From NCBI GenBank assembly GCA_973895155.1, contig OZ316892.1, positions 29,766,932 through 29,830,931 of the forward strand: a stretch of DNA of 64,000 bases. The letters are read 5' to 3'. This document shows positions 1-64,000 of the stretch, in pieces. The notes below the pieces were generated by a model. The model was not told the origin of the DNA. It ran no database searches and was given only the letters and a program-made list of their open reading frames with translations. This stretch comes from Marsupella aquatica (Eukaryota > Plantae > Marchantiophyta). Within the stretch, counting starts at the first letter, position 1, and the number at the start of each line of letters is the position of its first letter. The translations under genes were made by a program, and so were the position numbers.

Positions 1-1063
1 GCCTTGCCCCCAGGATGTGCTCATGGCCCAATTTGTGTAGCTTGCCCTAAAGCTTGTCCGAACATGTCGGGACCATAAATAATGGCCCCAAGTAACTCTA
101 GTAACCAACTCTCAGACCTCGCTCTGCTGATAGCCTAGGGGCCAAGTTCACTTGGAACTCAACCTCCATGCCTACTTGGCCTTGCCTCCCCAAAGCAAGC
201 TCCCTAGGGAGACTGAACGCAGTTCGGTTGCTATTCGGTAGGATTTGGCAAGCGGGCGAGATAGCCCCCACAAACCGCTAGAATCCATGGCACCCCTAGA
301 CCCAGATGAGTTCAGGAAGATGTAGTCCTCCTTGAGAGCTTTCCAACGCACCCAAGAAGTACCCCAATGGACTTCCCGTTGTGAAGTTATCGCCGTTTTT
401 GTTTGACATTTTCCCTTAGTGTCACGATCACCGCGGCCCATGACTTCGGCTCGCCCTTAGCCCCCTGGGAGACACCACTCCCCTCATATATGCTTCTGGA
501 GACCTGCCACCCCCAGACCAACTTTGGTCCCCAAATTTTGGCCCCCCACCTGGACCCCAACCCGCATGTCTGGGCGCACCACCAACTGGCAATGTCCAGA
601 CATTAATAACTTTCTAGTTAGGTGTCTGTAAGTGGAGACTTGCCTTAGCCCGGTGTGATAGGGCCAACCCGGTGCTGATGCCTAGGCCATCAGAACCCGT
701 TGTCGCTTGGGGCCCCCGATCGGCCAAACCTGAATCGGGCCATAACTCGTGCCCTAAGCATTCGTTGCCCAAGAGGAGCTCTCATTCAAGCCCTCAAAAC
801 TCAAAGTCCGTCTGGGGGTCCGGACGGTCGACCTTGAGTCTGGCCCTTTCCCCTAGACCCGACTAGCCCTCAACTAGTCTAAGTCTTTAGTGTGTGTCGC
901 CAGCTTAGCGCCTTGCCTTCGCTAGTGCCACGTCCCATTGCCGATAAGTCTCCCCATACTAAGTCATCCCCAGATGGCCGTTCCAGGCCTGGACCATAGG
1001 GGAGCTCGGCGTCAAAGTCAGCGGCATTGGAGCTAAGTGTTAAGGTAGTCGTGTTCCGCGACT
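1..1063 (-). mobile_element. 3' LTR of Ty3/gypsy chromovirus (truncated by window edge); on the minus strand it begins AGTCGCGGAACACGACTACC
   Basis: Reverse-complement similarity to 9667-10760 and 51742-52812. On the minus strand it is preceded by a PPT-like tract (ttttaaggggcggtgca, ~1064-1082) that follows the pol/chromodomain region. Confidence 0.8.
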
Positions 1064-3094
1064 TGCACCGCCCCTTAAAAATGGTCATGTCCGCGTGACC
1101 TAAGTAAACATTCCAACACGCCTAGACCACTTTAGGTCTAAAAAATATTGTAGGTAACAAATGGTTTGCCCATAAGGCTGACGCAAACCAGGTTGGTGTG
1201 CGCATTCCCAACTTGGGAAATTCCAACTAATCCCACTCATCCAAGTAGGATGCCAGTCGGGATGCCAGTCCAAGCAGGTAAGCCAACTCCAAACTTGTCG
1301 GACCCTTTGTTCTCTCCTTGGGGTAAGTCTTCCCTTTAGTTTGAACCAACCAGCCCACAGATGTGAGGCCAACTCCATCAACTTCCACTCACAAAAAACA
1401 AATCGGCCACCCAACAACCTCTAGCTCCCATGCAATCTGACTTTACCATTAAGAGGCCGAAAGGAGTGAAACCAGGATACAACTCACAAAGGTAGCCACA
1501 GTTGCCTATACTAGGTCACAACAGCGGTAGGCTGCTTTGCTTACGATAGCTGCCAAGGATCTCTGGGGCATTACCTAAATTTTCTTTCGGTTCCCAAGTA
1601 CTCTCGGCCTGATCATATCCGTGAACCATTTCACCAAATACTCCAAGATTTGTCTCCCTAGCTTGCGTTTGTAACAGTGGTCCAGAATTGCCTCCACCTC
1701 AAACTCCTCAGTGTCCTCCACTAGCATGGCGTCTGGACGCAAGACTTGATCCTTGTTGGGGTCGTCATCTGGCTAACATGGTAGCTTTAATTTGCCTACG
1801 CCCATTTTCTTGGGTGTCTCCAACACCACCGAAATTGGATTATCCTTGTGGGCCCATCGTATTATGCGATAAGGCCTCGCATATCTTGGAGCCAACTTCC
1901 TACTTATGTTCCCGTGGTATTGCTCAGGTCTCAACTGTAACCAGATGCTCTCCCCAATTTCAAAGCTTGTAACCTGGCGTCGATGTTTATCCCCTTGTTC
2001 CTTGTACCGACTTTGGGCAAGGGTCATACCCTTCGTAGCCGCTTCCACACCTAGGCGCCACTCTCAAATAAAATTGTCCGCAAAATGAACCTTGCTTTCC
2101 GTCTGCCAAGCTTTCAGATTTATGAACCAGGAGGGCGCCCTTGGCGTCCTCCCTGTGGCCAACACAAACGGCGCAAACCCCGTCGTTGAATGCTTGGTCG
2201 AGTTATACCTAAACTCGACCATTGTTAAGTGCTTTGCCCAATCCTTTTGATTGGCCATCACAAAGTGACACAGATAATCCTCCACGATACCATTCACCCG
2301 TTCCGTTTGGCCATCTGTCTCATGATGATACGCTGATCCCCTAGTAAGGTCTGTGTCGGATAACCAGAACAACGCCTTCCAGAAGCGGCCCGTAAACTTA
2401 GTATCGTGGTCGGACAGGATATGCAATGGCAATCCCCATTGTCGGAAGACATTGTCAAACACTAGACCGACAACCAACACGATTTCGGACCGAACGAGAA
2501 CTATTTCCTCTAAACGAGAAGTGTATTTTCATTTTCCGCCGAATCTCGCGAAATCGACAGTTTTTTTCATCAAAAACACATTTTTGGGGAAATAATGTAA
2601 TTCGTATCAGAGTTCGGATTGAAACAGCAAATTTAATAATGATCAAAACCAATGAAATTCATGCTAACAAACATTCATATTATCAAGGAACAATTAGATC
2701 CAAAAAACTTTCTCCTCAACCTCATATTCACGCTCTCCAAAGATATATGAAAGGTCTTATCTATAAATCCATATCCACGTTTCGAGCCAAGTGCGATAAC
2801 TGTATTGGACTCCGGATTTGAGCCACGAAAGCTCCGACCCAATCTCAGTTTTCTCAGTTTTTGGATATTTACCAAAAATATTTTACATCACAGTCGATAA
2901 GAATTACTGCACGGTTCGTCAAACTTACCTTGCAGTTACCTCCGCAATTGACCAGTTACCTCCGCAAGTGACCATGATAGTCAACATGCCATTCTTTCAA
3001 CAGCAATGCGCAGTCCGATAAAATTATCGCAAAAACTACGGGCGACAAAAATACTAGTCAACAATACTAAGATCCTTCGGTTCATCGGTTAAAT

Positions 3095-3580
3095 TTCAAA
3101 ATTCCTATCCATATGAAGAAAACTCTTCGCAATACCAACATCAGATAAATTTATCGCTTCAATTTCAAAATTGCAACTTCCATATGAAGGAACCCCTTTT
3201 GCAATACCAACATCAGATAAATTTATCGCTTCAATTTCAAATTGCAACTTCCATATGAAGGAACCACTTTTGCAATACCAACATCAGATAAATTTATTGC
3301 TTCAATTTCAAAATTGCAACTTCCATATGAAGGAACCACTTTTGCAATACCAACATCAGATAAATTTATCGCTTCAATTTCAAAATTGCAACTTCCATAT
3401 GAAGGAACCACTTTTGCAATACCAACATCAGATAAATTTATCGCTTCAATTTCAAATTGCAACTTCCATATGAAGGAACCACTTTTGCAATACCAACATC
3501 AGATAAATTTATCGCTTCAATTTCAAATTGCAACTTCCATATGAAGGAACCACTTTTGCAATACCAACATCAGATAAATA
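3095..3580. repeat. Tandem array of ~71-72-bp units (~6.7 copies), each with the palindrome GATAAATTTATC
   Basis: Unit aaattgcaacttccatatgaaggaaccacttttgcaataccaacatcagataaatttatcgcttcaatttca, read directly. It explains the repetitive ORFs at 3171-3544. Confidence 0.95.
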
Positions 3581-3749
3581 CACTCTGAACCACACAACCC
3601 GAAGTCAGGGGAGGCAGAGTCAATTACATTCAAAGTGTTTCTTTACAAACTCTTCTCGAGCAAACCTTAGAGCACCCAAAATGGACTAGAGGAATGAGGA
3701 GTGCGATAAATTTATCGGATGTTTGCAGCAATGCCTCATCCACTCAGAC

Positions 3750-4130
3750 TCGTCCATGCCATGCAAGAATTGTCCGCTTCCCGCTTTCTCCAAGATTTAT
3801 CCAAACTCTACGAAACTGATCTAACTACTCATACGAAAAGCACCCAAGCATATCTATGGGAGGGAGGAAATGAGTTTCCTCTCGGAAGACCCTAGCAATA
3901 TGTATGTTTGAGAGAAGGTCGGCATTAGGAATGCTTGCGAGCATTTTGTTTATGTCATTGATCTCACGGACTGCATATTTCAATAGCGCCCAAAATCGTG
4001 TACCAACAACAAGATGGTTCCATTTCTTTGAGGTGGCTCCAAGACAAATGATTGTTCTCATTCGAGTTAGTCGTTCTTCTGGTAGATTTCCAATATATAC
4101 CTATTGTCCACGGAGTGCAATCGACCTTCC
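3750..4130 (-). pseudogene. Remnant of an F-box-like cargo gene, homologous to 26205-26756
   Basis: MRTIICLGATSKKWNHLVVGTRFWALLK...ETHFLPPIDMLGCFSYE aligns with LKTMVWLGCTSKKWNHLVICTRVWGILR...ETPNLPPIDFLGLFSRY. Confidence 0.75.
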
Positions 4131-7100
4131 GTTGTGCCTCCTAAACCCGGCAACAGTGCGACATCAGAGATGAAGATGAGTCTCCAAACAAAACAAAGGA
4201 AAATTATTCTCATAGGAGGATGCGATAAGTTTATCGCACTCCGCATTTGAATTGAAAATATGACTTCCTCAGACACCTAACCCCTGAATTCAATCTTTCA
4301 CAAAAATGACAACTCTGATAAATTTATCGGATTCTCAATTACTCCTCTTTCCATGAAAGGAATGAAGACTCCGATAAATTTATCGAAATGAAGGCAACAC
4401 CTCTCTAAACACTGGATCAAATGATTGCAACGGAGGAATGCAGAATGCGATAAATTTATCGCAGTCCGCTCGGATCTGGATATTTTACACTAAATGACTA
4501 GTTAGTCTTACATGGAGAACTTGAACAGGAATGGCTGTTCCGATAAATTTATCGGGTTTTCGGTAGAAAGAGTCGAATCGCTTGGGATGAATGTAAGACT
4601 CGATGGGAGTTTGGTATTCGCTCTCAGTCAGGAGATATTTGCTCTGGCAAAAGCAAATGTTTTATGGGCAGCCCGCTCCTCTTTATATAGGAGACGCTCT
4701 AAACCATGGTTAATTTCCCCTTAACCATGGTTAAGTTTCCCCTTTACCTGGGTTAGTGCGTGGTCGTTCCTAGATTACGTGGTTCAGACCAAGTTACTCG
4801 CAGTTCAGACTTTTTCACTGATGGAATGTAAAACCCGATGCACGTATCGCTCCCTACATTCCCACGGCGATGCAATGGAGGAAAGTGGCGTTTCGGAGAG
4901 TTTTTGCCAGTTTTATCGGTCATTGCATTGCCTTAGAAAAAAAACGGGATCGGGCTAAACGAGAACTCCGACACACTTCTCGGTCGGTCCGAAATCGTGT
5001 TAACCTCTCGAGCCAAAACCATTTTTGTAGTGAACAAGAAATATGTCATCTTGGAAAAACAATCCACGATCGTTAAGATGAAGTTGTTGTCGTGGGACTC
5101 AGGTAACCCAACAATGAAGTCCATGGAGCCGCGGCTACTGGTAAAGGTTGCAAAAGTCCTCCTTTTGCCCTATAGACCGTTCAGTTCTTTTGGCACGAGT
5201 AACAACTTTGCATGTGGCAAAGAACCGATTGCTTCATGTCTGGCCAATACTGACACATCTCGCGACATACTACGGTACGTAGCAGCTTGTCCACCATGCC
5301 CACGTACCCCAAGGTGAGTCGTGGTACTTTTGCAAAATCTCAAGTCTTAGAGACTCTGGTATGTATACCCGCCTCTGCTTGTATCGCCATACTTGGACAT
5401 CATGCACGGCATCCAACCCCTATGATATGACTTGTGCCTCACCTTGCCTTGGCTACCCCCTTGCTTTGCCATTCACTGGCTAACCTGTCATCCCCATACG
5501 CCTTGGCCAAAACCTTTGGCCACTCGGTTTCGAGCATCGTGATCCCATTGACACGATGATGGTCCCTACGCGATAAAGCGTCAACTGCCGTGTTTGTCTT
5601 CCCAAGAACGTGACGGACTTCAAAATCAAAATCTGCCAAGAACATCTGCCAGCGCATTTCTTTGGGGTTCAGCCTTGGCTTAGAACTGACGTACCCGGCC
5701 GAAGAGCTATCTGTGTGTATTATCACCTTGGGTCCGTTCTTAAGGTAAATCTCCCACTTCTTCAATGCGTAGATCACAACATACATTTCCCTTTCTGGAG
5801 TGATCCAACAATTCTCCAACTTACATGACTCAAAGGCCACCGGACGCCTATCTTGGTGAAGATAGGCGCCAATGGCATAATCACTTGCGTCTGTCCAAAT
5901 CTCGAACGACTTTCCCATCTCAAGTAGCTTTAGAACTGACGGCATTATCATTAGCCGCTTGAGTTCTAGGAATGCTAACTCACAATCCTGTGTCCACACA
6001 AACACTTTGTTTTTCATTGTTGGTGCGTTTAGAGGCCTCGCAATCCTCGCATAGTCTTTCATGTATCTCCAATAGAACCCAGTAAATCCTAAGAAGGCCC
6101 TAACCTGCCTTACATTGGATGGGTGTTCCCATTCTTTCATTGATCTCCTTAAGCTTGTCTTGACTAGGCGTAATCCCTTCCGGGGTAAAAGTATGGCCGA
6201 GGAACTGAATCTCGTTCATCACAAACTCGCACTTGCTAGGTTTAGCAAAGAGATGAGCCTTACCAAGGCGAAAGAATACTTCTCTGAGCAACTGCTCATG
6301 CTCCTCCAACGTTTTTGAGTAGATCAGGATGTTGTCAATAAAGACTACCACTCCTTGGTCTAACAAGTCATGAAATATGGTATTCATCATTTTCATGATT
6401 GTTGCAGTTGCGTTACACAACCCGAACGACATAACCAAAAACTCGTAGGATCCGAACCTTGTGCGCATTGCGGTCTTGTACTCATCTCCCTTTGCCATGC
6501 GAATCTGGTAATACCCAGACCGCAAGTCCTCGGCGCAAGTCCACCTTTGAAAACTTCTTAGCCCCGGAGAGGCAATCGAAGAGATCATCCATATGAGGTA
6601 ACAGGTACTTGTTCTTTACCATTTGCTTGTTGAGGGCCCGATAATCTGCACACAATCTCAAAGTACCATCCTTTTTGGACATAAACAGCGCGGGCGCCCC
6701 ACAAGGACTCTTACTAGGACAAATGAACCCTTGGTCGATCAACTCTTCCAAGGTGTTCTTCAACATCATTCGTTTGTTCAGGTTCAGACAATAAGGAGCT
6801 TTTGCTTGAGGAGCCAAACCTGGCTCTCAACTTGGTGATCCACTTCCCTCCGTGGGGGTAAACCTTTAGGTAGCTTTTGTGAGAGTACATCATTGAATTC
6901 CTCTAAAATCTCAGGAATTTCACCGCAGTCGGGCCCGACCTTAGTTGACTTAGATTTTGGTTGCATAGCAGCCTCCTTAACTAGGTGGAGATAAAAGAAG
7001 AAGCATTCATGTCCACCCTTGAAGTCCTTGAGTTCCACCATTGTTTCGCCAATACACACGGAGACAACCACGACACTTTACTTACTTTGAGAAATCTTTC

Positions 7101-7824
7101 TTTATTTTTGGTAATTTTTTGTACAACAATGGGCTCACCGCCCTTATCGGGAAAACTGAGCACCTCATCCCCCGGTTTCAAGATAACATTGTGCTTCCTG
7201 AGATAGCCTATAGAAAAAATGAAGAACTTTACGGCTAGACCTTCTAGAACGTAGAACATCTCCTGACTAACAAAATTTTGTCGCTCGCCTATGACCTCTA
7301 CCCGAAGTCTATGTACTACTCTCGACACTATCCCTTTTATGTCGTTGGCGAACTTGCACACTAACGGTTGTAACAATTCCTGCACATCCACCCCAAGACG
7401 TGTCGTCGCCTGCCCACTTATGAAGCAGGTAGTTGCGCCTGTATCCACCAAAGCAACACCCATGTTACCGTTAGAAGTGGCATTGACAAAAATCAGCTTG
7501 TTAGGATCCATTGCCTTAACCTTAGGTACTTTCTCTTGCAACAACACCTTCCCTCTAGCAGGAATGTCCCCTATAGGGACCTTGTCAACAACTAAGGGTT
7601 TGGTTAGAGCGATACTTACCTTAAAGCTCTTCTGGCCCCCTTCTTCACTCGGCTTGCCACCTTTCGTGGGACAATCCTTACTTTGATGGCCCATGACGAC
7701 GCACGTGAAGCACAAGCCTTCTGCCCGCCTCTACTCTGTGAGCGCCTGGTTTTTTGCTTTTTACGCCGTTGAGGATTCTTTCTTAACGTGGTTGGTCTTC
7801 CGGTTGCGCTTCGCTTCTCCATTT

Positions 7825-8469
7825 TGGGGCAGGGCGGTCAACCATTGACGGGTAGAAAGTGGGAAAGCTTGGGCAGCATCCGGTAGATAGACTATTCTGG
7901 ACGGACAGTGATGCCGACCTTAGCTTCGGCTTATGGCAAGGCCATGCGGGCCTGGGAGGCTCTATCCGCTGACCTACTTACTAACGACTATTGAGCTTGA
8001 TGCAAGACAATGGTCTTGGGAGTTCCGAGATCAAGATGGGTTCTTACCGGTTGGTTGGTTGCTTGTGCAGATAGTAAAGACCTTGGGCCCTCACTCTGTG
8101 TAAAAGAAGTGGACCCCCCTACGATCGGGCCCTTTTCCTATTTACCCCTTGTTATTTCCATTTTACTATTAAAAGTTCCCTTATTACCGGTAATAATTAT
8201 AATTATTAGTTCAAAATAAATAAAAATTACCCTTCGAGCGTTCGCACGTCCTCCACGTATTAGTTAAGACTGAGGGCCCAGGGAGTAAAGACCGTTGAGC
8301 GACGGTCGTGCTGACGAGGGCAAGTGCAGCTTTGTATGGGAGGGGTCGCTAACAACAAGGAGTATAGTCAAAGAGAACTTGCCCCAACATTTCGTGTTGG
8401 TGCGAGGTTTGACTAGTTTCAAGGCTGAGAAGCGAGTTCAGACGGGCATGTGGTGGGAGGTCCACTACT
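7825..8469 (+). mobile_element. 3' part of a second LTR subfamily (ends ...GGTCCACTACT), carrying a MITE
   Basis: Reverse-complement match to 28727-29470 of the solo LTR at 28727-30830. Confidence 0.75.
8081..8283. mobile_element. 203-bp MITE with 8-bp TSD (hAT/P-like)
   Basis: TIR CC(T/C)TGGGCCCTCA...TGAGGGCCCAGGG. TSD AGTAAAGA at 8073-8080 and 8284-8291. Confidence 0.9.
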
Positions 8470-8637
8470 GCGGCCAACTTAGCGCCTTGCCTTCGCCAGT
8501 GCCACGTCCCATTGACCGCAAGTCTCCCCATACTAAGTCATCCCCGGATGGCCGTTCTGGGCATGGACCATAGGGGAGCTCGGCGTCGGAGTCAGCAGCG
8601 CCGGAGCTAAGTGTTAAGGTAGTCATATTCCGTGACT
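8470..8637 (-). mobile_element. 5' end fragment of a gypsy LTR (begins AGTCACGGAATATGACTACC); probably the remnant 5' LTR of the chromovirus
   Basis: Near-identical to ~900-1063 and in the same orientation. Confidence 0.7.
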
Positions 8638-9666
8638 TTAGGCCTGCCCTTTCTTGCAGATACCTCTGCATCTCTACCTCGTTTGGGACCAGTACTTGGT
8701 CCTGGATTTGCTCTAGTCCTACAGGCTTTAGCCAATAATTTGATGTTGAATTTGGCATTGTTTTCCATTGTAGCATGGAAATCTACGTCTGTGTAATCAC
8801 CTAACACCCTTGTGGACCTGGATTCTTTGTGGAGGATTGTTCTCCATGCTATCCCCTTCTAATTGGGGTGGAAGAAAACCTGCTCCACTTGGTTTGGGAA
8901 AACGTAATCCATTTTCTTGGACACACCAAGTTCTCTATGGAAATTCACCTACCAAAGACCAAACTCGGAATACCTCATACTGGCAGAGGATTTAGGAGGT
9001 CCATGATGGTTCTGCCCATTTCCCTTTGAAAAGAATCACCTCTTTTGTTGTATGCTAACAAAAGCAAATATCAACAAATATATGCTAAAAACTTGGTGTT
9101 CGTTCCCATGGAAGAACAAGAATGGGATGATAGGATGTTTTAAAGTGTTTTGAGTGGTTTAGAGAGGAAACTCAGACCTCTATCAAATAAACATACAAGA
9201 AAAACAAAACAAAATTGAAAGAACTAAGAAAACACAAAGAAAATATTTTTTGTCATAAAGTATGATGTTGAGACTTTTTAAACCAGACTTTAGCACTGAG
9301 ATACCTCCATCATCACTCCTTCAAAAAGGATTATGGTCAATTTTAAGATGTTAAAAAGACACTCCAAACCCCTATCTAACTGCTTTTCAAACTCATACTT
9401 TCAATCTCTACTTCCTAGCATTAGCTCATTATACTCACAATGATCTTTCTGGACAAAGTTGCTAGCTTGGTTAGACCCCGTAAATTGATGGCAACAGGTT
9501 TCAACTCAATGGCGATACGCAACTCGGAGTGAAAACTATTGGGTTTTACTTACACAATGGCGGTACTAAATCACTTGAATATAGACTATTGCCCTAGAAA
9601 GTTCAAAAGTAATCCATCTTAAATTTCATAAATCTTTAACAATCCCTCTGTCTCATCTTTGGTTAG

Positions 9667-11169
9667 AGTCACGGAACTCGACTCACTACCTTAACACTTA
9701 GCTCCAGCATCGCTGACTTCGACGCCAAGCTCCTTTATGGTCCAGGCCCGGAGAGGCCATCTGGGGAGAACTTAGCATGGGGAGACTTGTGAGCAATGGG
9801 GCGTGGTACTGGCGAAGGCAAGTCGCTAAGCTGGTGGCACACACTAAGGACTTAGACTAGCTGAGGGCTGGTCGGATCAAGGGGAAAGGGCCGGGCTCAA
9901 GGTCAACCGTCTGCACCCCTAGACAGACTTGGAGTTATGAGGGCTTGAGTGAGAGCTCCTCTTGGGCCAAGGCCAATGGAGTTGACTCCATGGGCAACGG
10001 ACGCTTGGGGCACGAGTTATGGCCCGATCCGAGTTCGGCCAATCGGAGGCCCCGGGCGACAATGGGATCTGAGGGCCTAGGCATGAGCACTGGGTTGGCC
10101 CAATCATATCGAGCTAAGGCACTCCGCTTGCGGACGCCTAACTAGAAAGTTATGGGCATAGCTAGTGAGTGGCGCGCCCAGACATGCAGGTTGGGGTCCA
10201 GGTTGGGGTCCAAAAGTATGGGGACCACAAATGGTCCGGGGGTGGTAGGTCTCCAGAAGCATATATGAGGGGAGTGGTGTCTCCCTGGGGGTTAAGAGCG
10301 AGCCAAAGTCGTGGGCCGCGGCGCGCGGTCGCGACACTGAGGGAAAACGTCAAACAGAAATGGTGATAACTTCCCAACGGGAAGTCCGTTGGAGGATTTC
10401 TTGGGTGCGTTGGAAAGCTCTCGAGGAGGACTACATCCTCCTGAGCTCAGCTAGGTCTAGGGGTGCCATAGGTTCTCGGGTTTTGTGGGGGCTATCTCGC
10501 CTGCTTGCCAAATCCTGCCAAAATAGTAGCCAAATCGCGTTCAATCTCTCAAGGGAGCTTGCATTCGGGATGCAAGGCCAAGTAGCCGTGGAGGTTGAGT
10601 TCCAAGGGTACTTGGTCCCTAGACCATCAGTTGGGCGAGAACTGGGAGTTGATTACTAGAGTCAGGGCCCTTCTGGTCCTGGCATGTTGGGACAAGCTTG
10701 GGACAAGCTTTAGGACAAGCTACGCTATTTGGGCCATGAGCATGTCCCGGGGGCAGGGCGGTCAGTTGGTGATGGATAGGTACAGGGGAACCCAGGTTGC
10801 GCCCAAGGAAAGAGTTGTTCTGGACGAACAATGGGCATCGGTTCTGGTTCTGGCTTATGGCATCGGGAGGACCTATTGCTGACCTACTTACCAATGTCTG
10901 TTGAGCTTGAGTTAGGATGCTAGACTTGGGAGATCTAGATCCTAAAGGGTTACTTACCGAGACACTTGGTTGCTTGTGGAGACGGTAATGACCATTGAGT
11001 AGTGGTTGTGCTAGGGAGCGAATGCGGCTTCGTGTGGGGGGAGTCGCGGGTGGTGTTGAGGGCACCAAGTTGCTTGCTCAAGGAGTTCCGTGGAGACGTT
11101 CGGGCACCAGGGGCACTTAGGCATGGATGCTGGGCTTGGTGAGGGCACTGGATGGCTATGTCCACCACT
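9667..11169 (+). mobile_element. Solo LTR (~1.5 kb), AGTCACGG...GTCCACCACT
   Basis: Homologous to 1-1063 and 51742-52812. Termini match the other LTR copies. Flanks gttag/actag could be a decayed 5-bp TSD. Confidence 0.75.
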
Positions 11170-11487
11170 ACTAGCCTCTCTATTCCCAAAGTTAGTGGAT
11201 TGCTGGATATGGGTTTCACAGGGTCTGCTTGTGTTTCTGTAGGTTTCATGCAGACTGTCATAGAATTGTTGACAAATCTAGGGGATGTAGTTTTTGATTG
11301 GACTATGGGTGAAGATTGGAGTTGTTTTTCCAAGGATTACTCTGGGAGACATGTTATTGGGCTAGAAGATCGTTCGGCTTTTGGGGACTCAGCTGCTGAA
11401 GCTGTGAGAGCAGTCCATGGGAGGAAAGTTGTAGTGGAAACCATTTTAGATTTTTTGGATAAAATTAAGGAAAAAGTCAGTGGTTGA
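11170..11487 (+). pseudogene. Degenerate C-terminal fragment of a beta-class N4/N6 DNA methyltransferase-like protein
   Basis: FMQTVIELLTNLGDVVFDWTMGEDW...SGRHVIGLEDR follows the pattern LIxxxTxxGDxVxDxFxGxG...GRxxIGxE (motifs X-I-II). The Gly loop is degraded. Confidence 0.5.
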
Positions 11488-13039
11488 CTTGGGTGATGAA
11501 GAGGAGGACCCGTATGCGATTCTTGGTGATGATGATCTCAGGACTCCATCCCCTTCAAAGGAAGATTCTCAGTAATGATTGTAAGCTTTGTCACTAAATC
11601 TCGACCCTTTTGCATTTATCAACTCTCTCTCCCAAATAGAAATTCCAACATCTGAGTTACTGAGTCTTGCTTCATTTCCACAAGGAAGGGAGTTTAGAAT
11701 GGAAGCAAGAGGAATGATTTAGACTACGTTGGAGAATCAAGAAGGCGCTTCTTGATACTTCTGAAAAGCCTTGGGACCTCCCTGAATATATACAAAAAGG
11801 AATTAAGGATATCGACAAGAGTCCATAGTGACTTGGCAAATGAAGGGACGACGATTGTTGAGGGGATCTGACAGGAAGTTTTCAAGGCATCCTTTGATTG
11901 ATAATGAGGCTGCACGTGCGTCAAGATTTGTAGATGAGAGGCTGAGTAAACATTGAGATCTGAGAGTAGTGAAGTATCAACTAGTGAGGAAAGCACAAAG
12001 AATTCAGTTTCCGATAGTTCAGCTGATGTTCATTCAGGATTAGATGACTTTTGATTGTGTCCATATCTTCCTGATATTTGATTATCCTTGTGGATAAAAA
12101 TCACTTCTAACACAGTGACGGACCAAACGAGAAGTATGACCACCAAATGAGAAGTGTGTTTTCGATTTCGCGAAAAATGGCAAAAAATCACTAAAATTAA
12201 GATCAAAAACGCTATTTTGAGGATGAATCCAAAATCGCATCCAACATCGGATTTCAAATCGAGATACTGTCGACGCAAAAACACAGAATTGTCACAATCC
12301 AGAATTCCGATACACTTCATCTAAAAAAAGTGCAAATTCCAAAACCTGGAAAAACAATGCTTTTCACGTGATCCTTCTAAAAGCTAAATCCGAGCGTCAA
12401 ACAAAATGAGTAAAACACAAGATTTCATTTTCGCCATCAAAATGGCAAACTGAAAATGGGATACGGCGTATCCCATTTTGGATTCAACTATTGAACATGG
12501 ACAAAAACCACACCAAATCATTCTCTTGACGCTTCCATTTAACCTCGGGTTAAAAATGTTTGAATTTTTAACTGCGGTAAAATTGAAAACTGCAAAAAAT
12601 TGACCACGGACTATAGTCGAACCACACAATTAGTTAAGTTAACCCGACGACATGTCCGGAAACTTTTTAGCCCATAACGCATGATGAATACGAGATGGGA
12701 TCCAAGTATCCACTATCGTATTCAACCTCAATATTTTCCACTTGCAACTTTGCATCAGGAGATCTTTCGACATGAATACCAACTGAGATCCATGGATCCC
12801 ATTTTTTTTGCAAGTCCAAAAACTGATTAGGAAAATAGGAGGATGAATACCAGATGGGATCCATGGATCCCATCTAGTATTCAACCTCTACATTTTGAAG
12901 TTTTTGCATCGCATACCTTGATATTCCAGTTTGAAGACCAACTGGGATCCACGGCGACTTCCTCAAAAATCTACAATTTAAATTTCAGCATTCTTTGAAA
13001 AGACAGACTCTCACGTGAAAAAACCCTCATACGGACCAA

Positions 13040-13085
13040 TCAGGGAATGCCACGTGTCCAATGCCCCCGAAAACTATAAAAGGAA
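13040..13085 (+). promoter_or_regulatory. Putative transposase promoter (CCAAT at ~13036, G-box GCCACGTG, TATA box CTATAAAAGG)
   Basis: Motifs lie 150-200 bp upstream of the ATG at 13234. Motif match only. Confidence 0.4.
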
Positions 13086-13233
13086 GAGCTCGCATCTGTT
13101 TTTCATCTTCATTTCTCGCGATTACTTTGAGGTTCGTTAAGTATTGAGTAGTTGTTTTCATAGAATACTGTAATCTGAATTTTCTGTGTTGGATACAAAT
13201 ACGTACTCCTATAGAACCCTTGTTTGATTCTCT

Positions 13234-16200
13234 ATGGCGTCTTCAAGTGATGAGTCAATTTACAGTTCAGATGCATCTTCGCCAGATGTTGTTCAAAAAT
13301 TTATTCCATCTTGTTTGATGAATGAATTACCAGCCTCACAGAGAGTAGTGCCAGAGATTTCATTTTCCTCAGAATCTGAGAAATCAGAGTCTGATTCAGA
13401 GTCTTGTAGGAGTGTTGTGGGTGCTCCGATTTCATATTATGTCTCTCCAAGTAAACCTCTTAAACGACGTCTACTTGTAAAGAAGCCTAATGTAGTTCCT
13501 ACGATAGAGACACTTGGTTCACCGCAAACCCTGACAGATCTTCAAAGGTGAAGGCCTCGGTTTTTAATGCCAAGAACAACGTTACCATGTAGGCCCGCCC
13601 GAAGATCTATGTTGGTTTTTCCAATGTCTCGTTCTCCGGGAGTGAAGATAGCTGTGTCCAGTGTTCAATCACAGTTTGAGCGAATGAGGAGTCCAAATGT
13701 GCCGGAATTGCAGGGAGGGGCAGCCTCAGAGCCAAATTTGGTGGGTCGAATACCAAGTGGGATCCCTACTCGAATGTTGAGAAATGGTGAACGCGAATTA
13801 CCTATTTCGTCTCCTTCAGTACCAAATTCCTTGGGTCAAATACAAAGTGGGATCCATGGATCCCACTTAGTATTCCCTCGTGTTATTTTGCAGAATCCTG
13901 TGCCCGAGTCACCGGTCTTACGGACTTCCAACCCGAGTTCCGATGGTGGAATGCGAAATGGGATACGCAGATCCCAATTCGTATTGCGCAACGGAAAATT
14001 ACCAAGTCATGATGCAGAACAGCAAGTGGGAAAGTTTTCACTTTGAAGTCCCGAAGGATGAATACGAGTTGGGATCCATGGATCCCAATCGGTATTCCCA
14101 TCAATTATTTCACAGAGTGGTAAAACTAACAATATGGGACTTCGAAGCCCTTTGGCGAGGATGTAGTGTGAGGTTTTTGGATCTTCCATTGGACGGCAAG
14201 TGCAGAACAAAAGAGGGAAGAGATCTAGTGTCCAAAAAATTCCTCGGAGATTATTGCGAAGTGAGCTGCCGGAGAGAGGGCCCGAAAATTCAAGGGTACA
14301 TGCTAAATTGAAACTTGTCCAAAGATTTTTCAATGGTCAAGATGAGCCCTCAAGTCGAGAAGAATCACCTAGGCTGGGATTACAGTCTCAGAGACAAGTG
14401 GGCGGTACTCCGACTGAAGATGTGAATATCATTAGAAGATTTCAAACTAGAAATCTCCGAACACCTATTACATTTTCAAAAGACTCTGAAGAGAGATCAG
14501 AGGAGGCTGCAAATGACAGAGAAACTGCTGTAATTTCAAATGTTGTTGAAGAGATCCTGGGAGGTGAGATTGTTCATGAAACAGTTACAGAAAATGTGGA
14601 GAGTGGAAACAACTCTACAGAAAATCTTTTTGTTTTAAATTCTAATTCACTAGAAAATAGTGGGGGGGGTAAGTTCTCCCGACACTATTCAGGATAGAGT
14701 AGAGGTGACAAGACCTAGCAAGAAAATCAGAGATCAGATGATTAGAAAAGATAGATTTACCATTGAAAATCTAAAAAAACGCAAAATTAAAGATATTTTT
14801 AAGTATCCCTGTTGTGACAAGTTTTGCTTGAGGTCTCTCGGTCTAGAGGAATGCTCAAAACAACGCAAGTATTATTTTGGTCTTAAACACTTGCAAAAAA
14901 ATATTTTGCTACGAGGTTGTATCGTGAACAACTGTAGTACTTCTCGTTGATATAGTGTAAATGGACAACCTATATGTAGAGGAGGATTCAAGAAACTATA
15001 TTCTTTAGGTAATAATAGATTGGCAACAATCCATGCAAACATGTTTACAAGGATTGAACGAGATACCTTTTGTAAGGAAGACTCACCTTCATTTCTAAAC
15101 TTGGTGGAATGGTTGAAAGATTTTTTGCAAAAAAATATGGATTGTCTTCCCCATAAAGAGATTCATCACTTGCCAGACAATTGGACAAAGCAAGAGATAC
15201 ATGGAATCTTTGAAGCTGAAACAATGTTGCGAGAAGAACAACAAGTTACATATTCTTATTTTTTGCGTGTTTGGAAAAAAAAGTTTCCAAATGTACAAAT
15301 TCCTAAAAGGAGTCGATTTTCTACTTGTGGTCCTTGTACTGAATTCAAGGCTCTTCGGGACAAAGCAACAACTGAAGAGGATAAAAGTAAGTTCCACTAA
15401 CTATAACCTTCAACTTTAATTTGATGACATGTAATTCAATATTTGTCAAAGTTTATCCTTAGTTATTGATTTTTAATTCATTGCTATTGTATCATTTCAG
15501 GAAAGTATAGCAATGCCCTTATGGAGCATCAAAAAGTACAATCATTGGAAATGATGAAGTTAGCCAAGCATCGTAAAAAATGCTATGATGAGCCCAACAA
15601 GTATTTGGGTATTTGTATAGATGGTATGGATCAAAAGAAAATAGAGCTACCACATTTTATTCGTTGTCCAAAGAACATGGATGAAAAGTATTTCATTCCA
15701 ATACATGTTGTAGGTTGTCTCATCTTCAACAGGAACCTTGTAGCAAAAGTATTTTTGACATATTCCAATATCCATAATGATGCAAACTTGACCATACATG
15801 TTATTCAAAATGTATTGAATACATGGGATGGGACATTACCAAGAGTGTTATATCTTCAATTAGATAATACCACTCGGGAAAACAAGAATAAATTCTTGAT
15901 GACTTATCTTCACACGTTAGTAGATTTGAAGATTTTTGACAAGATTAAAGTGGGTTTCTTGTTGGTCGGTCATACACATGACCAGATAGATCAGATGTTA
16001 GTAAATTTTTGTCTAGGTTAAACAAGCACAAAGCATTTCGCTTGGAGACTCTTGAGGATATTATTCGACGAGCATATTCACCTGAAGCTTTGATCATATT
16101 TGTGGATGAAGTAGTCGATTTTCAAAAATTTGTCAATGAAAACGACCAGCCAAATGAGAAGGGAGTCTCAGGTAGAGTCTTGAGAGATCTCAATCTCATA

Positions 16201-17100
16201 ACTTTTCAAAGGCAATTCAGATTCAAACGAGTCATGGAGGATGGAAACGAAGAGACAACATTTCACGGGAAACATCTTTCCACGACCCAGGATTGGGGAG
16301 ATGCAGTGACGTTCGTCAATTACATTCCAACTTCAAGAATGTGGGTTGCTGCACAAATGTCACTGAAATCAGCAAAAGGTGTTGAGAGGGATGATGTCCA
16401 TGATTCTTCCAATACAGATGGTGCATTAACTACTCTGGTGAAATATGAAAAAGCTATCCAGGAAGGTTTCAATTACTTTGACAATGAAGATAAACTTTGG
16501 TGGATGAGTTTTTTTGAGAAACAAAAAGATATTATCAAAAACCACCTAGAGGAAGGTGAGTGGTTATTTGAGTGGGTTTGGCCGCAACAAAATCAAGGTG
16601 CACAACTACTTCCAAGGGTGAGAAATGAACTTGTTGAAGAAGGTGTTGATCCAACTTTGGTTGACAAAGTTGTTGGACCACAGAGAATTATGTACTCCGG
16701 ACCTCGACGAAAGCAAGCTGAATTTGGAGATTTCAGAGATATGGAAGTTAACAATAAGTGGTCCATGATATGTGTAGCGGCACACAAGGATCCAGAAGGC
16801 AAGTTGTTTTGGATGGCAAAGGTGTCAAAGATTTTGACAAGAACTGCAGACATTCCTGAGAGAATCAAAATCACATGGTACACAACTGAGGCAAGTGCTA
16901 AGTCTGCTATTGATGGGAAATATTTTCCAGAGAAAGATAATATATCTAATCGACTTCTCAAAGATGAACTAGTTCTATCATCAACAGCAGTGTATGCATA
17001 CAACTTTGCGCTTTTAAGTACTAATCAAATAGCAGCCAAAACTAAAAAAATTATAGAGTCTGCTATATTAGAGAGAGGTTCTGCACACTCAGAGGATTGA
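13234..17100 (+). pseudogene. Sola-like DDD transposase (DUF7869-type) with one intron (15387-15500); disrupted
   Basis: Cys motifs CCDKFC, ICRGGFKKLYSLG and FSTCGPC. Catalytic-type motifs ICIDGMDQ, LYLQLDNTTRENKN and FLLVGHTHDQIDQ. A phase-1 GT-AG intron joins the frames (..EEDK-R-KYSNALM..). In-frame TGA stops at 13549, 14044, 14059 and 14948. Frameshifts at ~14670 (G run) and ~15999. Confidence 0.85.
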
Positions 17101-17111
17101 GATTGATGTCC

Positions 17112-18023
17112 TTAAACAGGTACATGCATCAATTTTAGAATTTGATCTCGAATGAATTTTCTAAGGTTACATGCTCTTTTACAATTGTACCATTTTTCAG
17201 TAAGTAAAGACTGTGCATCAAGGCATTGTATAATATGCCATTGAATTCTGATTTCGTCCATATTTTGAAGAACAAATAGACCACAATCTGAATTGTTTGG
17301 TTGTTGAGGTACCTGAGAAAGAATCTTAAAGTTAGTCCAAAGTGTTTAATAATTGAACTAAATAAAAGTTGAAATAACTTTTCAAATCCTTACCATTGGA
17401 TTGTATATCTCCACAACTCCCATTGGAACTTTTCCAAAAAATAATTCTCATTTCATTGTAAAATATCTGTAAATTATCATTCAAAGTTATTAGTCCAAAG
17501 TGTTTATATTTATGTACCACATAAATAAATTCAAATTGAAAAAATGTAATAGAATATATACGTACCTGCTAAGTATTGATCCAATTACATGGGTTGAGTG
17601 TAGACCGGCGAGAGAGTCTAGATGATACATTTTGATCAAAGATTCAATCCGATCCAAACATATTACAACCAGACTCCAGTGCATGCTCATGTGAATTGGC
17701 ATGAGAATGACCTCAATTTGGGAAAATGGTGGCTTGTAATAATTCCGCATCTTTTGAATTGATTCCAACAGGGTCTCAACTGGTTCTATTTCAATCCTTG
17801 AAACAAGCCAAGGGTAAAAAAAAGAGGATAATGTGTTTACTGAGGGAGCCAGATCTCCATGTTCCTCGGTTATTAATTGTGGGTAAAATTACATTATTTC
17901 ATCACCCAAATATTGACCGGGTTCAAGTTGGCTCAATATTTTATTGTCCAAAAAAAATCCACTAGAAGGATTGTGTGAGAATTTATGCAGAACATGTTTC
18001 AATACAAAATCCTCCTTTGGTTC
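17112..18023 (-). pseudogene. Ulp1/C48 SUMO-protease domain; exons 18023-17566, 17466-17394, 17312-17112
   Basis: Spliced translation LSQLEPGQYLGDEIM*FY...LSSFFY...ILMPIHMSMHWSLVVI...YHLDSL...NPM|VPQQPNNSDCGLFVL. The His-Asp-Gln/Cys catalytic set is present. Canonical GT-AG introns in compatible phase. Three premature stops. Confidence 0.88.
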
Positions 18024-18135
18024 CTGCAAAGACATTACTTTGTGAAATAAGAACATAGTCCAATCATAATCTTCCTCAATATTTCACAAGTTTGGATCAA
18101 TAGATACAACATGAGAGAACTAATCAAACTTAAGT

Positions 18136-19263
18136 CTACACCTCAAGGAATGAGCCAAGATCAAGTGCCGGAGCTTCATGTTCCACTTCATCCTCATCAT
18201 TGTCGTTCTCCTCCGCAGTTGTAATAATGCAAGTTCCAGTGGTGAGGGTGCTCGTAGTACCACCAATAGGTGGTTGAACCTCAAAGCTCATGGGTCCTGT
18301 ACCCTCCTCGGTTGCTTCATCATTCAAGTCCCACGATTCATCAAGCGTGACAAATCGGGTCCGGATACAATCCACCTGGCTTGCACTGAGCTCCACGGCT
18401 GTCACCGGACGTTTCCCTAACAAGGCAACGCATGAGGTCAAACCACTCCCCGCACATAAATCAGCAACCCAATCCCCTACTTCACTAAAATGTTGAACGA
18501 ACCAATCTGCTAAAGCTATCGGTTTCTGGTAAGGGTTCACTATTTCTCCCAATGGTGTTACACATTTCTTTGTAACACAAGGGACTTTTATGATGTTTAC
18601 CCTTTTCTCATCATGTTCAAAATTGTACATGTCTCTGGTCCTAATACCACTCTCGTGATAATATCCGATTGACCAGTTTTCAAAAGCCCAAGCCAATCGA
18701 TTCCCGGAAGGATGAGCATATACATTTGGCTTCTCCCAAATTCCAGCCTCTACACCTGCGTTACAAGTTTTTCCAAGAGCATTCATCACAGACCAAGTTT
18801 GCTGCAAAGAGTGAATCACAACAAACCTCCACATCTTTGAACTTGTCAACTTGGCAAAACAATTCACCATATCCACAATATCACTCTCTGAAAATGGGAC
18901 CTCATCATTTTCAGAGCCAGACGCATTGAATCCATAAGGAATGTCTGCAATTGCAAGTGTGTAATTCCTTTTCTCTACAAACTTATCCAGCGCCATGACA
19001 TCTCCACAATGCAATGTATATCTGATAAAATTTCCGTCAGTGTTTTTCCATCGATGGTCACTCGACTCTGCTTCAACCGTTTCAATCCCACGATGACGGT
19101 TGTAGTTCTCAATCGCTTCTTGAACATAATTCTTAAACCCCGGGGGAATAACACTCGAAGTCAACTCCTCCGTAGGCTTCTCAACCGCATCGGCACCAAT
19201 TGCATCCTTGTTCTTCTTCTTCAAAAAAGCTTTCAACTGCAAACGCAAACTTGTTAAAAGAAT
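18136..19263 (-). CDS. Beta-class N4-cytosine/N6-adenine DNA methyltransferase domain (exon 2 of the cargo fusion gene; this exon is uninterrupted)
   Basis: TLHCGDVM, LAIADIPY (motif IV, DPPY-like), IWEKPN, NPYQKPIALADWFVQHFSEVGDWVADLCAGSG (motifs X-I), KRPVTAVEL (motif II). Order IV...X-I-II is beta class. Confidence 0.9.
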   Translation of the reverse strand: MLLTSLRLQLKAFLKKKNKDAIGADAVEKPTEELTSSVIPPGFKNYVQEAIENYNRHRGIETVEAESSDHRWKNTDGNFIRYTLHCGDVMALDKFVEKRNYTLAIADIPYGFNASGSENDEVPFSESDIVDMVNCFAKLTSSKMWRFVVIHSLQQTWSVMNALGKTCNAGVEAGIWEKPNVYAHPSGNRLAWAFENWSIGYYHESGIRTRDMYNFEHDEKRVNIIKVPCVTKKCVTPLGEIVNPYQKPIALADWFVQHFSEVGDWVADLCAGSGLTSCVALLGKRPVTAVELSASQVDCIRTRFVTLDESWDLNDEATEEGTGPMSFEVQPPIGGTTSTLTTGTCIITTAEENDNDEDEVEHEAPALDLGSFLEV

Positions 19264-19802
19264 CTGGAGGAAAGACAATGGGGAGATAACCATTTAGGAA
19301 TTCATACAATCAAATCTGGACGACGAATGCGACATGGGATACTCCGTATCCTAGTTCGTATTCAACCAAGCAAAAACCACAGTCAAACATCACCACCGTC
19401 AAATAACCACAAGTGAATCCGAGATGGGATACCCCGTATCCCACTTCGCATTCGACCAAGCAAAAACCACATTGAAACATCTCAAACGTCAAATAACCAC
19501 ATTGAATATGAGATGGGATACCGCGTATCCCACTTCAAATTCAACCAAGCAAAAACCACATTGAGACATCACAAACTTCAAATAACCACAAGTGAATACG
19601 AGATGGGATACCGCGTATCCCACTTGGCATTCAACCAAGAAAAAACCGCATTGAAACATCACCAACATCAAATAAGCACAAGTGAATCCGAGATGGGATA
19701 CCCCGTATCCCACTTCGCATTCCAACAAGAAATCCATGAAGAAAACCTCCAAACATGGCGAAACAAATAGAAAAGTCCAATCAGTGGAAGGGGAGAACAT
19801 AC
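19264..19802 (-). repeat. 539-bp intron filled with five ~90-bp units, each carrying the palindrome GAAT.CGA.ATGGGATAC-NNN-GTATCCCA.TTCG.ATTC
   Basis: Donor GTATGT at 19802 and acceptor TTTCCTCCAG at 19264, both phase 0. Palindromes start at ~19325, 19415, 19504, 19594 and 19684. Confidence 0.85.
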
Positions 19803-21760
19803 CACATCGGACAATTTCCCACTCCATCTTTCAAGCTCGGCAGATTCTGTTTCTTTCGAAAACATTTGTTTGCAAGTCGCCCAGTCTTTCTGCCCTGACA
19901 ACTGAACAAAAAGCTTGCTGATTTTCACAAGTTTCTTGTAACTCTCGGCTTCTTTTGCCATCTGCTCCAAAGAGATCATCCGGTCCTTCACTCGGAGAAG
20001 AAGGGACTCCAAAAATCGGTCATGTTCAATTCCCTAGATTGCTCTCCAAGGTGTCAAGGTAAGGCCCCCTGCAAGCTTATTCAAAGCTTTTGGAATCGAC
20101 TGCGCTTTTCCCTTTCCTTTCTTGAGTTTCTTGATCGGTGACTTCTGCTTATTCTGCCCTTTGATCTCCAACTTGTTCCACATCTCAAAGATCTGGTCTT
20201 GGAGTTTCCAGACCTTACCCGACATAAACGCAATTTGGAAGAGAGGCTCATGCTTCTTCAGGCTTGTGGCGTCCCCCAGAAAAAACCCGTCGAGGCAAAC
20301 CTCCATCGCACACGCTTCTCTAGTCTTCTTGGTTTTTGCCATTCCTCTGGCAATAAAAATCTTATGCATTGTTCGGATTTGATCAATGTTGTTCATTTTT
20401 TTCCTGTACTCCTGATCAATATTATGTTGGATGCTAAGTTTCTGAATGTCCTCCCTTGTGAGACCAGCATACACCCAAGCTTGGAGTTCATTGAAGATCT
20501 CTCTCCCATAAGCCTGATACAATTCTCTCTTGGCCCGTGATTACCTCCAATCACTCGATATCTCCAGCTTGCTGCCTTTTCTGGGTCCCAGTCTGTCATT
20601 GACGGGCAGTCTTCCGGCATCACAAACAAGACAAATGGCGTCGTGAAATTTGTCGGATTCATTTTCATCAAAGTCTTGATGTTCTCCACATGCAACCGAT
20701 CGACTGTTCGAACCAATGTTGAGTTCTCGTTGTCAATATCGTCAACAAGAAGTAGGTTAGTTGTTTTCAGAATAACTGTTGTCTTCTGAACTCGCTTAGT
20801 CTCCATCAACCAAGACACTTCTTCACGAACCACAAGTGTCTCTTCCCACTGCAAAGTTGTGGTGATATCTGTTGAATCATTTTTTTTCTTTAACAGCTCC
20901 TCTAGATGATAAAGAAAACCCACCTGACAAAGTTGAAGGAATCTGAGGTGTCTGTGAAATTGGTGGGACCAAAGATGAGACAACACATGCACACTTCCTG
21001 GTGCAGAAGGCGCGCGCTTCTGGATGTCACATCGATCCAATTTCTTCTTGACAATAGCTTCTCCTGACACCGCTACTTTAGAACCTTCCCCAGAGAGTTG
21101 ATCTGCAAGCTTCCTCTTTGCCGGTTCCTTAAAAGAAACTGTGGCAGATTTCTCCTTTGTCGAGGGTGTTCCAGACATCTCCCCTGACTTCGAAGCCGGA
21201 TTGGTAGGCTTCGTCACTTTCAACTTCAAAGGCCGTTCTTTGACGCCAAAGTCGGCTCCAACAACGGACCTATATGCTACCTTCGTAAAATCCTCAACAA
21301 CCCTCCAAGACTTCAAGACAAATTTCAAACACCAATAAGAAAAGTCCTCAATCTTCGGCACTTCCCAAATTAGTTGGCAGATCGGGTCATCAGGAAATGT
21401 GTTCATCGAGACCCGATCAATTTTCTCGTAGTTGAGGACAACTATAGTGAAGGCATTGTTCGGAAGAATGCAAAGGTACATTGGAATCTTCTTCAGCTAT
21501 TTTGTTTTTGAGTCGGTGATATCCGCCTCCCCGGTGTCCATGACTAATCCATAATGGCAATGGTCTTTACCCTTAACGATAACCAACCACACCGCTGGAC
21601 CTTCATACGCTCTGTGAATATCCATCGCCCGAGCATCCCTGAAGTACCACCTATTCCTCACGAGTTTCTCCTCCGTGTAAAGGTCTTTCTTCCAAATCTC
21701 ATCGACGATGGATGTCCGTGAAGACTGGGTCGAACCAGACGACTTTGATTTATTCGACAT
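19803..21760 (-). pseudogene. Exon 1 of the cargo gene: unknown N-terminal domain + ParB/Srx-like domain + helical region
   Basis: ORFs 21497-21823 and 20393-21481 are in frame across a TAG. A frameshift at ~20530 leads to 20034-20522, which is in frame with 19668-20012 across a second TAG. ParB-like signature VRTVDRLHVENIKTLM...PFVLFV...YRVIGGNH...AKRELY...AWVYAGLT...LSIQHN. Confidence 0.72.
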
Positions 21761-21859
21761 GATCCTGAAAAAGATTGACACACTTAGAACCAGACCAAAC
21801 CACTTGGCATCCAACATCAACAATTGCTAAGTCTGACGCAAAGAACAAAAAAGAGGGAG

Positions 21860-22155
21860 TTGAATGCGAAATGGGATACGCGGTATCCCACTTCGCATCC
21901 AACAACAACAAATGTCCAGAGTTTGATGCAATTAACGAAAAAGAGGGACTTGAATGCGAAATGGGATACGCGGTATCCCACTTCACATCCAACCTCAACA
22001 ATTGCCTCGAGTCTGATGCAAAGCACGAAAAAGAGGGAGTTGAATGAGAGATGGGATACGCGGTATCCCATCTCGTATTCAATATTGAAAAGAAGGCCAA
22101 ATAATAGAGTTGAATACAAACGGGGATACGGCGTATCCCTCTCAGGATTCAACAA
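21860..22155. repeat. Four copies of the ~40-bp GGGATAC-NNN-GTATCCC palindrome (spacing 90, 90, 70 bp) upstream of the cargo gene
   Basis: Copies at ~21861, 21951, 22041 and 22111, read directly. Confidence 0.9.
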
Positions 22156-23276
22156 TTAACCAAACGAGGAGGGGAGAGTTTCTTCAGGTTTTACCTATTT
22201 TTGGTTTTGATTCGAGCAAATACAAAAAGCTATAGAGATGTTGCGGCCCGAGAAAAACGCGGAGGCAAACAAAGTTGTAGCAAGGTGATAAAGAGATAAA
22301 TGACTATTTACTCCTTAACAACTCGATTTCATTCCCGTTAGGAGTGGATAAGATCGAAAAGACCTAATTAACACAATTTGAGAAGTTTACACCAACATTC
22401 TTAGGTTGGAGAGATTTCTAATGATCTCATTAACATAAGTGTTTAACCACAAACTCAAGTGGGTAATCCTTAGGATTCACAGTGCAATAATAAAGACTAG
22501 AATTAATAAAGATTGAAACTAGAGAGAGAGTAGATAGGAGTTTTCAAAGTGCAAGGGAATTGAATTTCTGACCATCACCACTCCTTCAATAAGGATTATG
22601 GCCTAATTTAAGATTCAGAAATCAACATTTTCTATGCTTTTTGATTTCTCGTAGCAACTCTTCTCCATCTCTTGAATTTAGAAGACAACAATGTAAATCA
22701 ACCCGGGACACTTTTCTGGTCTTGCTTAAGACAGTACTAGGATACTCGAATTGGTTTACTTCTCCTACAATCCTTAAGATTGCTTGTTTGAGTGTTGTGC
22801 AAATGTCAATTTTCTCTTTGGTGAATCTTCCAAATGTATTGATCACAAATCTCATTGATCTTTCAATATCATTAAGGCACACTCTAGCATTCATTGAACA
22901 CTTCACAACAACTCAGGGGTTGCTAAAACTTCTTCCTTTTACTCAACCATGGTAAAAAGAAGGGAAGAAAAGACATAGATTTCTCCAAAATCAAAATGGG
23001 GAAATCAAATGTATCTCTCTCCTCTCGGTTGACTTTGGGTCCTCCTCCTTTTGTACTAAAAGTGGAGATTATGAAAAGACATGCCTTTTCAAAACCCAAG
23101 TCTAAAGAAGTATGTAAATAAAAGTAAACTACCCTAGTAAAAAAAATAGAGTAGAGACTCCAATGGGTATATCAACAAAATGCTGGAGTCTACTTACTCA
23201 TATACTAGTCTACATAGCCATTTCTAGGTCTAAACTAATGTGGCTCTAACTCTCTAAGTATAACTCTATTCAGGTC

Positions 23277-25099
23277 CTATCTTCTGGGAAGGAACCTCCT
23301 CAGGGTTAGCCATAGCAAGGGGTCTGGTCGAAGGTAAACTCCTTGCTGGCCAGTGGTAAAAGGGATGGACGGGTCAATATCCATGTTCTCCTGATGGGTA
23401 CTTGGGTCATGAGAATAAGTGTAAGAATGAGAATGGAAGTGGGTACTGGGAGTGGGGAAACCAGGAGGGTTGATGGGTGATGAGGGGCCAGTGGAATAGA
23501 CTCCTGCATGAGGACTAGGAGAGAAAGATCTGGTAGTAAAGGGAGGAATCTCAGTATCAGCTAATAGCTTCTCAGTAGTCAAGTCACTCATCTCCCTTAA
23601 GGCTTCACAGGTCTTTGAGAGGCCTGTAAGTGCATCATCCACCTTGGCACTCACATCTACCACTAAATGGTTAATCTTGGAGAAAAGGATGGGTGTGGTG
23701 TTCTTGGTCAAATACTCATCATAAATCTGGGCCTTAAGAAGATCCAGAGAAGCTATCTTAGTCAAAGGTTCAACCAGATCCAAAGATTGAGTGATACTGA
23801 GTTGGAGAGTATGCTCAAGCTCATTCTTCTTCTTACTCCTTTCCAACTGCTGTTTGAGTTCAGATACCTTCTTTTTGAGGAACTCATTCTCCTTCAGTCC
23901 AACTTCCTCTTATCTGTGGTATCACTCATGGTGGAGATCTTCTCAAGAATCTGCCCTGGTTTCACTCCTAACTTTTGAGAAATGTCAGTGATGGCCTTCT
24001 CCATCACAGTGGTCTTCCTCTTCACCTTCTGGAATGTGTCTGAGATGATCTGGAAATCAGCTAGGGTGTCTAGGGAGGCATGGCCGGGTGCATCCGGAAA
24101 TTCAGCCGGGTCGACGAAGGCCGGGTCGGAAAAGTCCAGGTCGAGGTTTCGGGCAGCAGACCGGGTCTTTCGAGGATTTGTCTCTGCTGGCTCCTCATCC
24201 TCACTGTCATCAGAGGTGGCCTGGGTGATATCTGGATCTGTCTCTCCATACTTTATGAAGTTGAACTTGGCCAATAGTAATTTCTTCTCCTCTCTGAACA
24301 AAACTCCTTCAAAGCTATATAGATGTACCAGGTAGTAGGAGAGGGGAGTAGGACTCTTGTTGGATAGGTTCTGTACCAACTTCCTTATCAAATCAAAGAT
24401 AAGCTTAGCCCAGTTGACTTTTCTTTCTCCCTTGTAAGCAGCAACAATGGTAGAGCCAACTCCAACAGTAACTCTTCTTGGCTTCTCAGGGTACAGCAGG
24501 GATAGCAGAAAGCTGAAGACTCGTCTCAGATCAGGATCCAAACACTTAGAAACATTGAACCCGTCCTTACTGTTGATGGCTCCTTTGAAGTAAGGGAGGA
24601 TTAGATTGACAGCTCTCCCCACTGGACCTTCTCCTTCATCTTCCAATACAAAAGCTCCTGCAATCATCATCTGAGTCCATCGCTCAGGTCGGCCTCTGGA
24701 GGTATCCTTAAACTCAGCCGGATACTCCTTGGATCGGATCTCTCTGATCATATCTTCGCTCTGATAACTCCAGGGTAGCTCCATCAGAGACTCACAGCCC
24801 ATCCTGAGCAAAGACTCCCTCAGTTTGACCTTCTCAGCTTCGCTGTCCGGAATAGCTGGCCTCAGAAGTTTCATGGCAATAGGGACCTCCTTTCTCTTCG
24901 ATCGTCTCACAGGGGCTTTAACCAGAGTAGGTGCAGGTGATGTTGAGGTTGAATGCCCCTTAGAGACGCGAGAAGTGGACATTCCGGCTGGATCCGCCCC
25001 TTTCTCCATAGGATTTCTGGAAGCAGAAAATTGATTTCTCGTAAATTTTCTGCCTCCTCTACGGCAAGCTCTACAATGGTGCGACTTCAGAATGTTCAA
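23277..25099 (-). pseudogene. Unknown ~590-aa TE-associated protein (globular domain, coiled coil, Pro/Ser-rich tail); one frameshift at ~23897
   Basis: The 401-aa ORF 23894-25099 continues after a shift as LKENEFLKKKVSELKQQLERSKKK into 23277-23846. It loosely resembles accessory ORFs of plant mobile elements (recall, not searched). Confidence 0.6.
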
Positions 25100-26204
25100 T
25101 CTCTTCGATTTTGACCACTAGTAGAAATGTCCGGGTCGACCTGGCCGCAACATTTCTGATCAACTGAAAATCGTTTTGGAAGAATTGCATCAAGATTTTG
25201 TCAACCACAATGCAGGGTCATCTAACGTGGGGAAAATCTGGACTCAATCGGGCCTAAAATAGTGATGTCCGGGTCGACCTGGCCTCCCTTCTCACAACCG
25301 ATGTATCCACGATCAGGGTCTCAAACTTCCTGCCTTCACTTCCAGCGGTGGAGTAGGCATTCCCCTCACAACGAATCAGTCAGTACCCTCATATCCAAGC
25401 TCTCATCATACAATGCAAGATTGGTCCTATAATCCGGACCCAAGATCCTCTACCAAAAGGGGAGAGCCTCCTCACTCTACTACTTAAACAGCCTAATGCG
25501 CTCGGGAGCTCAAAACCTACTAAGTTCGGCTTTGAGAGGTGTGAGAGGCCGGATCGACTCTCCTTCCTTATATCCGGATTCTGCTGTGGTCGTGCCTGTG
25601 TTTGACTTATGGTTTTAAAAACTTTGGCAATGCACAACTGTTATTCAGTAGAGTCACTTTGTAAGCTTCCTTATCTCATTATGGTTTATAGTAAAAAGTT
25701 TCGGGTCGATCCTCCTTCTCTAATATCAATCCGGGTAGGCCTCAGCTGGGCTTGAAAGTCTCATAACACGTCAAAGTAGTCTTCAGGTACCTCTTTAGCC
25801 TCATTTGAGATCTTGAACTTAAAAATTCTAAAATTTATGGTTAGTTAACCCTTCTTTCATAAACATCCTTATCTCACAAAAGTTGAGAAGAAAAAGAAAT
25901 GAGAGTAATTTTTCTGACCAGACACTTCTATTTATACTTTATCACCTTTGTATCCACAGGCGATAAGGTTTCCACAGGCGATAATGTGTATCCAAAAGCG
26001 TAGGGTTGGAGTCTGGATGTCTGTATATTTTTTTCTCTTGATGGGACAAGAGATAAGGCATATCCCCAAGTCCTTGTATTCAACCAAATAGATTTTACGC
26101 GTAGCGAATCGGGTAACTCTTTATTCATTCGGAATTGTGCCACAAAAAAAACTAAGTTGATATTCTTAAAAAGAGTCTTTACAAAGAGCCCATTCAAGAT
26201 GGCT

Positions 26205-26756
26205 CTAAACCAGACTAGAAGCTTCCCCATACATTTCCAAGAGCCTCGCTTGCTCATCTTTCTCAAGATTGTGCCAGTCTTCTTGAAATCGATTTAGGTC
26301 ATACCTTGAAAATAAACCTAAGAAATCGATTGGAGGAAGATTCGGTGTTTCCATCCTAACAAAAGCTTCAATATGAACATTCTGAAGGGGTTTTCCATCG
26401 GGAATGCTTGTCAGCATTTCATTTACTTCCTCAAGCTGGCTTTTTGCTAGTCTAAGAATACCCCAGACTCGTGTACAAATTACGAGGTGGTTCCATTTTT
26501 TGGAGGTGCATCCAAGCCACACCATGGTTTTTAATCGCATCAATCTTTCATCAGCTTGGTTCTTGGAGGAATCAAACTCATCCTCTGTACAACAAACTTT
26601 CAAAATGGGCCAAATGAACGTTTCAACAATCTCGTCAAGAAGTCCATCCAAAAGCAATCCAGATTCCCTTTGGCCACTTTTTTGTTGAATTTGTTTCTTC
26701 TCTTTGTCGAATGACATCGCTAACCTTGTAAAGACAGGGTTCTCAGTGACTGCCAT
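26205..26756 (-). CDS. 183-aa F-box-like cargo protein
   Basis: LLDGLLDEIVETFIWPIL...LGCTSKKWNHLV resembles an F-box with an insert (LxxLPxEIxxxIxxxL...VCKxWxxL). A homologue is retained in the 2.5-kb element. Confidence 0.6.
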   Translation of the reverse strand: MAVTENPVFTRLAMSFDKEKKQIQQKSGQRESGLLLDGLLDEIVETFIWPILKVCCTEDEFDSSKNQADERLMRLKTMVWLGCTSKKWNHLVICTRVWGILRLAKSQLEEVNEMLTSIPDGKPLQNVHIEAFVRMETPNLPPIDFLGLFSRYDLNRFQEDWHNLEKDEQARLLEMYGEASSLV

Positions 26757-26991
26757 TCCAAAATAAGAGTGGATACCTGGAGTAATAAATGAGATGGTGA
26801 GCTCTTTCTCAGCAACCTACAAAATAGTGATGGAAAAACTGATTTTATTTCTTTGATCAAAATAAAAATATATTCACAAAATATTTGACCCAAGAACGTT
26901 CACCTAAACACTTACACACTACTCAGAAAATTCAACGCGATAAGTTAACCCAAGGATCTTCGTTCCAAATCCGACAACAAAAATATGCCAA

Positions 26992-27370
26992 TCAATGATA
27001 TTTGTTTTGGGCATCACGACAATAGTTACAAGAAGAATTAACAGAGTGCAGACAACCACTCAAACATATCCTCGACCGAATCGGAACTCCATCCTCATTT
27101 TTTTCACAAAACTCTATTCGGAGTGGATTCAAACTATCATGTGGATCCACGCCTCCGGTCCATAGCGCGCCTAATCCAGGACAAAGAACTTTGAGTGCAA
27201 CTAATTGCTTATACAATCGACGAGCACGTTTCTCAAGGTTTTGATTCTGGACCGCCATGAGACTCACAAGAGAAAACTTCGTTTATCAAGGAAAGCTTAA
27301 GCTTGAGTGGGTGTCGGTCATTGAAAGGCAGCAAGAGCTTCAGTGCGTATAGTTCAGTTGAACTTCGCCT
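26992..27370 (-). CDS. Small Cys/His-rich cargo ORF of unknown function (possibly spliced or decayed)
   Basis: ORF 26992-27267 ends in CLSGCLHSVNSSCNYC. Candidate acceptor TTTTGCAG near 27369. Confidence 0.3.
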
Positions 27371-27459
27371 GCAAAACAATCAGTAATCCATAAGGTTTTC
27401 CCATCATTCAAATAAACTCTAGGTAAATACCACATGGGCAATCAAAACTGGACATTTGA

Positions 27460-28035
27460 AGAGTGAATCCCAAACGGGATACGCCGTATCCCATTTCGCA
27501 TTCAACGTTGAGGTTTTGACATTTGGAGTCTACGATACTTCATATTCGGAGGTTGGATGCGACATGGGATACCCCGTATCCCATTTTGCATCCAACCTCC
27601 TTTTTTAGCTAATGTGAAACAAAAACTTGAAATTTGAGGGTTGAATCCCAAACGGGATACGCCATATCCCATTTGGGATTCGTCCTCGCCATTTTTAGGA
27701 AGATTCTCACCTATTCGTCAAAACTGATTTTTGGGGAATACGAGTTTTTATAGACGGTGTGCATTCGTCGAGACTAAGAGTATACAGAGCGAGAAAAAAT
27801 GAGCGTAAAATTCTCAAGAGGTGATCTCCTATTTATAGTTTTCTCACTGACCGTGGTTAGCTAGTATTTGACTGCAGTTGCATCGCAGTCGGTTAAATGT
27901 TACTGTTGAGAAGAATCATTTTGGAATATTCTTGTCGGGTAAACCAATATCAGCACTTTTACCGCATTTTTTTTTGGAATTCCGCGGTTGGATCCGAAAT
28001 GGGATACGCCGTATCCCATCTTCGTATTCGTGTCG
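27460..28035. repeat. Right subterminal copies of the GGGATAC-NNN-GTATCCC palindrome
   Basis: Copies at ~27465, 27553, 27641 (~88-bp period) and 27989. Confidence 0.9.
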
Positions 28036-28726
28036 ATTTTTCCCATTTTTTCAATTCAAAAAACTAGTTTTTAGTGGGAATACTAATTCCGTATCCAAGA
28101 CTTTTTTGCCTTAGAAACTTTTTTCGCCGCGGGCAAAACGAGAAGTGTGGTCACACTTCTCGTTTGGTCCGTCACCGTGTTTTCTTAAAAGAGTTAAACT
28201 TTCTAGGCATTTGTTCATGGCAAAAGGTTTATGTATTATCTCAAGTGATCTCAATAAAATGTTATGGATTCTTTTTGGTTTATAATTGATCGGGTTTTAT
28301 ATATGATAGAACAATTTTTGCTAGCAACTCTTAGGATAGATTGAAATACTACATTTTCTTTTTTACTCCCAAATTCTGATGTGAAATGTGACCTCCAACT
28401 TTGCTAGCAATGACTCTACCTCGCTAGCAATATCAGTTTTTCCTATCTCCTTTGAACTCCTTTTTACTAACATTGTTAAAACTCCCGTATTTTCAGAATA
28501 ATAAATTCTCCCCCCTATATTTCCACTCTTAAGACCAAATTAACACTAATTCATATGCGCAAAATTAATTAGTGTTATAATAGAATTAGTGTGAGTGACA
28601 CTCATTCCCTGGGCCCTCACTCCGTGTAAAAGAAGTGGACCCCCTACGATCGGGCCCTCTTCCTATTTACCCCTTGTCATTCCATTTTACAATAAAAAGT
28701 TCTCTTATTACCAGTAATAATTATAA

Positions 28727-30830
28727 AGTGGTGGACCTCCCACCACGTGCCCGTCCAAACTCGTTTCTCAATCTTGAAACAAGTCGAACCTCGCACCAAC
28801 ACGGAATGTTGGGCTCGGGGGCCTCAATCCAAGGGGTGTCCCATATCATGCTCGAAGTTTTTGGGGAATAAACACCCTAAAAGTTAAGTCAATAAAGTTT
28901 TTTTTAGGAATTGTTTTACCCCTAATTTAATAGAATATTCCAAGAAGATTCTCATATTTGATTTAAAAAAACCCTATGATTCTTATAATTCTCAAAATTG
29001 GATTAAAATAACCTTAATGTTCTTCAACAAAAATTTAAAAGTATTTCACTAAACCCAATAAAAAAACCCTACACTTATTCGTGCGTGATGGGTTGGAAGA
29101 AAAGAAGCGAGGACCCCGGGACGTTGGGGCAAGTTCTCTTCAACTATACTCCTTGTCGTTAGTGACCACTCCCATATGAAGTCGCACCTGCCCTCGTCAG
29201 CATGACCGTCACTCAACGGTCTTTACTATTTGCGCGAGCAAGCAACCAACCGGTAAGTAACCCGTCTTGATCTCGGAACTCCCAAGACCATTATCTCGCA
29301 TCAAGCTCAATAGTCGTTAGTAAGTAGGTCAGCGTATAGAGCCTCCCAGGCCCGCATGGCCTTGCCATAAGCTGAAGCTAATGTCGGCATCACTGTTCAT
29401 CCGGAACAGTCTATCTACCGGATGCCGCCCAAGCTTTCCCACTTTCTACCCATCAATGGCTGATCGCCCTGCCTCCATGACATGCCCATGGCCCAAACTC
29501 AGTTTGTCACAAACTAGTAGTAACACACCGGGACCATTCAATTTATAGTTCTGAGCCACCTCTCGACGAAACCGGGTTCCGCTCAAACTCTCACCATGCA
29601 TCGGGACCAGATCCCAATGGCAGCCCCAAGAGTCTACTTGGTTCTACCTCCCCAATATCATGTCCCCGTGGGAACGAAATGCGGTTTGGTCACTATTTGA
29701 CTTCGGATCGGCAAGAGGGACTTCCCCCATTGCAAGCCTCAAAACCAAAACCATCCAATGCACAATTAGAGAGCACCATGAGGTAGCTTTCTTCATTATC
29801 TTTCCAACGAGCCCAAGCACTCCCCCAACGGAGATCTGGTCGTCGAGTTATGTTAGCTTGTTTCCGTTTCAAAACTCGAAACGATGTATCTTCGTCGATC
29901 GCGATCAGCTCGAGCTCAAACTCAAGAGGACCACTCCCCTCATATATGCTTATGGGGACCTGCCACCCCTGGACCAGCTTTGGTCCCCTATCTTTGGCCC
30001 CCTACCCGAGGGTCCGTGGGCCCCGCCACTTAGCTCAAAACAAAGATAATCAAAAACTCTCCGCAACTTGGCCTCGAGCACAAATTGTGGCATAGGGGGC
30101 TAAAATTTGCGGCCGAAAACCCGCTCTCGTCCAGGCAACCCCCCTTGGTCCATCGATGCGTGACGATTCTAATCGAGTCTAAATCGACCATAACTTTTGG
30201 CCCTAGGTCCGTTGGCCGAGAAATATGCGGCCCCATGATCGGGGTCATGTGGGGCTTCTTGGGCCCCTATGGTGATCCAATGGAAAAATAGTTCATTTTT
30301 CCGTGATCGGCAACTGGCTCAAATTACAAGGATGCGGCTTGAGTCGACCATAACTTTTGGCCCCTCGGTCCGTTGACTGAGAAATATGCGGCCCCATGAT
30401 TGGGCTCATGTGAAGCTTCTCAGACCCCTATGGTGATCCGTTGGAAAAATAGTTCATTTTTCTGTGATCGGCAATGGGCCCAAACTACAAGCATGCAACT
30501 TGAATCGACCATAACTTTTGGCCCCTGGGTCCGTTAGCCCCTGGGTCCGTTGGCCGAGAAATATGTGGCCCCATGATTAGGCTCATGTAGGGCTTCTCGG
30601 CCCCTGATGGTGATTTAGAAAAAGAGTTCATTTTTTTCGTGATCGGCAACGGGTCCAATAGAGCTATATTGGAGCGCACTTTTCTCAAATCTTGTCCTTA
30701 CTCTTACTAGCCTCCTCTTTGTTAGTCGCATCCCTAATGGCCATGATGGTAGCAAATCTACGAGGGGCTCAACGCTAGAGTTGGGCAACGCCGGAGCAAT
30801 TACGAGTAGGTGAAAGTCGTATTTGCGACT
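28727..30830 (-). mobile_element. Solo LTR (2.1 kb including a nested MITE), AGTCGC...CCACCACT, 5-bp TSD TATAA
   Basis: TSD at 28722-28726 / 30831-30835, defined against the empty MITE copy. Homology to 7825-8469 and partly to the other LTRs. Internal ~165-bp triplication at ~30180-30660. Confidence 0.82.
28814..29120. mobile_element. ~307-bp MITE nested in the solo LTR
   Basis: Termini CTCGGGGGCCTC...GAGGACCCCGGG. TSD ATGTTGGG/ACGTTGGG. Absent from the homologous LTR at ~8390. Confidence 0.8.
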
Positions 30831-32723
30831 TATAATTATTAGTTCAAAATGAATAAAAACTACAGTTCGAGCGTTCGCACGTCCTCCACATATTAATTAA
30901 GACTGAGGGCCCAGGGCACTCATTCATGGGTAGAGCCCAAAATGTCCGCTCTTGAATTAGTGTGAGTAACACTAATTAGATTGTACTCACTGGGGTTCAA
31001 AAGACCGGTAAGGGTCACAGATGCTATAACAGTATCTTCACTGAACCCTAAATAGCTAGCACAAATCAATTTCACTGCAGCTGATACTATTGTAGTAGTC
31101 TCGAGCCAAGTGCTCCTACTCAAGCGAGAATCAAGCTTGAAAATCCATCGAATTATTTTTTGGGGGAATGCAAGATCAAAATCCTATGAAAGAGTTTATG
31201 CCAAATACAGAATGACAGTGCTATATGGTCAATCAACCTTCCAGTGCTTTGTCTTACTAAGAATTTTTGTCAATATTTTATTTCAATATGACATAACAAG
31301 GTGCATCACTTGTAAAACCTACATTTTAGATTACTTTGGCACCCCTATTAGGTGTTTTTTTTTTAATCTTCATATGCTCTCCTTCCAACTGCATTTAGTT
31401 TCCAACCCTTTAGCAGATTTGATGGGATTTCTTGCAATTCTAGTGAATGAAAGAGAATTGGTACTTGGAGAAGTGGACTCCTCCTGCTTGAAGTCCTACT
31501 CAAACTTTTATTTGCCAAGCTTATGGTTTTTATTATCATTAGCTAAGGCAAGGGAGTATCTTATGTACTTTATGTGCACAATTTTTGAAGGATTTGAGTG
31601 TCATTAAAACAAGTGTGAATCTGTACCTTATGTGCTCAACTTGTCAAGACGTGCACTTCTACTTTTCCTGGTCATTATGTAAATTGTACTTTAACATGTA
31701 CTTGAATTTGGCATGTACTTGCTGTATTTTTCTACTCAATCCTATCCCATACTATGTAATAATCATTTACACATCACTACAAGACAAACAAATAAGACAA
31801 CAAAAAACCATGTTCCAGGATACGATGAACATGCTATATATATCTATCTAACACTATAATAATTGATCCCTCCAATTTTTGTCATTTGTCCATTTACAAA
31901 AAGTCAGAGCATTGGCGGCGGGAATGATTCTTGGCCATTAGACCATTTCATATTTTTTAGGACCGTTCAATCACAAAAATGAGCCCTTCCTGAACCCTGT
32001 GCCTGCCCTCCGTGCGTGCATGCCTGGCGTACGGCTGAACTCCACTGCCATCCCTTGCCCTGCCTCAGTTGTTGCCACTTTGCCTGCCCCCGTCGCCCCT
32101 GTACGTCCATGGTACTGCAAGGGGCAGCCATTGTGCCCAGGCCTTCATTGCCCTCCTGCACGCTGGCTCACCCCTGCCTGCTCACCTTCCGTGCCATGGC
32201 CAGGCCATTCATAAATGCCACAAGCTCTGCATAGGGATCTGGCCAGGTAATTTAAGCTGTTGAGAGATGCTCTTGAGATCTTTATTTCACCACAAGATCT
32301 TTTTTCACTTTAGCCTTGACACCTTTTTTTTTCTCAGCATCTTTTTCTCATCTCAACACCATTTTATCATTTTGATATATTTTTTTTATTTTAAATATAT
32401 TCTTTTTTTACATCTTTTTTTCATCTCAACATTTTTTTCTTCATATTTTTTTCTCATCTTGACAATTATCTTTTTCTCACATCTTTTTCTCACTTTGACA
32501 ATCATCTTTTTTCTCACATCTTTTTCTCACCTTGACAATCATCTTTTCTCTCTTCAATGTCTTTTGTCATTTGTCACTTTAGAATTACGAAACTGCCCGT
32601 TTCAGACGAAACTTTGACAAGCCCTTTACATCATAAAAATTGTACAAGAGTTACTTTTACGTAGATACACTCAGTTAACATCACTGGCCATTGTGATTGT
32701 GCCAAGAGCCTCGCGCTGAGTGA

Positions 32724-33884
32724 CTACCTAGCAATGCTTTTCAACACCAATACTTCGACTGTCACACCAGGCCCGAATGCCACACAAATTCCCCACTCAG
32801 CTCCTTGTCCAGATGTCGTCGAGTTGTTCTGAACAGACAGCTTTCGCACTTGGTCAAGCACAAACAGAACAGTGGCACCAGACATGTTACCATAGTTATA
32901 AAGCACATCCCTGGTGGCCTTCAGCTTCTCGGGCTTCAAACTTAGTGACTTCTCCAGATCATCGAGGATGGCCCGACCTCCGGGGTGCACTGCCCAGAAG
33001 ATGTCGTTCCAGCCAGGAGACCCGGTCATTTGAGATTGAGCGGCATTGAATATGGGCAGCGTATTCCTTGAAATGATGCCGGGAACTTCCTTCACTAAAT
33101 GAAACATGAGGCCAGCTTCTGTGAGGCGCCCTTCGATTGCACCTTCACTCTCGGGAAGGATAGTTTCTCCTGACCAGTGGATTTCGTAGAGTGGTCTCTC
33201 GCCCTCGAGCGGGTCCGAGCCGATGACTAGTACTGAGGATCCGTCGCCAAACATTGCCGACCCAAGCAAGTTGGCCACATACTCCTCATTAGGGGCCCTG
33301 AAGGTGAGACACGTCGTGAGTTCACTCACCACCGTCAGAACTCGTGCGCCCTTGTTATTCTCAGCCAAATCTTTAGCTACTCGCAGAACTGTGGCTCCTC
33401 CGAAGCACCCTTGCATATACAGCATGGTTCGCTTGACATTGGGGTTCAACCCAAGGAGTCTGGTGAGAGTGAGATCTGCTCCAGGCATGTTGACACTACT
33501 GGTAGTTGCGAATACAACGTGAGTAATCTGCTCTCTGGGTTGGCCCCATTCTTCGAGAGCCTCCTCCGCTGCCTTTGCTGCAAGCCTGGGTACCTCTTTA
33601 ATCGCAATGTCCTGGCGAACATCGAGAGAAGCATCCTTGCACGTACACATCGCTGGATTGGCCTTCAGCACCTCCTCGGTGCAGTGAAAGTACCTCTGGT
33701 TGATCCCAGCGTTTTTGCAGATACGGGCGAACTTCGCCTTGAGCGCAGTCTTCTCATTGCAATTCGTGATGTTGAAGAAGAAATCCGCGTACCCGCTCTG
33801 AGGATGAGCGGTGGGAGGAACAGCTTTGCCAATGGCGAACACGGTGGCCGGCCCCTCCGCTCTCTGATGCCGATACGCAGCCAT
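32724..33884 (-). CDS. Type III polyketide synthase (chalcone/stilbene-carboxylate synthase family), intronless
   Basis: Cys-His-Asn triad in MQGCFGG, AVHPGGRAIL and YGNMSG. Also MFGDG, GLMFHL and AFGPG. First ATG at 33884 (MAAYRHQRAEGPATV). Confidence 0.96.
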   Translation of the reverse strand: MAAYRHQRAEGPATVFAIGKAVPPTAHPQSGYADFFFNITNCNEKTALKAKFARICKNAGINQRYFHCTEEVLKANPAMCTCKDASLDVRQDIAIKEVPRLAAKAAEEALEEWGQPREQITHVVFATTSSVNMPGADLTLTRLLGLNPNVKRTMLYMQGCFGGATVLRVAKDLAENNKGARVLTVVSELTTCLTFRAPNEEYVANLLGSAMFGDGSSVLVIGSDPLEGERPLYEIHWSGETILPESEGAIEGRLTEAGLMFHLVKEVPGIISRNTLPIFNAAQSQMTGSPGWNDIFWAVHPGGRAILDDLEKSLSLKPEKLKATRDVLYNYGNMSGATVLFVLDQVRKLSVQNNSTTSGQGAEWGICVAFGPGVTVEVLVLKSIAR

Positions 33885-35439
33885 GTCTCGATGAACAGAC
33901 TGAAGTGTCAGCAATCGCTTCTTAGAATCTCAATTCAGTCCAGAGATTGGGCACTTCTAAGCTCTCTAGAAACGAAATCGCGGATTCTACAATGGAGGTG
34001 ATGGAGCAGATACTTTGTGGACGAGGCTAAATAATGATGGAGTTGAAATTTGCCGAAAACCTTCAGCTGAGTAGAATGAAGCCCGGAGATAACTGGCTGT
34101 TTAGTTGATATACCCTAGCATAGAGATATACCCAAAGTAAACTTCAGTTTGAACTATGGTCTAATCAAACTGTAGGTGAAAAAAGTTTATCTGGAAATTC
34201 AACTCGAGTTTTGAAAGCTACAGTACTTGGATAGGCCACATGATTGGAAACGTGTCAGCACCAGATGACCTGGTTCCAAACATGGTTTAGCAGGTAAGTT
34301 TAGGCAAACTTTAAGTAAGTGCTGTCCCCAAAGGAAAACTTGGTGGTTAACCATGATCGGTCAATAATATTCATAACAATAGTAGAAGAGTGCACTGAAA
34401 TGACTACAGTTTGTTATCTCGTTTGTTATGAATATTATTGACTGATTAAACAAACATCAGGCAAAATTGACTTTCTATAAGTGCACACTCTGACTAACTC
34501 TCAATGCATCTACTTCTTCCTTTTTCGTGGAGTTTGCACTTTTCGTCTGTGCAAAAGGCCAAAAACTAAACAAGAACTATATAAGTGCAACCCTCCATAA
34601 AATGCCACCACTTATTGGTAAGCGCACCATTCCATCAACTACGTTGATATCCATGATTGCTATTTACAGTAAACAAAAAACAAAGGGTGGGCTGAGTTCC
34701 ATGGTAACTGTTTACACTAAACAAACAAATGTGTGTCCCCAGACTGGATATTTACTCCCTACTTCCCACGAATTTTTGGAGATCCATGTCTTACACAGTG
34801 GTGGCCATGCCATGGCCCACCGGGTCTTCTCTTAATCTAACATGAGATTATGAGGAAATGCTTTTGAAGGCAACGAAAAAGAGCCGGAAGTTACGCAGTT
34901 GCCTCGATATTCACGTGAAACCGAAAGACGCGGTTCTTCGTGATAGTCAGGGTCCACTGATCAATCTGGGGCCCAGATGACGCTGAAGGGCAGCTAGAAC
35001 TAAGTCTGTAAAAAAGTAGAGTAGACGTGGGCGTTGACGGCCTGCGCTCACTGGACATGGTGGTCCTCCCCAATTGGTTCGGCAAATGCAGTACCTGCTT
35101 TCATACTCTATGCTGGACACACTGTACACTACTAGCTAGCCCCAGTGACTTTGGCTGAGCTATAGTCACATTTCCGAAGCATCCTCGAAGCGCTCCGGTG
35201 GAAGGTTCTTCGATTACCGTGAATACTACGCGTTCAGAGGTCATCTTGATCATAACTTTTGCGGATGTATTTCTTAGTTTATGACGCTCAATTTTCTCAT
35301 CCGTAGGAGTTAAGGCAGTTGTGTGCTCGAGGGAGGTTTGTGCATGATTTCAGGACTGTCTAGACCCAGTTCATCATCGGAAGTCACTAGAAAGGATAAT
35401 TGATGGGCCTCGTTAATTAGGCGCCTGGCTATGATTGCA

Positions 35440-35775
35440 GTTATCGAGATTCTCCAATGGCTAGAGTGCTTGGAACCTGATTCCCTACATCACTGTTTCC
35501 CCAAGTATCCCAATTGGGCACTCATTCGATCAGCTGCATAGTCAGAGGTTCAGGCGATCTGTTCACTCCGATTTCACTCACGTCGAGGTCCTTTTGCTGA
35601 CAGACTAGCAGTGATCGAGATTCTGCAATGGCTAGAGTGCTTGGAACCTGATTCAATACATCACTGTTTCCCCAAGTCTCCCAATTTGGCACCCATTCAA
35701 TCAGCTGCAGAGAAGTTCAGGCGATCTGTTCACTCCGAGCTTCACTTAAGTCGAGGTTACTTTTGCTGACATACC
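35440..35775. repeat. Imperfect tandem duplication of ~170 bp
   Basis: atcgagattct..caatggctagagtgcttggaacctgatt...gttcaggcgatctgttcactccga...cttttgctgaca occurs twice. Confidence 0.85.
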
Positions 35776-38496
35776 ACCAATTGAAGATTGCGATCGAGAG
35801 TCTGTAGATCAAGCACAGCGGAGCACTTAGATGGTTCAGCTTAATTAAACCGAAGTCCGTAATTTGGCCAAATTCTGAAAAGGTAAGAGCTCGATCTCTC
35901 TCTCGATCTGCCCTCTGATCGAGCTCTCGTACTAGGTAACCTCTATAGTTATCTTTCTGTCAGAGAGACCGTAGCTCTAGCGCAACCCTGTCCAAGAAAC
36001 CAGATATGTGAGAGACTTCAATCCTTCCTCCCCAATACGATGTAGGGAACAGAGTGGTCACATCGACGTTTTCAGACTTGGCAGCTGCACTTGTTCCTTT
36101 CCTTAATTTCCTTCAGACAGTTGTCAATTCCTCTCTGATTGCTCTCTCCTAGCTGCTCTTGATGTTCCGTTTGATTCCGAGCCTTTCCTTTGATCCTGTC
36201 CTCCACGATGTGGACAGGTTTTTAGTGGCGGGTGGGTTCTGCTGCTGAGCGTTTTAAATTTCAGTGGTGGCCGGGTCCTACTTCGACTCAGCAGCTAATT
36301 ATCCACTCCATCGATCTCCATGCTCGCACTGGCCACTGATCGAGTACATACTGAATCCCGTCCTCCGAGCAAGTGGCATGCAAATTTGAAGATTGAAGGT
36401 GTAAATTAAGTGAAACCCTCATCATCCAGTCATGCTTGTCCAGTGAACTGTTCCGATTGCCGTATGAGTAGACATCATACTTAATTGTGCCCTCTAGCCA
36501 CGCATCCCAATCCCACGACTCTGTCGGGGCAATTTAGCATGGAAGTGACTGAAAATCAATGTAATTTTGGCGTAGAATTCCTCATGATTTGCGATTTGTG
36601 TTGGGCTACAGCTGCTGTCGTTGAATGTGTACGCTGGTTTAAAGCAAGCACCAGCTAAGCCGTGATTTGAGCTCTACACGAGAACTTCTTCGATGACTGT
36701 GCGACTATCAAAATCTCCATAGCAGCGGGTCGACAGTGTCACCGATGATCCGAATTGAGCTTCCCAGCCTCATCTTCTGATCCATTATCTAGCTTGCTTG
36801 CTCATGTTTGCTAGGCTGTGGATCGTCCTCTCAGATTGAACCCAAATGGATCTTGAATGTCAGTGAATCAGCTGGTGTGTGCAAACCCGACTAGACCAAG
36901 GAGTGAGGAATCGATGAAGGTTTGAGAAGATCTTATTCAGGTGCGAGGTCGCTCTTGTTCATTCCAACCTTGGACAACTTTTATCTTAGTTACTCTGATT
37001 TTTCATTAGAGCTTGTAGGCCCTATGCCTCTAGACAGCCTAACTAGGGGATTTTTTTGTTTAAATATCTGTGTTGATTTCTATGTATCAGTACACAAACT
37101 ATTTTTCATAAAAATATTATATTTTAGTATATCAAGTGGAGTCTCTTTTAGAGATTAAAAAAATATTTTAATTAAAATAAATTTATAATTTAAAAAATAT
37201 ATATATTTTAATATCAAAATATTTATTTCATTTATCAAAAATATAAAGTTTTTATTTTACTTTTTAAAATAAAAAAATAATAATTATTTCATTTTTTACA
37301 TATTAGAATATTTTATTTTTTAATATATCTACCTAATTAAAATAGTGGGGATATAACTGTTATTTCATATGGTACTCAAAAGTTTTTGGATAGTATTTTG
37401 GTCACTTCTAAGTACAAACAGATGCAAACAAAAAAAAAGAATATTATTTATTTTAATTATTTATTTGAGAGACTAAAATCAATAATTCTTTAAAGAGTCT
37501 ATGTTTATTTTGTAAATAAAATTACTCTTATGGATAAATTGGAGTTAAAAAAAACTGATTACGGACCCCATTAGAGGTCCCTTCTAAAATTCCTAGCACC
37601 ACAGCATGCCATGTCAACAACAACCGTAACAAACAAGACTTGTCGATTTTGTCAATCAAACTTATAGTTTTCATTTGTGTTTGTGTCAACTTGGGTGTAA
37701 ATTTTGGGACACTGTGCCGTAAAAAGAAAAATAAAAACATTGGGAATGCAAAGAGCAAGACGGTGAAAACTGTCATTATGTAACCATTTTAGTTACATTT
37801 TTAATTTTAAAATTTAAATTCAAAAATTTATAAAAAATATTTTTTGTATAATAAATAATGACTAATAACTAACTTGATAACTTCTTTGTTAAATCGTAAC
37901 TCCCGGTATGTAAGGACCTCTCATATTGTATGGCCATTAATGCTAGGAAGAGCACATAGAAACCCAAGATCGGGGAAGAGGAATGGCTAGAATCTTGAAT
38001 GTTCATTGAATTTTCTACTCAAAACTATTTACTCATTCTCAAAACAAAAATACCCAGTCATAGATCTCATTGAGATCTTTCTTTTGCACCCTAGATCGCC
38101 TTCTAACATGGATGAAATAAGATTTTTAGAGGCATTACAAAATGGACGGCAAAGATCGTAAAATCAACAAAATCGATGGCTAGGAAGGCTTGGATTTGTT
38201 TAATTTTTCATTTGAAAAATATTAACCCATTTGCAAAACTGACAGAACCCATCCGTAGATCTATTTGAGATCTTTCTTTTGAACCATAGATTGGCCATTA
38301 TGATAGACGGACTAGATTTCCGGAGATAAGAAATGGAGACGGCTCAGATTGACTCTTCCCCCTGATTTTATTAGCCAAGGGGTCCACGAACTAATTTAAT
38401 CGTTTATTGGAGCCAGGATGGTGGCAGAGACAAAAATAGTGCAATGCTGCCACTACTGCTGGTAGTTGCAGTGGAATGTTTGTGACTTTCAAGCAT

Positions 38497-41288
38497 GGTG
38501 AAGTTGTGGAAAAAAGGGAAGAGAATTCTTGCCTTGCATAAATTTCAAGGTAAATCAGTTCTCATTTCCAATCTTTTGACATGTTCTAGTGTTTTTGTAG
38601 TGTATTTTCTTCTTTTTTTATAAGTTGTATTGAAATCATGAAAACTACTTTAATAGGGATGTATGAATTTTATGTATTTCGCATTTCCTACTACTCATCA
38701 ATGAGCTGATAAGAGGACTTTACTGGATATAAGATTTGCTTAACCAAGTGAAGTGAAAAAATCTGCTTAACGCGAGATTGCTACTCTTTGTGATGATCAA
38801 TACCTTTGGCAGGTCATAATGTGCAGTCTCTGCTTTATCAGTACAATGACCTTAAACTAGCTACGAGGGATTTTCACAATGAGAATTTAATGGGGCAGGA
38901 TTGGTTCTGGATGACCTATAAGGTGCTCAGATTTTACTGTACTCACTCTTTATTTAACTCTTTATTTAAGACATGCATGTATTACCACCAAATGAATATT
39001 AAGAGATCTGTTTGTGTTGAATGTTAATATTCTCCTCGAAGGTGAAGCAAGTCATTTAGCTTTGTAGGTACAGAGTATTTATTAGTGCAGCCAAGATAAA
39101 TAAAATTGTCGTTGCAAACTTATTAAATCAGTAGGAAAGGTAAGTATGTGAATTCCAACAAGCCTAAGTTGGACCATGAATCTCCACTGTCAGTAATCAT
39201 TGATTGTGTATTATAACAAGAGGCTAGACAGTCTACTGTAAGTGACAATCATGTCCCAAGTTTGTGTTTGATTATATAGAATTAATATGGCATATCAATT
39301 CTCAATCTATAGCCAAATTTATTGAGATGTTTCAATTCTACTGGGACTAACAAATAATTGTGAGTAAATGAGGAAATCTGAATTTTCCTTGCCATGTGAC
39401 TGTCTTACTTGTGATTAGGGAGAGTTTCAAGATGGGACAATGCTAGCAGTGAGGAAGCTACACCACTCTCCAACCTTACATATCTTGAATGATTTCTTGA
39501 ATGAGGTGGTGCTAAACCCGGGCATCAAGCACAGAAACTTGGTTCAACTGAAAGGATATTGTATTAAAGAGAAGGGACACATACTTGTTTATGAATATGT
39601 GGAAAATGGAAACCTGAGAGAAGCACTATGGGACGGGCCATGGAGTAAATTTCATAACTCTTTTCCACTCAATTATAATAGTTACATTCTTACTGGGTTT
39701 CCGCTCCTTACATCAGTTTTCTAGTTTTGCCCCAAGCTAGTAGTGGCTGGCGTACTATGAGAAAAATTTCATAATAAACTCATTTCCAATCAATTTCTCT
39801 TCTATTGTTTGCCCAGCTACTCCTTGCAGGAGCCATAGTGTAGGCATAATATCAATCATGCAGATGGGTTCAGTGTCATCCTATGTTAGTATAAGTTGAA
39901 ATGAATGACTACATCTTGTCTGAGGTGAATTATGGAAGTCATGATTACGTTTGGTCCTAGCTTGCAGAATGGGCTACTGAGGCTCAACATATAGTTCTCT
40001 AATTCCAGGCTCTAATTTTAACATCTTTCACCCTCGTTTTGACCATGTGTGCAGTGTCTAGGCACCATGGAGGATTGAACTGGGGGGATCGTTTCAACAT
40101 TTGTGTGGGGGTTGCTAGAGGTCTTTCTTATCTTCATGAAGAGTTACAACCATCTATCATTCATGGAGATATAAAGCCAAGTAACATTCTTTTGGATACG
40201 AATCTTAACCCAAAAATTGCTGACTTTGGGCTCGCAAGGAGTTTCTCAGATGAATCAAGTGAAGACTCGTACGCACGAATTGCAGGGACTCTGTAAGTTG
40301 CCTTGTTTGGGTCTGCTTAGTTCTAGACTATGCTTAAGATGTAGATAAATACTTTTTGGATGCATGCTACATACTAACAATTAATAATTGAATTTCTTAG
40401 AACGCTAAAAGAGATTACATTATATCAGGGACCCATCTCGAAGCTTTTGTTGATTGTGTTCACTGTTTCGGTGTGATTGGATGTAGTGGATACTTAGATC
40501 CAGAATATTATTCTACTGGCCAGTTTTCAACGAAAGTCGACGTGTATAGTTATGGCGTTGTTGTTTTAGAGGTTATTTCTGGAAGGAAGTGCATCAACTT
40601 TGACCAGACACTATCTGATGAGGACAGAATACTTGTGCGCTGGGTATGATCTCACTTTTGCAATTTTACAAGTTATAGATTGTTAGTTCAAGTGATGACA
40701 TCTAGCAAGTAAAAATCATGGTAGCAGTAGTCCCGAATAGTCGCCCGCGTAATAGAACTTGCAGTAATTCATGGATCGGTTGTGATTAAGAAGTCAGGTG
40801 CATACGTTTTGTTTTTTTGGCGTTTCCTGTCAATGTGGTGACCCGACTATCCAGATCATACTTGTGTTAATCAGCGAGAGGTGATCTATGAGCTATGAAG
40901 ACCTGAAATGTAGTTTAATATTTGATAAAAGGCTCTCGAAAGGGCTTTAACATTATTGATTTGTTTTGGGCAGAAAGTCGTAAGTTGGCTAAGTATGATT
41001 GTTTCTAACTTAGTTTACTTCTTCTCTGTGTAGGTTCAAAAGAAGCATAAACAGGGGTTATTGCTAGAGATCTTGCAACCCGAGTTGAGAGAGAACTATG
41101 TACTAGATGAAGTCATGAGAGCCATCAATGTTGGTTTATTATGTGTACAAGAAGATCCAACAAGGCGCCCATCAATGTCTCAAGTAGTAAACATGCTCTT
41201 GGGAAATATGGATGCAGTGTACGAACATGAAAATAACCAATGTGATTTGGAAGTACCAGCGACTGACAGTAAGATTCAATTCTCATGA
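38497..41288 (+). CDS. RLK/Pelle-family protein kinase (DUF26/LRR-VIII-like kinase domain); multi-exon, degenerate G-loop, start uncertain
   Basis: Approximate exons 38814-38922 ([29 protein letters not shown]), 39419-39640 ([20 protein letters not shown]), 40074-40292 ([18 protein letters not shown]), 40487-40643 ([18 protein letters not shown]) and 41034-41288 ([15 protein letters not shown]), with GT-AG junctions. Confidence 0.85.
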
Positions 41289-41867
41289 TGGAAGTATAGT
41301 TCTTTTTTTGGTCTACAAATGTGAATGCTCACTGACGCAGGTCATTCCCCATCGCACCTGTGTAGTTCTGATGTCTAAGTTCTCATTGAGTCAGAAACAA
41401 AACTCAAAAGCTGACAGAGGCTCAGGTGAAAAGCTAGAGTGTTTTTCTGTGTCTAATTTTGGAATACATATCATATCTTAGAAAAGAAATTATACACATC
41501 ATCAGGTCTGGGGAGAGTTGTGGGTGCCTGGTGATGCTGTGAATAGTGGAGAATACTGTATGTTGGCTTGAATGGACATGCCACACAAATTTATGTTGGT
41601 CCTGTTAGATGCGCAACGGGATGCGCAAAACTCTGTATTGTCAGATTATCTTTGATTTTAGCTTCTGTGGCCTGGGATTGGAAAGACGCGATTTATTGGA
41701 ATCTTTAAGTTGTTTTAAATCAACTACTAGCTTATAATTCAGGACGACGTCGATTGAAAGTTATTAGTAAGTACAGCTCAGACAGGTTGACTGAAGGATG
41801 GCTAGAAATCTGGAATCAACGATACTACTCACTCCCAGCCTTTTCCTGGTTGAAATATTGAAATCTT

Positions 41868-42413
41868 GTGCTTCTGCACATGCTTGCAGATGACTTGGAC
41901 GATTTATATAGTGATCCAATCACTGAGGAGACTATGTGCGACCCTGTGAGCTGCTCTGATGGCCGAACTTATTGTAGATGGACTCTGATTGACAATGGAA
42001 TGACCAGGTCACCATATGACAGGACCAAACTGACTATTCATTGTGATGACATCACTACAAGGTCAAGATTATTTAGAGTCTTTCCAGAACAAGCATCAAA
42101 GTTTCGGGAGCGTCGAAACAAACATCGAGCGGAGGCTCTGCAGCACGCACGGACTGATCCAGTCGAGTTGGAGTGCGCTATAGAGAAACTGAACGACATT
42201 CTCCTGTGGGACCGTGGAGATGCTGAATGTCGGAAGGAGCTTGCTCGAACTCTAAGCCTTGTTTGTCAAACAATTCCTCAACCATCGCTTTTGGATACAA
42301 TTCCTGAGGTGATGCACGAAGATATGATAAGAGCTAGACTTGACAACGAAGGGGATCTATTCCTCAAATTCTTGGTGCTATTTTATGTTGCAATCTGGTT
42401 GTTCATAATCTAG
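41868..42413 (+). CDS. U-box-like protein with a helical region and C-terminal hydrophobic anchor (5' exon uncertain)
   Basis: DLYSDPITEETMCDPVSCSDGRTYCRWTL...RSPYDRTKL matches the U-box pattern. Ends LFLKFLVLFYVAIWLFII. Acceptor TTGCAG at ~41889. Confidence 0.8.
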   Translation: MLLHMLADDLDDLYSDPITEETMCDPVSCSDGRTYCRWTLIDNGMTRSPYDRTKLTIHCDDITTRSRLFRVFPEQASKFRERRNKHRAEALQHARTDPVELECAIEKLNDILLWDRGDAECRKELARTLSLVCQTIPQPSLLDTIPEVMHEDMIRARLDNEGDLFLKFLVLFYVAIWLFII

Positions 42414-44564
42414 AAGTCTCCAGGCATCTAGAGTAAATGTAACTCTATGAGCAAATCCTGGTAAAACGTGGATTGAAAAGACTCGGGCCAATAGTGAGAA
42501 ATTCCATTTGAATGAGGCTCGGGATGAGGCTAAGAGTCTGTAGAAGTCCGCTTCCATGGAATAAGAAGGCCGTGCTTCAAGGCGAAGCGTCAAAATGGTG
42601 GGTATATCAAATTGAACTTCCCGACTATAAGATTGCAGTCAACACTAGCTTCCATGAATATCCGGAATGATTACCATGTATAGTCGTCAAATGTCTGGTT
42701 GTGTAACCTAAATTGCCGTCTCAACATTACCGTTTTGATATCTCGTTGAAGTTCCATTATTGATTTTAGTTTTTGTAATGCTGATCGAGTATATATTGAT
42801 GGCTCTGTCATTTCTTTTATATGTATGAAGGAAGGCGGAAGCACCACCAGCAGGTTCGTTTTGGCATGTCATTCAATTCCGTCCAGCAGTCCAACGATCA
42901 AACCCCAAGACGTGTAAGACCCAGAAATAACTCATTGTACGTGGATAAATTGGGTCTGTCACCAGCTATGGCCGGTTCCAGACCCAGTTATATTCAGACC
43001 GAGGAGTCGAATACGGCACAGACATATTAATTGGAGGTGACTTCCCGGCATGTGGGTTTTCAAACTTACGCCTTCATTTTGATCTCTACAACACGGCAGA
43101 ATGTTTTCCGTAAGTTCCAGAGTGTTCGTGTCTGAGCTGAACTGTGCACTTCCAAAATATGTATATAACGTTCATTGTCAAAAGAGTTCCTTTTGCCGGA
43201 TAGCTTTGAACTACCAGCGTTCAACAAGCTCCAGAATCTTCAAAGGTCACTCCGTAGAAGGCCAGGAAGAGGCTATCCTGCATCCACAAGCTCCATATAT
43301 GTAATGAATATTGGGAACCCGCACCGGATCTCTAAAATAATTAAGATACCCATTTTCTCGAAGTGCTCTCCACTACAATTTCTGCTCTGTGCAACCCTTC
43401 TTGGCCAGGTTCAGTTCGATTCACACCTTAGCAGTTGAACCTCTATAATTTCTCGTCTGTGCAAGCTTAATTACCTTCTTGCTGAAGTTCAGTGAAATTC
43501 ACACCTTGGCTGTTGAACCTCTACAATTTCTTGTCTGTGCAAGCTTAGCTTCTTGGTCAGGTTCAGTCCGAAGACTTGAGATTTGCCTGAAACGCATAGC
43601 CTGATCGAGTTGTACCCAGATTTTTGGAGTATTGTTCTGGAGGTTTGGATTGCTCAATTTGGTGCCCGAAAGACATAGGTACGTACGTCGTTTCAGTAGA
43701 GATCGAACTATCTTTCTCGACAGAGGTTCGATCAACGTCAAACTACTTAAGGTTTCACCCGTTCGTAGTTTCTAATCTTGTGCCAATAAATATTTGACAA
43801 GAGCGGGCTTTGCCTTCGGTAGTATCGTGTTGGACATTCATAAATTCAACCCGAGGTTTTGTCGTAGGAGTACTCGGTCTTCAATCCATCAGTGGACTCA
43901 TTTCCTGAAGGAACACATACAGCAAGTCTAGCTGACTGATCATTCTGTCGATAGTTTTGCGAAGAAAATTAATTAAGTGCTTGGAATAACCAATTTGGAG
44001 ACAGTTTTGCAACAAATTCTTCACCTGCGGTACAGTACCATGGTCGAATCTCCCTCGACATGTGAAAAAGTCACTACAAAAGAAGAGAAGTTCGTGCTCA
44101 GGTTCCTAGACTCAGATTGGGGATACATACAATCCGGACCTGTCTGTATGAGCTACGGCGGGATAGACAATGATAGGTAATTGGGCTAGATTGCCACATT
44201 CAGCCTGCGTTCCAAACCTTCCAGCTCAGCAACATGGAGTGTATGCATACATATATTGTCAGGTTTCAAAATTGCACATACCTGGACTAGCTTATCTAAT
44301 CTCAAAAACTCTCCGAGTATATATATGCTTCATGTCATACATACTCGGGTCCGTGAGGTTCAATCTATATATTTATATCCTTTGGCTTGACATGAAAATT
44401 TGGAATCCTGATACATACGTACATACAGGTTCCAATGAAAAACAAACCTCCGAGAGTTTGAACTTACGTACTACACGGTTCTCTTAGTTGTCCACGTACT
44501 ATGGAACTCCGGGACAAAGTCAGAGCAATATAGACAACGAAGCCTCGGGTTTCTCAGACTTAGT

Positions 44565-46017
44565 TTACTCGCTATCTGTTTCCGAAGCGATGAGTACCCG
44601 CTTGTCCTTCCTCCCGGATCGGCGCTTTTTGTTCGGTGCTTGTTGTTCTTTGGCAGCGTGATGTATATCATGTGACACGGGTCCTACAAAAGCCTCAATT
44701 GCTGGCGCAAGGTGTGAAAACACCTCTTTCAAAGTTGCAATCCTGGATTCTTTAACATTCCAGGCAGTCGGAACAGGGTATCTGCCACTGGAGTTATACT
44801 CGTCCATCTCCATTAGAGCTGTGGTGACGGAATTGTACACTCGAATACCATGGTTTTTCTTCAAAGACGATAATTGCTCATTTTGTTGGTCGATTTCTTT
44901 CTACCGTCCACAGCAGGAAAGCGTTAGCAAACGAGCCCAAGACCATCCAAAACACCAGATAGATGCATTTGATTCCCAATAAGGATTCCAAACCAGCGAT
45001 AGTCATCCTATGCAGTTGCGCAGTTGAGAGGCCGGTTTTGACGTATCTGAACTTAGAGGTGAACAGTAAAAGAGATAGTGCAAAGAATTACCTTCCACTT
45101 GCCGTCTCCAATCTCAACATTTTTGAAAGGCCAGAAAAAAGGATCTCGTACAATGTTTTCCCACGTTGACAGCTCCTCCATCATCTTGAAATCCCAGTTG
45201 TCAGCAGACTTAAATCTTCTCTTAAATTCTGCTGCCCAGGGAGCCTCATCTATGGAGCCCACGAGCTTGAATCCAATGACGGGTGGTTCCAGTTTTCCAA
45301 GGCGTTTCCTTTTGCGAGCTTCCCCGATTAGCCGCCTAGCCTCCACTGTATCTACAGCTTGCACCATCTGATAAAAACCATTTCAATTCCAGAGTGAGAT
45401 CCTCAGTAGAGGAAACCAAAGTCAGAAGATCGATTGATATCAAATCATATATACCTTAGCAGCAATTTTTCGAGCTTCGGAGAGCTCGTTGTTGGACTTT
45501 CTAACCATTACAGTGAAGGTGTTGATCGTATTCTGGGAAACTTCCAAGTCGTCTTCTTCCTGGTCGTCTTCTTCAGGGTCGTCTTCTTCAGGTTCTTCTT
45601 CAGGGTCGTCTTCTTTAGGGTCGTCGCCGATGACAGCATCCATTGGTGGACGCCCTTTCTCCTCCTCCTTCGCGAGTTTCTGAAACAGGCTTTCAGCCTG
45701 AATCCACTTATTTTGGTGCTGCTTTTGCAATTCAAACTTTTGGTCTCTCGCAAGCCGGAGTTGATTAGTTCTGGCCTCTTCAGCTAATCTAAGACTCTCT
45801 TCCTGCAGAGATAAACGCTTTTAAAACTTCAGAAAACTCCGATTAAATGATATTCCTATCTACCGATTCTCTAGATACGTACCAGCGTTCTAACCAAAAA
45901 ACATTCCAAGCTATAATAAATTACAATCATCTCCTAAACTCTCACCTCATGTTTCTGAGCTAGTTCGAGCTGCTCAGTTTGCCACTGCGTCAGCAAACTA
46001 CGGTGCTGGGACGACAT
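44565..46017 (-). CDS. XH-domain protein (IDN2/FDM-type XH domain, without XS), copy 1, ~4 exons
   Basis: IGFKLVGSIDEAPW...STWENIVRDPFFWPFK...VYNSVTTALMEMDEYNSSGRYPVPTAWNVKESRIATLKEV. Coiled-coil/acidic N-terminus. ATG at 46017. Confidence 0.85.
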
Positions 46018-47922
46018 GTTGTTGCTCAAGTGCTGATCCTGTAAAACTGCTAGAAACTGTTAGCGAGCCTCTGCTTATAGTTAGTAATATTTTGCCATAG
46101 CGACGCATACTTCGGTTAGTGGATAGGATCGAGTGACGACTACCTCCAGAACCTCCTACGCTACTGTTTCAAGTGATAAATCTGTGATAATCTCCTGAAG
46201 CCCACCGTTGCCCAAAGCCCGGAGCTCCTGAGCCACCTCCACATGCACCTTGCTCCGCTCCGCCTCCTCTCAGGATGCTGATTTCGATCGTCAATTCTGC
46301 GATTCTGGTGTCATTTCAAAGCTAGAAAAGAGCCTAGTTGATGTAGAAAGGATCGAATTTACCTCTGTGGGATTGGCAGCTCGTCCGGACCTAATTCGGC
46401 CAGGTTAGCCCATGATACTGAAGGGCGGTCGTTGCTAAATATACTAGCTTGTCGGTACATGATCTTGAAGATTCTGCACTTCTGATAGTGTCAAACCGTA
46501 GAAAGTTCGCGACAGAAGCAATTGACACTTATCAGTGACTGCACATCAAGTACAACCAGCGTCCATGCATGATGATATGAAGTGCTCAAATATGAATCAA
46601 TAGCGACATGCGCCTAGAATCGCCCTCAATAGGCTGCCAGTACTCTTATAACTTATTGTAGATAGATAGGGACAGATTCTGTTTGGGCTGGAAACATATA
46701 TGCGAAACATAGCTGTCGTGCCTGTACACTACTGCATGTGCACCAACTAACTGTAGATAGGGACAGATTACGCTTGTGCTGGAAACATATGCGAAACATA
46801 GCTATCGTATGGAGAGGCTTGTGCAGTACAGAACAGCGGATCATTATGCCTTACTAACCGTTGTTAGGGAGTCCTCAGGACATTACGCACCAACGGAAAC
46901 TCGGAAGAATTACTGAAGAAGGGTCACTCAATTCACTTTTTGCGAGGATGAGCTTAGTCTCTAGCTACTCTAGTGACGTGAATGGCATAACTCACTCCAA
47001 ATTTATAAGAAATAACCTGACCGGACGGTCAGCACTCGTCTAACACAGACGGAGTTTATTGGGTTGAGATCCTAATGCTGCCTGCCTTGAGTAATTGGAA
47101 TTAAAGGGTTTTCAGTGTGGAATGAGGGTCACACAGCAGTTGGCTGCATCCTATCTAATATGTCGATCTTTTAGTACGGCAATTTCTTCTCGCAGACCGC
47201 GCCTGGTAATTAAAAGTGCATCTGTATACGACTCACGCCTTCAATTGTATGCCAAGGTGCCTCGTTGTTGCGCTCCTGGCAATCAAATTTAGATGGGAAC
47301 TTTACTATGCAGCCGGATATATTGGAGCAGGATCATCGGATTTCTCGATTTTAGGACATCGGAACTCTCTGCCTTCACAGCAAAAGACAAGCTGGGAAAG
47401 TACGAGACTGTCTACAGTTTTGTAGTTAGCTGCGCAATTGAGAGATGCTACCGCCTACAGTAACCCCCACGGCCCACCGGAATGCAACGAGCATTTACGA
47501 ACTATCCCATGGGTGTATCGAATTAGTCGAATGTGCAGTTCTGCACTTAAAAGCAGTGGACGTTTTCAGTTAAAACTGATCGTCGCCCATATTAGAGCAT
47601 ATTGTTGAGAGTGCTCTAGTGCCTGCATTGAATTCTTAACGATTTCTTTCTGATTAAAGATCATAGTGTGTAAATTTGCATATCGTCCCCCTCCACAATA
47701 AGATATTTTCAATAAAATACCCTCTCTGTCCCCCCTTTGTGCACTATTTTATTGACTATGTAATATTTGCCATTAAACTCCTATGATGATGTCACACTTC
47801 CAATGCATGGATGATATGACATGTACAACATAGTATGACATGGATGGTAGAGGGAGGAGCATGGCGTAGCATGGAAGATATAGGGGAATACTTTGTAAGT
47901 CCTTGTCTTGCTTAGATAAAGG

Positions 47923-50900
47923 TGTTCACACCAAACATAATGATTTCCTTCTTATTCCTTTCTCTTTTTCCACATTTTTTCACTCAAAAAGCCTCGCCAA
48001 ATTTGAATGACGTCCACTTCAAAAAGTGGCGCAACTATTTATTATAGAAGTTAATGTGAATTTAATGAGTACTACTAGGTACTCTACAAGAAACCCTCTC
48101 GTTCTTCATATAGGAGGAATGTTGAGCATAGACGACAATCAAACTCATGAACCATCCAACGCACAAGAATTGACACTGAGAGATACATGGTTCATCTTCA
48201 CATGAGACTACGTCACTCCATGAGAACACACAAGAGTTTTACTTCACTCTAGGCCAACCGACCATACCAAACATCCACAGCACAAGCTCTCCCTATCTCT
48301 CAACCGGCTCCATAACAATGAGCCTGAGTTACTCTTCTCCATTGCAAGCAAACACCGCTTGGGTATAGTGTGTGTGCAACATGACTAACCTAACCTAGTC
48401 TGTGACTAAGGTTAGCCCTAGCTACGATAGAGTCATTACTCTAAATCTAAGAGTAAATACTAATAATCTCCCCCTTGCCTTTGGTCTAGGGGAGGGTAAA
48501 TTAAGAAGACTACCAATATGATTGCTCACTGAAAAGTTCTAGAAAGAGAAAACCAAACCGGCTTTAAATTTCTCTTTTTGTACGAGAGTAGACCAAAACT
48601 AAGTCGTAGTTTATACAAGGAATGAGAAAAAGCCTCACAACCCGAGTATACAACTCTTGTATAATCGGGAGGGGTCTACATTTTTATATGGACTAAAAAG
48701 TTGGCTACACAAAATAATAAAGTTTCAAAAAACCTGGGTTTTCCACTTTTTAAAATTTTCAAGTCATGTAAAAGGGTTGGTTTTCTTCCATTTCCATATG
48801 AAATTAAAAAATATTCCTACACATGCTGGAATTTCTATTAAAAGATTTTTAAAATTTTAATAAAAATCCTGAAAAACTGGCTAGTTTGGCTGTAGACCTT
48901 GTGAATTTGGTTTTGATGAACTTTTAGTACATCAAAACATGTTTGGTTTTCTTTTTAAGTTACATTTTTGGATACCTTAAGTTGAGAGGTACAAGATTTT
49001 AGAAGACTAAAATAAAATCTAAGATGGTCAATTGGATATATGGTCATTATATTAAGGAATTAAAAACTTGCCTTATAAAAAGGGGAGTTGCATACCCGGG
49101 CCTCACAATTGCTTGTGAGACAATTGCAAAACCTTCAACACATCACGGTGTCTAGAAAAACTCTTCAAATAAATCACTTTGGTAAATGCGTCAGTTGGGT
49201 AGAGTTTACCATCAATCATACTATCACACACACTTTGCCTGATAAAATGATACCTAGCGCCAATGTGCTTCACTTTGCTGCCCATCACTTGGTTCACAGC
49301 AAGATGGAGCGCACTTTGACAATCATAATGGAGTTTTGAACACATTCCTTGTGGCAATCTCATCTCAGTGATCAGTCTATTCAACCAAATTGCTTCCTTT
49401 GTTGTTTGCGCCGCTGCAACATACTTTGCTTCTATAGTAAATTGAACAATACACTTCTACAAAGTTGACCTCTAATTTATGCATTCACCGCCAAGTGTGA
49501 ACATATAACTTGTTGTTGACCTCCTCCGATCTAGTCAAATTCAATGCATAGTCAACATTTAAATAGCCCATCAATGATCTAACATTATCAGCATGCATGT
49601 GCATCAAACAATAGACCATGATCCACGGTACTCTTCAAGTATTGAATAATCCACTTCACTGCTTCCTATGCCATTGTACCTTCCCTGGATTCGACATGTA
49701 CCTACTCACCTTGCCCATAGCCATGGCAAGATTAGGTCTAGTGCAAGTCATCAAATACATGAGACTCCTCACTACCTTGTCATAAGGAACCTTTGACATC
49801 AACCCCTTCTCTTTCTCATCCGTAGGATGGAAAGCTGGTGACAACTTGAAGTGTGGAGCCAACGGGGTACTTACTGACTTGCTATCCCCCATGTTGAGTG
49901 AACCTTGCAATTACCTTCCTCGCATAACTAGCTACTATGCGTACATCAACCATAGCTTGCCAGCCTCCAAGTCCCTAGTGATCTCCATACCCTAAATCCT
50001 CTTAGTTGGCCCCAAGTCCTTCATCTTATAATAAACTTTGCACTGAGTAGTGCCTTGAGCTTAACAATCTCAGACCTATCTTGGCTGCAATAAGCATGTC
50101 ATTCACATAAAGTACTAAAATAATGAACCCAAGAGTAACATTCTTCATCAGTTTAAGATACACACAAGGACCAAACACACTTTTGTGAAAACCTTGTGCA
50201 CAATTCGAATCATCAAACCATTTATTCCACTGTCTTGGCGACTATTTCAACCCATATAAGGATCTCAGCAATCTGCAAACCAAATCCTCTTGTCCTCTCT
50301 TCACAAAACCTAGTAGTTGTCTCATGAAGACCTCGGGGGTTTCACTTTCACAAAAATGGCATATCACGTGCGACGAAGGATAGGGTCATTTTATTGGTTC
50401 TAAGGGAAGACATAGGAATTTTTGTAGAAGAACAATAAAGTTTTTTAAATTCAATTTTGAGACTTATAAGAACATTATGGTCTTTTTAATCCAATTTTTA
50501 GAACATTCCAAGAATATTTCAACTTTATAGGGGTTAAATTTTTTTAAAAAATCTTACATTTTAGGGGTCAGAGGCCTAAAAATGTCGTAGACGATGGGGA
50601 GGTCCCCATATAGTGAGACCCCTTAGATGAAGACCACCTCTTCCAAGGTGCCATAAAGAAAAGTTGTGACAACATCCATCTGATCTAGAAGTAGACCAAA
50701 CATAACAACAAGTACACATAGTAGCCGTATTGTAGAGTTCTTAGCAACTGGTGAGAAAACCTCATTGTAATCCATACCTTTTTCATGTGTGAATCCCTTG
50801 GCTACCAACCAAGCCTTGTAGACCTTTGATCCACCTATTGTGGATTGATCCTTCAGCTTGTAAATCTACTTGCTGTCCACCACTTGCTGTCTCTTAGGTA

Positions 50901-51730
50901 GCTTGACGAGCTCGCAAGTTTTGTTGTCCTTCAGTGACTACATCTCCGTTTGCATTGAGCTGTAGTCCATTCCTACTTCTCCTTAGAAGCACTTGCCTCA
51001 TGAAATGAAGAAGGTTCCCCTTCTTCCAAAATCAATGCATCATCCTCATCATCAATAACAAAATTCTCCTCTTGCAATTGAGATGAATCAACCCATTGTC
51101 CATACCTTGGTGGAGTGCGTACATTGCGACCATATGTTCTTCTAGTTGATGACTCTGGTTGATCTACGTGTCGGTACAATTTGAAGCTCACCAACATCCA
51201 ATTACTGCTTCACCAACATCAACAAACTCCTCTAGTTCCTCTGGCACAGGAACCAACTCCATAATTGGAGAAACTCCAGGTTCTCTCCGGTCATGCGCCT
51301 CATGACCAATCTCCCCCTCAACGTACAAAATTCAGGATAAGAGATTTTTCTTTGTTAGTACGGGAGACCTGAGTATTCTCCCCCTCCTTCAATAATTTGG
51401 ATTCATTCAAGGAAATATCCCTATTGACAATGAGCTTATAGACAATAGGATCCCATAACCTGTAGGCTTTTATTCCACTTTGGTACTAAAGAAAAATACA
51501 TTTATTGGAGGTAGGATCCAACTTGGTCTTATTATGTTGTGGTGTGAGAGCATATGCATCACTTCCCAAAACTACCAGTTATGATAGTCGGCTTGCCGCT
51601 TATAGTGCATTTCAAACGACATTTTGAAATTGATTGCACTAGAAAGAGAAAATTTTACCAAATAAGCTACCGTATTTGGAGCTACTACGGCCCAAAATTC
51701 ATGTGGTAAACCTGATTGGCTCAACATACT
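47923..51730 (-). mobile_element. Decayed Ty1/copia element (integrase tail, RT, RNase H, PPT, 3' LTR ~47923-48463)
   Basis: VAKGFTHEKGMDYNEVFSPVAK..QMDVVTTFLYG; YDKVVRSLMYLMTCTRPNL; LHYDCQSALHLAVNQV..KHIGARYHFIR. PPT AAGGGGGAGATT at 48464-48475. Confidence 0.88.
50332..50626. mobile_element. ~295-bp MITE in the copia RT, related to 28814-29120
   Basis: TSD ATGAAGAC (50324-50331 / 50627-50634). Imperfect TIR CTCGGGGGTTTCACT / AGTGAGACCCCTTAG. Confidence 0.85.
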
Positions 51731-51741
51731 TTATGACCGCT

Positions 51742-52812
51742 AGTCGCTAAACTTGATTACCTTAACACTTAGCTCCGATGTTGCTTACTCCGACGGTGAG
51801 CTCCTCTATGGCCCTAGCTCGGAACGACCATTTGGAGAGGACTTAGCATGAGGAGACTGGTGGGCAATGGGCGCGGCGCAAGCGAAGGCAAGGCGCTAAG
51901 CCGGTAACACACACTAGGACTTAGGCTAGTTGAGGGGTCACGGGAAAGGGCCGGGCAGAAGGTCAACCGTCCGGACCCCCAGACGGACTTTGAGTTTGGA
52001 GGGCTCGAGTGAGAGCTCCGTCCTCTTGGGCCCAAGGCAAATGGAGTTTACTTCATGTGCAACGGACGCTTGGGGCATGAGTTACGGCCCGACTCAGGTT
52101 TCGCCGCTCGGAGGCGTCCGGCGACAATGGGTTTTGAGGGCCTAGGCATGAGCCCTGGGTTGGCCCGATCACAATGGGCTAAGGCACTCCGCCTCCAAAT
52201 GCCTAACTAGAAGGTTATGGGCATAGCCAGTTGGTGGTGTGCCTAGACATGCGGGTTGGGGTCCAGGTGGGGGGCCAAGAATGTGGGGACCAAAGTAGGT
52301 CCAGGGTGGCAGGTCTCCAGAAGCATATATGAGAGAGTGATGTCTCCCTGTGGACTATGGGCGAGCCGAAGTCGTGAGCCGCATTGATCGTGACACTAAC
52401 GAAAAATGCCAAATGGTAACGACGATTCATAACTTCCCAACGGGAAGTTTGTTGGAGAACTTTTTGGGTGCGTTGGAAAGCTTTTGAGGAGGAGTATATT
52501 TTTATGAGCTCAACTGAGTCTAGGGGTGCCATGAATTCTCAGGGTTTGCAGGGGCCATCTCCCTATTTTGCCAAATCCTGTCAAAATAATTGTCAAGCCA
52601 GTCTCCGAAGTGAGCTTGGGTTGGGGAGGCAAGACCAAGTACGCATGGAGGTTGATTTCCAAGCGCACTTGGCCCTTAGGCTATTAGCAGGGCAAGACTG
52701 AGAGTTGGTTGTTAGAGTCGGGGCCTTTCTGGTCCCAGTATGTTGAGACAAACTTTAGGATAAACTACACTATTTGGGCCATGAACATGTCTTGGGGACA
52801 CGACAGTCAGTT
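51742..52812 (+). mobile_element. Truncated gypsy LTR (AGTC start), same family as 9667-11169
   Basis: Colinear similarity with 9667-10765. Confidence 0.85.
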
Positions 52813-52819
52813 GGGGCAA

Positions 52820-53724
52820 TGGATACTTAGATCCTTAATATTATTCTACTGGCCAGTTTTCAACAAAATTCGACGTGTGTATAGCTATGGCGTTGTTGTT
52901 TTAGAGGTTATTTCTAGAAGGAAGTCCATCAACTTTGACCAGACACTATCTGATGAGGACAGAATACTTGTGCGCTAGGTATGGTCTTGCTAGGTATGGT
53001 CTTACTTTTGCAATTATACAAGTTATACATTGTTTTTAGTTAGTTTCAAGTTGATGACATCTAGCAAGCAAAAATCATGCTAGTAGCCCACGTCATAGAA
53101 GTTGCACTAATGTATGGATCGGTTGTGATTAAGAAGTCGATCAGGTGCATGTGTGTTTTTCTTTAATGTGGCATTTACTGTCAAATGTGGTGACCAGATT
53201 ATCCAGATCATACATGTGTTAATCAGCGAGAGCTGATATATTAGGAACACATATTAAGTTTAGAAGATCTTGAATGTAGTTTAGTATTTGATAAAAAGAT
53301 TCAACATTATTAATTTGATTTGGGCAGAAAGTTCGTTGGATATGTAACTTAATAGCCAAATTTGGTTAAATTTGTTTCTAACGTAGTTTACATCTTCTGT
53401 GTGTAGGTTCAAAAGAAGCATAAACAGGGGTTATTGCTAGAGATCTTGCAACCCTAGTTGAGAGAGAACTATGTGCTAGCTCAAGTCATGAGAGCCATCC
53501 ATGTTGGTTTATTATGTGTACAAGAAGGTCCAACAAGGCGCCCATCAATGTCTCAAGTACTAAACATGCTCTTGGGAAATATGGATGCAGTGTACGAACA
53601 TGAAAATAACCAATGTGATATGGAAGTACCATCGACTGACAGTAAGATTCAATATTCAAGTGACCCCTCTCAATTCTCACGATGGAAGAATAGTTCTTTT
53701 TCGGTCTACAAATGTGAATGGTAA
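52820..53724 (+). pseudogene. 5'-truncated duplicate of the kinase gene (last two exons)
   Basis: Matches 40487-41330. Frameshifted first exon, TGG>TAG at ~52976. Abuts an LTR fragment. Confidence 0.85.
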
Positions 53725-54298
53725 CTGACGCAGGTCATTCCCCATTGCACCTGTGATGCAAGAAGAGTTATGATGTCTGAGTGCTCACTGAGGGAGAAAC
53801 AGAACTCAAAAGCTGACAGAGGCTCAGGTGAAAAGCTAGAGTGATTTTTGGTGTCTAATTTTGGAATACATATCATATCATGGAAAATAAATTATACACA
53901 TCATGAGGTCTGGGGAGAGTTGTGGGTGCCTGGTGATCGGGCTGGTGATGATGTGAATAGTGGAGAATAGAGTATGTTGACTTGAATGGACCTGCCACAC
54001 AAAATTGAATTACGTACGCTCTGTTGGTCCTGTTAGATGCGCAACGGGATGAGCAAAACTCTGTATTGCCAGATTATCTTTGATTTGAGCTTCTGTGGCC
54101 TGGGATTGGAAAGACGCGATTTATTGGAATCTTTAAGTTGTTTTAAATCAACTACTAGCTTATAATTCAGGACGACGTCGATTGAAAGTTATTAGTAAGT
54201 ACAGCTGCTCAGACAGGTTGACTGAAGGACGGCTAGAAATCTGGAATCAACGATACTACTCACTCCCAGCCTTTTCCTGGTTGAAATATTGAAATCTT

Positions 54299-54844
54299 GT
54301 GCTTCTGCACATGCTTGCAGATGACTTGGACGATTTATATAGTGATCCAATCACTGAGGAGACTATGTGCGACCCTGTGAGCTGCTCTGATGGCCGGACT
54401 TATTGTAGATGGACTCTGATTGACAATGGAATGACCAGGTCACCATATGACAGGACCGAACTAACTATTCATTGTGATGACATCACTACAAGGTCAAGAT
54501 TATTTAGAGTCTTTCCAGAACAAGCATCAAAGTTTCGGGAGCGCCGAAACAAACATCGAGCGGAGGCTCTGCAGCACGCACGCACTGATCCAGTCGAGTT
54601 GGAGTGCGCTATAGAGAAACTGAACGACATTCTCGTGTGGGACCGTAGAGATGCTGAATGTCGGAAGGAGCTTGCTCGAACTCTAAGCCTTGTTTGTCAA
54701 ACTATTCCTCAACCATCGCTTTTGGATACAATTCCTGAGGTGATGCACGAAGGTATGATAAGAGCTAGACTTGACAACGAAGGGGATCTATTCCTCAAAT
54801 TCTTGGTGCTATTTTATGTTGCAATCTGGTTGTTCATAATCTAG
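54299..54844 (+). CDS. U-box-like protein, copy 2
   Basis: Four amino-acid differences from 41868-42413. Confidence 0.8.
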   Translation: MLLHMLADDLDDLYSDPITEETMCDPVSCSDGRTYCRWTLIDNGMTRSPYDRTELTIHCDDITTRSRLFRVFPEQASKFRERRNKHRAEALQHARTDPVELECAIEKLNDILVWDRRDAECRKELARTLSLVCQTIPQPSLLDTIPEVMHEGMIRARLDNEGDLFLKFLVLFYVAIWLFII

Positions 54845-57483
54845 AACTCTCCAGGCATCTAGAGTAAATACAACTCTATGAGCAAATCCTGGTAAAACGT
54901 GGATTGAAAAGACCCGGGCAATAGTGAGAGATTTCATGTGAATGAGGCTAAGAGTCACTAGAAGGCTGCTTCCATGGAGTAAGAAGGCCGGCATCAAGGC
55001 GAAGCGTCAAAATGGTGGGTATATCAAATTGCACTACCCGATTCTAAAGTTGCAGTCAACACTAGCTTCCATGAACATCCGGGAATTGCACTACCGGATA
55101 ATCATGTATAGTCATCACATGTCTGGTTTTGTAACTTAAACTGCCGTCTCAACATTTGCCGTTTCAATATCTGGTTGAATTTCCATATTTATCTTAGTTT
55201 TCACAGTGCTGAGTATTGATGGCTCGATCTGTCATTTCTTCTATCTGTATGAAGGAGGGCGGAAGCATTACCAGCAGATCCGTTTTGGCAAGTCATTCAA
55301 TTCCGTCCAGCAGTCCAAGGATCGAACTCCAAGATGTGTACGGCCCAGAAACAACTCATTGTACGTGGGCAAATTGGGTCCATCACCAGCTATGGCCGGT
55401 CCCAGACCCAGTTAAGGTCAGACGGTCGAGAGTCAAATACTGCAAGAAATATTTGTAGGTGACTTTTGATCTCTACACCACGGCAGAACTTGTTATCATG
55501 AGTTGCAGAGTGTTAATTTCTTAGTTGAACTCTTCACTTCCACACTTTTTCAGTGTCGGAAGAGTTCCTTCTGCCGGATAGCTTTGAAAAACCAGCGTTC
55601 AACAAGCACCAGAATCTTCAAACGTTAGTAGAAGGAGGAGCTATCCTGCGTTCAACAAGCTCAATGTAATGCATGTGAACCCTCACCGAGTTTCTAAAAT
55701 AAGATTCCAGTTAGTACCCTTTAATTTCTTGAAGTATGCTCCTCAACAATCTTCTCGTCTGCACGCTTACCTTCCTGGTAAGTCCACTTCATACCATGGA
55801 AATTGTGTGAATGTAACGATAATTGAAGGGAAGGTCTTGAGATGTGGCATGAAATGCAATAGCGGGAGTTGTGCCCAGAAGACCTCAAAGTTGCACAGTA
55901 GCAATTATTCACAAATTCGTCTCAAGTATATGTAGATTCTTTGTGCTTGGATATAGTTGGAACCATGAGCAGAGGTACGTTGTGTGTAGAGAACTGTCTT
56001 TCTCGATAAAGTCTCAACATCATTCTTTAAGATTTCACGGGTAAATTCTTAATGAGATTATAATTTACTCATCTCATGGTCTGCATATATTTTCCTCCTA
56101 GGATCCGTTAGCCACTCTCCAATCATGCTCAAGCGATTTCAATGGTTCTCATCCGTTGAATATTAATATTGCCCTCCCTCTGATCAATTACTACCCATTA
56201 GTTCCCTACTGAATTTGCTAGTTTGAGGAGCTCATATCGTGAAGTCCCGTTTTCTGAGTCTAAGTACGTTTGTACTCTTCAATTAGCTGGTTTTTAACTC
56301 TAGTTGCATTCAAGACAAACAAGAGAATTAAAGAGATACTTATCATGATCTATCAACTTTGTAAGATGAGGGTATATATTCTCGTGTATTAAAAGACGTG
56401 GATCTCTCGGGGGATTTCTACAGGTCATCATGATCGATCCCAAAGCATTCTGCCCATTGACGCCAATTCCGAGCCACAGGGTCAATAACATTTCTCTACA
56501 GTGATCTCAAAATCTTGATCTGGCTTTGCTTTGACGAACCACGAAAGAAACTTTTGAAAGTGTTGTCTGAACTTGATTTGGAAACCAGCAATCTAAGCAA
56601 GAAACTAATTTCTCCCCTGGTAGTTTGTACTGTATGATAGTCACTTTTCAATCTTGGCCACCTGACCCCGCGGTCATCTTGTGCCACAAAATATTTGAAC
56701 AGAGCAGGCGATGCCTTCCATACTGTCTGTCGTCTTTGGACATTAATTCATCAATTGATCCGAGCCTTTGTCAAGTGGTCCTCGGTCTTCCACCCTGCTG
56801 TGGACTCATTTCCTGAAGGAACACAGACAAATAGTCTGACGATCATTCTGTCGATTGTTTACAAAGCAGATTAATTAATTAAATGCTTTCATTGGACAAT
56901 CTAGGTTCATGGAATTTCATTACTTACTGATACCGCCACAAGGTTCGGAGAGTTCTTTGTGCTTTACAAGTTGAGGCACATGTTTACTCAAGGGAGTGAT
57001 TTGATCTGACAATCACATCATTTTGCCGCTTAATTGCACGTTGTTTTCCTTTAATTGCACGTTGTTTTCCTTTTATTGAAAATATGTTTTCGGAGTACAT
57101 GCCTCCATTTCCACAAAACACAGGGCTAGCTGTAAATATCCCCTTGCAATTATCCGCTTCGATTTCCTAATAATTGCTCAGATTATAATCTACTCTATGC
57201 AAATGCACTACCAGAAATTGTATGTGAGCTAGCATTCAACGCGCAATCGGACAGTTCAAATTTCACGTTGCCAAATAACAACCAGCTGAAAAGAACAAAA
57301 CGAGCCGACCCAGGGCACACCCCGGGAGCTAGATGAGACACACAGGTACTCAAAACTTCGGATTCAGATACCGAGTAAATCAAGTCTCAGATCGTAACAC
57401 TTAGTTGTCTATAGTTCACTTAGTTGTCCCGGACTTCGACAGTGGACGACTAAGAGAACTGTGTATATAGTAAGTACGTAAGT

Positions 57484-58847
57484 TCAGACTTCCTGAGGTT
57501 CGTCGCTGTCCAGGGGTCCGACTAAAGCATCAATTGCTGGCGCAAGGTGTGAAAACACCTCTTTCAAAGTTGCAATCCTGGACTCTTCACAATTCCAGGC
57601 AGAGGGAACAGGGTACCTTCCACTGGGGTTATACTCCTCCAACTCCATTAGAGCTGTTGTGACAGAATTGTACACTCCAATACCAAATTCTTCCTTCAAA
57701 GACGATAACTGCTCATTTCCATGGTCGATTTCTTGCTACACTCTCAGCACGCAGGCGTTGCACAAGGGCCCAAGACAATACAATAATTAGATCGATATAT
57801 TTGATTCCAAATAAGAAATTTCCAAACCAGCTATACGCCATCCTGTGAAGCCACGCAGTTCAGATAACTGTTTAAACGTTGATCAACACATAGTGGTATT
57901 TAACTGTAAAAGAGATAGTGCCAAGAATTACCTTCCATTTGCCGTTCTCAGCCTCAACAGTTTTGAACGGATGGAACGTGGGATTTTGTAAAATGTCGTC
58001 CCACTTTGAAAGCTCCAGCAGCATCATCGATTCCCATCTGTCATCAGACTTAAATCTTGTCTTAAATTCTGCTATCCAGGGAGCCGCATCTATGAGGCCC
58101 ACGTTCTTGAATCGAATGACAGACGGTTTCAGTTTTCCAAGGCCTTTCCTTTTGCGAGCATCCCCGATTAGCCGCCTCGCCTTCACTGTATCTACAGCTT
58201 TGACCATCTGATAAAAACCATCTTCCAGAGTAAGCTAGATCATCAGTACATGAAAGTAAAAGGAAACCGAATTGAAGTCAGTCGAGCGGTATCAAAATCA
58301 TACCTTAGCACCTATTTTGCGAGCTTCAGAGAGCTCATCATTGGACTTTTTAAACATTACGTTCACGCTGCAAATCGTATGCTGCAAATAGTCCAGGGTC
58401 TCTTCTTGAGTATCCTCAATTGGCGCACACCCTTTCTCATCCTCCTTTGTGACTTTCTGAAACAAGCTTTCAGCTTGCATCCACTGATTTAGTTGCTGCT
58501 TTTGCAATTCAAACTTCTGGTCTCTCTCAAGCCGGAGATGATTATTTCTTGCCTCTTCAGCTAATCTTCGAGCCTCTTCCTGCAGAGAAGCCCGCTTTCT
58601 GGAGGTCATTAAACTCCTCCGATCAGATGCAAATCCGATGCACGCATTCTCTAAATACCAGAGGTCTATATAAGGATGTTTTTCTTCCAAGCTATAATAA
58701 GTGACAATTAACCATCTTCCAAACTCACACCTTATGCCTCGCAGCTAACTCTAGCTGCTCCGTTTGCCACTGTGTCAGCAAACTCTCATGCTGTGAGAGC
58801 TGCTCAGTTTGCCACTGTGTCAACAAACTCTCATGCGGGGACAACAT
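57484..58847 (-). CDS. XH-domain protein, copy 2
   Basis: Paralogous exons to 44565-46017 (KWDDILQNPTFHPFK; ALMELEEYNPSGRYPVPSAWN). Confidence 0.85.
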
Positions 58848-60584
58848 GTCGCCCAAGTGCTGATCCTGCGAAAGTGTTACGAACAAGCTGTCAGTGCTCT
58901 ATTATCAGGATTCATAATTTGACATAATGAAGCACACGTCGGTAAGTGGATTGGAGTGACGACTACCTCGGAAACCTCCCCCGCTACCGTTTCAATTAGA
59001 AGGTGTTATAATCGCCGGAAGACTGCCGTCGACCAAATTAAGCCAAAGCTCCTAAGCCGCCTCCACACCTCGCTACGATCCGCCTCCCGTCAGGACGTTG
59101 ATTTCGATCACTCACAAGCACCTTGTTTCCGAGATCCTATTGTCAAGTAAAGAGCCAAGTCCAAGTAGAAAGGATCGAATTTACCTGTCAGATTGGCGGG
59201 GAGCTGATCCGGACCCAAATTCTACAGGTAACCTCACTGGTGAATGATCGTGAAGGGCGGTCGTTGCTAGATATACTAGCTCGTCGGTACATGATCTGGA
59301 AGCTTCTGCACTTCTGATAGTGTCAAACCGTAGAAAGTTCACGAAAGAAGACCTGCAGAAGTTAACACTTATCAGTAACTACACACCAAAGTACAACCAG
59401 CGTCCATGCCATCATGATATGAAGTGCTCAAATATCAATGAATTCAACCGGCCGCGACAGCATGATCTGAAGTGCTCAAATAGGAAAATCAATAGCGACA
59501 TACGCTCGCCTAGATATCTCCCTTAGTAGGCTGCCTGTACTCTAATCTAACTTCATGTAGATAGGGACAGATTCTGTTTGGGCTGGAAAATATGCGAAAC
59601 ATAGCTGTCGTGCATGTGCTCTAATGTGCACTAACTTACTGTAGAAAAGGGACAGATTACGTTTGTGCTGGAAACATATGCGAAACATAGTTATCGTATT
59701 GAGAGACTTGTGCAGTACAGAACAGCGGATCATTATGCGTTACTAACCGTTGTTAGGGAGACCTCAGGTCGACATTACGGACCAATGTATGGAAACTTCG
59801 AAGAATTACTGAAGAAGGGTCACTCATTCACCTTTTGTGCGGACGAGCTTAGTCTCTAGCTACGCTAATGAGGTGAATGGCATAACTCATTATTTTGAAA
59901 GAAATAACCGGACTGGACCGTCAGCACTCGTCCTCACACAGACGGAGTTTATTGGGTTGAGATCCTAATGCTGCCTGCCTCGAGTATTGGAATTAAAGGG
60001 TTTCAGTGTGGTTTGAGGGTCACACAGCGCGCAGTTGGCTGCACCCTACCTAACATATATGTCGATCTTTTAGTCCGGCAATTAAACCGCAGTTTTTCTC
60101 TTTTCTTCTCGCAGACCGCGCCTGGTAAATAAAAGTGCATCTGTATACGACGCACGCCTTCAATTCTATGCCAACGTGCCTCGTTGTTGCGCTCCTGGCA
60201 ATCAAATTGAATTTAGATTGGAACTTTACCATGCAGCCGGATATATTGAAGGGGCAAGATCATCGGATTTCTCGACATCGGAACTCACTGCCTTCACTGC
60301 CTTCACTGCAGAAGACAAGCTGGGAAAGTACAAGTCTGTCTACAGTTTCGTAGTTAGCACTTAGCAGCGCAATTGGGGCAGATGCTACCACCCACGTCCC
60401 ACAGTAGCCCCCACCGGAATGTAACGAGCATTTACGAACTATCCACATGGGATAGAGTTTATCGAATCAACTTTATTAATATGTTGAGGCACGAGTTCAT
60501 GAGTAAAGCACGAGAGTTTGATTACATATAATTCTGGCGGAGATATTCCACCACGATTCAAACCCATGGCCGTCTCTTACGGCA

Positions 60585-60760
60585 GATCAGAAATTTAGTC
60601 AAAATATGTTTTGATGTAATACAAAGATTTGCTGTTTGGTACTGAAATACGGAGATCAGAAATTTCGTCAAAATATTTTGATGTAATAAAAAGATTTGCT
60701 GCTGGTACTAAAATACGGAGATCAGAAATTTAGTCCAAATATTTTAATGTAATACAAAGA
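60585..60760. repeat. ~67-bp tandem repeat, ~2.6 copies
   Basis: gatcagaaattt.gtc.aaata...tgatgtaata.aaagatttgctg repeated. Confidence 0.8.
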
Positions 60761-62883
60761 TATGGAGTAGTACTATATACAAAACTAGCCCCATGTTTGT
60801 GCATTGTAGAAAAGATAACGAGCTGAAGAAAATATATTGAAATGAGAGAGATATTGAAATGAGAGAAAAATTTGAAAGAGAGACAAATTGAGTTGCCCAC
60901 ATGATTTCAAAAATGTTGAATTGCGCACATGATGTTGAAGTTAGAAAAGATGTTGAAATGAGAAATTGATAGTGAAGCGAGGAAAGAATGTGGAGAAGAA
61001 AAAAACATATCAAGGACAGAAAATTTGTCAAAATGAAATTAAAATGTCAGGATGAGAAAAAGATATTGGAATGCCAAAAAGATATCAATATGAGGAAAAT
61101 AAATTTAGGAGAGAAAAATATAAGAAGAGAGGAAAAGTATGATGTCAAAATGAATTGTTTTTGTCAATGCGAGGCAAGAAAGTACAGGCTCTGGGAGGTA
61201 GTTATCAAGGCATATTCTATATCATCCCTGCCATACAATCATGATTGTGGTCAAGTTCAACACCAGTGCTTGCATAGAAGGGGTCAATAAGTGAAAGATG
61301 TTGAAGTGGAAAAGAAGTGGTTTCAATAAAAGGTGTTCATATGAAAACGATGGTGTGGCCTGACTTGGGAACAAAAACAATCTATTAGAGAAGAACTTTA
61401 AAGGGTCCACTTGTAAAAATCTGGGAATAAATGGTTTAGTATGGAATTCCATCCAATACCTAGCTCAAAAATGTCACCATTAAAAAAATGGCTCAATTGT
61501 CCTTATAAAAACTATTCCCCCGCCACAAAAAAAGAGATAATGATGTATTCTAAAATCAATTACACTAGAGTCTTGGGGTACGTATCAAATCTGGATGATA
61601 GTGGTCAGTGAATAATACCAAGAATCTTGACTAATTAATTTGTTTTGACCAAATGCAGAAACATACACAAAAGACAAAGTGTGAAAAAACAAAGTAGAGA
61701 AAAGAAATGAAAAAGAAGGGAAGCAAAAGACAGGCACAAAAGAATTAAAGGAAAGAGAAGGAAAAGGGCAGGCACAAAAGACAAACGGGAGGAAAGGTGG
61801 CCTACAGAACATGAATTAAAGGGGAGTATCCAGAGGTTTAGATTGTGTCCAATCAAGGGTAGCCAAAAAACATTCTTTAAATGGAATGGTTTGGGTTGAA
61901 TTACGCCAATTCTGCTTTGGTAAGCAGATGATGCCCAGAAAAGGAGGAGATACTTTATTATAGTGTGTGATTAATTAACAGGTGAGGGCAGGTTCAACTG
62001 AAGATAGCTTGGGCCGACTCCCGAGTGACAGAAAATGGTGCATTTGACTGTGCTAAGAAATCATTTTTGATAGAGGGCCAGGTTTTGCTCTCTCCTATTT
62101 TTCATTTTGTAAAGGATGAAGAATTTTTATTTTTTTCTTGGGAGTATTATTGTGTTTGATTTCAGGGTCGGGTTTATGGTATTGTACTAGATTCGCATGA
62201 ATATTCAGAAAATAGAAATTGTCATAGCAGTCTCTTCCAACTGCTGTCATGGGAAACTCCATCATGTTCATGACACCGCCATGCAACTGAAATTTGCTAT
62301 TTTTCCGCTTCAATCTCCTAATAATTCCGGCCATTAAAATGCACAGTGTCGTGGCACAAGTAGCTAAATTAGGAGGATTGAGCTCAGTGTATACCTCCTT
62401 AATCCACGTTCTAGTCTTTCGGGCTAAAACAACATTCATATATCAATTCCAGTCAGAGAAATCACGCTTGTTCAATTTTGAGATAATGCACATTCAACAT
62501 CAAGGGACTGGAAATATGCACCGCCGTGAAATAAATGCATATTTAGCCGCTCTTCATCAGCGTATAATATTCATATTCAAATTCAAAATTGCACAAAAGT
62601 GGACGAACTTGTCGTCTCAAAACTGTACGAATATCTAATTATGAGCTTCATGTCATAAATACTAAGGTCCGTGAGGTTGATCATTTTGCTTGCCATGACA
62701 ATCTACTACGTACGTACCCTGAGCTACTGCGAGGTTCAAATGAGCACGGCGACGAACTTCTGAGAGTCTGAACTTACGTACTACACAATACTCTTCGTTG
62801 TCCACGGTGGAACTCCGGTGGAACTCCGGGACAGTGAAGAGTTTTATATATAAAGGCAAGCGTCGGGCTTCTCAGACAGCTTC

Positions 62884-64000
62884 TCAGATCCACAAAGTTT
62901 CCTCACTCTCTGAATCCGAAATGGTTTGGATACGCTCATTGTTCTTTGACGCTTGTTGTTCTTGGATATTGTGACCTATACCCTGAGGTGACAAGCGTCC
63001 TACAAAAGCCTCAATTGCTGGTGCAAGGTGTGAAAACACCTCCTTCAAAGTCGCAATTCTGGACTCTTCAAAATTCCAGGCAGAGGGAACGGGGTATCTG
63101 CCACTGGAGTTATACTCCTCCAACTCCATTAAAGCTGTTGTGACAGAGTTGTACACTCGAATACCATATTTTTTCTTCAAAGACGATAACTGCTCATTTT
63201 CATGGTCGATTTCTTGCTACACTCCACAACAGGCCAGCGTTAGCACGAGGGCCAAAGACAATCCAGGTAAGTAGATAAGTACATTTGATTTCAAAGAAGG
63301 AATTTCAAAATCAGCTACAGGTCATCCTGTGAAGCTACGCAGTACAGAGACCCGTTTAGACGTATCTGAACACAGAGTGGTAAACTTTTATACAAGAGTT
63401 ACCTTCCACTTGCCGTCTTCAATCTCAACATTTTCAAACGGCTGAAAGTTGGGATTTCGTACAATGCCTTCCCACTTCGACAGCTCCTCCTTCATCTCCA
63501 TTTCCCAATTGTCGCCAGACTTAGATTTTCTCTTAAATTCTGCTGCCCAGGGAGTCTGATTTATGGAGCCCACGATCTTGAATCGAATGACAGGCGGTTT
63601 CAGTTTGCCGAGGCCTTTGTTTTTGCGAGCTTTTCCAATTAGCCGCTTCGCCTCCGTTGAATCTACAGCTTGCACCATCTGATAAAAACCGTTTTCCAGG
63701 GTGAGATCATCATGCAATTGCAAGGATACCAATTCAAAGGCAGTGGCGCGATATCCAAATCATACCTCAGCAGCCATTTTGCGAGCTTCGGAAAGCTCAT
63801 CATTGGACTTGTGAGCCATTACAGTGAGGGTGTTAATCGTGTTCTGGAGAACTTCGAGGTCTTCTGCTTGAGAGTCCTCCTTTGCGACTTTCTGAAACAT
63901 GCTTCCAGCCTGAATCCACTTGTTTAGTTGCTGCTTTTGCAATTCAAACTTTTGGTCTCTTGCAAGCCGGAGTTGATTCTTTCGTGCCTCTTCAGCTAAT
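62884..64000 (-). CDS. XH-domain protein, copy 3 (5' end beyond the window)
   Basis: KWEGIVRNPNFQPFENVE; ALMELEEYNSSGRYPVPSAWNFEESRIATLKEV. Confidence 0.85.

Follow-up and report, generated by a model that had tools for sequence, protein, structure and literature searches.

Architecture of the element

The window, a 64,000-nucleotide stretch of the Marsupella aquatica genome (contig OZ316892.1, positions 29,766,932–29,830,931), contains a DNA transposon at positions 12109–28181 that encodes a Sola1-like transposase on one strand and, on the other, a Ulp1 protease, a predicted ParB-methylase and a 203-aa ORF. The left terminal inverted repeat (TIR; AACAC..., 12109–12143, + strand) and the right TIR (28147–28181, − strand) are identical at 33 of 35 bases, and the target-site duplication (TSD) TTCT is present on both sides (12105–12108 and 28182–28185). 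These boundaries had been proposed from the sequence alone and were borne out by contig data. Contigs leave the window exactly at base 12109 in each of four runs (14 in X1, 20 in X2, 25 in X4 and 21 in X6) and the flanks beyond this base are unlike each other (agreement of 0.40–0.44 in the same runs). Thus, the left end is independently fixed by 14–25 breaking contigs per run, while at the right end single-copy flank contigs begin at 28182–28188. The element is real and multi-copy, with repeated independent insertions. Contig coverage indicates that the interior of the element is only moderately repeated.

The original prediction described a 16-kb element, which is correct as to its ends but not as to its basic length. 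Contigs from four of four runs examined jump over a 3,603-bp segment (22276–25878; joint 22270 to 25879), indicating that this segment lies outside the basic element. It is a nested, solo-LTR-like insertion of the TG...CA type that bears a separate 5-bp duplication, AAAGT, and because other copies lack it, the core element is 12,470 bp. A coiled-coil ORF that had been assigned to the element was lost from it by the same data, as the ORFs concerned (23277–25117) sit inside the insertion. The window copy is defective: the transposase, the ParB part and Ulp1 are disrupted by stops and frameshifts, and the methylase exon is its sole open coding part.

A Sola1-like transposase and variable cargo

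The transposase gene (13234–17100, + strand) was delineated from Pfam, aspartate motifs and contigs; it is spliced, with an intron at about 15387–15500, and its 5′ part is approximate. In the window copy it is interrupted by a premature stop at 14948–14950, where other copies have G at 14948, and by a frameshift near 15998. The Pfam match to DUF7869 is strong (E = 3.9e-34) and the three aspartate motifs (IDGMDQ, QLDN and GHTHDQID) are intact and conserved across an alignment of 16 transposase sequences, in agreement with the predicted Sola-like DDD transposase. A 4-bp TSD is typical of Sola1 and is found here (TTCT) as well as at a related element at 2476–5001 (AACC). We compared two stretches of the published Sola1 HMM (positions 5–30 and 82–107 of 124) with the protein by eye; the second motif, DncagqNkN, agrees with DNttrENKN, and the first, fDlqk..lP, agrees only loosely with IDGMDQK..LP. 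The published Sola2 motifs (DFSENY, SDG..QYKN and FATSHGK..CDG) were not matched by the window transposase, as judged by eye. KDZ/Zisupton elements, which carry a KDZ transposase and create 8-bp TSDs, were also rejected, given the absence of a KDZ match in Pfam, the strong DUF7869 score and the 4-bp TSD.

The spliced Ulp1/C48 protease gene (17113–18023, − strand, ends approximate) retains His-Asp-Cys motifs, has one in-frame stop and was confirmed by Pfam (PF02902, E = 2e-10). Ulp1 was not found between the methylase and the transposase in the three of three relatives that span this position (loci L001, L003 and L004). The 203-aa ORF (26205–26816, − strand) had been called F-box-like by eye, a label for which neither Pfam nor PDB gave support. 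A paralogue with 45% identity is present in the related element at 2476–5001, and a small Cys-rich ORF (26992–27260, − strand) is possibly an upstream exon of the same gene. We regard Ulp1 and the 203-aa ORF as additional cargo that varies.

A beta-class methylase under purifying selection

The open exon at 18136–19236 (− strand) encodes a beta-class amino-methyltransferase with the motif IV sequence DIPY and the motif I sequence DLCAGSG. Motif IV precedes motif I, and the Rossmann fold is like those of M.RsrI, M.MboIIA and CcrM. The profile match to PF01555 exceeds the Pfam gathering score (E = 1.7e-6) and fold searches returned CcrM, M1.HpyAVI, N4CMT, M.MboIIA and M.RsrI (E values of 3e-12 to 1e-9), which together place the protein among the N4-C/N6-A methylases, as anticipated. 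Its nearest prokaryotic relatives are phage methylases of about 25% identity, many annotated as adenine-specific.

Could the methylase be a one-off capture or nested insertion in a single copy? The window copy is indeed broken and does hold one nested insertion. However, coverage of the methylase bins matches that of the transposase bins in all four runs, and the methylase is convergent with the transposase in three of five related loci (L001, L003 and L004), the other two stopping short of that position. This linkage in diverged relatives, together with the selection described below, already contradicts a one-off capture, whose probability we regard as negligible, and the earlier view of the methylase as an integral gene stands. 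In 15 pairwise comparisons pN was 0.06–0.32 and pS 0.48–0.84, and dN/dS was 0.04–0.08 in the four unsaturated pairs. Strong purifying selection thus acts on the exon. With 58–62% identity between the window copy and its relatives, the methylase ranks first in conservation among the regions measured, ahead of the ParB N-terminal domain (53–54%), the C-terminal part of the transposase (46–48%), the helical region (42–45%) and the N-terminal domain (21–24%).

To characterize motif IV, 180 homologues were examined, of which 114 had an aligned motif. It starts with D in 109 of these and with S in only one, and SPPY occurs in none of the 114. As DPPY is typical of N6A enzymes and SPPY of N4C enzymes, the DIPY motif and the absence of SPPY among these homologues make N6-methyladenine (6mA) the likelier product, although a motif IV starting with D does not strictly exclude N4-methylcytosine (4mC). 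The same residues bear on a proposed tie to liverwort 4mC methylases, in which the element's enzyme would write 4mC and would have given rise to Marchantia DN4MT1 or be closely related to it. MpDN4MT1a/b and bdelloid N4CMT are likewise eukaryotic beta-class enzymes of prokaryotic origin, N4CMT is among our fold matches and family members are present in the liverwort Riccia. By contrast, MpDN4MT1a/b and N4CMT are host genes with SPPY and demonstrated 4mC; as far as the sections consulted describe them, DN4MT1 (TSPPY) carries no extra domains and N4CMT carries a chromodomain (bioRxiv 10.1101/2021.02.12.428880, PMC8885841). The Marsupella methylase is transposon-borne, reads D-x-P-Y and is part of a ParB fusion. 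On these grounds of motif and architecture the DN4MT1 link is unsupported and, in our estimation, very unlikely, which removes a false lead toward the Marchantia sperm 4mC enzymes.

DIPY is not the canonical DPPY, so that activity of the methylase is not guaranteed. The domain might instead be a weak or catalytically dead DNA-binding module, a VANC-like, sequence-specific binder that brings in or keeps out host factors and leaves no mark. Consistent with this, motif IV is DIPY or DVPY in the close clade and decays to DLPR, DFPC and DIPH in some distant homologues, and the methylases of DIRS elements are thought to be inactive. Yet nearly all close homologues retain the SAM-binding motif as well as the catalytic Asp and Tyr, and no region measured is more conserved (dN/dS under 0.1). 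We therefore consider a dead module unlikely.

A predicted ParB-methylase gene

The methylase exon is likely joined to ParB-like coding sequence in one gene of ~985 aa on the strand opposite the transposase. The apparent methylase ATG at 19293 falls within a predicted GT...AG intron (19237–19802, − strand; GT at 19802, AG at 19237) that holds five 90-bp repeats; in relatives this position is likewise occupied by an intron containing short repeats. Beyond it lies a predicted exon (19803–20902, − strand), identified by a homologue model and a profile, for a ParB/Srx-like N-terminal domain with a GGNH motif and a helical ParB-like region; in the window copy this exon has a frameshift near 20535 and a stop at 20034–20036. 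The predicted first coding exon (21005–21760, − strand, 3′ end approximate, stop at 21497–21499) would encode a fast-evolving N-terminal domain, which may be a PWWP/Tudor-like chromatin reader (a weak lead), and a low-complexity linker. Unbroken ParB-methylase fusions occur among the homologues (for example P0043, P0081 and P0031).

The fold of the ParB-like domain was modelled on the L003 homologue (pLDDT 81) rather than on the broken window copy. The top 11 Foldseek matches of this model were all ParB or Noc (E values of 1e-5 to 8e-4), its comparison with PadC gave Z = 10.2 and an rmsd of 3.0 for 99 aligned residues, and an HTH_ParB profile matched under the cut-off (E = 8e-4). The model thus supports the predicted ParB-like domain, with a ParB/Srx fold at the N-terminus and a helical region after it, as in ParB/Noc clamps. 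The canonical CTPase arginine patch of ParB is GxxRxxA; the homologues read GGNH or GGGH followed by G, S or T where ParB has Arg (GGNH-G/S/T-xxA), and this missing second arginine makes CTP clamp behaviour doubtful.

Family-specific palindromes

A feature overlooked in the original prediction is an element-specific palindrome, GGGATAC-N3-GTATCCC or GGGATCC-N2-GGATCCC. The 12,470-bp core has 20 copies of it, and there are none in the 3,603-bp nested insertion or in the 47,927 bp of the window outside the element. Seven copies lie at 12440–14100 (four in the left arm and three in the transposase gene, within its poorly resolved 5′ part) and four in the right arm (27440–28030). The other nine lie within the ParB-methylase gene or a short way upstream, 6–8 kb from either end; each 90-bp repeat of the intron has one, and an array of four (21800–22150) lies upstream of the start codon. 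Relatives have palindrome arrays in the corresponding intron, of different sequence. A second palindrome is found in L001, L002, L004 and L005, a third in L003 and a fourth in the related element at 2476–5001, and the first three, when cross-tested, were mutually exclusive between families. These differences follow the tree, so co-evolution is not demonstrated. The specificity-type region of the methylase is conserved across families whose palindromes differ, so recognition of the palindrome cannot rest with the methylase alone.

ParB recognises parS and Noc recognises NBS. By analogy, a dimer of the ParB-like region would recognise the two-fold symmetric palindromes, and the methylase tethered to it would then deposit 6mA along the element or close by. 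Either this mark or the protein itself, once bound, might keep cognate copies transcribable or transposition-competent in the face of 5mC silencing by the host, much as in VANDAL/VANC. Self-marking is plausible, and it gains support from the element-specific palindromes.

The transposase could equally be the palindrome reader. Transposases commonly bind subterminal repeats, and the palindromes might serve it in synapsis or self-activation while the ParB-methylase acts separately on some other short target. This would accommodate the 8 of 20 palindromes that lie in the two arms and the related element at 2476–5001, which is non-autonomous and lacks a ParB gene yet has 13 palindromes. However, that element may be served in trans, and the nine copies far from the ends and the similar intron arrays of relatives speak against transposase sites. 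Moreover, red algal inverted-repeat arrays adjoin ParB-containing genes that travel with different transposases. Overall, we judge a transposase-only role for the palindromes to be improbable.

Self-marking could also act as a brake, whereby the transposase is repressed, or the ends are blocked, by the mark or the bound protein, so that copy number and harm to the host stay limited. Methylation of ends can block transposase binding, bdelloid 4mC has been linked to transposon silencing and the element interior is only moderately repeated. Against this, family-specific motif arrays in non-coding DNA resemble those of the anti-silencing VANDAL/VANC system and 6mA tends to accompany active transcription in the systems reviewed, and we think a brake quite unlikely.

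We favour, with moderate confidence, the reading that the locus holds one broken member of a multi-copy family of Sola1-like cut-and-paste elements of 12.5 kb with, opposite the transposase, a likely single spliced ParB-methylase gene whose product likely binds the element's own palindromes and would methylate element DNA, probably at N6-A. A broader proposal is tentative: that Sola1-like elements of charophytes, liverworts, lycophytes, ferns and Ginkgo possess a private "parS plus writer" system, in which a ParB dimer would read the family palindrome, a PWWP-like domain would read chromatin and an active methylase would place 6mA on cognate copies only.

Comparison with known systems

The combination had been thought undescribed in Sola-like elements, but Sola1-1_Ec32 of the brown alga Ectocarpus (2025) has the same design, a ParB-like and methylase accessory gene, with a self-binding and self-modifying hypothesis (PMC12477816). 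Both belong to the Sola1 superfamily, with 4-bp TSDs, termini that start with AAC and nested insertions, and in both, likened by description, a ParB-like and N4C/N6A methyltransferase gene lies on the opposite strand (1104 aa in Ectocarpus, about 985 here). The best Repbase match of the Ectocarpus transposase is the moss element Sola1-1_PPa (PMC12477816). By contrast, the algal element is 21.5 kb with 282-bp imperfect TIRs and the plant element 12.5 kb with 35-bp TIRs, and Ulp1, the 203-aa ORF and family-specific palindromes go unmentioned in the portions of the Ectocarpus report consulted. With homologues in Riccia, Adiantum, Diphasiastrum, Ginkgo and Chara, the Sola1 ParB-methylase design extends from a brown alga to plants.

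The Plavaka accessory genes PAG2 and PAG3 of red algae also provide a transposon-borne PF01555 methylase and ParB-like domain, with tandem inverted-repeat arrays proposed as ParB sites (bioRxiv 10.1101/2025.02.11.637652). They differ in accompanying an EnSpm/Plavaka transposase and in being two separate genes, methylase-SET and ParB-2OG oxygenase, rather than one predicted gene. Arabidopsis VANDAL/VANC shares with our element an accessory gene and arrays of short family-specific motifs, often tandem, in introns and intergenic DNA (PMC5735166), and such arrays do lie in non-coding parts of the Marsupella element. The likeness is one of working and not of homology, as VANDALs have a MULE transposase and the 9-mer bound by VANC, which removes 5mC, is not palindromic. 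ParB-linked amino-methylases of a phage ParB-terminase locus have been described as ancestral to several eukaryotic clades; the part of that report consulted includes no land-plant clade of the ParB-methylase kind (PMC4738411). Our nearest prokaryotic matches, one of them annotated as ParB-like, share about 25% identity over the methylase domain, and no phage record covers the ParB part of either of the two queries.

VANDALs have been described as the sole transposons for which sequence-specific modification of their own chromatin has been demonstrated (bioRxiv 10.1101/2025.02.11.637652). Self-modification by ParB-methylase accessory genes had been proposed in algae, and plants are now added, with a catalytic motif under strong selection. 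If active, the methylase would be a defined enzymatic source of a bacterial-type mark in plant DNA. Should the "parS plus writer" proposal hold, land plants would have a source of DNA 6mA that is encoded by transposons. The mark would be an enzymatic one that counters silencing and evolves separately in each family, and plant epigenome engineering would gain a programmable mark that is not native. As the candidate binding sites differ between families, cognate and non-cognate binding and methylation can be compared directly, and such tests are feasible in tractable moss or liverwort systems.

The element is a multi-copy Sola1-like transposon

The element at 12109–28181 is a genuine multi-copy Sola1-like transposon; its ParB-methylase accessory gene is under selection, and its palindromes are specific to the family. 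Its 35-bp TIRs (12109–12143 and 28147–28181) are identical at 33 of 35 bases and have a TTCT duplication on each side. Copies were studied through contigs of public sequencing runs, seven of which contain part of the stretch and four about half of the sampled words. Contigs exit the window exactly at 12109 into unlike flanks in runs X1, X2, X4 and X6 (n = 14, 20, 25 and 21, respectively, counts that also take in right ends and derivatives), supporting the TIR-bounded element of the original prediction. In X1, the depth is 14 for contigs with the exact sequence of the two flanks and 214–298 for single interior contigs, a contrast consistent with tens of similar copies, depth not being copy number. 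Three runs each contain a contig that leads from the left flank, through one TTCT, to sequence sharing 18 of 30 bases with the right flank (ungapped count by hand), which hints at a paralogous empty site. Two complete TSD pairs were seen, each of them inside the window. An alternative, Transib/RAG-like end at CACAGTG was rejected: no duplication fits it, and the contig breaks fall at 12109 instead. The CpG and CHG ratios showed no distinct signal. The inner part of the right TIR contains a hairpin with 14-bp arms, ACGAGAAGTGTG-GT-CACACTTCTCGT (28136–28165), whose word recurs as a direct repeat at the left end; the element at 2476–5001 has a similar layout.

The transposase core matches DUF7869 in Pfam (E = 3.9e-34) and contains three aspartate motifs that are conserved among homologues and intact in the window, as expected of the Sola-like DDD transposase originally proposed. 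The window copy has one premature stop, open in other copies, and one frameshift. Among 420 longer homologues the closest stand at 71–75%, followed by Adiantum (60%) and Riccia (at most 59%), with Chara, Ginkgo and marine invertebrates further out. Taken with a chalcone-synthase-type gene elsewhere in the window, these homologues point to a seed-free land plant as the probable host. The motifs are unlike the Sola2 alignment in the accessible part of PMC3627910; compared by eye with the Sola1 HMM in the available portion of PMC5751038, the second motif agrees and the first does so loosely. The accessible parts of the Majorek paper (PMC3985635) and its supplement held no usable Sola alignment, and the sole PDB match of the transposase profile was RFX5 at E = 2.1.

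In all four runs compared, contigs jump from 22270 to 25879, skipping a 3,603-bp nested insertion (22276–25878) that begins with TG and ends with CA, is flanked by a 5-bp duplication (AAAGT) and lacks terminal repeats. Because run contigs skip this insertion, the basic element measures 12,470 bp. The "coiled-coil" ORFs (~620 codons, frameshifted, no Pfam match) sit inside it and so can no longer be counted as cargo of the element. The insertion is covered more deeply than the surrounding element and may be a solo LTR of unusual length that contains an ORF.

The predicted accessory gene combines ParB-like and methylase regions

The methylase exon matches PF01555 over the cut-off. Modelled at a mean pLDDT of 66.6, it resembles beta-class enzymes (E = 3e-12 to 1e-9), in agreement with the amino-methyltransferase class assigned to it. 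Motif IV (DIPY) precedes motif I. Predicted splice sites at 19802 and 19237 would link this exon in frame to upstream exons, giving a predicted protein of ~985 aa. A sequence search of the PDB with the ParB region gave no matches, so a fold search was required. The top 11 Foldseek matches of a model (pLDDT 81) of the upstream region from L003, a metagenome contig encoding a relative, were all ParB/Noc, and the model superimposes on PadC with Z = 10.2 and an rmsd of 3.0 over 99 residues; the predicted ParB-like domain is thus upheld through a homologue. The N-terminal domain has no Pfam match and gives only a PWWP lead (Atlas score 0.84).

The methylase is the most conserved of the regions measured and is under strong selection (dN/dS 0.04–0.08 for the unsaturated pairs, 4 of 15). 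According to the accessible text of PMC8885841, N6A enzymes typically have DPPY and N4C enzymes SPPY. Among the 114 aligned homologues (of 180), motif IV begins with D in 109 and reads SPPY in none, and a writer of 4mC resembling DN4MT1, the Marchantia 4mC enzymes, is very unlikely. A dead methylase, with the protein acting as a binder, would accord with the non-canonical DIPY, which also counts against self-marking; with the selection on the methylase speaking against it, we consider this reading unlikely. Phage methylases are the nearest prokaryotic relatives (~25% identity).

Three relatives pair the methylase with a convergent transposase

Relatives are encoded on 5 of 165 metagenome stretches. 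The upstream helical exon is present in every one of them and the ParB part in three; the end of a convergent transposase is reached in three, with no Ulp1 between. A one-off capture of the methylase is hardly credible beside these pairings. Two further methylase/transposase pairs, on contigs matching in size and source (6,091 ENA; 8,915 JGI), support linkage indirectly. A profile search returned 192 proteins at E ≤ 1e-10, and named sources among 30 proteins checked from the two homologue searches were Chara (3), Ginkgo (1), Riccia (2), Adiantum (4 clusters), Diphasiastrum (1) and Cymbomonas (1). Multiplicity is what suggests transposon linkage in these named species; no adjacent methylase–transposase pair occurs in incomplete lists of locus tags from Riccia, Adiantum, Chara and Ginkgo. 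The Chara protein P0031 (GBG86584.1) is a 1,825-aa model in which one ParB-methylase unit follows another, probably through the merging of two neighbouring copies.

None of 78 pattern matches in viral contigs encodes a relative. Alignment A1 yielded no longer forms among 7,989 candidates, yet the profile search did find fused forms, and the A1 result is therefore weak evidence. In a quick-method methylase tree (73 of 181 rows, those covering 165 or more of the 232 core columns), the window groups within a clade of 29 rows (support 99) that leaves out the rows of Riccia, Adiantum, Ginkgo and Chara; built without DN4MT1, N4CMT or phage rows, the tree is silent on origin.

The original prediction took this combination to be undescribed in Sola-like elements, which a published case contradicts. 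As described in the accessible sections of PMC12477816, Sola1-1_Ec32 is 21.5 kb long, with a 4-bp TSD and termini AACCG...CGGTT, and carries on the opposite strand a 1104-aa accessory gene with ParB-like and N4C/N6A methylase parts; its transposase best matches the moss Sola1-1_PPa, and its authors' self-modification proposal is the same as that for the window element. Plavaka elements of red algae carry one gene with PF01555 and another with ParB, together with arrays of inverted repeats (available portion of bioRxiv 10.1101/2025.02.11.637652). Further comparison drew on accessible parts of the Marchantia preprint, PMC4738411, PMC12344493, PMC12973397, PMC4455052 and PMC9033089. No land-plant ParB-methylase transposon was found in the titles, abstracts and partial texts searched. 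Elements of this kind were described only recently, with a proposed function, and judged by sequence would now extend to plants. Iyer 2011 is reportedly the reference for green algal cases.

Element-specific palindromes and a proposed self-marking mechanism

A two-fold symmetric motif, GGGATAC-N3-GTATCCC or GGGATCC-N2-GGATCCC, occurs in 20 copies in the element core. The left and right arms contain four each; of the other twelve, three fall in the 5′ part of the transposase gene, five within the intron that precedes the methylase exon and four upstream of the ParB-methylase gene. The nested insertion and the other 47,927 bp of the window have none; because the motif was defined on the element, this absence elsewhere is the informative part. 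The metagenome contigs L001, L002, L004 and L005 contain GAGCGAGAC-N2-GTCTCGCTC in 5–15 copies, and L003 a third motif in 11 copies. Such family-specific arrays resemble those of VANDAL/VANC, where family-specific motifs are arrayed within introns and intergenic DNA (accessible part of PMC5735166).

The element unites a selected, transposon-linked ParB-methylase gene with element-specific symmetric sites. A ParB-like dimer may bind the palindromes, the methylase would then mark DNA nearby, probably with 6mA, and the mark could favour expression or mobility of cognate copies. We give this whole chain, drawn from sequence and models, an even chance of being right. Besides DIPY, the ParB motif without its usual arginine counts against it, as do motif differences between families that are confounded with the tree. 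A further point against it is the transposase as an alternative reader of the palindromes; taken as a rival explanation, transposase-bound palindromes are likewise unlikely. Self-repression by the accessory protein is also improbable. The self-marking chain remains our preferred reading.

A second element and other features of the window

A 2,526-bp non-autonomous relative (2476–5001; related TIRs AACACGATTTCGGACC..., TSD AACC) is inserted in a Gypsy integrase, whose interrupted frame is in register if the duplication is 4 bp (or 1 bp). It has its own, fourth motif, the palindrome CGATAAATTTATCG, in 13 copies with none outside the element. Its segment 3753–4088 is a paralogue (45% identical) of the 203-aa ORF at 26205–26816, which has neither a Pfam nor a credible PDB match to support the earlier "F-box-like" reading. 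A decayed Gypsy gag-protease-RT-RNase H (5439–7730, minus strand) runs on into the interrupted integrase.

In the left-flank repeat, a decayed fragment (11143–11484, plus strand) matches N6_N4_Mtase under the cut-off (E = 0.006) and is unmatched by the element's own methylase family; it may signal a different repeat that carries a methylase-like ORF, or be a chance match. An unbroken 401-aa chalcone/stilbene-synthase-type ORF lies at 32724–33929 (minus strand). A local duplication (40487–47532 and 52820–60467; 75–84% identity) has one U-box ORF per copy (41862–42413 and 54293–54844).

Follow-up and report, generated by a model that had tools for sequence, protein, structure and literature searches.

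A decayed ParB–methyltransferase accessory gene with a putatively captured and spliced Ulp1 block in a likely Sola1-type transposon of Marsupella aquatica

Introduction

An accessory protein combining a ParB-like part with an N4C/N6A DNA methyltransferase (MTase) has already been reported from Sola1-1_Ec32, a giant transposon of Ectocarpus, and self-binding and self-modification have already been proposed there (PMC12477816). In red algae, the Plavaka accessory genes PAG2 and PAG3 also provide a PF01555 methylase and a ParB-like domain, and inverted-repeat arrays were proposed as the binding sites of the latter (bioRxiv 10.1101/2025.02.11.637652, available text). Plavaka is EnSpm-type, however, and its ParB and methylase are encoded by separate genes; their partners are a 2OG oxygenase and SET, with no mention of Ulp1 in the same available text (bioRxiv 10.1101/2025.02.11.637652).

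A different comparison is offered by the VANDAL MULEs, in which the accessory protein VANC/Kaonashi (KIU) acts on family-specific non-coding motifs. A Ulp1 domain was added in a subset of families, so that in KIU an anti-silencing gene had already been combined with Ulp1 (PMC13317346, available text). Among MTases, motif IV precedes motif I in the beta-class bacterial and phage enzymes M.MboIIA, CcrM and M.RsrI and in the eukaryotic N4CMT and MpDN4MT1; the last two, writers of 4mC, have SPPY/TSPPY as motif IV in the available descriptions (PMC8885841, bioRxiv 10.1101/2021.02.12.428880).

The locus presented here lies in a 64-kb window, the whole stretch of DNA analysed (64,000 nucleotides), from the land plant Marsupella aquatica. 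It is almost certainly a transposon accessory gene of the ParB–MTase kind. Taken as a whole, it is best explained, with somewhat better than even confidence, as a decayed gene of this kind in a giant, likely Sola1-type element that has captured a Ulp1 block, probably joined by splicing.

Results and discussion

The host element

The accessory gene is enclosed in a 16,073-bp cut-and-paste DNA transposon (positions 12109–28181 of the window). The left TIR of 35 bp begins with AACAC (12109–12143, plus strand) and is identical at 33 of 35 positions to its mate on the right (28147–28181, minus strand). The TSD TTCT is found on the left at 12105–12108 and again on the right at 28182–28185 (both plus strand), and an empty site joining 12104 to 28182, with four letters shared, was recovered in three of four runs. 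The termini AACAC-GTGTT are of the AAC…GTT type. The presence of TIRs, the 4-bp TSD and the termini all fit Sola1, the termini having been compared with a single curated comparator. The element is likely a giant Sola1-like DNA transposon, the transposase itself being assigned only to DUF7869 (Pfam E 3.9e-34).

The likely Sola1-type transposase gene occupies 13235–17100 on the plus strand, where 13235 is presumably its 5′ end. It contains an intron near 15390–15500 and a 1-base frameshift near 15997, and its product is 48–74% identical to the transposases of the related loci L001, L003, L005 and L006. The accessory gene runs in the opposite direction, tail-to-tail, the two genes converging with 11 bp between the stops of Ulp1 and the transposase. 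The same layout of MTase and transposase is seen in all four relatives long enough to show it. The sequence-only reading had recognized real domains but missed that a giant DNA transposon carries them as its accessory gene. A domesticated host gene was rejected, as copies are many and broken, and a phage or ICE origin was rejected in view of the spliceosomal introns and the TIR element. A nested 3.6-kb insertion with TG…CA ends and a 5-bp duplication, AAAGT, occupies 22276–25878 (joint 22270 to 25879 in 4/4 runs) and is outside the transposon's own gene set.

As described for Sola1-1_Ec32, likened here by description, both elements are giant, with a 4-bp TSD and AAC…GTT termini (AACCG-CGGTT there), and both have an accessory gene opposite the transposase that encodes ParB-like and amino-MTase domains, with a product of 1,104 aa there and about 1,030 aa here (PMC12477816). 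They differ in the TIRs (282 bp against 35 bp) and the host, and the present element adds the Ulp1 block, palindromes particular to each family and a third cargo gene; the words Ulp1 and SUMO do not occur in that main text (PMC12477816). The earlier parallel with ParB–MTase fusions of phages and ICEs passed over this eukaryotic case, which is closer and already in print (PMC12477816).

Exon map and decay

The start at ATG 21760 proposed earlier was retained, the whole gene being on the minus strand. Upstream, 21761–22270 contains four palindromes and a splice acceptor immediately before the ATG, and is likely a 5′-UTR intron. A domain of unknown fold and a low-complexity linker (20876–21760, with TAG at 21499) are followed by a segment (19803–20875, with TAG at 20036) that comprises the ParB/Srx-fold domain, at about 20800–20440, and a helical region resembling ParB DNA-binding regions. 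The predicted phase-0 GT..AG intron of 539 nt (19264–19802), which harbours an array of the family palindrome, is corroborated by a donor after the equivalent codon in the four displayed relatives (L001, L002, L004, L005). The MTase exon (18142–19263) also proved correct (Pfam N6_N4_Mtase, E 1.6e-6, above the cut-off); it encodes motif IV as DIPY, motif I as DLCAGSG, and an acidic tail.

A 118-nt spacer with the GT and TTTGCAG ends described before, 69% AT, occupies 18024–18141; it is a putative phase-0 intron with a weak donor and a strong acceptor. Read-through of the donor meets the TAG at 18138–18136, as had been pointed out, and this is the MTase stop. Three Ulp1 exons follow: 17566–18023 with the catalytic His and Asp and a premature TAA at 17891, 17394–17466 with a premature TGA at 17450, and 17112–17312 with the Gln and the catalytic Cys in PQQPNNSDCG. 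They amount to 243 aa and match Peptidase_C48 above the cut-off (E 1.4e-10 and 1e-4), in agreement with the earlier exon model. A fused product would have 1,271 aa, against the roughly 1,270 aa anticipated; the N-terminal domain, ParB part and MTase without Ulp1 make about 1,030 aa.

The decay is more extensive than the two TAG stops and one frameshift first noted. Four premature stops were counted (21499, 20036, 17891, 17450), the last two in Ulp1, and comparison with sister copies in contigs from six distinct runs revealed three frameshifting indels: eight bases gained at 20983, two lost at 20879 and seven lost at 20534. The first two compensate each other, and an in-frame loss of three bases is found at 20945. 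Because there are three such indels and not one, about 35 residues of the long frame drawn by the sequence-only reading were misframed. The equivalents of stops 21499 and 20036 are read through in relatives. The copy in the window is dead and makes neither the ~1,030-aa nor the ~1,270-aa protein.

N-terminal domain and ParB fold

The N-terminal domain is detectably related to that of L002 (tblastn, E 8e-8). A JHBP-like lead for this domain (ESM Atlas, low recognition) was rejected as unsupported.

The ParB fold was judged on L003, 45% identical to the ParB segment of the window, rather than on the frameshifted window copy. The AlphaFold model of L003 (pLDDT 81.5) retrieved ParB or Noc proteins at all of the top 11 Foldseek ranks (best E 9e-7), and VIA-align superimposed it onto PadC with a Z of 9.4 and an rmsd of 2.5 over 94 residues. 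The ParB/Srx fold first suspected from the VIGGNH region is thereby supported, by the kind of AlphaFold and Foldseek check that had been advised. At the sequence level no Pfam or PHROGs match was obtained for the ParB N-domain, the sole sign of ParB in these databases being a sub-threshold HTH_ParB match in L005 (E 8e-4). ESM Atlas proposed DUF6551, DndB and ParB_N at 0.85–0.88, as leads only, and a single-sequence fold of P0013 (pLDDT 35) was left out of the evidence. Canonical ParB CTPases have a GxxR motif with arginine. Since the arginine after the GGxH-type motif is absent from all 18 sequences listed, the gene is filed as ParB-fold and not as CTPase.

Methyltransferase domain

The union of N-terminal domain, ParB and beta-class MTase in one gene is well supported, and the claimed fusion holds, the ParB-like fold preceding the N6_N4 MTase within one gene. 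Motif IV precedes motif I, which is the beta-class order, and the best PDB matches of the family profile are beta-class adenine MTases (E 4e-17). Among the 79 matched proteins of 170, the first residue of motif IV is D in 77, N in two and S in none. Compared with the catalytic (D/N/S)PP(Y/F), the DIPY of this locus keeps D and PY; DPPY is found in 19/79 matched relatives and DLPY in one annotated phage MTase. With DIPY in place of the textbook DPPY, MTase activity is putative and unproven, and the Asp-type motif makes N6-adenine a more likely target than N4-cytosine. The enzyme differs from those of the available descriptions in having DIPY instead of DPPY/SPPY and in being ParB-fused, transposon-borne and spliced (PMC8885841, bioRxiv 10.1101/2021.02.12.428880).

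In a quick MTase tree of 53 rows, from which rows aligned over ≤170 residues were dropped, the window falls inside a 9-row clade with L001–L005 and P0001–P0003. The MTase ends at TAG after a similar D/E-L-x-x-x-L motif in 6/6 related loci, and five close proteins (P0001, P0002, P0004, P0007 and P0023) likewise end after such a motif. TAG 18136 is therefore the ancestral end of the MTase.

Fused or separate Ulp1

Judged from the relatives, the Ulp1 block is an add-on specific to this element family and not a trait of the wider group. It is absent from 4/4 relatives whose locus reaches the transposase, and it matched none of 22 loci and none of 170 related proteins, most of the latter being single-exon calls.

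Fusion through the GAG|GTGTAG donor appears, by a modest degree of belief, the likeliest way in which Ulp1 would be translated. The Ulp1 block shares the strand of the MTase and begins 112 bp beyond its stop; it has two introns of its own and an acceptor that would otherwise lack a partner. The final MTase codon carries a phase-0 AG|GT, expected by chance at a rate of 0.011 per codon, or 0.11 over the last ten codons. In DNA, the MTase tail and Ulp1 are bridged by a 945-bp contig from run X1. Against this, the donor is weak, the +3 position being A in 7/7 trusted donors, and in two of six relatives a phase-0 AG|GT also occurs by chance, ten codons before the end. The joints 18141/18024 and 19802/19264 were not among the matches listed in contigs of the six distinct runs.

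The statement that Ulp1 has no start codon did not hold, as ATGs at 18056 and 18035, both inside the supposed 118-nt intron, open in frame into Ulp1. They would allow two products: a ParB–MTase that always stops at TAG 18136, and a Ulp1 encoded by a small cargo gene of its own, expressed from a separate short promoter or through re-initiation. The weak 18141 donor and the ancestral stop and C-terminal motif kept in 6/6 loci agree with such an arrangement, but only about 80–100 bp separate the MTase stop from the ATGs, the MTase–Ulp1 spacer is free of the family palindrome, and the good TTTGCAG acceptor with its U-rich stretch (41% T), exactly at the start of Ulp1, would be useless; separate products are considered unlikely.

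The acceptor at 18024 could instead be served by the strong, conserved donor at 19802, with the MTase exon skipped, giving mutually exclusive ParB–MTase (~1,030 aa) and ParB–Ulp1 (~900 aa) proteins. The two sites agree in phase (0), and joining them keeps the reading frame (897 aa); at the right end of the element, too, one donor upstream could pair with either of two acceptors. A 1.1-kb exon with a good acceptor must be bypassed, however, which leaves skipping decidedly improbable.

The absence of Ulp1 from all relatives and the two stops in the window's block would also suit a host fragment passively captured in the 3′ UTR and left untranslated; in the available text on VANDAL elements such fragments usually decay (PMC13317346). 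Yet the catalytic residues, the triad His-Asp-Cys as well as the Gln, have been preserved, both stops (17891, 17450) are missing from sister copies, and the indels listed for this block are intronic or mutually cancelling, so that an inert fragment is very unlikely. Under the favoured spliced fusion, a Ulp1 block was captured and probably spliced onto the last codon of the MTase; read-through of the weak donor would yield the ancestral ~1,030-aa protein, and splicing, in some transcripts, that of ~1,270 aa.

Palindromes and possible self-marking

The family palindrome has 17 matches, all inside the element, and none in the other 48 kb of the window. Palindromes are absent from the MTase, ParB, Ulp1 and core transposase exons. 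Three different non-coding palindromes, the patterns of which were chosen by eye after the sequences were seen, mark three element families and do not cross-match. One palindrome per family suggests a parS-like, VANC-like self-marking system, although the palindromes may instead be binding sites of the transposase; palindrome-directed self-methylation is predicted with evenly balanced confidence.

The ParB part would bind the element's own palindromes, as ParB does parS, and the MTase would mark the DNA of the element around them. The Ulp1 tail, where included, could then strip SUMO from silencing proteins on the element's chromatin. Copies of the same family would thereby stay open to transcription; VANDAL elements follow this logic with VANC and with KIU, the form of it that bears Ulp1. 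To our knowledge, VANC has no ParB or methyltransferase domain. The likeness is an analogy and not membership: VANDAL elements are Mutator-type and non-TIR, whereas a DUF7869 transposase, TIRs and a 4-bp TSD are found here, and VANC causes loss of methylation (PMC13317346, available text).

The broader proposal, that land-plant Sola1-like ParB–MTases bind their own co-evolving palindromes and write 6mA, one family having added a spliced SUMO protease, is tentative and rather doubtful. If true, the VANC/KIU anti-silencing design would have been reinvented independently from bacterial parts, and an enzymatic source of 6mA in plant DNA would be at hand. Should the splicing of Ulp1 prove genuine, a self-targeting protein would have been given a SUMO protease in two transposon groups that are not related, VANDAL and the present one, which would point to SUMO as a common silencing hurdle. 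The algal papers proposed self-marking by ParB–methylase accessory proteins without test, and the locus makes this idea testable in land plants. With three families, MTases about 55–62% identical and three palindromes, the co-evolution of protein and repeat can also be tested.

Novelty and remaining features

The ParB–MTase accessory gene is of a kind known from an algal transposon, and the Ulp1 block would be the new addition in this family. In the literature texts covered, neither a ParB–MTase–Ulp1 fusion nor a land-plant Sola1 version is reported; Repbase and bioRxiv supplements, outside that scope, may describe either. Word-based protein searches for longer forms of the MTase, the ParB part and Ulp1 gave no match, a weak negative, as long relatives were then found by another search, and the viral contigs searched yielded no relative.

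The third cargo gene (26205–27258, minus strand) consists of a Cys-rich first exon and a second exon of 203 aa, for which a family search gave no match. At the right end of the element, a single upstream donor faces two possible acceptors.

Gene structure and decay

The minus-strand fragments between 21760 and 17112 form one collinear series of domains, as proposed by the sequence-only reading: an N-domain, a ParB fold and a methyltransferase (MTase), followed by a Ulp1 block. The MTase exon (19263–18142) matches Pfam N6_N4_Mtase (E = 1.6e-6), and Peptidase_C48 is recognized in two Ulp1 exons (Pfam, E = 1.4e-10 and 1e-4). Each of these matches passes the cut-off. The three Ulp1 exons encode 243 residues, with His, Asp, Gln and Cys all kept. 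If fused, the product would comprise 1,271 residues, against about 1,270 anticipated.

The gene is enclosed in a DNA transposon (12109–28181), a setting that had been overlooked. The element has 35-bp TIRs, with TTCT flanking both ends, and its empty-site joint is present in three of four sequencing runs. The transposase (DUF7869; Pfam, E = 3.9e-34) is convergent with the gene, and the two stops (17100 and 17112) are 11 bp apart, so that each 3′ UTR must overlap the opposite gene. The overlapping UTRs are a possible source of double-stranded RNA. The element resembles Sola1-1_Ec32 from Ectocarpus in its 4-bp TSD, its AAC…GTT termini, its size and an accessory gene on the strand opposite the transposase.

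The window copy of the gene is dead. Decay is heavier than the two stops and one frameshift originally counted, with stops at 21499, 20036, 17891 and 17450 and several indels. Compared with sister-copy contigs, the window carries eight additional bases at 20983 (4/4 runs) and lacks two at 20879 (3/4), three at 20945 (2/4) and seven near 20534 (3/4). Sister copies also differ at 17891 (4/4) and 17448 (3/4), which removes both Ulp1 stops.

The ParB–MTase core

An alignment-based model of the related metagenome locus L003 (pLDDT 81.5) matches ParB and Noc structures (best E = 9e-7), as well as PadC, SerK, sulfiredoxin and KorB (Z 9.4–8.0), which upholds the proposed ParB/Srx fold. A phmmer search returned 308 relatives at E ≤ 0.001, 150 of them listed; named sources among 30 looked up were Chara braunii (2), Ginkgo (1), Adiantum (3) and Riccia sorocarpa (2). 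The same upstream segments lie within a single protein in many relatives. The layout is repeated in six metagenome loci (53–62% identity), with an intron donor after the equivalent codon in all four displayed, and L002 keeps the N-domain (E = 8e-8). Four ParB–MTase relatives of 690–995 residues on short assembly contigs (P0043, P0045, P0110, P0126), several with canonical DPPY, are possibly intact versions from microbial eukaryotes.

Judged by its sequence, the MTase is beta-class. The best solved relatives of the family profile are adenine MTases. In a set of 170 proteins that includes cluster members, motif IV was matched in 79, and 77 of these have a leading D. The window motif, DIPY, is non-canonical; DLPY is found in an annotated phage MTase. 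The protein is a putative DNA amino-MTase.

The core belongs to the ParB plus amino-MTase transposon accessory proteins recently noted in PMC12477816. By analogy, it likely works like the VANDAL accessory proteins VANC/KIU (PMC13317346), without being one.

Possible linkage of Ulp1 to the MTase

The donor at 18141 (GAG|GTGTAG), which would open a 118-nt intron (18141–18024), is weak, as first judged. The MTase ends at TAG (18136 in the window) in all six loci, after a motif shared with the window's last residues, and the Ulp1 block found no match among 22 loci or 170 related proteins. These observations count against an obligatory fusion, as does the MTase-to-transposase gap, which is 316–469 bp in the four loci reaching the transposase versus 1,035 bp in the window.

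An optional fusion, by splicing onto the MTase, is moderately favored. Ulp1 lies on the MTase strand, 112 bp past the stop, with its own introns and an otherwise unpaired acceptor. Sister copies keep its frame open, and both parts are joined on a DNA contig. The last MTase codon carries a phase-0 AG|GT (chance 1% per codon, 11% over ten codons); two of six relatives have one ten codons before the end. Introns far behind a stop invite nonsense-mediated decay, to which an unspliced transcript would be exposed, as its introns would remain far downstream of the MTase stop. A separate Ulp1 gene could start at in-frame ATGs (18056 and 18035), which contradict the earlier statement that no start codon exists; with the acceptor otherwise unpaired, this is considered unlikely. 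Access to Ulp1 through exon skipping is judged quite improbable. That Ulp1 is an inert fragment, with its frame open in sister copies, is more doubtful still. In the literature searched, no report of a Ulp1-bearing ParB–MTase form was found.

Palindromes

The element contains 28 near-palindromes, versus 0–7 in ten shuffles. With patterns picked after the sequences were viewed, GGGATAC-N3-GTATCCC (and its GGGATCC variant) gave 17 matches, every one within the element. Of these, 14 fall in introns, the UTR or subterminal DNA and the remaining three in the 5′ portion of the transposase, which is uncertain; defined coding exons contain no match. A different motif occurs in L001–L004 and L006 (3–7 copies each), and L005 has 11 copies of yet another; the three motifs do not cross-match among these loci and the window element. 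The palindromes may be binding sites of the ParB part, by analogy with parS, the site bound by ParB, and with the repeat arrays adjoining the Plavaka accessory gene PAG3 (bioRxiv 10.1101/2025.02.11.637652). Alternatively, the same palindromes could be transposase sites.

Other features

A 3.6-kb nested insertion (22276–25878) upstream of the gene has TG…CA ends and a 5-bp duplication. Its two ORFs encode 407 and 210 residues, with a weak Transposase_32 match (E = 0.26), and no pair of LTRs was detected inside it. A third cargo gene (27258–26205, minus), absent from L002, has the right-end TATA box on one side and the ParB–MTase gene on the other. It has a Cys-rich first exon with one stop and a 203-residue second exon without match in Pfam or PHROG. 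The right-end promoter and donor (27835–27690, minus) could splice either to this gene or to the acceptor at 21764, ahead of the ATG at 21760, the latter prior to the nested insertion.

Flanking the transposon, a type III polyketide synthase (32724–33929, minus) is closest to stilbenecarboxylate synthase 1, a liverwort enzyme (688 bits versus 526 for the next match), which makes a liverwort the probable host. Segmental repeats (40999–45840, 53372–58617 and 62988–64000) are spaced by about 12.4 kb and contain a duplicated ORF (41862–42413 and 54293–54844), labeled U-box-like by eye. A decayed Gypsy-type retrotransposon (2064–7730, minus), with integrase, RT and protease fragments, was likewise identified by eye.
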